A stretch of DNA of 64,000 nucleotides, from the NCBI RefSeq assembly GCF_009931435.1, contig NZ_CP043415.1; one strand, 5' to 3'. The translations under genes and the position numbers were made by a program. How positions within the stretch are numbered: the stretch's first letter is position 1; the number at the start of each line of letters is the position of its first letter. Of the stretch, positions 1 to 64,000 are shown piece by piece. This DNA comes from Escherichia coli. Its GTDB lineage: Bacteria; Pseudomonadota; Gammaproteobacteria; Enterobacterales; Enterobacteriaceae. Under the pieces are notes generated by a model. It saw only the letters and a list, made by a program, of their open reading frames with translations, did no database searches and was not told where the DNA came from.

Positions 1-24653: not shown

Positions 24654-25087
24654 TTATTCAGCTGGCAGTGCTATGCGCCACGGAAGCAGTTCGCTGACCC
24701 GGTTGACCGGCCAGTCTGCTATGACGCCAGGCACATGGCGAAGGTAGCTTTCTGGATCCACGTCATTCAGTTTGCACGTCCCGATCAGGCTGTACAGTAG
24801 CGCTCCCCGCTCACCACCATGGTCAGAGCCGAAGAACAGGAAGTTTTTACGACCCAGACTGACCGCCCGCAGGGCATTTTCAGCGATGTTGTTGTCGATT
24901 TCCACCCAGCCATCGTTCGCATAGTACGTCAGTGCCGGCCACTGGTTAAGTGCGTACGCGAACGCCTTCGCCAACTCTGAGTGTCGCGACAGGGTCTTCA
25001 TCTTTTCACGCAACCAGCTTTCCAGGGATTTCAACAGCGGTTTCGTTTTTCGCTGACGTTCAGCAAGCCGCTGCTCTGCCTGCTGCC
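24654..25087 (-). pseudogene. IS66-family transposase (TnpC) C-terminal fragment
   Basis: ...ALRAVSLGRKNFLFFGSDHGGERGALLYSLIGTCKLNDVDPESYLRHV is the IS66 TnpC C-terminal signature; GTAAGCG-type repeats at 24543-24620. Confidence 0.7.
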
Positions 25088-26102
25088 GCCATGAAGCAGA
25101 TTAAAGAACTTCAGCGCCTGCTCGGCAAGAAAACGATGGAAAATGAACTCCTCAAAGAAGCCGTTGAATATGGACGGGCAAAAAAGTGGATAGCGCACGC
25201 GCCCTTATTGCCCGGGGATGGGGAGTAAGCTTAGTCAGCCGTTGTCTCCGGGTGTCGCGTGCGCAGTTGCACGTCATTCTCAGACGAACCGATGACTGGA
25301 TGGATGGCCGCCGCAGTCGTCACACTGATGATACGGATGTGCTTCTCCGTATACACCATGTTATCGGAGAGCTGCCCACGTATGGTTATCGTCGGGTATG
25401 GGCGCTGCTTCGCAGACAGGCAGAACTTGATGGTATGCCTGCGATCAATGCCAAACGTGTTTACCGGATCATGCGCCAGAATGCGCTGTTGCTTGAGCGA
25501 AAACCTGCTGTACCGCCATCGAAACGGGCACATACAGGCAGAGTGGCTGTGAAAGAAAGTAATCAGCGATGGTGCTCTGACGGGTTCGAGTTCCGCTGTG
25601 ATAACGGAGAAAAACTGCGAGTCACGTTCGCGCTGGACTGCTGTGACCGTGAGGCACTGCACTGGGCGGTCACTACGGGCGGCTTCAACAGTGAAACAGT
25701 ACAGGACGTCATGCTGGGAGCGGTGGAACGCCGCTTCGGCAACGAGCTTCCGGCGTCTCCAGTAGAGTGGCTGACGGATAATGGTTCATGCTACCGGGCT
25801 AATGAAACACGGCAGTTTGCCCGGATGTTGGGGCTTGAACCGAAGAGCACGGCGGTGCGGAGTCCGGAGAGTAACGGCATAGCAGAGAGCTTCGTGAAAA
25901 CGATAAAGCGTGACTACATCAGTGTCATGCCCAAACCAGACGGGTTAACGGCAGCAAAGAACCTTGCAGAGGCGTTCGAGCATTATAACGAATGGCATCC
26001 GCATAGTGCACTGGGTTATCGCTCGCCACGGGAATATCTACGGCAGCAAGCCAGTAATGGGTTAAGTGATAACAGGTGTCTGGAAATATAGGGGCAAATC
26101 CA
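25088..26102 (+). mobile_element. IS2, 5'-truncated (~1.0 kb of 1.33 kb)
   Basis: InsC fragment from [35 protein letters not shown]; full InsD; right end ...GGGGCAAATCCA at 26102. Confidence 0.85.
25186..26091 (+). CDS. insD: IS2 transposase InsD (orfB)
   Basis: 301 aa matching IS2 InsD ([38 protein letters not shown]...). Confidence 0.9.
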
Positions 26103-26239
26103 GTGTCCTTGACCCACGATATTCAGACTGTCGTTGTATCTTAAGTTGACGTTACCCGCTGACTTTTATGTGTTGAAAAACATCCATTTTAGATGTTTTT
26201 CAATCTTTTGATTAGAAATACATATCGTTAACATGCAAA

Positions 26240-26527
26240 TCAATAGACAGCATGAATATTGATGGTTGCACCACAGGCCTGAGCATATTTTGTTAAAGTT
26301 TTCATACTGGCTCCTAAAGGATTACTTTCCAAGCGACTGATGGCTGACGGGCGTAACCCCATTCGTTCAGCCAGAGCAGACTTTGTTAACCCCGCTTTTT
26401 CTCTCATTTCGTACAACATTTCTACCATCTCCAGTTCCTTATCGGCATCTTCATACCCTTTGACAGCTTCTGGAGTATTAAGCAGTTTTTGCTTTACCTG
26501 ACTGAACGGAACACCTTTTACTTTCAT
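26240..26527 (-). CDS. HTH (XRE-type) antitoxin, HigA-like
   Basis: 95 aa; HTH LTKSALAERMGLRPSAISRLE; immediately downstream of and abutting the toxin gene. Confidence 0.7.
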   Translation of the reverse strand: MKVKGVPFSQVKQKLLNTPEAVKGYEDADKELEMVEMLYEMREKAGLTKSALAERMGLRPSAISRLESNPLGASMKTLTKYAQACGATINIHAVY

Positions 26528-26838
26528 TATTTCATCTCCTTCAGGCGCATCCTAGCGATTTCAATAGCTTTCGTTGGTGTCTTTTGCGTCTTTTTCACAA
26601 ATGCATGCAGCAGATAGATTTCGTTTCCAGTTGCATAAGCGTACAGTGTCCTTGCGATATTTTTATCCCCAACTCTCAGTTCAAAAAGTCCTCCGCCAAT
26701 TACACGACTATGAGGCATTTTCATTTTGTTACCTTCTTGTTCCAGTCGTTCAATCAGCCTAGCCATGCGACCACGCAGATTATCTGGTAATTCAATCAAC
26801 TCATTCAGTGCGGCCGGGTGAGTAATTACATTAAACAT
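26527..26838 (-). CDS. RelE/ParE-superfamily toxin, HigB-like (toxin gene first)
   Basis: ~103 aa from MFNVITHPAALNEL...; small basic protein upstream of an HTH antitoxin (HigBA-type order); start chosen at the internal ATG. Confidence 0.65.
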   Translation of the reverse strand: MFNVITHPAALNELIELPDNLRGRMARLIERLEQEGNKMKMPHSRVIGGGLFELRVGDKNIARTLYAYATGNEIYLLHAFVKKTQKTPTKAIEIARMRLKEMK

Positions 26839-27221
26839 ATTATAGCCTCCGAAAGGATAAAATACACCAGAACAGGAAAATTGCGCAAATATCAAATTTC
26901 ACTGATAAATGAAATACATGTTAAGTACAGTTTTGATGCCGCATCAGCGGCATGGAAGGCGGCATTCCGTTGTTGCATATGGCACAGGAGTAAAACCGCC
27001 GAAGCCCGGCGTCAGCCGGTACTGATTGATAGATTTCACCTTACCCATCTCCAGCCCTGCTAAGCCATACCCGTTTTCAGCCATGATAGAGCTTCTGTGC
27101 GCGGTCGGAGTGGTCCCGACGAGGGTTTACCCGAAGTCGGGGCGTATCTCCGCGTTAGCGGGCCGTCAGGGCCGCTTACGAGCGTGTACTCAATACTTCC
27201 AGCCAGAAGACTGACAGCGAT

Positions 27222-27244
27222 GATAATGTAGTTACAACATTCAT
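27222..27244 (-). promoter_or_regulatory. Ter (Tus-binding) site, inverted relative to the second site
   Basis: Contains the GTTGTAAC core (rc of GTTACAAC at 27231-27238); ATGAATGTTGTAACTACAT. Confidence 0.5.
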
Positions 27245-27360
27245 AATTGAAAGCGACTCTGTTCCGGCCCTTCGGGCCGGGGCGGCGGCGCTTATTAATT
27301 ATGAGGAGGGGCTTTGTGGTTTCAGTTCTGCGCGGAACCGGGGTTTTTCCGGAGTCTATG

Positions 27361-27383
27361 TTTGAATGTTGTAACTAAATTGG
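27361..27383 (+). promoter_or_regulatory. Ter (Tus-binding) site
   Basis: GAATGTTGTAACTAAATTGG matches the Ter consensus ATGTTGTAACTAAA. Confidence 0.6.
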
Positions 27384-27399
27384 CTCCAATCGGGGCCCG

Positions 27400-27620
27400 C
27401 CGCTTGCGGTGGGAGGTGCATATCTGTCTGTCCACAGGACAGGCAGTGAATAGGTTTTTTTTTAAATGAATGTAATTAGGTAGTTTAAAGGAGATATAAA
27501 CAGGTGTTTAAAAGATACATTGCACCCTGTAAGGCTGACGGCTGGCGCTTTATGACATGAACGGTTGTAACCTTATGGGGAAGTCCCTTGCAGTTAAATG
27601 TGGATAAGCAAAATCCCCCG
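27400..27620 (-). other. oriR: oriR-type replication origin region of the RepFIIA replicon (approximate)
   Basis: DnaA box TTATCCACA (rc at 27599-27607) ~175 bp downstream of the repA1 stop; A/T-rich stretch; position as in R1/R100. Confidence 0.5.
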
Positions 27621-27782
27621 TCTGTGAGGCGTGTTTTGTATCAAAAACAGGGGGGACCGGATGCACCAGAAGGTGGATGATGAGGTTGTTTTTTGTATGT
27701 GGTGCTGATTTTTTGTGCACTGGCGGGCTTCAGGCGTGCGAATGCCTCCGGCGCGTGCCGGATTATTCTGATGAGGTCACTT

Positions 27783-28640
27783 TCAGGGGGAAGCTGTGGC
27801 CAGCCGGCTGTAATTACGGTTACGTGACAGAATCATGCGCTCCTTCACACGACGCTCCACTTCGCGTTTTACCGCCTCACGACTGGCAGTGAAACGTCCT
27901 TCCGCGATTTCACGCGTCAGCTGCCGTTTCACCAGGGTGACAATATCCTGACGTTCCCTGTTCGCATCACGACGCGCACGGGCACGTTTTATTCCACGGG
28001 ACTTAAGCTCTGTCTGGTAACTGCGGAAACGCTCACGCACAAAACGCCAGGCTTTCGCTATCAGTTCATCCATACCCAGGGTATCCAGCCCCTGCTTTTT
28101 GCGCTGTCTGTTTTCCCATTCAACACGACTGCGGCGCGCAGCTGCCACTGCATCCTCAGACACATCAAGGGCAGCAAACAGAGCCGGTGTGAACGTGATG
28201 TCGGTCGGAATGTAGCACCCGATAAGCGGGTCATATTCCGTCTGGTAGGTAATCAGTCCCAGCTCTGACAGGAACGTCAGGGCCCGGGTGGCACGGGTGA
28301 TGGAGAGTTTTCCTGCACCGGACTCTGTCGCCAGTCCGCACTCAATGGCCAGCGTGGTGATGGAGCACTGGACGCGGTTGGCCAGCGGATCATAGTGAAA
28401 ACAGAGCCCCTGCAGCAGCGCATCAATGGCCCGGCGACGCAGTACCGGTGGCATGCGCCGACGCAGACCACGCGAACGGGCATGCGCCACATGAATGGCG
28501 AAATCAAAACGGGAGGAGAAGCCCACCGCCTTTTCCATCAGTTTTTCGCAGAACTTCAGCGTTCCGGCACCTTTACGGGGTGTAAACACCGGATTCGGGT
28601 TCTTTACCTGGCGGTAATACGTTTGTTGAAGATCAGTCAC
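27783..28640 (-). CDS. repA1: RepFIIA replication initiator RepA1, GTG start
   Basis: 285 aa from GTG ([40 protein letters not shown]...), near-identical to R100/R1 RepA1. Confidence 0.92.
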
Positions 28641-28707
28641 ACCATCCTGCACTTACAATGCGCAGAAGGAGTGAGCACAGAAAGAAGTCTTGAACTTTTC
28701 CGGGCAT
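28633..28707 (-). CDS. tap: repA leader peptide Tap (translational coupling to repA1)
   Basis: 24-aa [27 protein letters not shown] overlapping the repA1 GTG. Confidence 0.75.
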
Positions 28708-28800
28708 ATAACTATACTCCCCGCATAGCTGAATTGTTGGCTATGCGGTTTTATGGGGCCCCGGTAATCTTCTCGTCGCCAAACATAGAAAGATTATCGG
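28700..28800 (+). ncRNA. copA: copA antisense RNA region (approximate bounds)
   Basis: Region antisense to the repA leader with the conserved GGGGCCC-containing stem; bounds approximate. Confidence 0.45.
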
Positions 28801-28948
28801 GGTTTTTGCTTTTCTGGCTCCTGTACATCCACATCAGAACCAGTTCCCTGCCACCTTATGGCGTGGCCAGCCATAAAATTCCTTAAACGATCAGCAATCT
28901 ATCACGCACACCAGAAACAGGCAAGAATGTGATGTCGCTACATTTCAG

Positions 28949-29197
28949 TTAGCTAAAAGCACTCTTCTGCTTTATCAGTTCGGCAATCATCTCAGCCTGA
29001 GTAACACCCTCAGCTTCACACATCTCCTGCAATTGCGCTTTTAACGCAGCAGGAATAAACACTCTGAGTTCTTTATGTGTGGCTCGTTTTCTTGCCAGGG
29101 ATGCCTGCTGACGTTCTGCAAGCGTCAGAGGATTACCTTTTCTGTATGCTCGCTTTGTACCTGATGAGGAAGTCACTGCATTTTCTGTCTGCGACAT
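28949..29197 (-). CDS. repA2: replication regulatory protein RepA2 (CopB)
   Basis: 82 aa, [11 protein letters not shown]...; position upstream of copA/repA1. Confidence 0.85.
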
Positions 29198-29480
29198 CTC
29201 GCCTCCTCAATTCTCAAACAGGGATCGTTTCGCAGAGGATACTACAGTTTTTTGAAATCAGCGACTTGAAAGTTGTGACGATGATCTGTGTTGGCGCACA
29301 AATCATGTCTGATTACGACCGTTTAATGTGATTTTGATAATGAAATGACTGAAAAGATGGAAATGCCTTAACCTGTGTGCCGGCCCCGGGCGGGACCGGC
29401 TGTTTCTGGCATGTCGGGTGTCTGCCCCTGAAATACCTCACACTTCCGGAAAGCGGGGACTTCCCTCCCCGCCCGGCAGC

Positions 29481-29687
29481 TTACTTCCGTGCTTCGTAGG
29501 CCAGAGTTACCTGCACCACTGTATTTCCCCTGTGAATATTCAGCTCACATAACCGTTCCCTGAATATCAGTGAAAAACACAACACCGTGGCGCACACGGC
29601 GAGCAACCCGATAAGGGCATATTTCGTCATAAACTTTGACCTCTCTGCAAGGAAGAGGCTACAATCAGTAGTGTTAAGGTACTTCAT
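29481..29687 (-). CDS. srnB: Hok/Gef-family type I toxin (SrnB-like)
   Basis: MKYLNTTDCSLFLAERSKFMTKYALIGLLAVCATVLCFSLIFRERLCELNIHRGNTVVQVTLAYEARK; hydrophobic Hok-type core from MTKYALIG. Confidence 0.8.
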   Translation of the reverse strand: MKYLNTTDCSLFLAERSKFMTKYALIGLLAVCATVLCFSLIFRERLCELNIHRGNTVVQVTLAYEARK

Positions 29688-29909
29688 GCAGGCCTCACGA
29701 GTTAATGGATTAACAAGTGGGGTCTTCGCATTTCTGGTACCTGCGTCTTGCCTGAACCAGAAAGGCTCAGACACCCGCCGCGATAATACCACATTCCCTG
29801 TTACTGACCATTCCCTCCATTTCCCGCTTTTCACTACAGAAAAGCCGGGGGCGGGGAAAACTTGCTTTTTCCCGTCCCCGGGGTTGGACAACTGAGCAAC
29901 GCGAAGGCG

Positions 29910-30308
29910 TCAGTGGATTTTTATGATCCTTCCAAACTCTGCTTCCATTTTTTTCATATCCTGTTCTCTTACTGCGACTATCAGTTGTTTTCCTGATTTT
30001 CGTGCCACTCTGGCAAACTGCATGACGGCAGATTCATTATTCAAATCAGACCATCCTGTACAATTAAAAATAATAATATGCTCACTGGCGTTCAGCGCAT
30101 TCCTGATAAAAATAACAGCATAATCATTTAATGTTCTGTCAGAACAACTGTAAATCTGGCTGAAATCATAATACTTATAATCAGTGATATTCAGTTTATT
30201 TAAAAAGCTATCAACTTCAGAAGCTGATTCCCCCACTATAAGAACATTATGATTAGACGATGTGATTAATTCTGATACTGCCTGATAGTTCATTTGTTCA
30301 CCTTTCAT
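29910..30308 (-). CDS. hypothetical protein, AT-rich orphan gene (predicted alpha/beta fold)
   Basis: 132-aa ORF, markedly AT-richer than the flanking genes by inspection; followed by a hairpin plus T-run terminator; no family recognised. Confidence 0.5.
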   Translation of the reverse strand: MKGEQMNYQAVSELITSSNHNVLIVGESASEVDSFLNKLNITDYKYYDFSQIYSCSDRTLNDYAVIFIRNALNASEHIIIFNCTGWSDLNNESAVMQFARVARKSGKQLIVAVREQDMKKMEAEFGRIIKIH

Positions 30309-30395
30309 TAACAGAGAAATAAGTTAATAATGTAATATGCTTCATGCTTTTAAATATCGCATTTCAATGAGAACTCAATAGCCACAGAAATATCA

Positions 30396-30857
30396 TTATT
30401 TCCGTGAGCGCCATACCCAGGGCGGAACAGGAGCGCTGTCTGCCCACAGACCACGTTTCTGCTGTCGTACTTCTCCCTGCAGGACAGGAAGAACAGGATC
30501 GGTGTTGTACTGCTCATAAACCCATGCATCGCCTGCACGGACCATAAACTGATTAACATTCATTCCGTCTGGTGCATAAACCTGCCCGAGAATACGACCA
30601 TAATGATCTCGCTGAAAATATGTGACAGTAACCGTTTTTCCCGCAACCAGAGATTTCATTATTTTTTCAGACCACCGTCCATATTCCTGTTTCTTTTCAG
30701 GTGCATCAATATTAACAAGACGGACACGCACCGGATGCTGAGATAACATGACGTCAATGGTATCGCCATCCAGAACACGCACGACCCGTCCATGAATATC
30801 AGCAGAAAATACCTGACATGAAAAAACAAATAATACCACTGGTATATATTTCTTCAT
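30396..30857 (-). CDS. secreted thermonuclease-family (micrococcal nuclease-like) endonuclease
   Basis: Signal peptide MKKYIPVVLFVFSCQVFSA; SNase motifs VRLVNIDAPE...GR; usual position between repA and finO in F-like plasmids. Confidence 0.8.
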   Translation of the reverse strand: MKKYIPVVLFVFSCQVFSADIHGRVVRVLDGDTIDVMLSQHPVRVRLVNIDAPEKKQEYGRWSEKIMKSLVAGKTVTVTYFQRDHYGRILGQVYAPDGMNVNQFMVRAGDAWVYEQYNTDPVLPVLQGEVRQQKRGLWADSAPVPPWVWRSRK

Positions 30858-31599
30858 TTTACTCTCCGTCACTGATTACTTTTCGTGATTGCATGAATTC
30901 CATGCCGGGATGAATAATGGCTCACGTATCACGCAAAAAATAAACCGTTGAGTTGTGATCAATTCAACAAAATAAGATGAGGTGACTTAATACACATATG
31001 GCTATGTGTTACTAAAAACGCTGGTCAGCCAGCCTGACCAGACACATAAGAAACAACGTCTCATGCATTATTCAGCCTCCTGATACCTGGAGTAACGGAG
31101 GCTGCTTTTTCTGTCACATATTTCCCGTGAAGGCGTTACCGGTTTCCGTGGGTAACATGTGACGGAGATTATATTTTTAATCTCCGTGTATTCATCATAC
31201 CTGCTCTTGCTGACAGGATAACTGTGTTATATCGCAGGCTACCGGATGTGGCGCTGAATATAACGGTCATAGATAAGTCATACATGCCCTGCTCAGGGGA
31301 TTAGCGATAAGACGGACCGGGAGAGTCATCTCCCGGTTTTTCTTTATCCTGCCGCGAATACAGCCCGGCTGTCTGTCAGATTCACCGGATAACCCTACTG
31401 TTATGCATGCCACTGTCACCTCCTGCTTCTTGAAATTCATCACATTTTTTATCCCTGCTGGCTTACCCGGGATGTGAAATATGTTAATTCTGTGATGTCC
31501 GTTTGAAAGACAGGGCAACTCCTTCTTACACCACTATAATAATAATAACGATCTGCCATATAAGTCTGATCCCCCGGAGCTCCGCGACGGGGGTTATTT

Positions 31600-31803
31600 T
31601 TATCGGCACTTACACCGACATGCAGATGCCCTCTTCAGAGCAAAATCCCGCCATGCTTCACAGGGTGCCAGCCGGGCCGCATTCTGCCAGACCTCTGCCG
31701 CTTCCCTGAAAAAGCCACGAATCTCCTGACGGACGGCATGACGCCCCTCGCGCTGATAGCGATAAATACTGCTGTGTTCAGATAATCCACTGGATACAGC
31801 CAT
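31600..31803 (-). CDS. hypothetical small basic protein
   Basis: 67-aa ORF with a strong SD (AGAGGAGGG) 8 nt upstream of the ATG; no recognised family. Confidence 0.3.
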   Translation of the reverse strand: MAVSSGLSEHSSIYRYQREGRHAVRQEIRGFFREAAEVWQNAARLAPCEAWRDFALKRASACRCKCR

Positions 31804-31957
31804 TTTTTATCCCTCCTCTTGACCCGACACCCGGATTATGTCAGAAACATTATGAAACATCCCTGAACGGTTGGATGTTTTTCTCCATCAAAACTCTGGA
31901 TGTCTGTTTTCCCGATTTTTTTCGCTGTTGCCCTCTGTCATACAGAGGGCGCTTTTC

Positions 31958-32515
31958 TTATTCTGCCAGGATCGCCCGCAGCTCATCCTTGATCCGGTTC
32001 TGTCTGCGCACCTTTTCCAGGCGCGCCTGCGCATACTGTTCTTCTTCCTGTGTGATATGTTCTGTCACATAGCCTTCTGTATCATAGCGGCAGGCACCGG
32101 CTTTCATGGCGCCAAGATAGCTTTCTGAACGGGTGATGGCCTTCAGTGCCCTGCGCAGTTTTTTATGAGAGAGCGGGATATTCCGCTGAGACACCTCATC
32201 CAGTAAAACTTCCCGGATACCACAGGCAAGAAGCCGGGGCGTGTTACCGTCAAACAATCCCGGCCACCAGGGTTTCAGAGTGTTCACCGCCTCATCCAGC
32301 GAGGGCAGCGTCAGATAAATGGACAGCGCCTGTCTGGCCTGTGCTTTCTTCGCCGCCAGCTCTGCTTCCCGGGCAGCCTTCTCCGCCAGTTTCTGCTTTT
32401 TCACCTTCCATTTTGGTGGCGTGGTGACATTGATGATGGTTTTCCGGCTGCGGACAGGCGTCTCTCCTTCCGTTTTCCGCTTCAGTGTCAGTACCGGTCG
32501 TTTTTGCTCTGCCAT
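31958..32515 (-). CDS. finO: fertility inhibition protein FinO (RNA chaperone)
   Basis: [50 protein letters not shown]... matches FinO; 185 aa. Confidence 0.92.
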
Positions 32516-32617
32516 GCTTACTCTGACCTTCGTGAAAATATGCCCTGCAGGCCGTTGAAACAACTCATCGTAACAGGAAGTTAATTTCAACGACCTTTAA
32601 CGTATAAATACTGACAA

Positions 32618-33478
32618 TTAAAGATATTGTTTAAACCATTGTGTCTGCACAGCTACTACACGTTCAAAAAACGCGCCCTCATAAATATCATAATGGCATG
32701 CATCAGCTTCCTCGTATAATTCCTTAGTACCAGAAGCAACAGCATCATATAATGCTCTTCCCTGTTCCGGTGGATTAACGCTATCCTGGCCGGCAATAAC
32801 AACCAAAACTGGGCACTGTACTTTGGCTGCGCTCTCTGCCGGTTTATATTGCAACGTTTCCATGACCGTAAGGAAAGGTATTTTTATATCCATTTCGGGA
32901 TGCCGGGCTTTGATTTTCTCGAAGAATACCTTCGATTCATCATCACTTAGTACCCGTGTAACCCCCACAAACATCTCTTTCCCGGTGTTTTTCTTCTTCT
33001 CTGCCATTTTATTCAGCGTGGATAGAAAAGACGCTCTCTCCGATTCATTCATCTCTCCGGTAACCAGAACCTCACCGTCAGCAAAAGCCAGCTGGCTGAC
33101 AATACATTTTACGCGTTGGTCCTGCGCAGCTGCACTGAAGACATGCCCCCCTCCCAGCGATGTTCCCCATAACCCAATACGCTGATTATCAATACATTCC
33201 TGCTTTTCTGCCCAATTGATAACTGAAATAATATCTTCGGTCTGCATTGCAGGAACCAGACGACCTCGTTCTCCATCACTCTCACCGAATCCTCGATAAT
33301 CAAAAGTAATCGTTGCGAATCCTGCTTCTGTGAAGGCATTCGCAAAGCAAGGGAGCAGAACATTCCTGATACCGCAAAACCCATGGCATAAGATAATCAA
33401 AGGATGTTTTATATTTCCTTCAGGAACACGAAATGTCAGGGCAATACCTTCAGAGAGTTTGTGATCCGTAATTTTCAT
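32618..33478 (-). CDS. alpha/beta-hydrolase family protein (R100 orf286-like)
   Basis: 286 aa; nucleophile elbow GTSLGG; located between traX and finO. Confidence 0.75.
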   Translation of the reverse strand: MKITDHKLSEGIALTFRVPEGNIKHPLIILCHGFCGIRNVLLPCFANAFTEAGFATITFDYRGFGESDGERGRLVPAMQTEDIISVINWAEKQECIDNQRIGLWGTSLGGGHVFSAAAQDQRVKCIVSQLAFADGEVLVTGEMNESERASFLSTLNKMAEKKKNTGKEMFVGVTRVLSDDESKVFFEKIKARHPEMDIKIPFLTVMETLQYKPAESAAKVQCPVLVVIAGQDSVNPPEQGRALYDAVASGTKELYEEADACHYDIYEGAFFERVVAVQTQWFKQYL

Positions 33479-33536
33479 AAATATCCTGTGTTATGTTGTT
33501 TATTAATAAGCAGAATCAGCGTCAGTATCATACCAG

Positions 33537-34283
33537 TCACAACGCCAGAATGCCCAGCACAGCCAGATGACAGCCATAGAACGTCGGGAAAAAATCTCCG
33601 GGCCAGAAACGGGGTAATGATTTTCCTACACGCGACACCAGACCAACGGTCAGCACCGTCATCACAAGACCAGCTACAGCCGCCGCATCACTGGAGGCAA
33701 GGTTAAGTGCCGGAATCACGGCCAGCAGGCATGCAACCAGCACCAGACGTTCCGTTCTGTCTTCCGCCCGGTACAGCCGGTGACTGACTGCCAGCATCAG
33801 CAGCCCGGCAATGCCGTAACTGGTGCCGGACAAAGGCCCCCACAGTGCCATCAGGAGAATGGCCGCTGCAGTACGCCACCCACTGCGCGTTTCACACCAT
33901 GTCAGCACCTGTGCCGCCACTGCAAAGGCAAACAGGATATTCCCCTCATACCAGGGAAAGCCGGCCAGATAATATGCGAACTGGGCAATCATCGCCCATC
34001 CCCACAGCCGGTTAATGGCCGGTTGCCGGATATGCGCATGACGGGACAGATTCAGCCCCCACACCAGGGCAAACAGCGGAAAGGCCCCACGCCCAACCAG
34101 AAACATCCACGACTGGTCCAGATGCCGAATGCGGTTTGCATGGTCCAGAACCATCAGCACCAGTGCCACCGTTTTGATGATATCCCGCTGTCCGGGTGAC
34201 CAGACCAGCAACGACTGCAACCAGGTATCGGTCCGGGCAGCCAGTGAATCATTACGTGTTGTGTTCGTGTTATCCGTTGTCAT
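33537..34283 (-). CDS. traX: F-pilin N-acetyltransferase TraX
   Basis: 248-aa polytopic membrane protein; position after traI. Confidence 0.88.
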   Translation of the reverse strand: MTTDNTNTTRNDSLAARTDTWLQSLLVWSPGQRDIIKTVALVLMVLDHANRIRHLDQSWMFLVGRGAFPLFALVWGLNLSRHAHIRQPAINRLWGWAMIAQFAYYLAGFPWYEGNILFAFAVAAQVLTWCETRSGWRTAAAILLMALWGPLSGTSYGIAGLLMLAVSHRLYRAEDRTERLVLVACLLAVIPALNLASSDAAAVAGLVMTVLTVGLVSRVGKSLPRFWPGDFFPTFYGCHLAVLGILAL

Positions 34284-34302
34284 CAGCGTTTATCTTCCTG
34301 TG

Positions 34303-37300
34303 TCAGTCTCCGCCCAGGGTTTTCTCTTTCTGCAGGTCACGAACCATATCCCGCTCCATCTGCTGCAGTCGCTCCTGCAGCAGATTTTCCCGGGCAACCT
34401 CCCGGACCGCTTCCCGCACCCGTTGTGGTTCACGCAGTACACTCTCCGGCAGCGCGGCTTCCCGTTCAGATATGGCAGACCGGTCACGCTCCAGCCCGGC
34501 AATATCCCTGACAGCCTGCTCTGTTTTGCCGTCCGGCAGGTCAGGTTTGTTCTCTGCCATTTTACGGACAATTTCATCCGCACGGCGTTCCGTTTCACGG
34601 CGGATGGCCTCTTCAGCCTGCCGCTGTGCCAGTACCTCTGCCGTGACCGGTTCGCCATTTCCGGCTCCCGGCTGAACGCTGTTGTCCGGGATATCCCCCC
34701 ACACGCGACCACCGGTGATGGTACCGGGATTCCACGGACGACCTTCACCGGCGATTCTTACCACCACACCGCTGTCAGGATTATCACGGGCAATCCGGAC
34801 ACCATCCTGCATATTATCAGCCAGCAGGCTCTCTCCGTTACGGCTGCCCTGCAGGGCCACGAACTGCGCATCCCCGCTGCCTTTCACCCGGCCTTCACCA
34901 CTGAAGCCCCGCAGCCCGTTTCCGTCATCCGTGGTCAGCGGATTCAGCCAGATACCGGCGGACTTGCCGTTACGGTCAAAAGCCGGCAGTGCCACATACG
35001 GTTGCGGATATTTACGTCCCGGAGCAATAAACCGTGCAGGACTGTCTCCCCCGGCCAGCCCCGCCTGACGGAGAACGGCACGGCCTGCCGCCACGTCCCG
35101 CAGCTCCCGCGCCGTACTGAACAACCGCTCTGCATTCATGACCTCCCGGTCCGGTTTCGGCTCAAACACATCGTGGGCAGTTCCTTTCTGTACGGCATTG
35201 TTGATGGCATCCGTCCAGCCCTGACGGTTATCGGTGTACACCTGCACATGCTGCTTCATACGCGACAGGGCCACATAGGCTGACTCAAAGCCGGCCATCT
35301 GTTTCCGGTTACCTTCCGTGCCTTCAAGCGCAATGGCAAAGGTTTCACTTGCCCCCTGCGCACCGTGAGCGGTGATGGCATAGGCCAGGTCAATATGTTG
35401 CTCTGCCTGCTCCTGGCCGGGGCGAATCTCCCGGGTCTGCAGTCCGTCCGACAGCGTGACACTGTCACCGGAAACCGCTGTCACCGTCCAGACGCTGTTG
35501 GCCACATAACCGCGCTCCCGGTCACTCTTCGTGAAGCGCATCCGGTCACCGGTTCCCACCCGGATGGTGTCCGGAGTGTATAGTGTGACGCCTTCAGCCA
35601 CCGCCTCCCGGGGCGAAATCAGCCGCGTGTTACCTTCCGCATCCTCCAGGGTTATCAGCCCGTCATCCTTACTGATACCGGCAATCCGGTGATACACATT
35701 ATCCACCAGGGCAAGTGCGTCCCGATGTGTCTCCCAGGTGGAGAGACGACGCAACTCCCCGTCGCGTATATTCGCTGTGTTCAGGACAGGCACCATGACC
35801 TGCTCTTTTCCCAGCTCACCGGCCTTTTCCAGTGCATCATGAATCATGCTGTTCAGCACGCGCCGGTCCTCATTCAGGTGCGTAACAATCAGCGTCTGCT
35901 CCCGTGCTTCCGGTGTCCTGCCGGTATAGTCGCGGACAATGGCTTCATACAGTGTCATGGGGACATCCGGAAAAGCCTCGCCTTTCAGCATCGCTTTCTG
36001 CTGCGCTTCTGCCAGTTTCGCTTCCTGGCTGTGACTGAACTCCGTCACGGAGTGCTCCGGTGCCCATGCGCCCTCCAGACGTGGCACCTGAGACGGTTTC
36101 ACACTCTCAAGCCCGGACAGTGCCCTTTCCACATCCCGGTTAATCAGGCTGTATACCGCCTCCCGCAGTTCCGGCGTCTGACGCACAATCTCCTTCATGA
36201 TGGCCACATCGGCAGCACTGCGCGTCTGCTGGAGACGGAAAGGCTGACCGGGCGCGATGGCCTGCAGCTGGTCCGTGTCACCGCTGGCCACGGCACGACC
36301 ACCACCGGCCGCAATCAGGGCGTATGCCCGTGCCATGTCGGTATTGCCCACCATTGAGCTCTCATCGAGCAGGAACAGCGTGTTGCTGAAATCCGGCGTT
36401 TCTCCGCTGCGCTGCTGCAGCTGCGTGTCATGCAGAAAGGACGCCAGTGTCTGTGCATCCACGCCTGCGCTGCGCATCTCCCCGACCGCACGGTGCGTGG
36501 GCCCCAGCCCAACGACACGGGGACGCTCACTCTCCGGCAGCATGTTCACGGCTGACATCACCGCCCGGAACTGTGTGGTCTTACCCACCCCGGCATACCC
36601 CTGCACCACCGTGAAACGGTCGGACGTTTCCAGTATCATGCGGGTGGCGGCACGCTGTCCTGATGTCAGTTTCTCCATGAGTTCGCCAGGTACTCTCTCC
36701 ATCAGCGGCGTGACCGCCTCCTTACCCTCGAGAATATGGCGAAGAATGCTCTTTTCTGCCTCATACGACGCACGGGAAACCAGCAGGTCTGTGCCATAGC
36801 CTTTAGCCACATCCACATGCAGTAAATCACCCCGTTTTATCTGCGCATCGATTTCCCGCCCCAGTTCAGTAAAACTGGTTCCTTCTGCAGCAAACGACTT
36901 TGCCTCTGTCAGCAGGTCCACATGGCTGAAGGCCAGGTTTTTACTTTCCACCACCGGAAGGGCCAGATGAATGGCCTGCTGTGCCGGCGTGTGAAGTGCG
37001 GACTTCTGATGACTGATAGCCGTTTCCAGCGATGTCTCACCGGCACGCGCCTTTATCTGCTCAGAAACCACCGTAAAGGAGGGATGGCGGGCAAGTTTTT
37101 CCGCAGTACGGGTTTCATCCAGTGAGGAATACAGCCGGACATCACGACCGCTGCGGGCCAGACCGTTCAGGGTGGCGTTGTCCATTGCCATCTGTGTGAC
37201 GGAGGCAAAAACCTTCGCACTGTCGCTGACGGAATGCCCGGGCGTTTCCACCCAGCCGTTCTCCAGCTTCAGTGCCGTGAACGGTGAATCAGCCACAGGC

Positions 37301-39573
37301 AGGGTGGCCGGTTCAGCCCGCCCCGGCACAACAACCGTCATCGCATCTTCACTGACGGATGCCACCTGCAGGCGGTCACCGCCGGAGACGCGGAGTCCGG
37401 GAATTTTCCCTGTCACCCTCAGTCGCTCGCCGTCTGCCACCGGCATTTTTTCCGGCCGGAACAGCGACCAGCTGCTGTCCAGGGAGGAAATACGCACCAC
37501 CTGCGTTTCACCCTGCGCATCCCGCAGGGTCAGGCTGTGACTCTGCGCCGTCACCCGGTCGATAACATAGCGGTCATGACTGCGTGTCTCCGGGTTCCAC
37601 TGCTCCATCACCATCCCCGGACGGTACATATCCCGCAGATAACGGCTCCGGCTGTCCAGCCAGACCGGTGACAGGGCGGTCATGGTTACCTCCGGGTGTC
37701 CGAGCACGCCCTGTGTTTTCAGCTCACTGCGAATGGCCTGTGTCAGTATGGCCTGTTCCCGTACCCCGCTGACCTGTGCCACGCTCTCTTCTCCGGCTTT
37801 CACGCTGACCGCAAAATCTCCTGCCAGCCGGGCATAGCGGACATTACGGTCCGGTTCACTGATGATGGTGGCCGGTCGCTGTTCTCCCCCCTGCCAGCGA
37901 TATGTGTTCACCCCGGCATCCTTCATGGCCATCAGTGCACTGCCTGTACCGGTTCGCTGCCCGCTGTCGGTTATCAGGACCTGTACGTTATGACGTGCAG
38001 CACCGTCCAGCAGGGTTAACGTCTCTTTCAGGGAGAGTTTTTCGCCCTGGTCAACGATAACAGTACTGCCCGGCGTGAAGGCCATGCCTTCCAGCAGCTG
38101 ACGACGTCCGGTTATCAGCTCACCGGACAACCGTTCATCCTGCTTCAGGTTCATCTGCGAGCGACGGTCAGCAGCGATAATCTGCACCTCCCGCCCCTGC
38201 TCCCGGGCCATCATGACCAGTTCAGCCACCCGCTCACGCTGCCCGGCTGCACCGCCCTGCCCGGACACAATGGCCAGCGACGGACGGTCCTGTGCCAGAA
38301 CACTGACCGCATCGCTGTAACCAGCCGTCCGGGGGACACTTTTCTCCGGATGTACGGTCACCCGGTTCTGTTTCATGATGTCACGACTGAGTGCCCGGAC
38401 TGACAGCTCATCGAGCACATGAATCCCGGACGTGAACAGCCCCTTCTCACGATCGAGGGGGATAAGCTGCTCACGGCTGATGGCCTCATCGATACCGGCG
38501 CGTGCCCGTTCAATCACACCATTTTCCGGCGGCAGTATGCCGACCGTTCTGGCCAGCACGTCCGTGTACGTAAACTGCACTTTTCGTTCACTTAATCCGG
38601 CAATGGCCTGTGTCACCGCCTGCTGCACATCCGGCCCCTCCTGTGAAACAGCCCCGGGCGCCTGCGTGCGGGTCTCCGCACGCTGATCCGCCGCGTCACG
38701 ATATGCCCGGATGTCGAACCCGGTTTCCTTCAGCGTCTGCATCCATTCAGCCATTCTGACTTCAGGATCGACGTGCTGTTTGGATTTTCGCGTATCCAGT
38801 GCCGCCACATCCCGGGATTTCAGCGAGGCATCTTCCCCGACGGCCTCCCGGATTGCCTGTGAGCGTCCGGAAAAGGCCTCCACCGGTACGCCCGGCATTT
38901 CCCACATACCGTGCTTACCCACCACTTCGGTTTCATAGCCCAGCGCCTCAACCTGCTCTTTCAGTTTTTCCCGGTAGAGCCTGCCAAAGGCAATCTGATT
39001 AGCGTACACATTCTCAATGAACCCCGTTTTCCCCACTTTGTCACTGCTCAGTGTCTTCCATTCGCCGTTATGCTGCGTGACATTAGCCACCACCGCATGC
39101 GTGTGTAACTGTGGTTCCTGATCGCGACTGGTGTCGTGGTTAAACAGTGCCATCACCAGATTACCGGTCAGCACCGTTTCTGACTGTCCGTCCGTCATCA
39201 CCCGTGTGGAGGCCAGCGCCTCCACCTGACGAACAGCAAAGTCCACGGCCTGGTTATGTGCATCAATCAGGCGCTTATCGCCACCTAACATGGCCATCAT
39301 GGAGACACTTTTGGGGGCGGAGAAGGTCAGGTCGTAGCCGGGACGATGCCTGTTACTGCCATCCTGCATGCGGCTTAGATCCGCTCCGTCCGGCAGCCTT
39401 CCCTCCAGAAGACGGGTAAAAACATCCTTATCGACACTGCCCTGCAGTCCCAGCTGTTCAGCCCCCCTGCCGGCCCAGCGTTCTCCCATGCTGCCCAGCA
39501 CATAGTAATTATCCTTGTCGGTATAATAGTTCCCGGCACTGCCGGCCGATCTGACCTGCGCGATACTCATCAT
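34303..39573 (-). CDS. traI: relaxase/helicase TraI
   Basis: 1756 aa; [27 protein letters not shown] relaxase N-terminus; helicase Walker A QGYAGVGKTT. Confidence 0.95.
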   Translation of the reverse strand: MMSIAQVRSAGSAGNYYTDKDNYYVLGSMGERWAGRGAEQLGLQGSVDKDVFTRLLEGRLPDGADLSRMQDGSNRHRPGYDLTFSAPKSVSMMAMLGGDKRLIDAHNQAVDFAVRQVEALASTRVMTDGQSETVLTGNLVMALFNHDTSRDQEPQLHTHAVVANVTQHNGEWKTLSSDKVGKTGFIENVYANQIAFGRLYREKLKEQVEALGYETEVVGKHGMWEMPGVPVEAFSGRSQAIREAVGEDASLKSRDVAALDTRKSKQHVDPEVRMAEWMQTLKETGFDIRAYRDAADQRAETRTQAPGAVSQEGPDVQQAVTQAIAGLSERKVQFTYTDVLARTVGILPPENGVIERARAGIDEAISREQLIPLDREKGLFTSGIHVLDELSVRALSRDIMKQNRVTVHPEKSVPRTAGYSDAVSVLAQDRPSLAIVSGQGGAAGQRERVAELVMMAREQGREVQIIAADRRSQMNLKQDERLSGELITGRRQLLEGMAFTPGSTVIVDQGEKLSLKETLTLLDGAARHNVQVLITDSGQRTGTGSALMAMKDAGVNTYRWQGGEQRPATIISEPDRNVRYARLAGDFAVSVKAGEESVAQVSGVREQAILTQAIRSELKTQGVLGHPEVTMTALSPVWLDSRSRYLRDMYRPGMVMEQWNPETRSHDRYVIDRVTAQSHSLTLRDAQGETQVVRISSLDSSWSLFRPEKMPVADGERLRVTGKIPGLRVSGGDRLQVASVSEDAMTVVVPGRAEPATLPVADSPFTALKLENGWVETPGHSVSDSAKVFASVTQMAMDNATLNGLARSGRDVRLYSSLDETRTAEKLARHPSFTVVSEQIKARAGETSLETAISHQKSALHTPAQQAIHLALPVVESKNLAFSHVDLLTEAKSFAAEGTSFTELGREIDAQIKRGDLLHVDVAKGYGTDLLVSRASYEAEKSILRHILEGKEAVTPLMERVPGELMEKLTSGQRAATRMILETSDRFTVVQGYAGVGKTTQFRAVMSAVNMLPESERPRVVGLGPTHRAVGEMRSAGVDAQTLASFLHDTQLQQRSGETPDFSNTLFLLDESSMVGNTDMARAYALIAAGGGRAVASGDTDQLQAIAPGQPFRLQQTRSAADVAIMKEIVRQTPELREAVYSLINRDVERALSGLESVKPSQVPRLEGAWAPEHSVTEFSHSQEAKLAEAQQKAMLKGEAFPDVPMTLYEAIVRDYTGRTPEAREQTLIVTHLNEDRRVLNSMIHDALEKAGELGKEQVMVPVLNTANIRDGELRRLSTWETHRDALALVDNVYHRIAGISKDDGLITLEDAEGNTRLISPREAVAEGVTLYTPDTIRVGTGDRMRFTKSDRERGYVANSVWTVTAVSGDSVTLSDGLQTREIRPGQEQAEQHIDLAYAITAHGAQGASETFAIALEGTEGNRKQMAGFESAYVALSRMKQHVQVYTDNRQGWTDAINNAVQKGTAHDVFEPKPDREVMNAERLFSTARELRDVAAGRAVLRQAGLAGGDSPARFIAPGRKYPQPYVALPAFDRNGKSAGIWLNPLTTDDGNGLRGFSGEGRVKGSGDAQFVALQGSRNGESLLADNMQDGVRIARDNPDSGVVVRIAGEGRPWNPGTITGGRVWGDIPDNSVQPGAGNGEPVTAEVLAQRQAEEAIRRETERRADEIVRKMAENKPDLPDGKTEQAVRDIAGLERDRSAISEREAALPESVLREPQRVREAVREVARENLLQERLQQMERDMVRDLQKEKTLGGD

Positions 39574-41771
39574 CAGAAATCATCTCCCGGCTCAACATCC
39601 TCCCCGCGCTCCCGGTGCACATTAATGTTCACCTCTTCACGACGCTGCATCTGCTGCTGGATGTCCGGATGATTTTCCTGTTGCCATGCCTCATAAGCGG
39701 CCATATCCACCACTTCACCGGATTCACTGATCCCGGGTGGCAGTTGCTGTTCCATCTCTTCTTCCGGTTTCATTTTCAGCTCCTGCTCGATCCCCCCTGC
39801 CGGAACATTCACACCTGAATCTGACTTCTTATCGTTGATGGCAGGAGACATCGGCTGTTGCGGCTGTTGCGGCTGTTGCGGCTGTTGCGGCTGTTGCGGC
39901 TGTTGCGGCTGTTCAGCCTGAGTCACGTCTTCTCCGGAAACAACTTCCGGCACATCCGGTTCGAAGAGGCTGGCCATCTGACGACCTTCTGCTTCCCTTG
40001 CGGCAAGTACGGCGCTCAGGCGGTTCTCCATTTCCGGGTTGATGTCACGCGGAATAAACTCAGGGGCAACCTTCGGACGTGCCTGATATTTCAGTGAGAG
40101 TTTTACTGCCGGATACGGTCCGGGCAGGGTGACATAACAGGTCAAATCCGGCAGAGACTGAATGTCGGAATAACTGACCAGCGTCTGGCGCTCCATATCC
40201 TTACCGGTCGATACCCCGTCACGTACCGGATCAGCACCGTAGGAGTACTGCTCGCTGGCTTTCAGGTGCTCTTTCTCACCAATCTCACCGGCAGCGAACT
40301 CTGCAATCTTATGGCTGGGAGAACGGAAAAAGGCACGGGTGTTCATGACGTCAAACAGCGTGGCAGCCGCTTTCTCACCGTAGATATCTTCCAGCTGGGC
40401 ATAGGACTGGATACCAAACACATAACAGCCACCGAACTTACGGGCTTCCGGCAGGATCTCCACCAGGTCCGGCAGTTTGTGTAACGTGGGTAGCTCATCA
40501 CAGAAAAACCACACACGACGGTTACGGTTTTCTCCCATTGCCAGCAGACCACGAATGGCAATGGACAGCCACATGGAGATCACCGGCTTCAGGGAGGCAT
40601 GGGTGTCGGCATTCGACGAGATAAACAGCCAGCCGTTTTTCTGATCTTCCCGGACACCCCGCATCCAGTCACGGATGGTAAAAGACTCACCGTTATGCTC
40701 AATCCCCTGCAGGTAACGGATGGCTTTCACGTAGTTGGTCAGCACAGCACGGATGGAAATCGCCGTTTTCTCAATTTTCTCTTCCACCAGGTTGGCCGCC
40801 GGTGAATTACGCAGGAAGGTACGCAGTTTTTCGATTTTGATGGAAAGCAGTGTGTCCACCAGTTTGCTGTAGCTACGGTTGGGGTCATTACGCATCAGGT
40901 ACGCCGCTTCCGCAAAAATGGTACGTCCTGAACCCTGCCAGAACGGGTCCTCTTTTGTGCCCATCGGGATCAGGGTATTTGCCGTATTATCAAAATCCGG
41001 CTGTGTCAGACACTCCTTCCATAAATCCCAGGCGGCACAGCGGGCATCCAGCGGATTCAGGATTTTATCGATGGAGGGATCATAGTAACTTTTAACAAAT
41101 TCCCCCGAACGGTCATAAATCACCACCATATCACCGCGCTGACGGGCGTAGTTGGCCAGACGACGGATAACTTCCGACTTACCGGCCCCGACCGTGCCGT
41201 GCAGACAGAAGTTCTGGATTTCGGAATCCCGGATAATCGGCAGGTCTCCAATCCGGATATCGGAGTCCTTGCCGTCTTTTTTCAGCATCCGGGCAACGTC
41301 TTTCGGATTGTCTGTCAGCTGACGACCACCTGTGGCTTCATTTTCGCTCTGTTGTTTACCCTGACGCCCCAGAATCCAGGAGACAACAAAGAAGGTAATC
41401 AGGCAAATAACCAGTGCCACAACAGCAGCCAGCACGAAGGCGGACCATAACTGCTCACTGCACCAGATCATATATTTGTCATGCAGTACCTGAGCAGCGT
41501 TCATGCGGAAGGTTTTACCGTAATACTGGATCTCATAGACCGGCTGGGATTTGATTAAATCCCGCATGCCTTCCAGCGTGGTACACCACCAGTAAATACA
41601 GCCGTTCACAAACGTCTGCCAGCTTATTTTTATCCATAAAACCAGACCAACGAGTATCCAGAAAAAAATAAACAGGCAGTAAAGCATGATATTGGCGATC
41701 TGGCTGAACATGCGGATACGCATGGACGCAATCTGACCGCCCTGGGTCATATCCTTTGCGTTAAAACTCAT
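39573..41771 (-). CDS. traD: type IV coupling protein TraD
   Basis: 732 aa; Walker [10 protein letters not shown]-terminal (QQP)n tract; stop overlaps the traI start by 1 nt. Confidence 0.95.
39851..39915 (-). repeat. tandem 9-bp coding repeat in traD encoding (QQP)n
   Basis: CGGCTGTTG repeated ~6.5 times on the plus strand (CAGCAGCCG on the coding strand). Confidence 0.9.
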
Positions 41772-41989
41772 GATGATATTCCGAAGAAAAAAAGTCAGTC
41801 GGACTGATTATTAATGATGAAAAGATTAATAACCGTTAAATTCCGGCTTCGCCGGCAACACTTCACGGTCGCACAAAGAATTTGCACAACCGCTCAGTGT
41901 TTTCATATTTATTTCGGAAACGCCGGGGAGAAATAAAATTTATTTTATTTCTTTCCGGGGTTGGACAACGAGCAAAGCGAGGCGTCAGT

Positions 41990-42012
41990 CAGGAGGCCGG
42001 TCAGACCAGCCT
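41990..42012 (-). terminator. hairpin after traT (candidate terminator)
   Basis: GGAGGCcggtcagaccaGCCTCC directly 3' of the traT stop, followed by a second hairpin. Confidence 0.4.
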
Positions 42013-42023
42013 CCGGAAGATAA

Positions 42024-42758
42024 TCAGAGAATATTTGCGATTGATTTGGCCAGCTGGTCTTCGAGAACAGGCTTCGCCTCTTCAAATTTCAGGTTAACCT
42101 TGTTCGCATTTGAGACCACACGGGTCTGGTATTTATGCTGGTTACCTGTTTCTGTACTGGTCTGAATTTTCGCACCTGATGTGCCCTGACGCAGGGCGGC
42201 AACATTATCCGTTGTCACCGTTGCCTTAGTACGCTCTGCAATCTGCACATCCGTGATCATGGTATAGTTCACATCTTCCACCATCGCATCTGCAGCCATA
42301 CCCACCAGACCGGCAGCAAGGCCCACACCGAGTGTGGCACCGGCAGAATTGGAATTATATCCGGTGATACCGGCACCTAACGCTGCACCAACTGCTGCGC
42401 CTTCATAACCACGGTTCAGCCATCCCTGAGACTCCCGCAGATCCATCTTATCGGCCTTCAGCACATTCGCCTGAATCCAGTAGTAGGCTTTATCCGGAGA
42501 AGTCACCACCTGATACCCTTTTGCTTTCACAGCATCAGCAATTTTGCCCTGCAGCCCACTCATGTCTTTATCAGACGTGTTTTTGATCTGCAGAAATACC
42601 GTGCGTTCGCTGGCGGGTTCAAGCCAGATGGTCTCACTCATCTGAGTCTTCACCTCAAGGTTACGCTTCTTGATTGCTGTGCTCATCGCACCACACCCTG
42701 AAAGGGCCAGAGTGGAACTGACCAGTGCAACCATCATTAGTTTTTTTGTTTTCATCAT
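42024..42758 (-). CDS. traT: surface exclusion / serum-resistance lipoprotein TraT
   Basis: Lipobox LALSGCGA; near-identical to F TraT. Confidence 0.93.
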
Positions 42759-42779
42759 ATATTTACTCTCTAATATCTT

Positions 42780-43301
42780 TTATTTTACTCTTGATAACTT
42801 CTTGTTTTTGACGTAACTATTGATTGCATCAATAACACCAACAAATTGATATCTACCGATATCTAATTGAATCAAGAACGCCATAATAACCGTCACTAAA
42901 ATTGCGCCAAAACCGTATATAATCCCTCCACCTAAAAAAGACCATAAAAATATAACCCCCATATACACAATGAAATACACTTTAAGTTTTGATGATATAA
43001 CCCTCATTACGGATGATGTCTTTAGGAATTCTTCCGGCAGAGAGAAATATAACATTCTAATCCTTGCCACAATAAACAGAATAATAAGTCCAAGCCATCC
43101 TCCGGCTAACACAGCAGTGAGTGTTTCACTTGTCTTTTGTGTTATTAGAAATGACATTAGCAAGGGACAAAAAATCATCCACCCCATGATGATAAGCCCG
43201 GGTTTTAATCCCTGCCATAGTGACGGAATTCTAATATCTCCTGAGTCAATATGTTTCTTTAAAACTTCCAACTCACTACTGATAATTTGTTGTGTAATCA
43301 T
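42780..43301 (-). CDS. traS: entry exclusion inner-membrane protein TraS
   Basis: 173-aa hydrophobic, AT-rich ORF between traG and traT. Confidence 0.8.
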   Translation of the reverse strand: MITQQIISSELEVLKKHIDSGDIRIPSLWQGLKPGLIIMGWMIFCPLLMSFLITQKTSETLTAVLAGGWLGLIILFIVARIRMLYFSLPEEFLKTSSVMRVISSKLKVYFIVYMGVIFLWSFLGGGIIYGFGAILVTVIMAFLIQLDIGRYQFVGVIDAINSYVKNKKLSRVK

Positions 43302-43333
43302 GGTCTCTCCATACCCTACCCAACATGTTATGA

Positions 43334-46150
43334 TTATTTTTTATGCTGGTAACTCTTTGCTTTCTCTAAAAGCTCTTTCGGACTATCAGCACCAGGTATT
43401 CTTTCCTGAGCCAGCTTTTCTTCATTATATTTATTATTCTGAGTTAATGCTTCTGTTTTATGATGATTTTGTAGTTCAGAATACTGCCCTTTTACAATAT
43501 TTTCCTCGCCTCGGATGCTGTTCTGAGTATCTCCGATATTACCTCGATATTCTGTGACCATATTATCAACCTGATGTTTTACATCATTACGGATATTACT
43601 GTCCTGCGTTCTTTGCTCAATAATGGCCTGATGTCCCTGATGATCAGCAATAATATCCTGGCTGCCACCACCCGAAGGTACGCTCTCCATTCCTTTACCT
43701 ATATCTCTACGGGATTCACGCCAGGTGTTATCAACACCAGGCTGTACCTGTTCCTGCACAAAAGACCACGCCATAGCCCGACGGCGTTCTGCAATCTCCG
43801 GCGAACTGGTATTTGTCAGAATAGCTTCAACATCCTGCGGTGCGTTTTTCATCACATACTGTGCAAACTGTTGCGACAGATCTTCACTCATCTGCCCACT
43901 CATACTCTCAGTACGGGATGCCATTTCAGCATATTCATGGCTGCGGGTCATATTCGTCGTGTACTGGTCGTAACTCTGTTTCGCTGAATTCAGGGCTGCA
44001 GACAACTGATCCACACGGGAATCAGCATTATTGTCAGTATGGCTGCCGGATTCACTGACTTTGCGGCTGGTAAAGTAATCGCTGGCTTCTTTAAAGTCTT
44101 GTGTAGCTCTGGCATCGATATCATGACGAGCATCATGGCTGGCCCGTGAACCACTACTGGCTTCATGTGAGTCAAGATCACTGCCATCAATGCTTGCCTT
44201 AGCTCCGGCCTGGAGACCAACCCCTCCACCGTTACCCAATACACTTATGCCTAAATGCCCTTTAGCATAAGCATCACCGTAAAGGCCAAGCGACGCATTT
44301 GTACTTCTCGAGGCCAGTTCTCTCGTCGCCTGCTCATTACTGATATTATGCGCCTTCGCATAGCTTTCCACTGCACTGCGCATACGGCTGGCCATCATGG
44401 AGTCCTGAGCACTCATCGTGCTGTCAGCACCACCAGTGACAGAGTCACTGCTCCCCCGGTTAGAGCCAAACTGACTGAGTGTGTTCCAGGCACTGGCAAT
44501 ACTGCTGCTGAAACCATGCAGGGCACTTTCGGCTCTGTTCGACGCCTCCCGGGCCATTTCCTGTTGTGCCGCTGCAATCTGACGCGTTGCATTGATACCG
44601 ACCGGTAACCGGGACATCGCTCCGCTTGCATCCATCACCATATTACCGTCACGGGTCTGTGTGGCGGTTGCGCCACTGCCGGTCTGGTACATCATCTGAC
44701 CAAACGACGTGGTGCTGTTGGTGCTCCAGCTGAAGCCGTTCACGTTTTCCGTCTGCATGTTGCCGTAGGAGTAATTACCGTCAACCACACTGCCTGCTGC
44801 ACTGGCCGTTGGACTGATAGATGAAGAGGCGAAGTGGCTGTACACGCTGGAAAAACCTGCGCCAAGGCCTTTTACCATCATCCATGACAACGGGGGGATC
44901 ATGGCTGAAAGATACCCGGCAGTGGAGGCCAGGTCAGAGTATTTCAGCTGTATCTGAGAGAGTTCAGACAACACGACCGGCGCACCATTCTGTTTCGCAT
45001 AGAATGTCATGGCACTGTTCAGAATGGCATACAACAACGGCCAGGTCTGCAGCCACATCAGGGCAAACACATACCCCTTTAATACAGACAATGTCAGCTT
45101 GTTAAAGACAGCCGCCAGTATCAGGAGCGGGAATATACCAATGGCAATCCCCGTCAGGATAGTCTGGACCATCGGCAGGTTTCGCATAGTTACATGACCA
45201 ATGGAGACATGTGCCAGACGTTGTTTCTCCATCGATGACGTGGTGGCCAGACTTACCAGGCTGGCGGTGTCACCGTTACGGGCTGCATTACTGGTGATAC
45301 CCTCTTTCAGGGCATTCATGGTGACGTTCTGGCGCATAATCTGGCTGGCAGACTGACTGGAGCCGTAGAAATAACTGTAACTGTCACTGACCAGTTGTCT
45401 GAATAACAGGTCCGGGTCCGGTCTGCCGCCAAATATCTGCTGCACATAATAATGCCAGGTCTTGCCTCCCGTCTTTGTATCGAGATTCAGCCTGTCTTTC
45501 AGCGTGACCGACGCATCCTTACAAGTTATGAAATTATTATTGTTGTCATAAACGCCCCGTAGCGGGCTGGGGCGGGAAAAAATCAGCGTGTAGGGGTCAG
45601 CGGAGGCCATCAGGTCTTCCAGCGTGTATTTATGATTCAGGTAAATATCACCCAGCACGCAGTTCTGGACGTAGTCCTGGAACAGATTGATGATTTCCGG
45701 ATTCCGGGACAGGAAATCGGTGCTTTTCACAATCAGATTCGCCCCGAACAGCATCCCCGTTTTGCTGTAGGTGACGCTGTCCGGTTGCGTGAAGATCATC
45801 TCGTAACTGGCCACCATTGCATGCCCGATACGGGTCGTCAGTGAAAGTGGCATCGCCAGACCGACCGGCACATTATCCACCCGGTGAACTTTGACCAGGT
45901 CACTGTTATCAATAATCTGCACCGATGTGCGGACATTAACCAGCAGGCTGATAAGCACAAACACGGCCACCCAGCCCAGCAAATCCATCACGTTGTGCCG
46001 CTGTACCCACATTACGGCCACCGCGAGAACAGACAATGTGAGCGCAATTTTTTCAATGGAATCCCACGTCCAGGTTCCCATAAAGGCGGCAATGGCGTTC
46101 AGGTTATTCCGCAACCACTCACCACCGGCAATCACATAAACTTCATTCAC
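43334..46150 (-). CDS. traG: mating-pair stabilisation protein TraG
   Basis: 938 aa, N-terminal membrane domain; F order. Confidence 0.92.
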   Translation of the reverse strand: MNEVYVIAGGEWLRNNLNAIAAFMGTWTWDSIEKIALTLSVLAVAVMWVQRHNVMDLLGWVAVFVLISLLVNVRTSVQIIDNSDLVKVHRVDNVPVGLAMPLSLTTRIGHAMVASYEMIFTQPDSVTYSKTGMLFGANLIVKSTDFLSRNPEIINLFQDYVQNCVLGDIYLNHKYTLEDLMASADPYTLIFSRPSPLRGVYDNNNNFITCKDASVTLKDRLNLDTKTGGKTWHYYVQQIFGGRPDPDLLFRQLVSDSYSYFYGSSQSASQIMRQNVTMNALKEGITSNAARNGDTASLVSLATTSSMEKQRLAHVSIGHVTMRNLPMVQTILTGIAIGIFPLLILAAVFNKLTLSVLKGYVFALMWLQTWPLLYAILNSAMTFYAKQNGAPVVLSELSQIQLKYSDLASTAGYLSAMIPPLSWMMVKGLGAGFSSVYSHFASSSISPTASAAGSVVDGNYSYGNMQTENVNGFSWSTNSTTSFGQMMYQTGSGATATQTRDGNMVMDASGAMSRLPVGINATRQIAAAQQEMAREASNRAESALHGFSSSIASAWNTLSQFGSNRGSSDSVTGGADSTMSAQDSMMASRMRSAVESYAKAHNISNEQATRELASRSTNASLGLYGDAYAKGHLGISVLGNGGGVGLQAGAKASIDGSDLDSHEASSGSRASHDARHDIDARATQDFKEASDYFTSRKVSESGSHTDNNADSRVDQLSAALNSAKQSYDQYTTNMTRSHEYAEMASRTESMSGQMSEDLSQQFAQYVMKNAPQDVEAILTNTSSPEIAERRRAMAWSFVQEQVQPGVDNTWRESRRDIGKGMESVPSGGGSQDIIADHQGHQAIIEQRTQDSNIRNDVKHQVDNMVTEYRGNIGDTQNSIRGEENIVKGQYSELQNHHKTEALTQNNKYNEEKLAQERIPGADSPKELLEKAKSYQHKK

Positions 46151-47520
46151 AGCGTGCTCCCTCCGAAGTGATAGTTGTTCTGGTAACGACTGAGCATGCG
46201 GGCGGAAAGCTGCTGACGCATGTAGCTCATCTGACGATCGACAACCAGCAGCGCATCCTGCTGTACCTGCACCTGTGACTGAAACGCCGCAATCTGCCGG
46301 GTGGCATCATTCATGTTGTCGTTAATATGCCCGATAACCGCTTCGTCATAATTTCCCGTGGCCACCATCGCCCGGGCCTGCTGTATCAGCTCCTGAATGT
46401 ACTGCAGCAGGATGTCGTAACCGATATAGTCCGTCAGCTGGTAAATCATACTGTTGGAAACACCGAGCATCTGCGGGTCAACCAGGTATTTGAAGACGGG
46501 GATGGTGGTACTGGAAATAAAGCCTTTTTCCTTGTCATCCAGAGGCGTGTCACTGACAGCCTTGTTCTGAATGCTGGCCAGAAGTTTAGTAATCTGAGAC
46601 TTCAGTGCATTATCCCGGCTGATGGTCACCGGTGTGTCTGCCACCACTTTCAGGCATTTATCAGAATCGTTGCAGTGATAAATTTTTGCTGTGCCGCCTT
46701 CCATCATGGCCCGGATAATTGAGCGGTCAGTGGTTCTGGCTGACAGCGGTGTGATTTCGCCGTTGGGACCAAACACCAGTGAGCCGGTCAGCGTCATCAC
46801 AAACTCTTTCAGCTCTTTGTTGCCGTCAAACATTCTGTTTTTGGAAAGCGCATTCCACATGATGTTAATGTTTTTGGTCACCCGCTCCTTATCCTTGTCG
46901 CTGGCTTTATCCCTGACGCTGTCAGATTTACCGCCAACGGTACATCCCTGCCGGGAAGCCGCCCAGTCAGCAAAAATATTGCTCTCACCGGCAATGTCCT
47001 GACAGACTTTTTGCTGGGACACCTGCGTCCGGGGGAAAAGCCCGCCGATAATCCCCTGCGCCGCCTGGCAGGAACTGAGGTTCATGCTGTTAATGTCGCT
47101 TGCCATTTTCTGCAGGAAGTCTTTTGCGGTTTTGATTTCCGGCACCGTTGTCTGCAGGGCAAGGTCAAAAAAGTAACCGGCAGCATTACTCATAATCTGC
47201 TTAACAAAACGCTGCAGCTGCTCACCATTAATAAAACTGAACGAACCGAGATAAGCGTCGATGCCGCCACATCCGGCATTGATATCCGGCAGCGTCATGG
47301 AAATCAGCTGAACATTTTTGACCTGAGTACGGGCATACAGGGAGCCGCCGTAAGCATAGCCGGCAGCCTGCCCCTGCCAGACGCCCGGCTGTGTGGTATT
47401 GGAGGCGAAGCCCAGCTTGTTAAAGAACTGATTCATGTCGCTGTTCACATCCGCTGACGCTGCAGGCGTCACCGTCAGTAAGGCGGCACAAAGAATAAAA
47501 AGAGGCTTAATGCGAAGCAT
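46147..47520 (-). CDS. traH: F-pilus assembly protein TraH
   Basis: 457 aa with signal peptide; F order. Confidence 0.92.
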   Translation of the reverse strand: MLRIKPLFILCAALLTVTPAASADVNSDMNQFFNKLGFASNTTQPGVWQGQAAGYAYGGSLYARTQVKNVQLISMTLPDINAGCGGIDAYLGSFSFINGEQLQRFVKQIMSNAAGYFFDLALQTTVPEIKTAKDFLQKMASDINSMNLSSCQAAQGIIGGLFPRTQVSQQKVCQDIAGESNIFADWAASRQGCTVGGKSDSVRDKASDKDKERVTKNINIMWNALSKNRMFDGNKELKEFVMTLTGSLVFGPNGEITPLSARTTDRSIIRAMMEGGTAKIYHCNDSDKCLKVVADTPVTISRDNALKSQITKLLASIQNKAVSDTPLDDKEKGFISSTTIPVFKYLVDPQMLGVSNSMIYQLTDYIGYDILLQYIQELIQQARAMVATGNYDEAVIGHINDNMNDATRQIAAFQSQVQVQQDALLVVDRQMSYMRQQLSARMLSRYQNNYHFGGSTL

Positions 47521-47932
47521 TATTGCTGCCCTCCCTTAATGTGTTCTCCCGGCGCATACGGCGTTTCAACAGGAATATCCCGATATTTCCGTATATTAAT
47601 TCGTACATTGGGAACAGAAAAAATGTAACAAGAAACCCGACTGCAAGCGCATATAACGCATACGGAATGACATATATCAGGATATTCCACATATAAATCG
47701 AATTATTTAATTCTTGGTCCATTTTCCACGAATCAATACAGGCATCAAAAATAATATTCATAGCTGTCCATAAAACAATTCCGGCAGTCAGAAATACCAG
47801 AGGCAATCCAGCATACCTGTCAGTAATTCTGGAAATGTATTTATAATCTCGTTCTGTACTTCTGATTTTGAGTTCAGGATTATTTTTATTTTCTCTCATT
47901 ATAAGTTCCCTCTGATATTTCCGATAATTCAT
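47507..47932 (-). CDS. trbF: TrbF (start codon uncertain)
   Basis: Small membrane protein between trbJ and traH; ORF is 141 aa versus ~126 aa in F. Confidence 0.7.
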   Translation of the reverse strand: MNYRKYQRELIMRENKNNPELKIRSTERDYKYISRITDRYAGLPLVFLTAGIVLWTAMNIIFDACIDSWKMDQELNNSIYMWNILIYVIPYALYALAVGFLVTFFLFPMYELIYGNIGIFLLKRRMRRENTLREGSNNASH

Positions 47933-48167
47933 TCAGACCAGTCCTGCGGCTGTAATATATTTCAGACACCGAAATCCATCCCACAATTGCCCCCACAAAA
48001 AACACAACAGAAACAGAAAAGGTAAGGCACAGCGAAACGACAATTTCTACAGGGCTGGCGGGATAAAAAAGCCCCTGATGGATAAAGGGGATATTCAGGC
48101 TGACGATTATTCCCGTCGCGATGCCGGATATTCCGGCAATGAGTAACACCACCTGCTTATTTCGCAC
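47886..48167 (-). CDS. trbJ: TrbJ, GTG start
   Basis: 93 aa from GTG at 48165-48167 with a GGAGGG RBS; the ATG-initiated ORF (to 48260) would overlap trbB by 100 nt. Confidence 0.7.
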   Translation of the reverse strand: MRNKQVVLLIAGISGIATGIIVSLNIPFIHQGLFYPASPVEIVVSLCLTFSVSVVFFVGAIVGWISVSEIYYSRRTGLNELSEISEGTYNERK

Positions 48168-48702
48168 CTTTTTTCCCTCCGTACATCTGCAGAACGGTAT
48201 CCATCCGCGCCATAAAACCGGCGGCATCCGTTGCCCCCTGTAAAAGCGGTAATGCCTCAAGCGTGTTGACGTTGACCAGGAAGGTGGTCGGTGTGGCCAC
48301 CGGAATATTCGGGAAGAAGGTCTGCATCACGTCCGGTGGCACCGGTAATGCTTCCGGAAAGGCGGTATCCCCCTGACCATCCAGGGTGTAGGGAAAAACG
48401 GAAAAGCCGTACTGCTGTGCCAGCTGCTTCAGTACCGGGTCAAACTGGTGACAGTAAGGGCAATGCCCCTGCATAAACAGCACCACCTTCCAGTCGGCCA
48501 GGTTAACCTGCCTGCCATTACTGAGGCGGAACCAGCGGGGAGCCGGCTTTGCTGTCCTGGCTGACGTGCCTGCTGCCGGTTGTGCAGGCTGCGTAGCCAT
48601 ACCCTGCGGATTCCAGAGTCGCTCTATTTCATCCCGGGTGGAGGCCTGCACAGCAGCGGCGCTCAGCAACAGGGTGAACAGCAGTGATTTAGTGAGAGAC
48701 AT
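48157..48702 (-). CDS. trbB: periplasmic thiol-disulfide isomerase TrbB
   Basis: 181 aa; signal peptide; thioredoxin-like CPYC motif. Confidence 0.9.
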   Translation of the reverse strand: MSLTKSLLFTLLLSAAAVQASTRDEIERLWNPQGMATQPAQPAAGTSARTAKPAPRWFRLSNGRQVNLADWKVVLFMQGHCPYCHQFDPVLKQLAQQYGFSVFPYTLDGQGDTAFPEALPVPPDVMQTFFPNIPVATPTTFLVNVNTLEALPLLQGATDAAGFMARMDTVLQMYGGKKGAK

Positions 48703-48973
48703 GTCCGCCCTCCTGCTGCCCTTCCATCATGGCCTGTTGCCTGGCTTCCAGTGCCTCACGCTCTTCCCGGCTGACACGGGCAATCCATGCATCCAGCACC
48801 TGGTATGCGCCGAACAGTACGAGAATGGCCGCAATCAGCTCCGCCAGAAAAAAAGCCATCCAGGGTTTGCTGTAAACAAGACGGGCGACGATATGAAACC
48901 AGACACCCAGGGAAAATACCCACATTCCCGTAATATCAAGCCGGGGTAAAGAGAATCTGCGTTTACTTATCAT
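48689..48973 (-). CDS. traQ: pilin chaperone TraQ
   Basis: 94-aa membrane protein, F order. Confidence 0.88.
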   Translation of the reverse strand: MISKRRFSLPRLDITGMWVFSLGVWFHIVARLVYSKPWMAFFLAELIAAILVLFGAYQVLDAWIARVSREEREALEARQQAMMEGQQEGGHVSH

Positions 48974-49053
48974 GTTAAACTCCGGTTATTATTTACATGA
49001 GAGTATTCATGTCTGTAATATTCGCGTTTGTGTGATATTAATCAGAGGTACAA

Positions 49054-49368
49054 ATGGAAAAGCGATCTTTTAAAGAAAAACTGGAAATAATCAGAAACAT
49101 AATAAGAGAGTCGTTACTGGGAAATGCGGCAATTATTGCGCTGATATATGCAGCATCACATTCATTACCGGTCAATGCCTTCCCTGACTATCTTGTAATA
49201 AGTTTATTAAGTATCGCAGCAGTCATCGTTGTATTATGGTTATTTTCAATTATCTATATTTATTTTTGTGAGCTATTCAGAAGCCACTGGATTGCGGTAT
49301 GGTTTATCATATGGTCTTCAGTAATCAACCTCATTATTTTGTATGGTTTTTATGACCATTTTATATGA
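49054..49368 (+). CDS. artA: ArtA (anti-tra-strand gene)
   Basis: 104-aa hydrophobic ORF on the strand opposite the tra operon, between traQ and trbA as in F. Confidence 0.7.
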   Translation: MEKRSFKEKLEIIRNIIRESLLGNAAIIALIYAASHSLPVNAFPDYLVISLLSIAAVIVVLWLFSIIYIYFCELFRSHWIAVWFIIWSSVINLIILYGFYDHFI

Positions 49369-49369
49369 C

Positions 49370-49717
49370 TTAGCCTGTCATAAGCCCCCTTATAAAAAAC
49401 CACATCACTCCGGACCATACCGATGACAACACAATACAGATAAATATTCTTCTGAACCTGTCGAAGCTCGTAACGTCCGGTAATGCGGCCGCAACTATTG
49501 AAACAACCAGTGCTGCGCCCTGACTCATAATTGCACCACACAGAAACCAGAGACTGGCGGTAAGCACATATAAACACGCGATATTAATAACAAGGAAAAC
49601 CAGTGAGCTCAGGAGAAACATTTTCCTGTCATTACGCTCAGAAAAGAAATAACCGGCAATAATGACAAACATTAACAGAACAACACCTGTAAACATTTTC
49701 AAATAATCTTCACTCAT
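49370..49717 (-). CDS. trbA: TrbA
   Basis: 115-aa membrane protein, F order. Confidence 0.8.
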   Translation of the reverse strand: MSEDYLKMFTGVVLLMFVIIAGYFFSERNDRKMFLLSSLVFLVINIACLYVLTASLWFLCGAIMSQGAALVVSIVAAALPDVTSFDRFRRIFICIVLSSVWSGVMWFFIRGLMTG

Positions 49718-49732
49718 AAATCAAATCCGCGA

Positions 49733-50476
49733 TTAAAAATTGGGTTTAAAATCTTCAGAAACGTTCAGGAACTGTTTTGCCAGGTCGTCCTGCGAAATAA
49801 AGCCGTATGATAACGGGCGAACACTGCCCTGTTTCGGGTCAACCAGCATCATGGCCGGGAAATATTTCACGCCGAGGCGCTGCGCCTGCCCCTGGTCAGT
49901 CCGGGAATCCGGCAACAGCGGATTAATCACGCCATCCACGGAAACGGGAATAACACTCAGACCATACGTATCCCGGAAGCCATTAATGACCTGCGCCAGT
50001 TGCCCGTCGATGGGGTCCTGCCCCCGGTAAAAAAACATGATGCCGTAGTGTTCAGCCAGTTTCGCAATGGCCTGTCGCTGCTGCGCCTGGTCTGCTGCCA
50101 GCTGGTTCCGTACCGTGCCGTTGTAATGGCTGTACTGCAGGTTATAGTCCAGTTCAGGATGTGCCAGCATGGCCTTTCTGGCGCTCATGGTGAAAAGCCC
50201 GGCCTGCTGAGTCCAGTAATTTTGCAGCCGGAAATATTTCACAAAATTATCCACGCCGGGATACAGAATGGCTTCGTACAGCGCCCGCTTTGTTGCCGTC
50301 TGCAGTGCGGCCAGTTTCTGCATAATATCCGGTTCCTGACGGGGGGCTGCAGGTACAGGTTTATTTTCTTTTTCCTTCGGATTTATTTTCTCGTTATACC
50401 ACTGCCAGCCTGCATCTTTTCCTGACGCCGGAAAGATAAAGCAGCAGAGTAACAGTGGCAGTAATGCTTTATTCAT
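49733..50476 (-). CDS. traF: pilus assembly thioredoxin-like protein TraF
   Basis: 247 aa from MNKALLPLLLCCFIFPASG (signal peptide). Confidence 0.9.
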   Translation of the reverse strand: MNKALLPLLLCCFIFPASGKDAGWQWYNEKINPKEKENKPVPAAPRQEPDIMQKLAALQTATKRALYEAILYPGVDNFVKYFRLQNYWTQQAGLFTMSARKAMLAHPELDYNLQYSHYNGTVRNQLAADQAQQRQAIAKLAEHYGIMFFYRGQDPIDGQLAQVINGFRDTYGLSVIPVSVDGVINPLLPDSRTDQGQAQRLGVKYFPAMMLVDPKQGSVRPLSYGFISQDDLAKQFLNVSEDFKPNF

Positions 50477-50729
50477 CTTCATTCCTTTCATCACTTTTTC
50501 TTTCATCAGGTTTCTGCAGGTCAGTCAGGGCAGAAAAACAAAAATACAGAATAAACAGGAGCACACCGGAGTAAAGGATAACGAAAGCAGCGGCAAGCAT
50601 CCCGTCTGCCGTGGTTTCTTTTACCGTATCCCACGACCAGATAATTACCGGAGAAATGACAATCGCTGTAATCAAAAGCCGGATAAGAAAATCAATAAAA
50701 CGGTTCGACGTGAATATGACTTTCATCAT
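50469..50729 (-). CDS. trbE: TrbE
   Basis: 86-aa membrane protein overlapping the traF start. Confidence 0.8.
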   Translation of the reverse strand: MMKVIFTSNRFIDFLIRLLITAIVISPVIIWSWDTVKETTADGMLAAAFVILYSGVLLFILYFCFSALTDLQKPDERKSDERNEDE

Positions 50730-50752
50730 TTCCCCCGGTTATTTCCCATACC

Positions 50753-52561
50753 TTACTGTCCTGCCTGTTTCAGCTGGTCAGCAATCTGCTCTTTCACTTT
50801 CTGCGTCAGAACGCCACTGTCCGGGATTTTCTGGTTATTCATCAGGTCTTCGTAGAAGTTAGTGAAATCCAGTCTGTTGAACTGAATTTTCTGCAGCTCA
50901 TCAACCGTAATCCCCCGACAGTCAGGATGCTTCGCACTACCAAAACTGATACGCAACTGACCGTTGCGCCCCTGCTGCTGGACTATCTGCGCCAGCTTCG
51001 AATCAAACTGACAGTAGCTGCGTTTTTTCTCCAGACAGACACCCAGCACTTTCTTCGAACAGAACTCCCCGACGCTGACGGTCAGTTTGTTTGATTTTGC
51101 TTTAGCCAGGGCCTTTTCATCACTGCTGCATTTGGCCAGCCCGATATCCTGTCCCCAGCCGCTGTCCTTACAGCAGTTGCTGTATCCGGCTGCAGCCTTC
51201 TTACAAAATTTCGCCTGACCGGTGAAAGCACGGACATCCACCCCGTTCAGCGCCGCAACATCCTTACCTGCTGCGGCCAGTGCCGCCAGCTGAGAAACGG
51301 CTTCGGCAAAATCATTACTCTGCCCGCTCTGAGCCTTATCGCATTCGCCATCGAGACAGAAGACGTCTCCCCCACAGACCATCACTTTCCCGGATGTTTT
51401 TGACTCACAGGAGTACGTGGCATATTCATGCAGACAGGCACCTTCTTCGGAGTAAAAGGCACACTGGTGTGACACCAGGGTACAGGCAGGATTGTCGGTG
51501 TAGGTCTGACAGGTTCCCTTGTCTGCTGACTGCGTGACATACGTGTCCCGGTATGCCCAGCAGCTCTGGTACATGCTGTATGACTGACCGTCTTTCACCA
51601 GCGTCCTGTTCCCGCCAGCCTCCGTACATTCTGTTTTTGTCAGTTTCCCCAGCTCCTTGCTGAACGGGCAGCTTTCAGACCAGACAACATACGGGGTGTA
51701 CGAGGCTTTTTTTACCCTGACAACCAGACGCAGCTTCATTGCCGTATGACGTTTGAATTTTGTATTCCCGACCCGGACGGGGTGAGATGACGTAAAAGCC
51801 ACACCGGCAGTCAGTGTTTTCTGTACTGGTGTAAATGAGGCATCTGCTGAGTATTTGGCATTCCAGCTCAGTGGGGTTCCCAGTACTGTAATTGTCATAG
51901 GTACACTCTTCTGCAGGTAAGTACGACTCCAGCTGTAATGCGCATCGACAATTTCACCGGTAACGGGAGAGGTAATGGAGACAACATACTGACCATTCAC
52001 TTCACGTGCAGGTAGCTGACTCATTTCATACTCCAGCGTCCGGGTTTCCCATGTGGTACTCCCCTGCAGCTCCATACGGGCAGTTCGTGTGCAGTACTGC
52101 TCCACCTGTAAATCCCGCTCACAGGTGTAATTCGTGTATTCACTCCTGCTAATCTCCTGCGCACTGCACTGCTGCCCGGTGTTTCCCACAATGCTGTCAG
52201 CCCGGTTCACCACATCCCTGCCGGTCTGGATAAACGGTGCATCCGGTGAAAGAATGTCTTTCGGCTTGTTCATGAATGACTCTGTAATGGTTTTTCCGGT
52301 TTCACCGGTCGCCCATTCCGTGGTGCCGTCATTTTTCAGGCCGCCATCCCCGCCGGCAGTCACGCCACCGTAATATTTTGTCTCGTCCGGATTCGCGTTA
52401 TAGCCGGGGATACTCTCCTGTGGCTTAAAGCCCTGAATACTGCTGCTTCCCTGCCCTTTGATCTGGTGAGCAAAATCAGAACCGGCCCGGTAATCACTGT
52501 TGCTGTCAGCCTGTGCCATGCCGGCAACCAGAGCCAGTATCAGAGGTAAAATACGTTTCAT
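50753..52561 (-). CDS. traN: mating-pair stabilisation outer-membrane protein TraN
   Basis: 602 aa, Cys-rich C-terminal half, signal peptide. Confidence 0.93.
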   Translation of the reverse strand: MKRILPLILALVAGMAQADSNSDYRAGSDFAHQIKGQGSSSIQGFKPQESIPGYNANPDETKYYGGVTAGGDGGLKNDGTTEWATGETGKTITESFMNKPKDILSPDAPFIQTGRDVVNRADSIVGNTGQQCSAQEISRSEYTNYTCERDLQVEQYCTRTARMELQGSTTWETRTLEYEMSQLPAREVNGQYVVSITSPVTGEIVDAHYSWSRTYLQKSVPMTITVLGTPLSWNAKYSADASFTPVQKTLTAGVAFTSSHPVRVGNTKFKRHTAMKLRLVVRVKKASYTPYVVWSESCPFSKELGKLTKTECTEAGGNRTLVKDGQSYSMYQSCWAYRDTYVTQSADKGTCQTYTDNPACTLVSHQCAFYSEEGACLHEYATYSCESKTSGKVMVCGGDVFCLDGECDKAQSGQSNDFAEAVSQLAALAAAGKDVAALNGVDVRAFTGQAKFCKKAAAGYSNCCKDSGWGQDIGLAKCSSDEKALAKAKSNKLTVSVGEFCSKKVLGVCLEKKRSYCQFDSKLAQIVQQQGRNGQLRISFGSAKHPDCRGITVDELQKIQFNRLDFTNFYEDLMNNQKIPDSGVLTQKVKEQIADQLKQAGQ

Positions 52562-53199
52562 TTCCCGGAATCTCCTTTCCCTGCCAGTAAATCATGAGCC
52601 ACCTGCCGGCAGTCACCCGTGGCGGCCACTTTCTCCAGCGCCTGGCCGACCCGCAGGTTTCCCCGGATGATGTCGTATCCCTGACTGCAGAACACCACCA
52701 GTGCCGGTACAGTGCGAATGCCGTACTGTGAAAACAGCGTCGGGTCGATCTGAACACCATCAGTCGCGCCGTCTTTCACCAGGGACAACACAGCTTCAGC
52801 GGTGGTCTTCAGGTCATTGTTCACCATGCCCCGCAGTGTGGCCGGAATACCGTAGTGCCGGGTTTCGCCCAGCATTCGTTTCAGCCCCTCTTCGGGAATG
52901 GAAAACGACACAAAATACAGAGCACCCTGCCGGGGTTTCCCGTCCTGCGAAGCCTGCTGTTTACGAACCAGCTCATCCAGGAAATGGTTATCTGAACGCT
53001 GAAGGGGGTTTTCCAGCACCTGTTTCTCCGCCCAGGCTTTCAGCTGATGGTCAGGTTTTTCACGCAGTTGTCTGCTTAAATTTTCCTGCTGCTTCAGGAA
53101 CTGGCGGTTTTCAGGAGTGTTCACGTTTTCTGACGCCATAACCGCCCCGTTCAGCATCATCAGCAGTGCTGCCAGAGATTTCATACTCAGCTTCATCAT
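52558..53199 (-). CDS. trbC: pilus assembly protein TrbC
   Basis: 213 aa with signal peptide; F order. Confidence 0.9.
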   Translation of the reverse strand: MMKLSMKSLAALLMMLNGAVMASENVNTPENRQFLKQQENLSRQLREKPDHQLKAWAEKQVLENPLQRSDNHFLDELVRKQQASQDGKPRQGALYFVSFSIPEEGLKRMLGETRHYGIPATLRGMVNNDLKTTAEAVLSLVKDGATDGVQIDPTLFSQYGIRTVPALVVFCSQGYDIIRGNLRVGQALEKVAATGDCRQVAHDLLAGKGDSGK

Positions 53200-53204
53200 T
53201 CACC

Positions 53205-54197
53205 TCACAGGAAGACACAGTTACGTTTACGCCACATCAGGTAGCCGAAGTTTTTCTTTGTGTTGGGCGGATTTTTCCCGGTTTCCCAGCGGGTCACGCT
53301 GCGCCCGAACGGGTGGCACTGCCCGCTGTCCGGGTACATATTCACCATCTGGTAACGCCAGCGTTCTTTGGGCAGGATTGGGGACGGATATTCATTACAG
53401 ACGGCGTTATTTTTCCCGATGGTTTCCATAATCATGCCCTGACGGTGCAGCTTGAACGCCATGCGTTCACTGACCAGCAGGGAGGACTGCAACGGACTGG
53501 ACTCATTACTCACCCAGCCATTGAACGGGTACATACTGCCCTGCGAACCGGCACACCAGAACAGAACATCGAGAGGCATATTAAAGGCGCTGGCAATCGC
53601 ATCTGCTGCACAGGCCCCCTGTGCTATCGGATTGGCAAAGATGACAGCTTCCGGATTGAGAATGGTGGTCAGGCTGCTGTCCGTCCAGGTGGGGTCGATT
53701 TCAGAAAGATAAGCGATATCCAGGTCACCACCTTCCAGACAGCCCAGCGATGTGATGATGTTAAGCCAGTACGTCAGCGGGTATTTGTACCAGTGAACGT
53801 GATAGAACGCCCCGTTCACCTGCTTCTCATCCTTTTTCGCCGTTCCCTGTGCCGTTTTACCAAAAGCCGGCAGGCTGAAGCCCAGGTTCACCATGCATCC
53901 CGGTGATCGGGTGACGTCCGTCAGCGCCATCGGCTCCCAGTAACCAATGGCCAGCCCGATACGCCTGAACAGCGGCGGCGGTGCCGGACAAATCTGAATG
54001 GGCATCGACGGGTTCGCCGTGTCGGGGACCTTACCCTGACTGACTTTGATACTGCCCAGCGAGAGCGGGAAAATACAGCTCCAGCAGATATCCGTGATCG
54101 GGTTTACAAAACGCCCCTCACAGGCAGAATCCGCAGACGCTGCAGGGACATGACCGGCGAGAAGGAATAACATCAGCAGCCACAGGCTTCGCTTCAT
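53205..54197 (-). CDS. traU: TraU
   Basis: 330 aa, signal peptide, Cys-rich; F order. Confidence 0.93.
   Translation of the reverse strand: MKRSLWLLMLFLLAGHVPAASADSACEGRFVNPITDICWSCIFPLSLGSIKVSQGKVPDTANPSMPIQICPAPPPLFRRIGLAIGYWEPMALTDVTRSPGCMVNLGFSLPAFGKTAQGTAKKDEKQVNGAFYHVHWYKYPLTYWLNIITSLGCLEGGDLDIAYLSEIDPTWTDSSLTTILNPEAVIFANPIAQGACAADAIASAFNMPLDVLFWCAGSQGSMYPFNGWVSNESSPLQSSLLVSERMAFKLHRQGMIMETIGKNNAVCNEYPSPILPKERWRYQMVNMYPDSGQCHPFGRSVTRWETGKNPPNTKKNFGYLMWRKRNCVFL

Positions 54198-64000: not shown

Follow-up and report, generated by a model that had tools for sequence, protein, structure and literature searches.

A blunt joint between truncated ISEc8 and IS2 elements on a pVir-type IncF virulence plasmid of Escherichia coli

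Two insertion sequence remnants downstream of cdtC

The window analysed here, a 64,000-nucleotide stretch of Escherichia coli DNA, comes from a large, conjugative pVir-type plasmid of the IncF group (FIA/FIB/FIC). Between cdtC and a RelE/HTH toxin-antitoxin pair, the 3′ part of an ISEc8 element on the minus strand directly abuts the 3′ part of an IS2 element on the plus strand (Table 1). Over 2.2 kb around this joint (window 24100-26300), NZ_CP065971.1 and three other plasmids are 100% identical to the window and a fifth plasmid is 99.9% identical. The window aligns with NZ_CP065971.1, a complete plasmid of 128 kb, in four collinear blocks at 99.96-100% identity, and this record encodes hlyC, cnf2, cdtABC of type III, aerobactin genes, an autotransporter locus, RepFIIA/RepFIB and a full tra region. 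Two differences separate the sequences: about 2.8 kb of the record (8292-11078) is missing at window position 19340, and a stretch of roughly 80 bp differs at 3404-3486. The window thus derives from a close relative of NZ_CP065971.1 and not from that exact record.

Table 1. Features on either side of the ISEc8-IS2 joint, in window coordinates
Feature	Position	Strand	Remarks
cdtC	end at 24058		
IS110-family transposase pseudogene fragment	about 24168-24338		RefSeq annotation, placed by the 8260-bp offset between record and window
Pseudogene fragment	about 24354-24542		RefSeq annotation, same 8260-bp offset
ISEc23-like IS66-family terminal sequence	24544-24577	+	34 bp; palindrome GTAAGCGTCAA...TTGACGCTTAC
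Subterminal piece of a second IS66-family element	24576-24616	+	41 bp; tnpC 3′ end and downstream sequence
ISEc8 (IS66 family) 3′ remnant	24617-25080	minus	element positions 1979-2445, last 464 bp
ISEc8 right IR tip	starts 24617	read on +	GTAAGCG...
tnpC′ of ISEc8	24654-25079	minus	C-terminal 141 codons and stop
Breakpoint	25080/25081		blunt join, 0 nt microhomology
IS2 (IS3 family) 3′ remnant	25081-26102	plus	element positions 310-1331, last three quarters
IS2 orfA tail	25082-25228	plus	48 codons; coordinates include the stop
-1 frameshift motif A AAA AAG (A6G)	25180-25186	plus	intact
IS2 orfB	25186-26091	plus	intact, 301 codons
IS2 right IR tip	ends 26102	plus	...GGGGCAAATCCA
Original right-hand flank of the IS2 insertion	26103-26163		common to plasmids with a complete IS2 here
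RelE-family toxin and HTH antitoxin pair	26240-26895	minus	
RepFIIA repA	27783-28652		

The left-hand piece was assigned by BLAST with the complete 2445-bp ISEc8 of pEc673-2, positions 1979-2445 of which match window 25080-24617 at 99.1% identity (E = 0); a multiple alignment gives identical limits. It is ISEc8 by nucleotide identity, although of the two terminal inverted repeats beginning GTAAGCG only the right tip is present, and the full set of tnpA, tnpB and tnpC is not. The complete reference carries a 513-codon tnpC alongside tnpA and tnpB, and the remnant has lost the left inverted repeat, tnpA, tnpB and about 372 codons from the N-terminal side of tnpC, and with them most of the DDE_Tnp_IS66 domain. 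Pfam places what remains, the minus-strand frame 24657-25079, at positions 194-283 of the 284-position DDE_Tnp_IS66 profile and also finds the IS66 C-terminal element IS66_C. A BLAST search with complete ISEc8 found no match to element positions 1-1978 anywhere in the window. A preliminary description of this DNA, made from the sequence, had reported IS66 TnpC-derived sequence on the minus strand, starting at 24654 and running up to about 25087. The tnpC remnant is real, and BLAST and alignment refine the rest: the element is ISEc8 and not IS66 itself, position 24654 is merely the tnpC stop codon, with the remnant continuing to the inverted repeat tip at 24617, and the far limit lies at the breakpoint given in Table 1.

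In element orientation, the right flank of the ISEc8 remnant reads CCGTATTG. Comparison of the remnant with the complete ISEc8 found on this plasmid type shows 2 differences in 463 positions (99.6% identity). Relative to the ISEc8 of pEc673-2, one ATG of an ATGATG repeat, corresponding to a TnpC His codon, is missing at 24819-24821; this unit is likewise missing from the complete ISEc8 just mentioned, which marks the change as a lineage variant and not as decay of the stub. RefSeq labels the piece 'IS66 family transposase, incomplete, missing N-terminus'.

The right-hand piece matches positions 310-1331 of the complete 1331-bp IS2 of pEc673-2 at 97.4% identity (E = 0), and a multiple alignment with two complete IS2 copies was also used to set its limits. 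Identity is higher, at 99.3%, when window 25081-26300 (query positions 982-2201) is compared with the IS2 and right flank of pSTEC2018_607-c. The piece is thereby IS2 by nucleotide identity, although it retains the tip of IRR alone of the two inverted repeats, the first 309 positions, IRL included, being absent. The frame 25186-26088 encodes a full IS2 OrfB with the Pfam domains HTH_21, rve and rve_3. In the complete element orfA starts at position 92, and the remnant has neither this start codon nor the first 72 orfA codons. Judging from the sequence, it would thus be unable to yield an OrfAB transposase with the N-terminal DNA-binding part. The IS2 promoter region lies in the left end of the element, and a consensus promoter scan of the plus strand found no sigma-70-like site upstream of the remnant. 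A 92-codon open reading frame (24950-25228) spans the joint and fuses antisense tnpC to the orfA tail, with nothing to support its expression. Close to where orfB ends, four substitutions cluster at 26048-26053 (aa..ca in place of GG..TT in two complete IS2 copies) and change RAC to QAS in OrfB; the remainder of the remnant is about 99% identical to pSTEC2018_607-c. RefSeq labels this piece 'IS3 family transposase, frameshifted, incomplete, missing N-terminus'. With the IS2 remnant lacking IRL and the ISEc8 remnant lacking its left end, each retains a single end, and for this reason neither is predicted to be capable of transposition.

Further insertion sequence debris lies on both sides of these remnants. 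Directly downstream of cdtC are the IS110 fragment and the second, unassigned pseudogene fragment, the latter without a Pfam match in the one frame that was searched. Next comes a 34-bp ISEc23-like scrap, for which thousands of E. coli records have a match at the end of an ISEc23-family element; it abuts the 41-bp piece of another IS66-family element. This 41-bp piece is identical to part of an intact IS66-family element in NZ_CP124508.1, where the intact copy runs 18 more bases to its tip. It represents the original right-hand flank of ISEc8, which implies that the truncation of ISEc8 came after its insertion into the end of a different IS66-family element. The stacking of three IS66-family elements within 540 bp hints at a preference of such elements for each other's ends.

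To the right of the IS2 remnant, the flank is GTGTC. The 61 bp next to the IS2 tip (26103-26163) also accompany an IS2 right end in the plasmid pSTEC506 (CP061240.1, 4024-4167), in surroundings that are otherwise unrelated; no IS2 target-site duplication was found at this site in pSTEC506, where the shared right flank is limited to those 61 bp. On that plasmid the 61 bp are followed by an inverted IS2-like segment, 82% identical to window 25960-26047 near the 3′ end of orfB, and the 61-bp flank may be part of an older unit bounded by insertion sequences. A terminator-like structure at 26172-26204, made up of a 13-pair AT-rich hairpin and a T-rich tail, separates the right end of IS2 from the end of the HTH antitoxin gene.

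The breakpoint and its distribution

Alignment to the element references, which the preliminary description had proposed as the way to place the breakpoint, resolves it to a single position. In a three-way comparison of the window with both parents, base 25080 (C) fits ISEc8 alone and base 25081 (T) fits IS2 alone. Written on the plus strand of the window with a slash at the breakpoint, ISEc8 reads ...GCCGCTGCTCTGCC/GGCATTCC, the pEc673-2 copy of IS2 reads ...CCTCTGAACT/TGCTGCCACC and the window reads ...GCCGCTGCTCTGCC/TGCTGCCGCC; the IS2 copy of pSTEC2018_607-c reads ...TGCTGCCGCC at this point. There are zero foreign bases between ISEc8 position 1979 and IS2 position 310. A hidden microhomology was considered on the grounds that megablast alignments ran 12 bases past the joint with some ISEc8 variants and began 10-15 bases before it with some IS2 variants. 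When two such variants were aligned, these extensions proved to be scattered chance matches, and a strict test returned 0 nt.

These alignments, together with the Pfam matches, bear out the view that plus-strand IS2 sequence is joined directly to the IS66-family piece and that neither element is complete (ISEc8 lacks positions 1-1978 and IS2 positions 1-309). They equally agree that no inverted repeat lies at the joint, as neither the IS2 IRL nor the ISEc8 left end is found at 25080/25081. An IS2 left inverted repeat at the junction had been named beforehand as the result that would overturn the description. A search allowing up to 3 mismatches found none near the joint, and the sole match elsewhere in the window is a 46-bp stub. 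This IS2-like left inverted repeat (10745-10790, minus strand, 93% identity) sits within partial transposase pseudogenes (IS30, IS3 and others) beside IS100, and its length and divergence rule it out as the left end that the IS2 remnant has lost.

We used a 200-bp probe centred on the joint to follow its distribution. Seven PLSDB plasmids and three RefSeq complete genomes match the probe over its full length at 100%, and thousands of other records match one half of it only. The joint-positive records come from Germany, China (Tibet Plateau) and elsewhere, and their recorded sources, where stated, are cattle faeces, Bos taurus and yak. The presence of an identical joint across independent records excludes an assembly artefact. 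It also indicates that the joint goes back to one ancestral event inherited within a bovine pVir-like (cnf2 / cdt-III) IncF lineage.

Origin of the joint

In our view a pVir-like IncF virulence plasmid very probably underwent one non-homologous (illegitimate) deletion, of which the joint is the inert scar. On this reading, ISEc8 would originally have lain on the minus strand downstream of cdtC, where it had entered the terminal part of another IS66-family element, and IS2 would have lain on the plus strand at a GTGTCCTTGACCC site, upstream of the RelE/HTH pair and the RepFIIA replicon. The two elements would then have had their left ends turned towards each other, with some DNA between them. 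A single deletion could have taken ISEc8 positions 1-1978, the intervening DNA and IS2 positions 1-309, joining the two interiors without common bases. The now lost left junction of ISEc8 in the other IS66-family element would be predicted to read as the reverse complement of the ISEc8 left tip followed by CAATACGG and CGCTCTGTTGACGCTTAC.

The orientations of the remnants bear on this reconstruction, because ISEc8 points leftward and IS2 rightward with their missing left ends facing, an arrangement for which one deletion is sufficient. The right-hand side also has a counterpart in pSTEC2018_607-c, which carries a complete 1331-bp IS2 with an identical right flank and is collinear with the window over the 5.2 kb that begin at IRR. 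This shared right-hand site shows that IS2 was once whole here and lost its first 309 bp in place. On its left side, the IS2 of pSTEC2018_607-c adjoins a different part of the shared backbone without a 5-bp duplication, from which it follows that this copy underwent a rearrangement of its own. The search turned up no plasmid or genome in which a complete ISEc8 with this flank is linked to a complete IS2 at this position, and the loss of the two left ends is accordingly only probably a single event.

One candidate for the ancestral state was rejected. In pNADC1036IncF and in the yak plasmid, a full-length ISEc8 lies beside the cdt-side scraps; its other end is in a truncated rarD, and there is no matching 8-bp duplication. 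Neither the window nor NZ_CP065971.1 contains a match to the rarD flank. Being hybrids without a target-site duplication, these ISEc8 copies are recombinants and not the ancestor.

The joint itself narrows the kind of process involved. It is not RecA-dependent, since it contains no homology; it is not transposase-made, since no element ends take part; and slippage does not fit, since there is no repeat. Short-homology-independent illegitimate recombination is a process of E. coli. We infer from the 0-nt joint that this process, or double-strand-break end joining of the LigA-dependent alternative type, fits better than slippage or RecA-mediated recombination. LigA-dependent alternative end joining in E. 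coli is described, in the passage of PMC4872102 that refers to Chayot et al. 2010, as producing large deletions with microhomologies as joining points. The microhomologies of that passage are absent at the joint, which counts against alternative end joining, although sequence alone cannot separate it from illegitimate recombination.

Other histories have to be set against a single deletion. Each element might have been truncated separately, with a last deletion then removing the DNA between them. The neighbourhood consists of insertion sequence scraps (an IS110 fragment, two other IS66-family scraps and an IS3 copy), and repeated ISEc8-mediated reshuffling makes multi-step histories common in pVir-like plasmids; even so, there is no third element at the joint and not one foreign base, and one deletion is enough given the orientations, so that we regard several successive events as unlikely. 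An inversion with breakpoints inside ISEc8 and IS2, whose reciprocal joint was lost later, would exploit a kind of rearrangement that clearly happens between insertion sequence copies on these plasmids. This would predict a second product elsewhere, yet BLAST of complete IS2 and ISEc8 against the whole 128 kb of NZ_CP065971.1 revealed no reciprocal joint. The same search recovered one full ISEc8 (102123-104562), the ISEc8 stub, the IS2 remnant and two tiny IRL-like scraps, and the record contains neither IS2 positions 1-309 nor an ISEc8 cut at 1978; the other IS2-like sequence is confined to the 46-bp IRL stub, which has the wrong length and, at 93% identity, the wrong divergence. The absence of a reciprocal product favours deletion over inversion, and we hold the latter to be very improbable.

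A joint made by a transposase, through insertion of IS2 in ISEc8 tnpC or through a deletion adjacent to an insertion sequence end, has a precedent in the frequency with which such elements enter one another, as ISEc8 has done here in another IS66-family element. Joints of this origin carry an element end, however, and at this one IS2 begins at 310 and ISEc8 runs to 1979 with no inverted repeat; the chance of such an origin is accordingly minimal. The view of the preliminary description that this is a deletion or recombination junction and not an insertion is supported by both truncations being internal and by the missing reciprocal product in NZ_CP065971.1. Equally hard to credit is a chimera of two repeated elements introduced during assembly. 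IS2 and ISEc8 are multicopy repeats of a kind that assemblies can join wrongly, but the identical joint occurs in 7 complete plasmid records that bear different strain and sample names and come from several sources and countries.

The remnants might also be other than silent. Read-through from upstream into the IS2 remnant could produce an N-truncated OrfA or OrfAB, with a leucine-zipper tail, an intact catalytic OrfB and no DNA-binding head, that could influence further IS2 copies of the cell in trans, for example as a dominant-negative partner. The 464-bp ISEc8 stub, for its part, might be a switch whose repeated inversions rearrange the toxin region in plasmids of the pVir type. We think such roles very improbable. 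The preferred reading, an inert scar of one deletion, describes ordinary non-functional insertion sequence debris, a neutral scar of very little biological weight. Its uses are practical ones. Among bovine cnf2/cdt-III IncF plasmids, one group can be traced by PCR with the breakpoint between ISEc8 1979 and IS2 310 as a lineage marker, and the joint offers a clean natural case of a deletion with 0-bp microhomology in E. coli. In annotation, both pieces are better labelled remnants than transposase genes.

Later exchange of the stub and comparison with known elements

The ISEc8 stub survives as a 464-bp homology patch only, and its left-hand context differs among the plasmids that carry the joint. 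In 5 of the 7 joint-positive plasmids the stub retains its cdt-side flank. In the other two, NZ_CP132064.1 (yak) and CP057933.1, identity to the window begins exactly at the ISEc8 tip, and to the left of it both carry the flank of the other ISEc8 copy, while their cdt-side scraps sit beside a full-length ISEc8. Comparison of NZ_CP132064.1 regions 8393-20592 and 49111-58752 showed that its stub is followed by the heptosyltransferase/autotransporter locus that adjoins the complete ISEc8 in NZ_CP065971.1, and that the stub bears the altered tip of that complete copy. The cdt-side scraps of NZ_CP132064.1 instead adjoin a full-length ISEc8, the tnpC of which is annotated as a frameshifted pseudogene.

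In NZ_CP065971.1, the complete ISEc8 (102115-104575) has an 8-bp duplication, GCTTATTA, on both sides. Its right tip reads CGCTTAT/TA... instead of CGCTTAC/GCTTATTA, an alteration that is consistent with a 6-bp collapse of a CGCTTA CGCTTA tandem formed by the inverted repeat tip and the duplication. The occurrence of GCTTATTA on both sides of the complete copy suggests that it has kept its original flanks and that the arrangement in the window is the older one. On the simplest reading, the stub has recombined with a complete ISEc8 in 2 of the 7 plasmids by homologous exchange within its 464 bp. These plasmids carry at least three ISEc8 sites with permuted flanks. Such exchange between the stub and complete copies means that dead insertion sequence fragments still drive structural variation around toxin genes.

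Comparison with the parent elements underlines how much of each is gone. With ISEc8, the remnant shares 99.1% identity over positions 1979-2445, the GTAAGCG right tip and the C-terminal part of TnpC, whereas the left inverted repeat, tnpA, tnpB and some 372 tnpC codons are missing. With IS2 of E. coli, the other remnant shares 97-99% identity over positions 310-1331, the right inverted repeat tip, the A6G motif and an intact OrfB; unlike the reference copies, it has no IRL, promoter region or OrfA start and carries the four substitutions at 26048-26053.

At the level of the plasmid, the setting is a familiar one. pVir68 is a plasmid with cnf2, cdtIII and F17 (PMC4267768), and the gene set of NZ_CP065971.1 agrees with its published description (PMC4267768). 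The context common to IncF virulence plasmids of the pVir68 type comprises hlyC, cnf2, cdtABC type III, aerobactin, RepFIIA/FIB/FIA and the tra region. The feature described here is already on record, in that RefSeq lists both pieces as partial transposase pseudogenes; to this the present analysis adds where exactly the breakpoint lies, the 0 nt of microhomology, the descent of the joint from one event and the recombination that the stub later underwent. Set beside the insertion sequence debris of other pVir68-type plasmids, the joint shows no difference in kind, and it is distinguished by an exactly placed breakpoint, the absence of microhomology and a defined distribution within one lineage.

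Follow-up and report, generated by a model that had tools for sequence, protein, structure and literature searches.

The two minus-strand genes at positions 26240–26838 of the window (the whole stretch of 64,000 nucleotides that was analysed) very probably form an intact type II toxin–antitoxin (TA) operon of the Gp49/DUF891 Tad-Ata class, a near-orthologue of the gp49/gp48 pair of phage N15 with an mRNase toxin, auto-repression and post-segregational killing. We assign this reading a probability of roughly 0.85, its activities being those expected from homologues. The genes and the signals associated with them are as follows.

26527–26838, minus strand: toxin gene, 103 aa plus stop (ATG 26838–26836, stop TAA 26529–26527), encoding a Gp49/DUF891 (Tad-type, HigB-like) RelE-fold protein.
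26240–26527, minus strand: antitoxin gene, 95 aa plus stop (ATG 26527–26525, stop 26242–26240), encoding an XRE/Cro-type helix-turn-helix (HTH) protein.
26846–26850, minus strand: Shine-Dalgarno (SD) sequence GGAGG, 7 nt 5' of the toxin ATG, invariant in N15 and pETEC_80.
26859–26888, minus strand: weak candidate promoter, TTGCGC (26888–26883), 18 nt spacer and TATTTT (26864–26859), assigned tentatively by eye.
26896–26915, minus strand: candidate operator, the inverted repeat ATTTCA-N8-TGAAAT, from the sequence and a three-way alignment.
26237–26920, minus strand: extent of the mobile cassette, delimited by DNA homology to N15 in the three-way alignment and starting approximately 80–90 nt 5' of the toxin ATG and ending 3 nt beyond the antitoxin stop.

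The span 26240–26838 consists of exactly these two ORFs. The toxin stop and the antitoxin start have one base in common (TAATG), and the ORF sizes, gene order and adjacent stop and start codons given in a preliminary description of this DNA agreed with the sequence; the strand of both ORFs, left unstated there, is minus. The toxin is basic (pI approximately 10), and the antitoxin carries its HTH at residues ~36–88, preceded by an N-terminal extension of about 35 residues. A 122-aa form of the toxin ORF starting at TTG was rejected, as it has no SD sequence, is not conserved in N15 and differs from the RefSeq start (ATG 26838). RefSeq holds identical proteins, encoded by about 80 E. coli plasmids, under the names “type II toxin-antitoxin system RelE/ParE family toxin” (WP_000483535.1) and “helix-turn-helix transcriptional regulator” (WP_000865085.1). 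The pair is thus already known, being annotated as a type II TA system in RefSeq and belonging to a validated family. A literature search on the WP accessions and on pVir68 returned nothing on the plasmid-borne pair.

The closest characterised relative is the gp49–gp48 pair of N15. The toxin was identical to gp49 at 92 of 102 positions (90%; both 103 aa) and the antitoxin to gp48 at 82 of 95 (86%; both 95 aa). Tblastn against phage genomes showed the toxin to be 89–92% identical to gene 49 of N15, phiKO2, PhiR46_1 and Klebsiella phage-plasmids. The N15 pair has the same toxin-first order, one-base overlap, SD sequence and upstream TTTCA-N8-TGAAA repeat as the window pair, whereas N15 is a linear plasmid-prophage, the window host is a circular IncF virulence plasmid, and the flanks outside the cassette are unrelated. 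In plasmids with other downstream neighbours, the match began only at window position 26236/26237. N15 gp49 is the founding member and name-giver of the Pfam family Gp49. Experimental validation as stabilising TA modules is described for both N15 gp49–gp48 and Tad-Ata of pAMI2 (Dziewit et al. 2007, J Bacteriol 189:1983, as cited in PMC2701414, PMC5906591, PMC3581621 and PMC2654960), and the Tad-Ata class is defined by a RelE-superfamily toxin of DUF891/COG4679 and an XRE-HTH antitoxin of COG5606 (Dziewit et al. 2007, as relayed in PMC2701414).

At the DNA level, the identity with the N15 cassette was only 77–78%. The proportion of synonymous differences between the window and N15 was near saturation (pS 0.68–0.80), against a pN of 0.07. 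The cassette is therefore not a recent transfer. Selection is given here as the proportions pN and pS, since a Jukes-Cantor dS was incomputable for the antitoxin against N15, its synonymous sites being saturated. Compared with pETEC_80, the toxin had a pN/pS of 0.07 and the antitoxin one of 0.02, and over the two homologous cassettes (N15 and pETEC_80) the ratio was 0.02–0.11 for both genes, indicating strong purifying selection. The gene pairing is also kept beyond this close group. In all four distant relatives examined (45–68% identity, unrelated flanks), an overlapping HTH_3 gene lies directly downstream of the toxin gene; one of them lies in a Buttiauxella chromosome, with hyc genes on one side and formate-dehydrogenase genes on the other, and the remaining three in a prophage-like contig, a metagenomic contig and a Thermodesulfobacteriota genome. 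The toxin-first, overlapping XRE-HTH arrangement was likewise found in N15 and pETEC_80. Separately, a 111-aa E. coli database protein (P0069, 13 member sequences) contains Gp49 and HTH Pfam matches in one chain, and seems to derive from this TA pair by deletion or fusion.

In the three-way alignment, N15 and pETEC_80 preserve the core TTTCA-N8-TGAAA of the upstream inverted repeat, with a spacer that varies. The repeat is the obvious candidate for an operator bound by the dimeric HTH antitoxin. A sigma-70 consensus scan of 26050–27150 yielded no promoter at threshold, and no convincing terminator was found 3' of the antitoxin gene. The hairpin at 26172–26204 was rejected as part of the cassette, because it is AT-rich, shows no T-run in the operon strand and has no counterpart in N15 or pETEC_80.

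The antitoxin matched Pfam HTH_3 over residues 38–88 (E 5.4e-12, 46 bits) together with related XRE-type HTH models, in line with the earlier assignment of the second ORF to the XRE-HTH proteins. NCBIfam returned generic HTH matches only, all of them sub-threshold, and the PDB sequence matches of the antitoxin were weak, namely HipB and the S. pneumoniae HigA chain 6AF3_B over residues 27–91. An N-terminal motif, AY-x-(D/E)-x-D/E, is common to the window antitoxin and the partner antitoxins of the distant relatives. To model the pair, toxin and antitoxin were fused in a single chain, toxin-(GGGGS)5-antitoxin, and run in AF2 with an alignment of eight true pairs plus unpaired toxins. The fused model had a pTM of 0.76 and a disordered linker (pLDDT <50), and its antitoxin N-terminal segment, which includes a two-residue strand, reached a pLDDT of 95–97. 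In S. pneumoniae HigBA, the N-terminal strands build an intermolecular sheet and helices alpha1–alpha2 of both proteins form the interface, leaving the active site uncovered (PMC7984235). Going by pTM and pLDDT, the model agrees with a packing of the window antitoxin N-terminus on the toxin in that manner.

Many of the positions at which the window proteins differ from those of N15 are in the N-terminal helices: 6 of the 11 in the toxin lie in residues 12–39 and 7 of the 13 in the antitoxin in residues 6–33. The helices harbouring them correspond to the TA interface of S. pneumoniae HigBA, and charge changes from window to N15 occur on both partners (I15/K and N20/E in the toxin, Q13/E and K14/E in the antitoxin). 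These clustered differences may represent co-variation that sets partner specificity.

The plasmid surroundings of the pair comprise the following features.

26936–27780, minus strand: IncFII-family backbone between repA and the cassette, holding oriR.
26997–27011, minus strand: terminator-like hairpin inside the oriR flank.
28725–28811: CopA RNA.
29620–29776: Sok RNA.
25090–26102, plus strand: IS2 remnant with an intact right terminal repeat that ends at 26102, which is 137 nt beyond the stop of the antitoxin gene.

The source plasmid is a Vir-type IncF plasmid with cnf2 and cdtABC type III, typed IncFIA/FIB/FIC; MOB-suite assigned the identical plasmid an IncFIC replicon, a type within the IncFII/RepFIIA family. 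The repA gene occupies 27783–28640, and an exact DnaA box at 27599–27607 (minus strand), about 180 nt downstream of repA, marks oriR. With the CopA and Sok RNAs located, both the replicon and the adjacent hok/sok system are confirmed. The preliminary description had placed the pair between an IS2 end and oriR, beside a RepFIIA replicon, and had also named hok; the IS2 repeat end at 26102, the DnaA box and the two RNAs bear out this context. The backbone from repA through oriR to ~26936 is conserved and common to more than 5000 plasmids. Past ~26936, typical IncFII plasmids have a CPBP-protease gene and pemI/pemK, the latter being carried there by thousands of plasmids. Because pemI/pemK lies past the same oriR flank in those plasmids, the Gp49-type cassette occupies the classical TA slot of the IncFII replicon. 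We found the pair in approximately 79 PLSDB plasmids and in 81 of 5426 complete E. coli genomes, and it was contiguous with the IncFII oriR flank in all of the ~79 plasmids and in those genomes.

The oriR flank ends at the same point (~26936) in thousands of plasmids, followed either by pemI/pemK with or without the CPBP protease or by the Gp49/HTH pair. This suggests that the junction is a replicon-proximal swap slot for unrelated addiction modules. In pETEC_80 an extra ~28 bp is present at the junction. A 46-aa ORF at 26944–27084 (minus strand; hypothetical protein WP_001315588.1) lies in the oriR flank, just upstream of the hairpin at 26997–27011 and the TA promoter region, and may be a spurious call.

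The position in the pemIK slot and the stabilising activity of the N15 pair together fit a role in plasmid maintenance, and by analogy the pair is an ordinary plasmid-maintenance cassette. The kinship with phage-plasmids nevertheless raises other roles. Type II TA systems are reported to act in phage defence. We considered it unlikely that the operon, although a functional TA system, has been selected for abortive infection against phages or for anti-addiction against the gp49 toxins of N15-like phage-plasmids. The closest relatives do reside in N15, phiKO2 and Klebsiella phage-plasmids, many of the window–N15 differences fall in the interface N-terminal helices, and type II systems have been reported in phage defence (PMC10532202). 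However, PADLOC recognised no known defence system in the pair, giving only generic HTH matches and a partial, C-terminal match to NsnC (E 1.3e-7, 53 residues); the cassette is always in the replicon-proximal slot of pemIK, and the N15 pair has been characterised as stabilising.

A slightly less improbable, and still speculative, extension concerns contact between the two systems. With 86–90% protein identity, the window and N15 antitoxins might cross-neutralise, so that the IncF plasmid would be an anti-addiction element against an N15-like phage-plasmid or the reverse; or the interface differences might insulate the systems from each other. If cross-neutralisation occurs, the IncF plasmid could enable its cell to shed an N15-like phage-plasmid or to be resistant to one, and the roles could also be swapped. 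Equally tentative, and separate from this, is the reading of the site past the IncFII oriR flank as a TA swap slot.

The toxin matched Pfam PF05973 (Gp49, DUF891) with an E-value of 7.6e-28 and 96.9 bits over profile positions 2–90 of 90 (gathering cut-off 23.9 bits), and PHROG 2523 with an E-value of 2.4e-41; a specific NCBIfam model was not found. The best PDB sequence matches were S. pneumoniae HigB (6AF3_A, E 8.6e-6) and M. tuberculosis (Mtb) HigB1. An AF2 model built on a 42-homologue alignment had a pLDDT of 88.9, a pTM of 0.82 and the topology E-H-H-E-E-E-E-H (beta-alpha-alpha-beta4-alpha), with the antiparallel four-stranded sheet packed on N-terminal helices that is typical of the RelE fold. 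Foldseek of this model against the PDB gave the matches listed here, with a probability of 1.00 for HigB1, HigB, RelE, YoeB and YafQ.

HigB1/TAC toxin, 7NBU_Y: E 9.5e-6, TM 0.79, top rank.
S. pneumoniae HigB, 6AF4: E ~1e-5 to 1e-4, TM 0.72.
RelE, YoeB and YafQ: E ~1e-3 and weaker, TM below the HigB1/HigB matches.
Canonical E. coli/Shigella HigB (5ycl, 5ifg, 6kml): E 0.08–0.16, TM 0.54–0.59.
ParE proteins: E 0.04–0.13, TM 0.40–0.50.

The preliminary description had assigned the first ORF to the RelE/ParE superfamily and named the absence of such a fold as grounds for giving up the assignment. The fold was looked for and is present, and the Gp49 match, the model pLDDT of 88.9 and the TM values of 0.72–0.79 to HigB1/HigB all uphold the superfamily. 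Membership as such would also suit a gyrase poison resembling ParE, in a TA system of the same type with another target: RelE and ParE have one fold and one Pfam clan, the RefSeq name reads 'RelE/ParE family', and ParE proteins are among the Foldseek matches. Yet this seems very improbable, as the ParE matches fall far below the HigB/RelE/YoeB group (E 1e-5 to 1e-3, TM 0.56–0.79), the window toxin retains the basic residues and the Phe that HigB-TAC and S. pneumoniae HigB require to cleave RNA, and RNase activity has been the finding for the members of the Gp49 family tested to date (PMC5906591; PMC9098466).

The amino acids suggested to be catalytic in HigB-TAC are K58, E66, R68, N73, R77, F93, K95, Q98 and K99 (PMC9098466). 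We mapped them by PDB sequence alignment (chain index + 6 = native numbering, checked at the K95A position), and the equivalents in the window toxin are R45, E53, R55, N60, R63 (with a one-residue shift), F80, K82, Q85 and K86. In the 42-homologue alignment, E53, R55, R63, F80 and K82 were invariant. Two Gp49-family proteins of Mtb, HigB2 and HigB3, are non-toxic and are without K58, N73, F93 and K99 (PMC9098466); all four of these positions have counterparts in the window toxin. The retention of the HigB-TAC catalytic positions, including those lost in the non-toxic HigB2 and HigB3, thus supports the prediction that the toxin is an active ribosome-dependent mRNase. Least probable of all is a decayed hitch-hiker cassette with an inactive toxin and the HTH protein kept as a plain regulator, for even with non-toxic HigB2 and HigB3 in the same family (PMC9098466) and a surrounding mosaic with many IS elements, neither ORF is truncated and both are collinear with N15, pN/pS amounts to 0.02–0.11 with synonymous sites near saturation against N15, all proposed catalytic positions are kept, and the SD sequence and the upstream inverted repeat are conserved.

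The preliminary description had called the pair HigB/HigA-like, in the gene order of HigBA-type modules. This holds for the toxin-first order and the HigBA-like architecture; the toxin does not, however, belong to the Rts1 or E. coli HigB sequence families. A Pfam search of the toxin at E<=0.01 gave PF05973 only, with no HigB-family match, and a PDB sequence search with the toxin retrieved neither Rts1-type nor E. coli HigB. Canonical HigBA (Rts1/Proteus vulgaris; E. coli K-12) is, like the window pair, toxin-first and combines a RelE-fold mRNase toxin with an HTH antitoxin, but its HigB is of a different sequence family and only weakly alike in structure. The reversed gene order has led to Gp49-domain toxins being grouped with HigB, although they have little similarity to Rts1, V. 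cholerae or E. coli HigB, and some validated members are only ~20% identical to each other (PMC5906591).

The best structural matches, Mtb HigB1 (the TAC toxin, Rv1955; PDB 7NBU/7AWK) and S. pneumoniae HigBA (6AF3/6AF4), with TM 0.72–0.79, have the long C-terminal helix and the catalytic residues in common with the window toxin, and both chains of 6AF3 were matched in sequence by the two window proteins. By contrast, the identities to HigB1 and S. pneumoniae HigBA were only 24–26%, TAC has a SecB-like chaperone gene that the window pair is without, and the C-terminal helix of the window toxin is a few residues shorter and so has no residue equivalent to HigB-TAC R117. Tad-Ata of Paracoccus aminophilus pAMI2 and the COG4679–COG5606 class (Dziewit 2007 and Makarova 2009), including the tad-ata/higBA of IncC plasmids, correspond in that a DUF891/Gp49 toxin precedes an XRE-HTH antitoxin, both carried by plasmids and serving stabilisation, a likeness that follows from the family definition. 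PemI/PemK (ParD, Kis/Kid) of R100/R1-type IncFII plasmids have the same position relative to the replicon and presumably the same stabilising role; their proteins, with a MazF-fold toxin encoded after the antitoxin, are unrelated to the window pair, which makes them a positional analogue and not a homologue. On sequence grounds, the pair would be better named a Gp49/Tad-Ata-class (HigBA-like) module.

By analogy with its homologues, the operon would act as follows. Both genes would be expressed on one message from a weak promoter upstream of 26838, with translation coupled by the TAATG overlap. The RelE-fold toxin would enter the ribosomal A site and cleave mRNA, leading to translation arrest. 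The ~35 N-terminal residues of the antitoxin would bind the N-terminal helices of the toxin and thereby neutralise it, while the dimerised antitoxin would repress its own operon through the XRE HTH at the conserved TTTCA-N8-TGAAA repeat. Upon plasmid loss, the labile antitoxin would decay and the freed toxin would stop growth (post-segregational killing), and the pair would in this way add to hok/sok in retaining the Vir-type IncF plasmid. A related pair on the SXT element gave no measurable stabilisation of SXT (PMC2654960), and the stabilising contribution of the window pair may be redundant, given several replicons and hok/sok.

The pair has little significance beyond annotation, as one more maintenance module on a Vir-type (cnf2, cdt-III) IncF virulence plasmid. 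It does indicate that the replicon-proximal IncFII slot can carry a TA cassette of the phage N15 type in place of pemIK, and the precise name (Gp49/Tad-Ata, orthologue of N15 gp49/gp48) and clear cassette boundaries are useful for studies of cross-talk between IncF and N15-like elements.

The region on the antitoxin side of the cassette is composed of IS fragments and mosaic DNA. A left terminal repeat (IRL) of IS2 was sought ~1.33 kb upstream of 26102 and not found; the left ~300 bp of IS2 is replaced by an IS66-family fragment. The C-terminal fragment of an IS66-family transposase (ORF 24654–25034, minus strand) borders directly on what remains of IS2 orfA at ~25040–25090, and the sole IRL-like sequence of IS2 in the window lies at 10769–10790 (minus strand), distant and inverted. 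Identical plasmids annotate the region as 'IS3 family transposase' and 'IS66 family transposase'. Between the IS2 end and the antitoxin stop lie 137 bp (26103–26239) that are themselves mosaic. Their first 60–66 nt can also be found in ~260 plasmids (Shigella pINV, ETEC and Salmonella), a few of which annotate an IS2/IS3-family transposase there, and the remainder, including the AT-rich hairpin with a 13-bp stem at 26172–26204, occurs only in the ~15 closest plasmids. The relative pVPS18EC0467-2 has no IS2 at this site, and the TA pair is intact both there and in the window; just past the pair, pVPS18EC0467-2 carries fimbrial-chaperone and winged-HTH genes. Within the queried stretch 14000–38999, the cnf2 and cdtABC type III match came from homology to CP063740.1 at 14000–24000.

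Follow-up and report, generated by a model that had tools for sequence, protein, structure and literature searches.

The closest described systems are the basic replicons of plasmids R1 and R100 (NR1). In R1, both of the Ter sites, named terRL and terRR, lie between the origin oriR and the start of leading-strand synthesis, and arrest replication forks there in a Tus-dependent manner (PMC10331603, PMC4999828). When this Tus-Ter arrest is missing, rolling-circle forms and multimers of R1 appear and the plasmid becomes unstable (PMC10331603, PMC4999828). We take this account of the fork trap from the two reviews, which summarise the work of Hill 1988 and Krabbe 1997. The polarity of arrest is understood in terms of a flipped base, C6, which belongs to the template of the leading strand and sits at the non-permissive face of the Ter site (PMC10331603).

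In R100 (NC_002134, about 88.1–90.5 kb), copB is followed by CopA/CopT, tap, repA1 and oriR, and these by two Ter sites, a structured block and a short open reading frame. Plasmid F carries a member of the same family, RepFIC (NC_002483, 3.2–3.96 kb). The order copB, CopA, tap is retained in it, but a Tn3-family transposon has inserted behind tap and truncates the replicon there. On the E. coli K-12 chromosome, Ter sites are hundreds of kilobases apart; in MG1655, TerB reads 5'-AATAAGTATGTTGTAACTAAAGT on the plus strand, directly upstream of tus. TerB stops clockwise forks. For the copy control of the IncFII family, changes in the upper region of stem-loop II of the CopA antisense RNA alter incompatibility.

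Overall organisation and relatives

The window, by which we mean the whole 64 kb stretch of DNA analysed, is part of a virulence plasmid of E. coli that is large and conjugative. With high confidence, judging from its sequence, we assign part of it as a basic replicon, intact and complete, of the IncFII (RepFIIA) family, similar to those of R1 and R100 (Table 1). The RepA initiator, the tap leader, the CopA RNA, CopB/RepA2 and an oriR with its DnaA box, by which membership of the family is recognised, are all present. No component is truncated or frameshifted: RepA1 has its 285 residues, and the remaining parts (CopA, tap, copB, oriR, both Ter sites) are full-length. The curated cut-offs of the protein and RNA family models are exceeded in every case. 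An earlier note on this DNA, made from its letters, had described the replicon as complete and intact, and all the elements that it listed were indeed found, uninterrupted. Its label "R1/R100-type" is apt for the architecture and the gene order, which are those of R100, but not for the CopA and CopB alleles, which are not R100's.

Table 1. Elements of the replicon and its surroundings, with their positions in the window.
Feature	Position	Strand	Basis
46-codon open reading frame, repA4-like position, end of the conserved replicon block	26944..27084	-	'hypothetical protein' in CP057923
Conserved structured block, candidate leading-strand priming signal ('G site' of R1)	27090..27190	+	Position, conservation, folding
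oriR-distal Ter, counterpart of R1 terRR, ATTATGAATGTTGTAACTACATT	27225..27247	-	TerB register
oriR-nearest Ter, counterpart of R1 terRL, TGTTTGAATGTTGTAACTAAATT	27359..27381	+	TerB register
oriR, predicted site of action of RepA1 and DnaA	27420..27607	-	Limits presumed, as for R1
DnaA box TTATCCACA	27599..27607	-	Exact match
repA1, replication initiator, 285 residues	27783..28640	-	GTG start
tap, leader peptide, 24 codons	28633..28707	-	TIGR03475, PF08048
CopA promoter, TTGAAC-17-TATACT	28690-28718	+	Promoter scan
CopA, the antisense RNA to the repA leader (CopT)	28725..28811	+	Rfam RF00042
copB-copA spacer, presumed CopB-repressed repA promoter	28812..28948	-	
repA2/copB, transcriptional repressor of the repA promoter, 82 residues	28949..29197	-	PRK13702, PF10723
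copB upstream region and 5' leader, presumed constitutive copB promoter	29198..29300	-	Homology

The coding elements of the module (copB, tap and repA1) are all on the minus strand, and the CopA RNA is on the plus strand. The earlier note did not give the strand, minus, on which its features are encoded. Alignment to the R100 basic replicon, which it had proposed as a check, is colinear, element for element, from upstream of copB to about position 26940. Further downstream the cargo is different: R100 has pemIK, while the window has a Gp49-family toxin with a helix-turn-helix (HTH) antitoxin.

Over its 2.4 kb, the replicon shows 100% identity to CP057923 and CP057960, both E. coli plasmids, and an identity of at least 99.4% to eight others; the plasmid records with a match number more than 5000. 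The annotation of CP057923 contains the same genes, with limits equal to those given here. Because it is present and annotated in these public E. coli plasmid records, the replicon is best regarded as an ordinary element of a known kind, and the value of the present analysis is mainly one of annotation, in that the strand and the exact coordinates are fixed. As references we used R100, F, pMAR2 (NC_011603, from enteropathogenic E. coli (EPEC) E2348/69) and seven other plasmids; the relatives sampled are close ones, from at least 5000 matches, and leave out the remote IncFII(K/S/Y) lineages.

Initiator gene, leader peptide and origin

The initiator gene repA1 is GTG-initiated, as the earlier note had read it; the GTG is at 28640 and the stop at 27783. 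Its product matches the incFII_RepA model TIGR03474 with 579.8 bits (cut-off 446.9) and PRK13750 with 618 bits over residues 1–285. The protein is identical to R100 RepA1 at 275 of its 285 residues and to that of pMAR2 at 278 of 285, the nucleotide identity to R100 repA1 being 94.8%. The annotation of CP057923 has the same limits and also places the start at 28640; a program-made list of open reading frames puts it at an earlier GTG, at 28652.

The 24-codon tap frame, likewise recognised earlier as overlapping repA1, shares its 3'-most 8 nucleotides with the start of that gene, and translation of repA1 would be coupled to that of tap. The Tap peptide matches TIGR03475 (60.6 bits, cut-off 35) and PF08048 (54 bits). 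At the nucleotide level, tap is 98.7% identical to R100 and 100% to pMAR2, and tap with its surroundings is 96.7% identical to F.

The limits of oriR are those of what we take to be the 188-bp minimal origin of R1, beginning at the DnaA box. This box therefore lies at the repA-proximal end of the region, and an AT-rich stretch is found at around 27500–27455. The region has an identity of 96.8% with R100 and of 100% with pMAR2, and 86% of its columns are invariant in a ten-plasmid alignment, in which the DnaA box itself is invariant. The box is the only exact copy of TTATCCACA in the 64 kb and starts 175 bases past the repA1 stop codon, in agreement with the distance of about 175 bp given before.

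Copy-control elements

The copB product matches NCBIfam model PRK13702 with 138 bits (cut-off 87) and Pfam family PF10723 with 118 bits. It is identical to its pMAR2 equivalent at all 82 residues, to R100 RepA2 at 51 of 82 and to the F RepFIC protein at 49 of 82; the nucleotide identity of the gene to that of R100 is 63.9%. In CP057923 the product is annotated as 'replication regulatory protein RepA'. The earlier note had been right about the presence of repA2 (copB), but not about its location: it had assigned the gene to positions 27222–28800, and it runs from 29197 to 28949, outside that range.

Upstream of copB, the sequence shares 96.1% of its positions with R100 and 100% with pMAR2; the presumed copB promoter there was not called by the consensus promoter scan. 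On the other side of the gene, the copB-copA spacer agrees with pMAR2 at 100% of positions and is conserved with R100, and its part downstream of 28900 is nearly identical in the window, R100 and F. In keeping with the family, this spacer presumably holds the CopB-repressed promoter and operator of repA.

For the CopA antisense RNA, which had also been noted in this region, Rfam model RF00042 gives a full-length match (85.2 bits, gathering score 60, E = 2.6e-15). The promoter assigned to it ends 7 nucleotides ahead of the first base of this match. The predicted fold of the RNA consists of two stem-loops followed by a U-tail, with a free energy of −37.8 kcal/mol (z = −4.99).

Ter sites and downstream block

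Downstream of oriR, two Ter sites are present in opposite orientation. The pair and its orientation had been identified in the earlier note; its coordinates, 27222–27244 and 27361–27383, are off by 2–3 bp with respect to the TerB register. Instead of the 23-bp Ter consensus being absent on alignment, an outcome that the note had named as fatal to its reading, both sites align with the Ter pair of R100 and agree with TerB throughout the 13-position core (6 and 8–19), including G6 (C6 on the opposite strand). Over the full length, the match to TerB is 17/23 for the proximal site (27359–27381, plus strand) and 18/23 for the distal one (27247–27225, minus strand), and it is the outer positions 1–5 and 20–23 of the plasmid sites that differ from chromosomal TerB. 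The bare octamer GTTGTAAC occurs a third time, inside oriR (27564–27571); this copy was rejected as a Ter site, as it agrees with 8 of the 13 core positions and lacks G6.

The two sites, one on each strand, are spaced by 135 bp and lie 39–180 bp below oriR, the arrangement expected of an opposed pair; compared with the widely separated sites of the K-12 chromosome, they serve a unidirectional replicon. Position 8 of the oriR-proximal site is a G in R100 and an A in the window, as in chromosomal Ter sites, a feature that the window has in common with pMAR2. The arrangement is the same as that of terRL and terRR in R1, which are also of opposite polarity, just downstream of oriR and before the presumed start of the leading strand. 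We draw the likeness to R1 through the R100 sequence and the published description of R1; arrest is known for R1 and is predicted here.

Both sites are kept in ten IncFII-family plasmids. At the distal site, the 14-nucleotide core is invariant in the ten, and a variable stretch rich in indels comes next; at the proximal site, 12 of the 14 core positions are invariant, with only positions 7 and 8 varying, and a 13-nucleotide block, TGTTGTAACTAAA, is invariant between variable flanks. Around and between the sites, 65–70% of the alignment columns are invariant and indels occur. The identity of the Ter region to R100 is 87.3%.

Just beyond the Ter pair is a block (27090–27190) that is identical to R100 in 101 of its 101 positions and, with 91% invariant columns, is the best-conserved non-coding block of the ten-plasmid alignment. 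As single-stranded DNA, its plus strand is predicted to fold with −27.2 kcal/mol (z = −3.1) and its minus strand with −19.9 kcal/mol (z = −0.8). It is the plus strand that serves as leading-strand template when replication runs towards lower coordinates. Its position, conservation and folding make the block a candidate for the leading-strand start, the 'G site' of R1; similarity to the complementary-strand origin of phage G4 was at chance level for both strands of the block. The 46-codon frame that comes next has no Pfam or NCBIfam match, and homology among the replicons stops just past it.

Predicted fork trap and replication cycle

The orientation of TerB in MG1655, taken together with the C6 rule, means that a fork is stopped when it enters a Ter site from position 1. 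Transposing this rule to the plasmid, the proximal site is predicted to stop forks moving to higher coordinates, towards oriR and repA1, and the distal site to stop forks moving to lower coordinates. By the TerB polarity rule, the two would face each other as a small trap: a fork from either side would cross the first Ter site that it meets and stop at the second, within the trap. No tus gene was found in the window; the host would therefore supply Tus, as E. coli K-12 does.

For the replicon as a whole, we predict autonomous, RepA-dependent, unidirectional theta replication, most likely working as described for R1 and R100. In the mechanism that we propose, RepA1 would be the rate-limiting initiator, acting with host DnaA on oriR, just downstream of its own gene. 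The amount of RepA1 would be set at two levels, by the CopA antisense RNA and by CopB. CopA would pair with the repA leader, blocking the translation of tap and with it the coupled translation of repA1, and CopB would repress the proximal repA promoter. Replication would then proceed in one direction, towards lower coordinates in the window. The Ter pair, between oriR and the presumed leading-strand start, would bind host Tus in opposite polarities; the proximal site would stop any fork running back towards oriR, and the distal site would stop the productive fork when it arrives through repA1 and oriR after one full round. Arrest at the distal site would in this way prevent over-replication, rolling-circle synthesis and the formation of multimers. 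The steps of replication, Tus binding and fork arrest are read here from the sequence by homology. If they hold, the plasmid carries a complete replication module of the IncFII family, including the Tus-Ter fork trap that is built into it.

The following point counts against this model. A helicase loaded at oriR opens the DNA towards lower coordinates, and on its way to the presumed start of the leading strand it meets the distal Ter site from the blocking side, a site that the initial unwinding must pass. The two reviews on which the R1 account is based give no account of how the first unwinding passes a blocking Ter site (PMC10331603, PMC4999828). The puzzle is common to the whole R1 family and is not peculiar to the window.

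Alternative interpretations

That the two sequences with GTTGTAAC are vestiges or products of chance, which would not bind Tus and would not cause termination near the origin, appears hardly credible. It is true that the octamer is not rare (three copies found in the window against 1.85 expected), that the copy in oriR is clearly un-Ter-like, and that a Ter search allowing two mismatches gave seven matches, with 6.9 expected by chance. As such looser searches remain at chance level, the exact extended core GNRNGTTGTAACTA is the only significant Ter signal, and it has exactly two matches in the window, at 27364–27377 (plus) and 27242–27229 (minus), with none in 100 shuffles. The complete agreement with the TerB core at both sites also argues against chance, as do their spacing and opposed orientation in the same place as the Ter sites of R1 and R100, and the invariance of the cores across ten plasmids in which the neighbouring bases vary. 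A second possibility is that the replicon is silent or redundant, comparable to the RepFIC of F with its disrupting transposon, and that the plasmid is maintained by another replicon elsewhere. MOB-suite types identical plasmids as IncFIA, IncFIB and IncFIC, and a replicon outside the window could drive replication if they are indeed multi-replicon; F provides a precedent, its family member being truncated to copB and tap, followed by the transposon. However, the MOB-suite labels are unreliable, R100 itself being given as 'IncFIA', for which reason we also rejected naming the present replicon by its PLSDB MOB-suite labels ('IncFIC' and others). The full length and uninterrupted state of every part, and the finding of no second replication gene in the examined parts of the window, make a silent copy very unlikely.

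Granting a functional replicon of the IncFII family, we have to consider whether it is strictly of the R100/R1 kind, with the same CopA/CopT specificity and hence incompatible with these plasmids. RepA1, oriR, tap and the overall layout are very close to R100, and the loop hexamer of CopA, CGCCAA, is common to the window and R100. The upper stem that flanks this hexamer is different, however, and CopA as a whole is identical to that of R100 at just 73 of 91 positions (80.2%), to that of F RepFIC at 74 of 91 (81%) and to that of pMAR2 at 83.7%. The differences from R100, which include a net shortening by 4 nucleotides, are grouped in stem-loop II, in its upper part, which is the recognition element and differs from its equivalents in R100, F RepFIC, pMAR2 and the seven other plasmids. 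Stem-loop II is thus neither identical nor nearly identical to that of R100, and nor is CopA to that of F RepFIC, so neither R100 copy control nor that of RepFIC (F/P307) is recognised here; in the CopA comparison, R100 is the reference for R100/R1 specificity. With CopB also agreeing with R100 RepA2 at no more than 51 of 82 residues, a strict R100/R1 replicon is unlikely. Since R100 and R1 have other CopA and CopB alleles, the specificity of copy control (incompatibility) is probably different, and we expect that the replicon is probably compatible with both plasmids.

Possible origin and distribution of the CopA allele

The comparison with pMAR2 gives a hint as to how the allele may have arisen. 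The copB gene, the promoter spacer, tap and oriR are all 100% identical between the two plasmids, and CopA is 83.7% identical; such identical flanks around a divergent CopA point to a localised replacement of the region by which the antisense RNA is recognised. We tentatively suggest, at somewhat less than an even chance, that the variant represents a recently generated incompatibility specificity, which would let these toxin plasmids coexist with other plasmids of the IncFII family. Alleles of CopA and CopB that are not those of R100 and R1 bear on the typing of replicons and on the prediction of which plasmids can coexist. The CopA allele of the window is found with 100% identity in only 10 of the 72,556 plasmids of PLSDB, nearly all of them from cattle-associated E. 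coli. The next-closest allele is 97.4% identical and is found mostly in plasmids of ruminant-associated E. coli.

Mosaic copy-control region

The control region of the IncFII-family replicon, comprising the gene for the antisense RNA CopA (28725-28811) and its flanks (28633-29300), is a mosaic. In copB, the promoter spacer, tap and oriR, the window shows 100% identity to pMAR2 of EPEC E2348/69, but in CopA the identity drops to 83.7%. The CopA allele of the window is rare, being matched at 100% identity in only 10 of the 72,556 PLSDB records, and the records that carry it are mostly from cattle-associated E. coli.

An open reading frame on the plus strand overlaps the start of repA1 in antisense orientation and spans copA. 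In some RefSeq records, a third "replication protein RepA" feature is placed under the CopA match; the reading frame is probably an annotation artefact and not a gene.

The octamer GTTGTAAC occurs three times in the 64-kb window, all copies lying inside 340 bp, with the third located in oriR. This copy is invariant in all ten aligned plasmids, with bases only 2-3 nt away differing in three of them. It was considered as a Ter site and rejected: the flanks are un-Ter-like, and it agrees at 8 of the 13 core positions, lacking G6.

Features of the window and their coordinates
Feature	Coordinates	Strand	Remarks
IS30-family transposase gene, two halves	5617-6132 and 7996-8727		
IS21-family istA	6185-7207		
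IS21-family istB	7204-7986		
Hemolysin/intron-maturase ORF	12402-14091	+	
CNF1-family cytotoxic necrotizing factor	15128-18172	+	full-length, 1014 aa; 1958 bits
cdtABC operon	21877-24058	+	
IS2 transposase	25186-26091		between cdtC and toxin-antitoxin pair
Antitoxin, HTH	26527-26240	-	
Toxin, Gp49-family (HigB/RelE-like)	26838-26527	-	
GTTGTAAC octamer, third copy	27564-27571	+	inside oriR
163-codon ORF	28395-28886	+	antisense to repA1 5' end, spans copA
Hok-family toxin ORF	ends 29481	-	
sok	29620-29776	-	Rfam match, 99 bits
AS-pc02 ("antisense to pHK01_099")	31034-31158	+	Rfam, 47.6 bits; gathering score 40

Replicon borders

The homology shared by IncFII-family replicons stops at about 26940, and a toxin-antitoxin pair (26240-26838, minus strand) adjoins the replicon end. 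The pair at this position differs in every plasmid examined: R100 has pemIK in place of the Gp49/HTH pair of the window, pHK17a has yacAB, pMAR2 has Phd/YefM and two further plasmids have RHH with RelE/ParE. On the other side, close upstream of copB, lies a hok/sok-type post-segregational killing locus (29481-29776, minus strand). The AS-pc02 match is flanked by a nuclease gene on one side and finO on the other.

Virulence cargo and insertion sequences

The window encodes a CNF1-family toxin together with cdtABC, the gene set of a "Vir"-type plasmid of necrotoxigenic E. coli; in the public plasmid with an identical replicon (CP057923), cdtABC is annotated as cytolethal distending toxin type III. 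Over its first ~218 residues, the hemolysin/intron-maturase reading frame matches the N-terminal part of enterohemolysin EhxA/RTX hemolysin; beyond them it passes into the reverse transcriptase/maturase of a group II intron. This has the appearance of a hemolysin gene broken by an intron or truncated in some other way. Insertion sequences are nested at 5617-8727, where an IS21-family element lies within the IS30-family transposase gene.

Follow-up and report, generated by a model that had tools for sequence, protein, structure and literature searches.

How two unrelated minus-strand genes, a 132-aa orphan open reading frame (ORF) and traT, came to be followed by the same motif is the question raised by this locus, since a shared 3' sequence was taken by the initial annotation as a sign either of a mobile terminator cassette or of a recombination footprint that brought in the orphan gene. 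The window referred to below is the whole stretch of DNA that was analyzed, 64,000 nt in length, and the features under discussion are collected in Table 1.

Results

Extent of the repeat

The two motifs (29876-29915 and 41954-41992) were described as ~90% identical, and pairwise alignment bears this out: apart from two 1-nt indels, they agree at 35 of the 38 bases aligned, and the common string reads CCGGGGTTGGACAAC(T)GAGCAA(C/A)GCG(A)AGGCGTCAGT. A chance repeat was ruled out, as the expected number of degenerate 25-mer matches in the window is 0.00. The size of ~36 bp, however, proved too small, because the homologous unit also takes in a hairpin to the left of the motif, which is itself the 3' part of a ~76-bp non-coding unit (hereafter, the module) made up of a hairpin with a 21-bp stem, closed by AAC/GTT, and a 28-nt tail with the consensus GGACAAC(T)GAGCAnnGCG(A)AnGCGTCAG. 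Searched with a covariance model of the family, the window yields two full copies, no more. When the module was used in an Rfam covariance search, no family matched at the gathering score, and the best hit (E = 0.11) was to an unrelated family; a literature search covering the motif, the traT terminator, 3' UTR small RNAs, and ssi sites in F returned no description of it.

Because the similarity is non-coding, a C-terminal coding segment inherited by both genes was ruled out as its source; the only overlap is with a stop codon, at copy 1 alone. The initial annotation had placed both motifs across a gene's stop and beside a GC-rich hairpin. At copy 1 both statements are correct, the TGA of the orphan falling within the module tail and the module hairpin being GC-rich, but copy 2 is different: the traT stop (42024-42026) lies 35 nt past the module end with a separate hairpin (hairpin A) between them, the upper stem of the module is AT-rich, and the GC-rich hairpin beside traT is an unrelated structure, outside the repeat.

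Table 1. Features of the window around the two module copies.
Feature	Position	Strand	Basis or remark
copB (RepB-RCR_reg), IncFII replicon regulator	28949-29197	-	Pfam PF10723, 1.8e-34
hok-family toxin locus leader	29620-29776	-	Rfam RF01794 ('sok' model), 99 bits
Module copy 1, IncFII-junction type	29838-29913	+	Covariance model, 93.5 bits
Copy 1, 3 leading bases			
Copy 1, 5' arm	29841-29861		
Copy 1, loop	29862-29864		
Copy 1, 3' arm	29865-29885		
Copy 1, tail GGACAACTGAGCAACGCGAAGGCGTCAG	29886-29913	+	
132-aa orphan ORF	29910-30308	-	ORF list; stop (TCA 29910-29912) inside module tail
traD, downstream of copy 2	39573-41771	-	ORF list; annotated in L019 and L020
H', inverted module relative upstream of traD	41840-41904	-	Covariance model with filters off, 22.2 bits, E 7e-7
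Module copy 2, traT-traD spacer type	41916-41988	+	Covariance model, 75 bits
Copy 2, 5' arm	41919-41939		
Copy 2, loop TT	41940-41941		
Copy 2, 3' arm	41942-41962		
Copy 2, tail GGACAACGAGCAAAGCGAGGCGTCAG	41963-41988	+	
Hairpin A, GGAGGCCGG-TCAGA-CCAGCCTCC on +	41992-42014	-	Directly 3' of traT; separate from repeat
traT, upstream of copy 2	42024-42758	-	ORF list; traT annotation in matching plasmids

Distribution and flanks

A search across F-like plasmids, as the initial annotation had advised, shows a discrete, cassette-like module beside many unrelated flanks. It is carried by thousands of IncF plasmids, at three canonical positions and beside many different genes, and over half of complete E. 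coli genomes have it, with a median of 2 places per genome; only 28 of 5143 places are chromosomal. Among 100,044 species genomes scanned there were only 10 matches, all in F-like plasmid contigs, some of them evidently contaminants. Both edges are sharp to the single nucleotide, and the flank types, at least 20 on the left and 18 on the right, combine freely. The module is independent of its neighbors in other respects also. It is not part of every traT cassette, being absent from the traT/traD spacers of IncFIIK and Serratia plasmids (in the Serratia plasmid L142, none was seen downstream of traT). Nor does it belong to the hok locus, whose leader comes next after copy 1 in the gene sense (a Hok/Gef CDS is annotated in matching plasmids): the srnB/hok locus of F itself has no module in its upstream spacer, and modules occur without hok, in which case (L001 context, by alignment) they lie directly upstream of copB.

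These comparisons bear on the origin of the orphan gene. Copy 2 is ordinary F backbone, identical at 100% to the traT-traD spacer of plasmid F (NC_002483, 89545-89803). The module did not arrive with the orphan, as the same module occupies the same finO-distal/IncFII-replicon junction in thousands of plasmids that have no orphan, and a near-full-length homologue of the orphan (L144) has no module. What does hold is the notion of a recombination footprint, in that the right edge of the module is a recombination junction. The orphan ORF, which matches no Pfam family, has homologues of 143-151 aa that reach 14-24 aa further than it does; it is truncated at the junction and uses the TGA of the module as its stop. 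A 188-aa gene in L146 likewise ends in the module TGA, and in L001 the TAG stop of a DUF2726 gene directly abuts the module. The module behaves as a fixed island where flanking genes get exchanged or truncated, whatever its function, and marks an exact breakpoint that explains the patchwork of the IncF finO-to-replicon segment as well as several truncated "orphan" ORFs there that borrow its stop codon.

Such behavior is what one would expect of a recombination site or the remnant of a small mobile element, with a recombinase or transposase acting at the module ends. The edges are nucleotide-sharp in more than 12 independent right flanks, with left flanks combining freely, unrelated genes end in or abut module stop codons, alignment shows the hok locus present or absent exactly at the left edge, the hairpin is precisely deleted in one natural variant, and the module has a 5-bp terminal inverted repeat (ACGCC...GGCGT). 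We nevertheless consider this explanation very unlikely. The cassette-like half of the proposed mobile terminator cassette stands, but nothing points to mobility of the module itself, with 1-2 copies per plasmid, almost none on chromosomes, and no target-site duplication at the 15 flank pairs compared, and with so short an inverted repeat the module does not resemble a MITE or IS end. No recombinase is consistently nearby, strand-specific pairing (see below) would be left unexplained, and sharp edges can also come from selection keeping a functional island while its flanks turn over. Integron attC sites and REP/BIME elements are also palindromes of variable sequence and conserved structure that directly follow the stops of unrelated genes and show cassette-like shuffling of neighbors, yet they occur as arrays or by the hundreds, in contrast to the 1-2 modules per replicon, and no integrase or RAYT transposase lies near the module (no integron integrase was found in any module context examined). 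Of the attC core RYYYAAC...GTTRRRY, only GTTGGAC/GTCCAAC fits, on one side only, and it is not invariant, reading CCTGGAC in pSLT. The F-type nic site, with the TraI recognition sequence GTGGGGTGT|GGTGCTTT, has no match within 3 mismatches in the window, the tail sharing only GGGGT-TGG with it; likenesses of the tail to the Tn3 inverted repeat, the IS50 end, Ter sites, dif/cer, and F nic were short matches by eye, at chance level, and were discarded.

Pairing and strand bias

The hairpin varies in sequence between copies while its pairing is kept, both sides having changed in 12 of the 21 pairs. In the alignment of the module family, 90.5% of cells are paired on the plus strand vs. 83.7% on the minus strand; none of 500 shuffles reached the observed plus-strand value, and slid registers pair only 41-61%. 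The wobble pairs are distributed still more unevenly, with G·U in 31 cells at 7 pair positions on the plus strand vs. 1 cell on the minus strand, and the fixed wobble pairs of the module are all G·T on plus. Among 137 modules there are 81 G·T and 7 A·C (both read on plus), the A·C only in variants seen once each, and the commonest alleles, including that of F, show 2-3 A·C mismatches on the gene-sense strand. Predicted folding energies agree, at -38 kcal/mol on plus vs. -27.8 on minus for copy 1 and -28.7 vs. -19.3 for copy 2. Folding is 9-13 kcal/mol more favorable on the plus strand, which is antisense to every gene neighboring the module.

Two neighboring hairpins bear on whether mutation alone could produce this asymmetry. 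Hairpin A, which serves as an internal control for strand bias, has in all major variants a non-Watson-Crick pair that is A·C on plus and G·U on the gene-sense minus strand. H' consists of a long hairpin (AACACTGAGCGGTTGTGCAAA-TTC-TTTGTGCGACCGTGAAGTGTT) and then a mini hairpin (CCGGCGAAGCCGG), is conserved in pSLT, IncFIIK, and Serratia, and folds at -33.8 in the gene sense vs. -18.6 antisense. Because these structures, only 10-60 nt away, carry the opposite bias, a regional mutation bias behind the G·T asymmetry was ruled out; covariation, wobble, and the opposite bias of the neighbors together indicate a strand-specific secondary structure kept by selection. A small hairpin may also form in the module tail (ACGC-GAAG-GCGT); it shows no covariation and parallels the mini hairpin after H'.

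The strand on which pairing is kept makes the terminator nature of the module doubtful, although a leaky terminator or insulator on gene-sense (minus-strand) RNA is a possibility that we rate as somewhat unlikely rather than remote. The hairpin and its GUUUC would end or attenuate traT or finO-distal transcripts, so that the promoters of traD, hok, and copB-repA would be shielded and some transcription could still reach traD and traI. Every module follows the 3' end of a gene and keeps one orientation with respect to transcription, its hairpin still forms on the minus strand (-19 to -28 kcal/mol, z about -2 to -2.7) despite the A·C interruptions in the commonest alleles, CGTTTC belongs to the conserved unit in F-like copies, and a deliberate weakening of the stem could be accounted for by the read-through that traD needs. 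Jalajakumari et al. (1987, J Mol Biol 198:1) reportedly observed rho-independent termination downstream of F traT. The spacer of F is the same and has a hairpin 3' of traT, but that activity may belong to any of its three or four hairpins, and the module hairpin, selected on the antisense strand, lacks a real U-tract. Wobble on the wrong strand (7 pair positions vs. 1) and A·C mismatches in the sense RNA of the commonest alleles are difficult to reconcile with a terminator, and so is the "U-tract" itself, which is just 3-4 U in CGUUUC (an intrinsic terminator should have at least 5 U of 8 after the stem), has its GUU paired with AAC in the stem, and is absent from L090 and the tiny-plasmid relatives described below; divergent members have no conserved U-tract after the hairpin, whichever way it is read. 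A terminator scan did not call the site, the IncFIIK spacer has a separate canonical terminator (GCCGCCTTCGGCGG and then a T-run), and conservation of 28 nt on the 5' side of the stem would not be expected of a terminator. If the module is only a leaky terminator, it is ordinary backbone anatomy.

A plus-strand RNA would have the wobble on the correct strand, and the module might thus be a stabilizing hairpin or processing site of transcripts antisense to traT or the orphan, comparable to antisense RNAs catalogued previously for F-like tra regions. Rfam recognizes several plus-strand antisense RNAs in the window (AS-traI, AS-traG, AS-pc02, and CopA), and a Sok-type plus-strand promoter lies ~170 nt to the left of copy 1. 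This explanation seems very unlikely to us: no promoter is common to the different left flanks, no plus-strand U-tract follows the hairpin, the module matches no Rfam family, the tiny plasmids have neither a gene nor a promoter annotated on that strand, and H' would need the opposite logic. A candidate plus-strand promoter before copy 2 (TTGCAC-16-CATATT), noticed by eye, was rejected as it falls below the scan threshold and does not occur in other contexts.

Discussion

A candidate single-strand DNA signal

We tentatively propose, from sequence comparisons, that the module is a strand-specific single-strand-DNA signal of the priming-site (ssi) type on the plus strand; of the other explanations, the terminator is the main rival. 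The module would act as single-stranded DNA, its folded plus strand forming a landmark at which host priming or replication-restart proteins would start complementary-strand synthesis. Under this proposal the strand bias would reflect folding as DNA rather than as antisense RNA, and the activity of the module would presumably be priming. F-like plasmids transfer the template strand of the tra genes. The tra genes of the window, from traY to traD, all lie on the minus strand, directed away from an oriT situated past position 64000, and from the gene order leading away from oriT (traY...traT...traD...finO) together with what is known of F transfer, we infer that the plus strand, as the template strand of these genes, is the one transferred in conjugation. 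The module would accordingly lie on the strand that becomes single-stranded.

Several observations do not sit easily with a priming site. In F-like contexts the module always comes directly after the 3' end of a gene and ahead of the next promoter, in one orientation to transcription, a placement that also fits a terminator or insulator. H' folds on the non-transferred strand, and the hairpin family is therefore not exclusive to the transferred strand. A relative lies in E. coli chromosomes beside cdiA remnants, none was detected in ColE1 with either the covariance model or nhmmer, and the highly conserved tail is not accounted for.

Known plasmid ssi signals, such as the n'-type primosome sites rriA and rriB of ColE1 and the G4-type G-site of R1/IncFII, resemble the module in being non-coding, strand-specific hairpins portable between replicons; they act only while one given strand is single-stranded, as the module would. 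The candidate differs from them in having no detectable homology to ColE1 or, for its hairpin, to the G-site, in its 28-nt conserved tail, and in its position late in the transferred strand rather than in the leading region or beside an origin. The Frpo single-strand-DNA promoters of the F leading region are likewise transferred-strand hairpins, used in the recipient before the second strand is made, but they are ~300 nt long with -35 and -10 boxes in the stem, whereas the module, far from the leading region, has a 21-bp stem of freely varying sequence without conserved hexamers. To our knowledge, conversion of the ~100-kb entering strand from single strand to duplex has been described only for the leading region, with its Frpo promoters. 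If the priming proposal is true, the module would offer a concrete, deletable target for discontinuous complementary-strand synthesis during conjugation in the late-entering part of the strand.

Relatives in tiny plasmids

Hairpins related to that of the module occur in rolling-circle plasmids of 1.4-2 kb with two unrelated Rep families (Rep_1 and an ORF2-G2P type). There the hairpin lies beside a G-site-like element, on the other strand from it, and adjoins a ColE1-bom-like segment, an arrangement reminiscent of ssi signals; the G-site-like element is a neighbor of the hairpin and not its homologue. One model for small mobilizable rolling-circle plasmids expects a single-strand origin on each strand (PMC8152469). 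The pC194-type nick site CTTGATA, sought in the tiny plasmids as a means of fixing the displaced strand, was not found, and their oriT-like resemblance hints only weakly at which strand is transferred.

It is conceivable, though in our view doubtful, that F-like plasmids and many tiny rolling-circle or mobilizable plasmids share an as yet unnamed, portable, strand-specific family of two-hairpin signals, which on the transferred strand, far outside the leading region, would be start sites for the complementary strand in the recipient. Since such signals would have to be preserved whole, they would also turn into fixed islands at which accessory genes are exchanged and cut short. The G-site-like hairpin has matches ~700 bp downstream of IncFII repA in pSLT and at 21145-21201 of the window. 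Its folding is better on the strand expected for G-site action, which suggests that the wobble test reports the working DNA strand.

Results and Discussion

The window belongs to an F-like conjugative plasmid whose relevant genes all lie on the - strand (see the table); oriT must lie past 64000, outside the window. The initial annotation had reported a similar motif of ∼36 bp 3′ of both traT and a 132-aa orphan ORF, and its positions (29876-29915 and 41954-41992) and similarity held up: 35 of 38 aligned bases are identical, with two single-base indels and a chance expectation of zero, and the two sites align as CCGGGGTTGGACAAC(T)GAGCAA(C/A)GCG(A)AGGCGTCAGT. Alignment with other plasmids places the motif in a discrete module of ∼76 bp, which opens with G(A/G)A, continues with a hairpin whose 21-bp stem is closed by AAC/GTT, and finishes with a 28-nt tail that has GTCAG at its end. 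With a covariance model trained on 21 variants, exactly two complete copies were detected in the window; their stems differ in sequence, with base pairing preserved. The proposed stop-codon overlap applies to the orphan (TCA at 29910-29912) and not to traT, the stop of which lies 35 nt past the end of copy 2, with hairpin A intervening. A weak match inside traG, ∼120 nt from the AS-traG RNA, comprises a short GC hairpin and, after it, a tail-like ...AGGGGTCAG, and may be due to chance.

Features of the window around the module and its relatives
Feature	Position	Strand	Remark
traY to traB	60-63.7 kb	-	
Weak module match	45550-45600	+	18 bits
AS-traG RNA	45346-45431		Rfam
traT	42024-42758	-	
Hairpin A	41992-42014		
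Module copy 2	41916-41988		75 bits
H′	41840-41904	-	22 bits
traD	39573-41771	-	
9-bp tandem array	39843-39929		
traI	34303-39573	-	
finO	31958-32590	-	FinO_N + ProQ domains
Thermonuclease gene	30396-30872	-	
132-aa orphan	29910-30308	-	
Module copy 1	29838-29913		93.5 bits
Sok-type promoter	29636-29665	+	predicted
hok-family locus	29620-29776	-	Rfam 'sok' model match
copB	28949-29197	-	
IncFII repA	27783-28652	-	
G-site-like hairpin	21145-21201	+	
Direct repeat	14540-14839 / 20117-20416		
Group II intron domain	14453-14539	+	Rfam match

The module is firmly part of the widespread IncF backbone. Copy 2 and its flanks are 100% identical to the traT-traD spacer of plasmid F (NC_002483) and are present in about 4,000 PLSDB plasmids; more than 5,000 plasmids match the copy 1 region, with homology ending at 29913-29915, and only 238 of these records also carry the orphan. 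The module occurs in 3,032 of 5,426 complete E. coli genomes at a median of two places per genome, 5,115 of the 5,143 places being on plasmids, and in a species-level scan with a single genome for each species, every hit was on an F-like plasmid contig. Its three canonical contexts, identical in orientation relative to genes, are traT-hairpin A-module-traD (F, R100-type, pSLT and some Klebsiella plasmids), finO-distal accessory genes-module-hok or copB-repA (IncFII plasmids), and traX-finO-DsbA-like gene-module-PLD nuclease-copB-repA, in a plasmid that we take from its gene content to be IncFIIK-like. No module was found in the IncFIIK traT-traD spacer, downstream of traT in Serratia plasmid L142, in Serratia plasmid L018 (which also lacks traT), or upstream of hok in F itself.

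Among 137 module copies from a metagenome scan, representing about 45 sequence variants, at least 20 left and at least 18 right flank types combine freely, and both edges are sharp to the single nucleotide. Plasmids with and without the hok locus diverge precisely at the left edge; at the right edge, unrelated genes terminate in or against the module, the TGA within its CTGAC serving as stop for the orphan and a 188-aa gene, and the TAG stops of a DUF2726 gene and an 86-aa gene abutting it. The orphan matches no Pfam family and has only about 30 relatives. Because relatives of 143-151 aa extend 14-24 residues beyond its end, and because a near-full-length homologue (comparison sequence L144) is joined straight to the hok flank without a module, the orphan was evidently fused to a module already in place, losing its end at the junction, and did not bring the module in. 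The module is firmly a fixed point for exchange and truncation of neighboring genes; that it is itself a recombination site we consider improbable. Rearrangements were also seen within and beside it: in L016 (2500-2534) the left hairpin arm carries an IS66-family insertion, in L015 traD is interrupted by an IS66-like element on that same side of the module, and in one metagenome variant short TTTC repeats bound a precise deletion of the hairpin.

On the + strand, 90.5% of cells pair, with both-sided changes at 12 of 21 pairs; none of 500 shuffles reached the observed values, and slid registers pair at 41-61%. Pairing on the - strand extends to only 83.7% of cells, and the non-Watson-Crick pairs are one-sided, with G·U at 7 pair positions (31 cells) on + versus one cell on -. 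Over all variants there are 81 G·T(+) and 7 A·C(+) cases, the latter confined to variants each seen once. Series of alleles (for example GG/CC, GG/TT, AA/TT) have G·T on the + strand as their intermediate, and this GG/TT form is the allele of F itself; folding is better on the + strand by 9-13 kcal/mol. Regional mutation bias was rejected as the source of this asymmetry because two neighboring elements are biased oppositely: hairpin A, a few bases from copy 2, wobbles on the - strand, and H′ folds at -33.8 kcal/mol on - versus -18.6 on +. The module is firmly established as real, discrete, structure-constrained and strand-asymmetric. Hairpin A directly follows the traT stop, has G·U on the mRNA strand in all variants, and is probably a 3′ stabilizer or terminator stem of traT mRNA.

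During F transfer the nicked strand moves 5′ to 3′ and the tra region enters last. Since the tra genes are directed away from oriT, the transferred strand is the tra template strand, the + strand of the window; it is on this strand, antisense to all neighboring genes, that the module hairpin folds. The best fit, which we favor tentatively, is a putative strand-specific single-strand-DNA signal of the ssi (single-strand initiation) kind on that strand; an antisense-RNA element seems a poor prospect. A role as a leaky terminator or insulator, which we rank as the main rival and somewhat less likely, would accord with the position of the module 3′ of genes, its single orientation relative to transcription, and terminator activity reportedly described after traT in 1987. 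Wobble on the wrong strand, the missing U-tract and the conserved tail disfavor a classical terminator.

Relatives of the module also occur outside F. Comparison sequence L090 carries a divergent module downstream of a cdiA-CT/cdiI locus, with the tail shared and a stem that, although almost wholly different, remains palindromic over 21 bp flanked by AAC and GTT. Next to its close copy in E. coli chromosomes is an island that carries an integrase and a CHC2-primase-like gene; in E. coli C11 (L153, 5026-5098), the L090-type module has a degraded cdiA locus on one side and on the other an island whose products are an HTH protein, a primase-like protein of 1,031 aa with a CHC2 zinc finger, and a XerC-like integrase. 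The L090 hairpin alone matches 1.4-2 kb rolling-circle plasmids with Rep proteins of two unrelated families (Rep_1 and ORF2-G2P/GPA-type), in all of which the strand antisense to rep gives it the more stable fold, by 5-10 kcal/mol. A second hairpin beside it matches a site ∼700 bp downstream of IncFII repA in pSLT, by position presumably the R1-type G-site, a primase-dependent priming signal. For this element the better fold is on the strand expected of a functioning G-site, which suggests that the wobble test reveals which DNA strand is active. It also matches a hairpin in the window about 6.6 kb from repA, suggesting an insertion between replicon and priming site. Read along the strand on which the tiny-plasmid hairpin folds, its other side is occupied by a segment with homology to the ColE1 bom region. 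Three E. coli plasmids of 1.4-2 kb (L148, L149 and L150; Rep_1 and ORF2-G2P type) have in common one non-coding cassette, in which this hairpin is combined with the G-site-like hairpin and an inverted repeat resembling ColE1 bom; 1,268 PLSDB plasmids contain parts of the cassette. For small mobilizable rolling-circle plasmids, a published model expects one single-strand origin per strand (PMC8152469).

H′ begins 70-130 nt before traD on the gene-sense side and combines a long imperfect hairpin with a mini hairpin after it, CCGGCGAAGCCGG, that parallels ACGC-GAAG-GCGT of the module tail. F, pSLT, IncFIIK and a Serratia plasmid all retain it; its ends in IncFIIK, AACGGTGAAC...GTGAGGCGTT, match the tiny-plasmid hairpin ends exactly, and only in IncFIIK does a T-run follow the mini hairpin. 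By its score against the covariance model on the - strand, H′ is of the same family as the module, inverted, so that the traT-traD spacer of F holds two family units on opposite strands.

Other features were noted in the window. Within the 3′ end of traD, seven tandem copies of a 9-bp unit (CGGCTGTTG, read antisense to traD) give the C-terminal region of TraD a short peptide repeat. The 'sok' match lies on the strand of the hok mRNA leader, not that of the Sok antisense RNA, and a Sok-type promoter is predicted on the + strand. A 300-nt direct repeat (89% identical, 5.6 kb apart) adjoins the group II intron match, with more repeats at 18.8 and 20.6 kb, which suggests two related intron or IS copies.

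Follow-up and report, generated by a model that had tools for sequence, protein, structure and literature searches.

The 64,000-nt stretch of E. coli DNA analysed here, called the window in the following, has an IncF backbone, in which a short AT-rich open reading frame (ORF) is located between the hok/srnB-sok locus and a thermonuclease gene (nuc). The locus raises the question whether this ORF is a real gene, what kind of protein it encodes and which role such a protein might have for the plasmid. Resistance and virulence genes of E. coli are carried mainly by IncF plasmids, and the interval between finO and repA2, which contains the ORF, is among the least understood variable regions of these plasmids. 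A sequence-only reading had described the ORF as foreign cargo inserted into a conserved backbone, with a possible anti-defence, toxin or immunity function.

The gene and the interval between finO and repA2

On the minus strand of the window, the genes are arranged in the order traI, traX, alpha/beta hydrolase, finO, thermonuclease, ORF, hok/srnB-sok, copB/repA2, CopA RNA and repA1. The features around the ORF are the following:

29910..30308, minus: 132-codon ORF between the hok/srnB-sok locus and the thermonuclease gene
29910..30293, minus: coding sequence of a predicted 127-aa degenerate mini P-loop (pseudo-ATPase) protein, which would have 132 aa if translation began further upstream, at the ATG at 30308
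30297..30305, minus: Shine-Dalgarno-like AAAGGTGA(A), 5 nt 5' of the ATG at 30293, from direct reading of the sequence
30294..30395, minus: AT-rich spacer from nuc to the ORF, with 27.6% GC over 30309-30395
30396..30857, minus: thermonuclease gene (SNase family, signal peptide), from NCBIfam EcnA/NucI matches and the RefSeq annotation
29839..29913, minus: 75-nt backbone element beginning at the ORF stop codon, 92-95% identical in other IncF plasmids
29481-29630, minus: hok/srnB toxin coding sequence (Hok/Gef), from the NCBI annotation
29481..29776, minus: hok/srnB and sok antisense region, the downstream neighbour, outside the 127-aa gene

The 132-aa ORF was found where it had been reported from the sequence, between srnB and the nuclease gene at 29910-30308 on the minus strand. 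The likelier start is the second ATG, five codons into the ORF at 30293, because AAAGGTGA is located 5 nt upstream of it and because RefSeq uses the same start on an identical plasmid (WP_001109067.1, 127 aa); the likely product therefore has 127 aa. The ORF had been judged by eye to be markedly AT-richer than its flanks, and this was confirmed by computation. Its GC content of 34.6% is below that of nuc (45.7%), of the window as a whole (49.2%) and of the hok region (49.9%), and corresponds to the 4th percentile among 384-nt windows. At the composition of the ORF about 7% of random codons are stop codons, and the chance of 132 open codons is then about 5e-5 by our own arithmetic. The identical intact 127-aa protein is recorded on 892 contigs, on every one of them under the name 'hypothetical protein'. 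Since a chance ORF is improbable and homologues exist with a dN/dS well below 1, the sequence data identify the ORF as a genuine plasmid gene.

In the spacer between nuc and the ORF, the promoter scan revealed no sigma-70 consensus on the minus strand. This makes co-transcription probable, and the ORF and nuc are predicted to share one transcript. Consensus scans for terminators and promoters identified nothing specific for the gene. The signal peptide of the nuclease was recognized in our own reading of its N-terminus, and in the same way no comparable N-terminal hydrophobic stretch was seen in the 127-aa protein. On the other side of the ORF, sok was identified by an Rfam match at 29620-29776 (99 bits). 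The hok/srnB-sok module (about 29335-29838) is itself an indel, which is missing in two other IncF plasmids (L015, L016), where the upstream region of repA2 adjoins the 75-nt element. An additional Rfam match, AS-pc02 ('Antisense to pHK01_099'), is located at 31034-31158 on the plus strand (47.6 bits); it is located in the spacer that separates nuc from the side with a 67-aa ORF and finO, where it overlaps a terminator-like minus-strand hairpin (31041-31021).

Directly 3' of the ORF stop codon, a hairpin at 29846-29880 is followed by the run CUUUUCUG at 29838-29845, and the 91-nt stretch containing the hairpin folds with -34.2 kcal/mol (z = -3.3). It was missed by the consensus terminator scan. 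A hairpin and T-run terminator had been ascribed to the gene as its own; both parts are present, but they belong to a backbone element common to other IncF plasmids, since the same 75 nt trail unrelated genes there. At 92-95% identity, the element follows a DUF2726 gene (L015, L016, L001) or a 188-aa ORF (L003), and homology to the other slot types restarts precisely at the ORF stop codon. The element looks like a fixed recombination boundary or a shared terminator. It probably acts as the common terminator for whichever gene closes the variable slot, and would then probably shield hok and repA2 against read-through. Close to this element, a 28-nt segment (29814-29841 in the window) is present as direct repeats flanking a 145/154-aa paralogue of the ORF in other plasmids (L019 916-1889, L001 1176-1799), which suggests that the paralogue was gained or lost via recombination between these repeats.

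The distribution of the ORF was determined in PLSDB and in complete E. coli genomes:

PLSDB plasmids matching the 1.5-kb neighbourhood: at least 5000
neighbourhood-matching plasmids with at least 80% of the 1.5 kb covered: 232
PLSDB plasmids with the ORF at 95% identity or more: 241 of 72,556
further records with a weaker match only (60-80% identity, mostly the paralogue at about 68%): 299
complete E. coli genomes with the ORF: 195 of 5426 (3.6%)
places of the ORF in these E. coli genomes that are on plasmids: 200 of 201

This comparison across plasmids had been proposed as a check, and by it the ORF is far from universal, being much rarer than its flanks. A nuc gene is present in 2649 PLSDB plasmids. 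In 2350 plasmids the best match to nuc of the window is 80-90% identical and represents a different allele, with the common allele at about 83%, while the nuclease allele located beside the ORF was found at 95% identity or more in 244 plasmids, vs the 241 with the ORF. The ORF always occurs together with this divergent nuclease allele and is co-inherited with it. Two plasmids with the common nuc allele were examined, and in both hha and a DUF2726 gene follow nuc in place of the ORF. Other contents of the slot are PIN-DUF2726-paralogue and PIN-phrog_17934-paralogue-188-aa ORF, and in pDA61218-116 the 127-aa and 145-aa paralogues are organized in tandem. The finO-repA2 interval is a mosaic slot, and the ORF is one of several alternative cargos there. 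From the description as foreign cargo in a conserved backbone, the variable presence and the AT-richness were retained, but the whole finO-repA2 interval is mosaic and the nuclease itself is a divergent allele. A simple insertion into conserved backbone was ruled out by mapping of the homology breakpoints.

A further cargo with a presence/absence pattern is located between traX and finO (32618-33478) and encodes an alpha/beta hydrolase of 286 aa. It is missing in p1658/97 (L016) and pO26_2 (L001), to which homology breaks off at 32518 and resumes at 33526.

Family, Walker motifs and fold of the 127-aa protein

The sequence-only reading had recognised no family, and this holds, since no named or curated family was matched in profile searches of Pfam, NCBIfam and PDB. 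Scans of the protein and two IncF paralogues with Pfam, NCBIfam, PADLOC and PHROG gave nothing above noise, and Pfam searches with 19 family members gave only weak and scattered AAA and P-loop matches. The large protein searches provided no better names than 'hypothetical protein' or 'ATP-binding protein', and profile searches against PDB sequences gave generic P-loop matches, with none to solved structures beyond the P-loop. In the literature, no mention was found for the RefSeq accessions or for YfdA together with IncI2; comparative papers on IncX and F plasmids mention topB, but not this gene (PMC11880322, PMC11796372, PMC5102898).

Homologues were identified by a profile search over 1.84 billion cluster representatives, which retrieved just 42 proteins, so that the family is narrow. 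Full-length relatives with Walker motifs (GxxGxGK[ST] and hhhhD) were obtained in the profile search at E = 1e-13 to 4e-5, and the reciprocal family HMM matches the ORF of the window at E = 1.5e-49. These distant full-length members have 140-165 aa, with G-x-T-G-x-G-K-S/T as Walker A and h-L-I-L-D-x-V-E as Walker B. The corresponding sites in the window are as follows (from alignments A2 and A3 and the motif table):

30210..30233, minus: Walker A remnant, residues 21-28, G-E-S-A-S-E-V-D
30054..30077, minus: Walker B remnant, residues 73-80, I-I-I-F-N-C-T-G

At the Walker A site, where ESASEVD is aligned under TGxGK[ST], Val27 takes the place of Lys and Asp28 that of Ser/Thr; at the Walker B site, where IIFN is aligned under LILD, Asn77 occupies the position of Asp and Gly80 that of the downstream acidic residue. 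The protein thus contains neither the Walker A motif GxxxxGK[ST] nor the Walker B motif hhhhD with a catalytic acidic residue, by which a competent ATPase is defined. Because all four residues have been replaced, the window protein is classified as a catalytically dead pseudo-ATPase, with the loss of NTP binding deduced from the motifs. The 93 family members of at least 120 aa fall into three motif states:

dead Walker A with N at the Walker B position: 78 of 93
canonical Walker A and Walker B: 12 of 93
mixed: 3 of 93

Most of the 78 dead members, a class that takes in P0095/P0096 and four sequences without a Walker A region, read G-x-S-x-[ST]-x-[VI]-D / IIFNC, and within the dead clade, which populates the finO-repA2 slot of IncF plasmids, the replaced P-loop is conserved in its own right. 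Two segments, K-Y-[YF]-D-F and A-R-K-x-G-K-[RQ]-L-I-V, are common to active and dead members, and 38 columns are invariant across 17 aligned close and 50%-identical homologues. Catalytic residues were lost more than once independently, in the branches of P0083, of P0095/P0096 and of the IncI2 form. On the basis of these comparisons, the family represents an unnamed minimal single-domain ASCE P-loop family of conjugative plasmids, of which the window form has been naturally inactivated. As far as sampled, the family is restricted to conjugative plasmids of Enterobacterales.

The structure prediction and structural search that had been proposed as a check resulted in a confident beta/alpha model with neighbours of ATPase fold. 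The alignment-based AlphaFold model has a pLDDT of 86.5 and a pTM of 0.82 and consists of five beta-alpha units; it stops at beta5 (residues 122-125 of 127), while full-length relatives terminate in a beta-hairpin, with no helices. In a Foldseek search of AFDB50, the family itself was found at the top, followed by 139-166-aa 'ATP-binding proteins' from Salmonella and E. coli and then by AAA+ and STAND domains. The structure comparison revealed the three-layer alpha/beta/alpha core with a parallel sheet that is characteristic of the ASCE division of P-loop NTPases. The assignment to this fold, an ASCE P-loop NTPase core of the RecA/DnaB/KaiC-like or AAA+-like type, and to the family is made with high confidence, and both a RecA-like and an AAA+-like ancestry would fit the P-loop core of the 127-aa protein.

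A small Rossmann-like domain had been suggested earlier from the predicted alternation of strands and helices. This alternation is present in the AlphaFold model, but the fold is that of a P-loop NTPase core. Rossmann-like domains are alike in the three-layer alpha/beta/alpha sandwich with alternating strands and helices. A Rossmann-like dinucleotide-binding domain was rejected, as neither a GxGxxG loop after beta1 nor best matches to Rossmann enzymes were found.

Relatives with intact Walker motifs and plasmid topoisomerases

A tblastn search with an active member identified about 1000 PLSDB plasmids, almost all of them conjugative plasmids of Enterobacterales. Twelve independent genomic contexts of relatives were read, and in seven of the twelve a plasmid type IA topoisomerase (TopB) is encoded immediately downstream or within two genes:

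L006, L008-10: type IA topoisomerase immediately downstream, with a 4-nt overlap
L022/L023, and L014 of IncX5: topoisomerase adjacent
L007, L011: topoisomerase about 100 nt or one tiny ORF away
L020: topoisomerase two genes away
L004: relative between pilQ and pilR
L005: relative between virB2 and virB3
L012: relative after the IncI2 coupling protein ('YfdA')
L013: relative between traU and trbC of an IncF plasmid ('ATP-binding protein')
L024: relative beside a relaxase/NikA pair

From this arrangement, the relative with Walker motifs is a candidate partner ATPase of TopB, and neither the papers nor the curated families searched describe this ATPase. For the relatives abutting TopB (L006 958-3668, L008 6001-8624, L022 5001-7652, L014 4980-7959), the stop and start codons overlap or abut. 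In some IncF plasmids, an active member of 153 aa is inserted together with a 150-aa ORF between traU and trbC (L013 4992-5935); in the tra operon of the window, traU (53205-54197) and trbC (52558-53199) are adjacent with no insert.

Many RefSeq records list the IncI2 member (L012 4971-5489), in which Walker A is kept and Asn is present at the Walker B position, as 'YfdA protein' or as 'sigma 54-interacting transcriptional regulator'. This naming is probably a mis-annotation driven by the P-loop, and corrections of this kind are one use of the family.

No topoisomerase was found in the finO-repA2 slot of the window, L001, L003 or L019, and to our knowledge TopB is not carried by IncF plasmids, so that the window gene is connected only indirectly with the ancestral setting of the family. 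TopB modules also hold genes for SNase, Hha, H-NS, SprT-like, DUF2726 and ArdR proteins, and the combination of SNase, P-loop family, Hha, DUF2726 and TopB is found repeatedly on conjugative plasmids of IncX and other types. Pieces of this set are contained in the IncF slot. The ORF therefore belongs to a recurrent accessory set of conjugative plasmids rather than being random foreign cargo. All family members are AT-richer than their surroundings (27-41% vs 32-52% GC), and AT-richness is a trait of the whole family.

With these relatives, a 'hypothetical protein' is placed in a definable, unnamed family tied to topoisomerase III, Hha/H-NS and SNase modules of IncX, IncI2 and IncF plasmids. 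The family provides a handle on the plasmid TopB modules, in the form of a small candidate partner ATPase together with naturally dead derivatives. For the gene of the window itself the pay-off is modest, and the link of the family to plasmid topoisomerase III is the more useful lead.

The gene contents of these modules also bear on the anti-defence, toxin or immunity function that had been proposed for the gene, which we consider very improbable. In its favour, the gene is variable, AT-rich and uncharacterised and is located on a conjugative plasmid; nucleases (SNase, DUF2726, PIN) and the hok toxin are encoded beside it in the slot, and an antirestriction gene, ardR, is present in the IncX5 module with an active relative. 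However, the only PADLOC signal was a sub-threshold oMTase match (E = 0.0049) with no passing stretch, and PHROG gave none. The gene on the finO side varies, being the thermonuclease in the window, DUF2726 in pO26_2 and the phrog_17934 protein in p12A2, and in pDA61218-116 a paralogue intervenes between the gene and hok. No partner gene is thus conserved across the subclades, and the two-gene signature of a toxin and its immunity protein is absent. In addition, the adjoining nuclease has a signal peptide, while no such hydrophobic N-terminus was seen in the 127-aa protein, the gene is located at the distal end of the transfer region, outside the early-entering leading region, and frameshifted copies, which make up about a third of those sampled, are common and tolerated. 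A nuclease-immunity pair in particular was rejected, on the grounds that the neighbour differs between subclades and that the nuclease has a signal peptide.

Selection, decay and the proposed role

Selection on the protein was analysed by comparison of the window allele with the paralogous IncF alleles of pO26_2, p12A2 and the second copy in pDA61218-116, all of which are without Walker motifs. The Nei-Gojobori dN/dS was 0.25-0.37 at a dS of about 0.9-1.8, which shows purifying selection. Since these subclades are all motif-less, the dead clade has been kept as a protein after the loss of the catalytic residues. Within the window allele, dN/dS was 0.58, a value that is based on only ten differences. 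This allele is also the shortest form, with 127 aa vs 143-157 aa, and the terminal beta-hairpin is absent from it. When 60 of the 241 PLSDB copies, evenly spaced, were sampled, about 20 were found to be one base shorter than the query. Two independent frameshifts were read, one due to the loss of a T near codon 27 and the other to a missing G in the run at codon 21, and a G21W variant was also seen among the copies of the window allele. The window allele is evidently dispensable, because many copies are frameshifted. It appears less constrained than the dead clade, and the pattern is compatible with its ongoing decay. Both frameshifts (L017, L018) fall into the former P-loop region, where they inactivate the gene within successful plasmid lineages, and one of them is located within a G5 run.

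These data raise the possibility that the gene is a decaying relic, which lost its ATPase role long ago, has no current role and persists by linkage to the nuclease, hok and replication genes. The loss of all catalytic motifs, a C-terminus shorter than in every other subclade, the frameshifts and G21W, the dN/dS within the allele and the many truncated sequences of 69-117 aa in protein databases would be in agreement with this. However, dN/dS is low between three subclades that diverged after the loss of the motifs, the replaced P-loop and the 38 columns over the 17 clade sequences are conserved, the fold is predicted with confidence, and the intact protein is present on the 892 contigs and in most sampled copies. 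We therefore regard a mere relic as unlikely.

The best explanation, which we hold with moderate confidence, is that the protein is a bare ASCE P-loop core, a pseudo-ATPase that would act as a binding module independent of nucleotide. How such a module might work can be proposed only tentatively. The gene product is predicted to be a small cytoplasmic protein, in which canonical NTP binding and hydrolysis would have been lost. The surfaces retained from the family could bind a partner protein or DNA without nucleotide, so that the protein would serve as a scaffold and as a non-essential accessory when plasmid DNA is handled or established.

A more specific proposal, which we judge improbable, is that the dead protein is a decoy or poison subunit, which would assemble together with an oligomeric ATPase from a rival plasmid or from the host, or would cap it. 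The conservation of KY[YF]DF and ARKxGK[RQ]LIV in active and dead members would be consistent with such a retained interface. Oligomeric ATPases of the RecA-like and AAA+ types are found as structural neighbours, among them natural pseudo-ATPase partners such as XRCC2 and Elp5, and the independent loss of catalytic residues in P0083, P0095/P0096 and the IncI2 form points in the same direction. Against it, the search for an active paralogue in cis that could serve as partner was negative for pO26_2, which has a dead copy, and for the window, which has the dead copy only. The targets of the decoy might be the active paralogues of rival IncX, IncI2 or IncF plasmids, such as those coupled to TopB, or a host ATPase of the RecA/DnaB type, a choice of targets that is likewise doubtful. 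A protein of this kind would modulate the transfer of a competitor or the response of the host to incoming DNA. If this were true, it would represent a new kind of competition or establishment factor of IncF plasmids, with a logic akin to that of PsiB and the fertility-inhibition proteins, and the recurrent inactivation in the family would amount to the repeated invention of inhibitors.

For the pseudo-ATPase binding module preferred here, the closest comparison is with the unnamed 'ATP-binding protein'/'YfdA' family found in IncI2, IncX5, the traU-trbC insert and upstream of TopB. These proteins are true homologues, with E-values down to 1e-13. In contrast to the window protein, they keep Walker A and Walker B and have a longer C-terminus, and they adjoin TopB or are located in transfer and pilus operons, outside the finO-repA2 slot.

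Compared to AAA+ proteins (NSF D2, Cdc48/p97, the RFC small subunit, Hda), the window protein is without the C-terminal helical lid that carries sensor 2, and neither a sensor-2 nor a recognisable arginine-finger region was identified in it. Active relatives match Hda of NCBIfam weakly over about 100 residues (E = 1.5e-5 and 3.5e-4), which is far below the curated cut-off, and every score of the family is far under the family cut-offs.

The minimal ATPases of the RecA superfamily (FlaH, KaiC domains, RadB, XRCC2, Elp5) are alike in consisting of a single ASCE P-loop core with a five-stranded parallel sheet, to which a C-terminal beta-hairpin is added in the full-length members of the plasmid family. 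However, their identity to the window protein is only 10-18%, and most of them exceed the window protein in length by about 100 residues. Unlike these ATPases, it is without the C-terminal hairpin and both Walker motifs, and it is confined to plasmids. Some members and relatives of the RecA superfamily (FlaH, KaiC, RadB and RAD51 paralogues, e.g., XRCC2, and Elp5) are non-catalytic partners. By analogy, the window protein may be likened in its mode of action to the non-catalytic members of RecA and AAA+ assemblies.

Follow-up and report, generated by a model that had tools for sequence, protein, structure and literature searches.

Whole-unit copy-number variation of an in-frame 9-bp repeat in the traD gene of F-like plasmids

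Among related plasmids, the C-terminal extension of TraD is heterogeneous and contains a variable QQP motif of 5 residues (QPQQP) in F and of 23 residues in R1 (Lang et al. 2011, Mol Microbiol 82:1071, PMC3245843, Fig. 8). A whole-word literature search yielded no other paper that mentions this motif. The very end of the same extension is better characterized functionally: residues 710-717 of F TraD were swapped in the work on TraM binding, a single contact between the TraD tail and TraM is weak, and avidity matters, the TraD hexamer being proposed to bind TraM tetramers on oriT through several of its tails at once, aided by their predicted flexibility (Wong et al. 2011, PMC3159463). Type IV coupling proteins have their structural archetype in TrwB of plasmid R388 (1e9r/1gl6), whose motor domain is homologous to that of TraD.

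Here we describe the QQP tract encoded in a 64,000-nucleotide stretch of Escherichia coli DNA (hereafter, the window). This tract is similar to the motif of Lang et al. 2011 in that it occurs in the same gene and at the same position, is composed of the same Gln-Gln-Pro unit, varies in length and is embedded in the unstructured extension upstream of the TraM interaction domain. Unlike the alleles reported in that study, it reads QP(QQP)6 and spans 20 residues, between F (5) and R1 (23). The difference in length between TraD of the window (732 aa) and F-length TraD (717 aa) is 15 residues, that is, exactly five QQP units.

The traD gene, the repeat array and its structural setting

The genes and protein regions that are relevant for the analysis of the array are the following:

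39573..41771, minus strand: traD, F-type type IV coupling protein, 732 aa (ORF; coordinates include the stop codon)
34303..39573, minus strand: traI relaxase/helicase (ORF; adjoins traD downstream)
40089..41258, minus strand: TrwB-like nucleotide-binding/DNA-binding motor domain, TraD residues 172-561 (Pfam)
39741..39998, minus strand: hypervariable spacer within the C-terminal extension (residues 592-677), predicted to be disordered, with the array inside (AlphaFold2, alignment)
39852..39913, minus strand: perfect tandem array, 62 bp, 100% periodicity, six full units, all identical
39906..39914, minus strand: degenerate seventh copy GAACAGCCG (E620-Q621-P622), one base off the unit CAACAGCCG
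39576..39599, minus strand: C-terminal acidic tail DVEPGDDF, residues 725-732 (same as the tail of the F-length TraD cluster representatives)

The ORF at 39573..41771 encodes F-type TraD, the coupling protein of the F conjugation system. The protein matches NCBIfam NF010254 over the full length (residues 1-732; 1683 bits, cut-off 1221) and TIGR02759 with 834 bits (cut-off 521), and Pfam domains TraD_N (PF12615), TrwB_AAD_bind (PF10412) and TraG-D_C were detected at residues 32-128, 172-561 and 419-541, respectively, TraD_N being the membrane domain at the N-terminus. The Walker A motif, GTVGAGKS, comprises residues 192-199, and G192, V194, G197, K198 and S199 are invariant in 52 homologues. 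Relatives that are approximately 100% identical over window positions 30000-50000 are annotated traT-traD-traI-traX-finO, with traD located between traT and traI. The ATG of traI and the stop codon of traD overlap by one base (window 39571-39575), an arrangement that is compatible with translational coupling of the two genes. The first-pass annotation had called this gene traD, with a (QQP)n tract; both the family models and the ORF translation agree with that call.

In the coding sense, the array consists of AACAGCCG followed by six copies of CAACAGCCG, which encode Q621-P622 and (QQP)6 (residues 623-640), respectively; on the plus strand, the unit reads CGGCTGTTG. The tract thus corresponds to residues 621-640 of 732, in the context ...VTQAEQP(QQP)6MSPAINDKK.... 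Tandem Repeats Finder (TRF), applied to the 64-kb window, reported period 9, 6.9 copies, 100% matches and 0 indels, with a score of 124, compared with 58 for the runner-up. The longest run of period-9 self-matches is 53, at the array; elsewhere in the window such runs are at most 8, and the maxima in shuffled sequences were 11 (200 mononucleotide shuffles) and 12 (200 triplet shuffles). The analytic expectation for the run at the array is approximately 8e-28 (a chance of about 1e-27). The initial placement of the tract at 39851-39915 was essentially right, if slightly off at both ends, and the perfect 9-bp periodicity proposed at the outset holds, with the copy number revised from about 6.5 to the TRF value.

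Base 39914 completes the degenerate copy, GAACAGCCG, which encodes EQP, as opposed to QQP for CAACAGCCG (the E620 codon is GAA). In all relatives, this copy serves as a fixed anchor at the 5' end of the array. Every locus counted retains the left flank, ...CAGGCTGAACAGCC[G/A], and in the directly counted loci, the third-codon base of the anchor copy agrees with the unit allele of the array.

Both strands of the array fold no better than shuffled sequences (z about 0.1), which rules out DNA secondary structure as the driver of instability, so that no hairpin mechanism is needed for slippage. A plus-strand ORF (39858..40097, 79 aa) was rejected as a gene, being the antisense reading of the repeat inside traD. 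No Rfam family was detected over the repeat; the Rfam matches above the gathering score in the window are the following:

36648-36724, plus strand: AS-traI
45346-45431, plus strand: AS-traG
31034-31158, plus strand: AS-pc02
29620-29776, minus strand: sok antitoxin RNA
28725-28811, plus strand: CopA-like replication-control RNA
14453-14539, plus strand: group II intron catalytic domain

A sequence search of the PDB matched only TrwB (1e9r/1gl6), which aligned with TraD residues 161-573 (E = 3e-47); the C-terminal extension had no match among PDB sequences of at least 20 residues, the limit of the database searched. The peptide in the TraM-TraD tail complex is shorter than this limit. The TrwB alignment stops at TraD residue 573, the solved chains contain no counterpart of the approximately 160-residue C-terminal extension of TraD, and the QQP tract lies outside this sole solved homologous domain.

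In the AlphaFold2 model, built with an alignment of 52 TraD homologues (59-99% identity), residues 592-677 have pLDDT below 50 and no secondary structure, and the tract itself is modelled as coil with pLDDT of 24-34. In the same alignment, residues 611-650 show the lowest conservation and the most gaps in TraD (column conservation 0.08-0.20, gap fraction 53-84%). Conserved blocks flank the spacer, ...LFEPD before it and GGxEQEL...LPPGIxExGEVVDMxAYEAWQ...EPGDDF after it. In TraDs of the Salmonella and Atlantibacter types (76-87% identity), short runs of QQP are found where the tract lies. The TraDs of the Klebsiella, Serratia and Pectobacterium types contain unrelated filler rich in Ala, Pro, Ser and Thr, of very different length, up to several tens of residues longer (approximately residues 606-655).

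The tract is located in this disordered linker, 92 residues before the TraD C-terminus. The placement in the 'C-terminal tail' suggested by the first-pass annotation therefore applies to the C-terminal extension but not to the TraM-binding tail proper, the last approximately 8 residues. Judging from its sequence, the tail at residues 725-732 appears to correspond to the TraM-binding tail of F TraD, TraM binding being the role assigned in the literature. The predicted structure suggests that the QQP array is part of a flexible tether joining the motor and the TraM-binding tail.

Copy number among related plasmids

A 627-bp query spanning the array (39574-40200) had matches in 3,982 PLSDB plasmids and in 2,803 of 5,426 complete E. 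coli genomes, the RefSeq E. coli hits numbering 3,213. Among the full-length BLAST matches listed, 175 of 176 have spans whose difference from 627 bp is an exact multiple of 9, with values between -54 and +216 bp. Direct counts in the 19 loci that were fetched gave 1, 1, 3, 5, 6, 6, 6, 7, 7, 9, 10, 10, 10, 11, 12, 13, 17, 18, 27 and 31 units, the array occupying one site with conserved flanks in every case. The variation in repeat number among F-like plasmids that had been anticipated from the window alone is thus real, and the comparison of related plasmids that was proposed along with it yielded anything but an invariant count. One of the loci (L005, plasmid pAVS0970-A) shows a higher-order duplication, with two arrays, including a (QQP)12, and a repeated 11-residue block between them.

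Two alleles of the unit were identified, CAACAGCCG (CCG) and CAACAGCCA (CCA), and each fits the third-position base of the anchor and the flanking haplotype. Counting by BLAST span is exact only for the CCG haplotype and gives one unit too few for the CCA haplotype, because of an extra 9-bp deletion upstream (LFEPEVA), as confirmed by direct counts at three loci (L008, L011 and L012). The CCA haplotype of E. coli TraD lacks three residues (DVP) just upstream of the array. For the F plasmid itself (99,158-bp record, H175), the span is 582 bp, or 1 unit, in agreement with the QPQQP reported for F (Lang et al. 2011). In a search of 5.8 billion proteins clustered at 90% identity, the length variants are collapsed, and the E. 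coli representatives contain 1-3 units only.

The best 60 of the 3,982 PLSDB plasmids have flanks at least 99.7% identical to the window, and in this set, there are 3 units in 3 records, 6 in 10, 9 in 26, 10 in 5, 11 in 9, 12 in 3, 13 in 2, 18 in 1 and 27 in 1. Even plasmids with 100% identical flanks differ, with 6 to 27 units. The modes of the copy-number distribution (1 unit and 9 units) may be due either to selection or to successful plasmids having spread clonally.

Three close relatives were compared with the window over 20,001 bp (window 30000-50000): L013 differs by 1 substitution and +1 unit, L015 by 3 substitutions and +1 unit, and L014 by 2 substitutions and +4 units. Other than the array, these comparisons contain only one indel, a deletion of 1 bp in L014. 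L017 and L018, which belong to an independent lineage, are 2 units apart, with 1 substitution in 20.6 kb. Overall, there are at least 2 to 3 array events against approximately 5 substitutions in about 20 kb. From these few events, we infer that the array changes approximately as often as 5-20 kb of ordinary sequence gains one substitution; taken at face value, the same small numbers would put array mutation at roughly 1e4 times the average per-site rate. The combination of a perfect array with differences of 1-4 units at 1-3 substitutions per 20 kb is the pattern of an in-frame coding VNTR. The array is not wildly unstable, nor unstable on short time scales: 9 units are found in 26 of the 60 closest records, including six Klebsiella pneumoniae plasmids of one series, and in one strain pair, the two records have identical arrays.

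Several individual differences were noted in the course of these comparisons. Position 35441 of the window, in traI, is A here and T in L013, L014 and L015, and is the sole substitution between the window and L013 in 20 kb. The 1-bp deletion in L014 (CP057960.1) lies inside traD, at the equivalent of window position 40735, and the record lists no traD CDS; L009 (CP058778.1) has a span of 662, not a multiple of 9, and likewise lists no traD CDS. The anomalies in L014 and L009 reflect either true pseudogenes with a frameshift or sequencing errors in homopolymers.

Slippage, recombination and other explanations

The interpretation that we favor, with a probability of about 0.85, is that the array is an in-frame 9-bp VNTR in a disordered TraD spacer, altered mainly by slippage and occasionally by recombination, with length changes that are near-neutral. 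Under this scheme, perfect head-to-tail copies would misalign during replication (slipped-strand mispairing) and sometimes also in homologous recombination between plasmids. Whole units would be gained or lost as a result, and the length of TraD would change by QQP triplets, with the reading frame kept. In a spacer free of sequence or length constraint, most length variants would be tolerated, and the copy number would drift fast.

Slippage is most likely the main mechanism. A single identical unit builds 18 of the 19 counted arrays, and the flanks of each of these arrays represent one haplotype. Pure arrays matching their own anchor and haplotype are what repeated slippage within a lineage predicts.

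The near-neutrality of the length changes is suggested by a lineage in which the tra region has decayed. In L017, L018 and L019 (CP027446, CP027460 and CP027364; IncFIA/FIB plasmids of approximately 74 kb), traI carries an IS600 insertion, the records list no traD CDS, and the traD frame opens only at about residue 130, preceded by a foreign N-terminal sequence (SGAESSYGPHSF...). The arrays of these plasmids nevertheless consist of 11, 9 and 6 units, respectively. Variation where traD is disrupted, together with a spacer that is unconstrained across the family, favors mutation-driven, largely neutral drift in length.

Of the alternatives, the one that fares best, although we still consider it unlikely, is that unequal, RecA-dependent recombination between sister plasmids or plasmids in the same cell accounts for most changes in copy number, with slippage playing the lesser part. 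The clearest case in point is L016 (NZ_CP049848.1, pEcoUTI1d; array in locus 201-1043), a chimera with the longest array seen, 31 units, in which 26 CAACAGCCA (CCA) units are followed by 5 CAACAGCCG (CCG) units. This array is flanked on the left by sequence 100% identical to the CCA haplotype and on the right by sequence with 98.8% identity to the CCG haplotype, which places the crossover inside the array. A duplicated block with (QQP)n in L005 (NZ_CP124503.1, pAVS0970-A, locus 201-926) points in the same direction, and F-like plasmids often share a host, a single genome containing as many as 7 matching places. Against a dominant role of this process, all counted arrays other than the L016 chimera are pure and flanked by a single haplotype, steps of 1-2 units at 1 substitution per 20 kb are typical of slippage, and an array of 62 bp is a short substrate for RecA. 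Recombination thus contributes as well, as shown by the L016 chimera and the L005 segmental duplication.

A rather improbable explanation is that the array is an adaptive tuning knob, or contingency locus, in which length is selected because it sets the reach or the avidity of the six TraD tails for TraM-oriT, or else susceptibility to the RNA phages of the F pilus (R17/MS2), which depend on TraD, the hypermutability itself being kept by selection. Lang et al. 2011 (PMC3245843) speculate both that TraD variation underlies plasmid-specific differences and that phage resistance diversifies the coupling proteins of F-like plasmids, and Wong et al. 2011 (PMC3159463) place emphasis on avidity and on a flexible tail. 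The perfect purity of arrays of up to 27-31 units and the QQP runs at the same position in the Salmonella-type and Atlantibacter-type TraDs could be taken to indicate selection as well, but slippage alone would produce such purity. Moreover, one unit suffices for F transfer, other TraD lineages carry unrelated filler of any length, and the array still varies where traD is disrupted; the whole-word literature search retrieved no phenotype data on array length. A related conjecture, to which we give slightly less credence still, is that variation in tether length samples transfer efficiencies, mobilization specificities or RNA-phage susceptibilities, with the array serving also as a junction at which the motor and tail halves of traD are shuffled, as in L016.

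It is very improbable that the variation is an artefact of sequencing or assembly, with repeats collapsed or expanded in public records. Tandem repeats are indeed error-prone in assemblies, and the 1-bp length anomalies of traD in two records (the 662 span of L009 and the L014 deletion) imply that some records are erroneous or truly frameshifted. However, unlike long-read errors, 175 of the 176 listed differences are exact multiples of 9 with perfect units; a single short read can cover an array of about 100 bp or less; independent records repeat the same counts, with 6 units in 10 of the 60 closest and 9 units in 26; and F and R1, sequenced in the Sanger era, already show different lengths (Lang et al. 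2011, PMC3245843). Finally, classical on/off phase variation of traD by a frameshifting repeat, which a perfect tandem repeat inside an ORF with copy number varying among close relatives might bring to mind, is ruled out, because with a 9-bp unit slippage alters only the length and keeps the frame at every whole-unit change, all 19 counted alleles are in frame downstream to ...EPGDDF, and 175 of the 176 listed spans are multiples of 9.

Relation to known variable repeats

The variable QQP motif of F-like TraD is an already known feature, and the allele in the window is another length variant of it. The present analysis adds the range of 1-31 units, variation by whole units where the flanks are identical, a rough estimate of the relative rate, the two alleles of the unit, one chimeric array, one segmental duplication and the persistence of variation in a decayed tra region. 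Pipelines for annotation and plasmid typing should expect traD lengths that vary by multiples of 9 bp, and given this 9-bp step, two traD alleles that differ at this site need not be distantly related. As a fast-evolving marker, the array could help outbreak tracing by separating IncF plasmids that are very close relatives. Any effect of tether length on transfer would concern the main vehicle of resistance genes in Enterobacteriaceae; beyond such bookkeeping, the significance of the variation is small.

Among the described classes of repeats, the TraD array resembles the bacterial in-frame coding VNTRs used in MLVA typing, with perfect units of a length that is a multiple of 3, gain and loss of whole units, and polymorphism among near-identical genomes. 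Unlike those VNTRs, it resides on a conjugative plasmid and encodes a cytoplasmic linker of a secretion ATPase rather than part of a surface protein, and no typing use or phenotype is documented for it. With the contingency loci of Neisseria and Haemophilus, the array shares a hypermutable tandem repeat in a coding region; in those loci, units of 1-7 bp change the reading frame and turn the gene on or off, whereas the 9-bp unit of TraD alters only the length of the protein.
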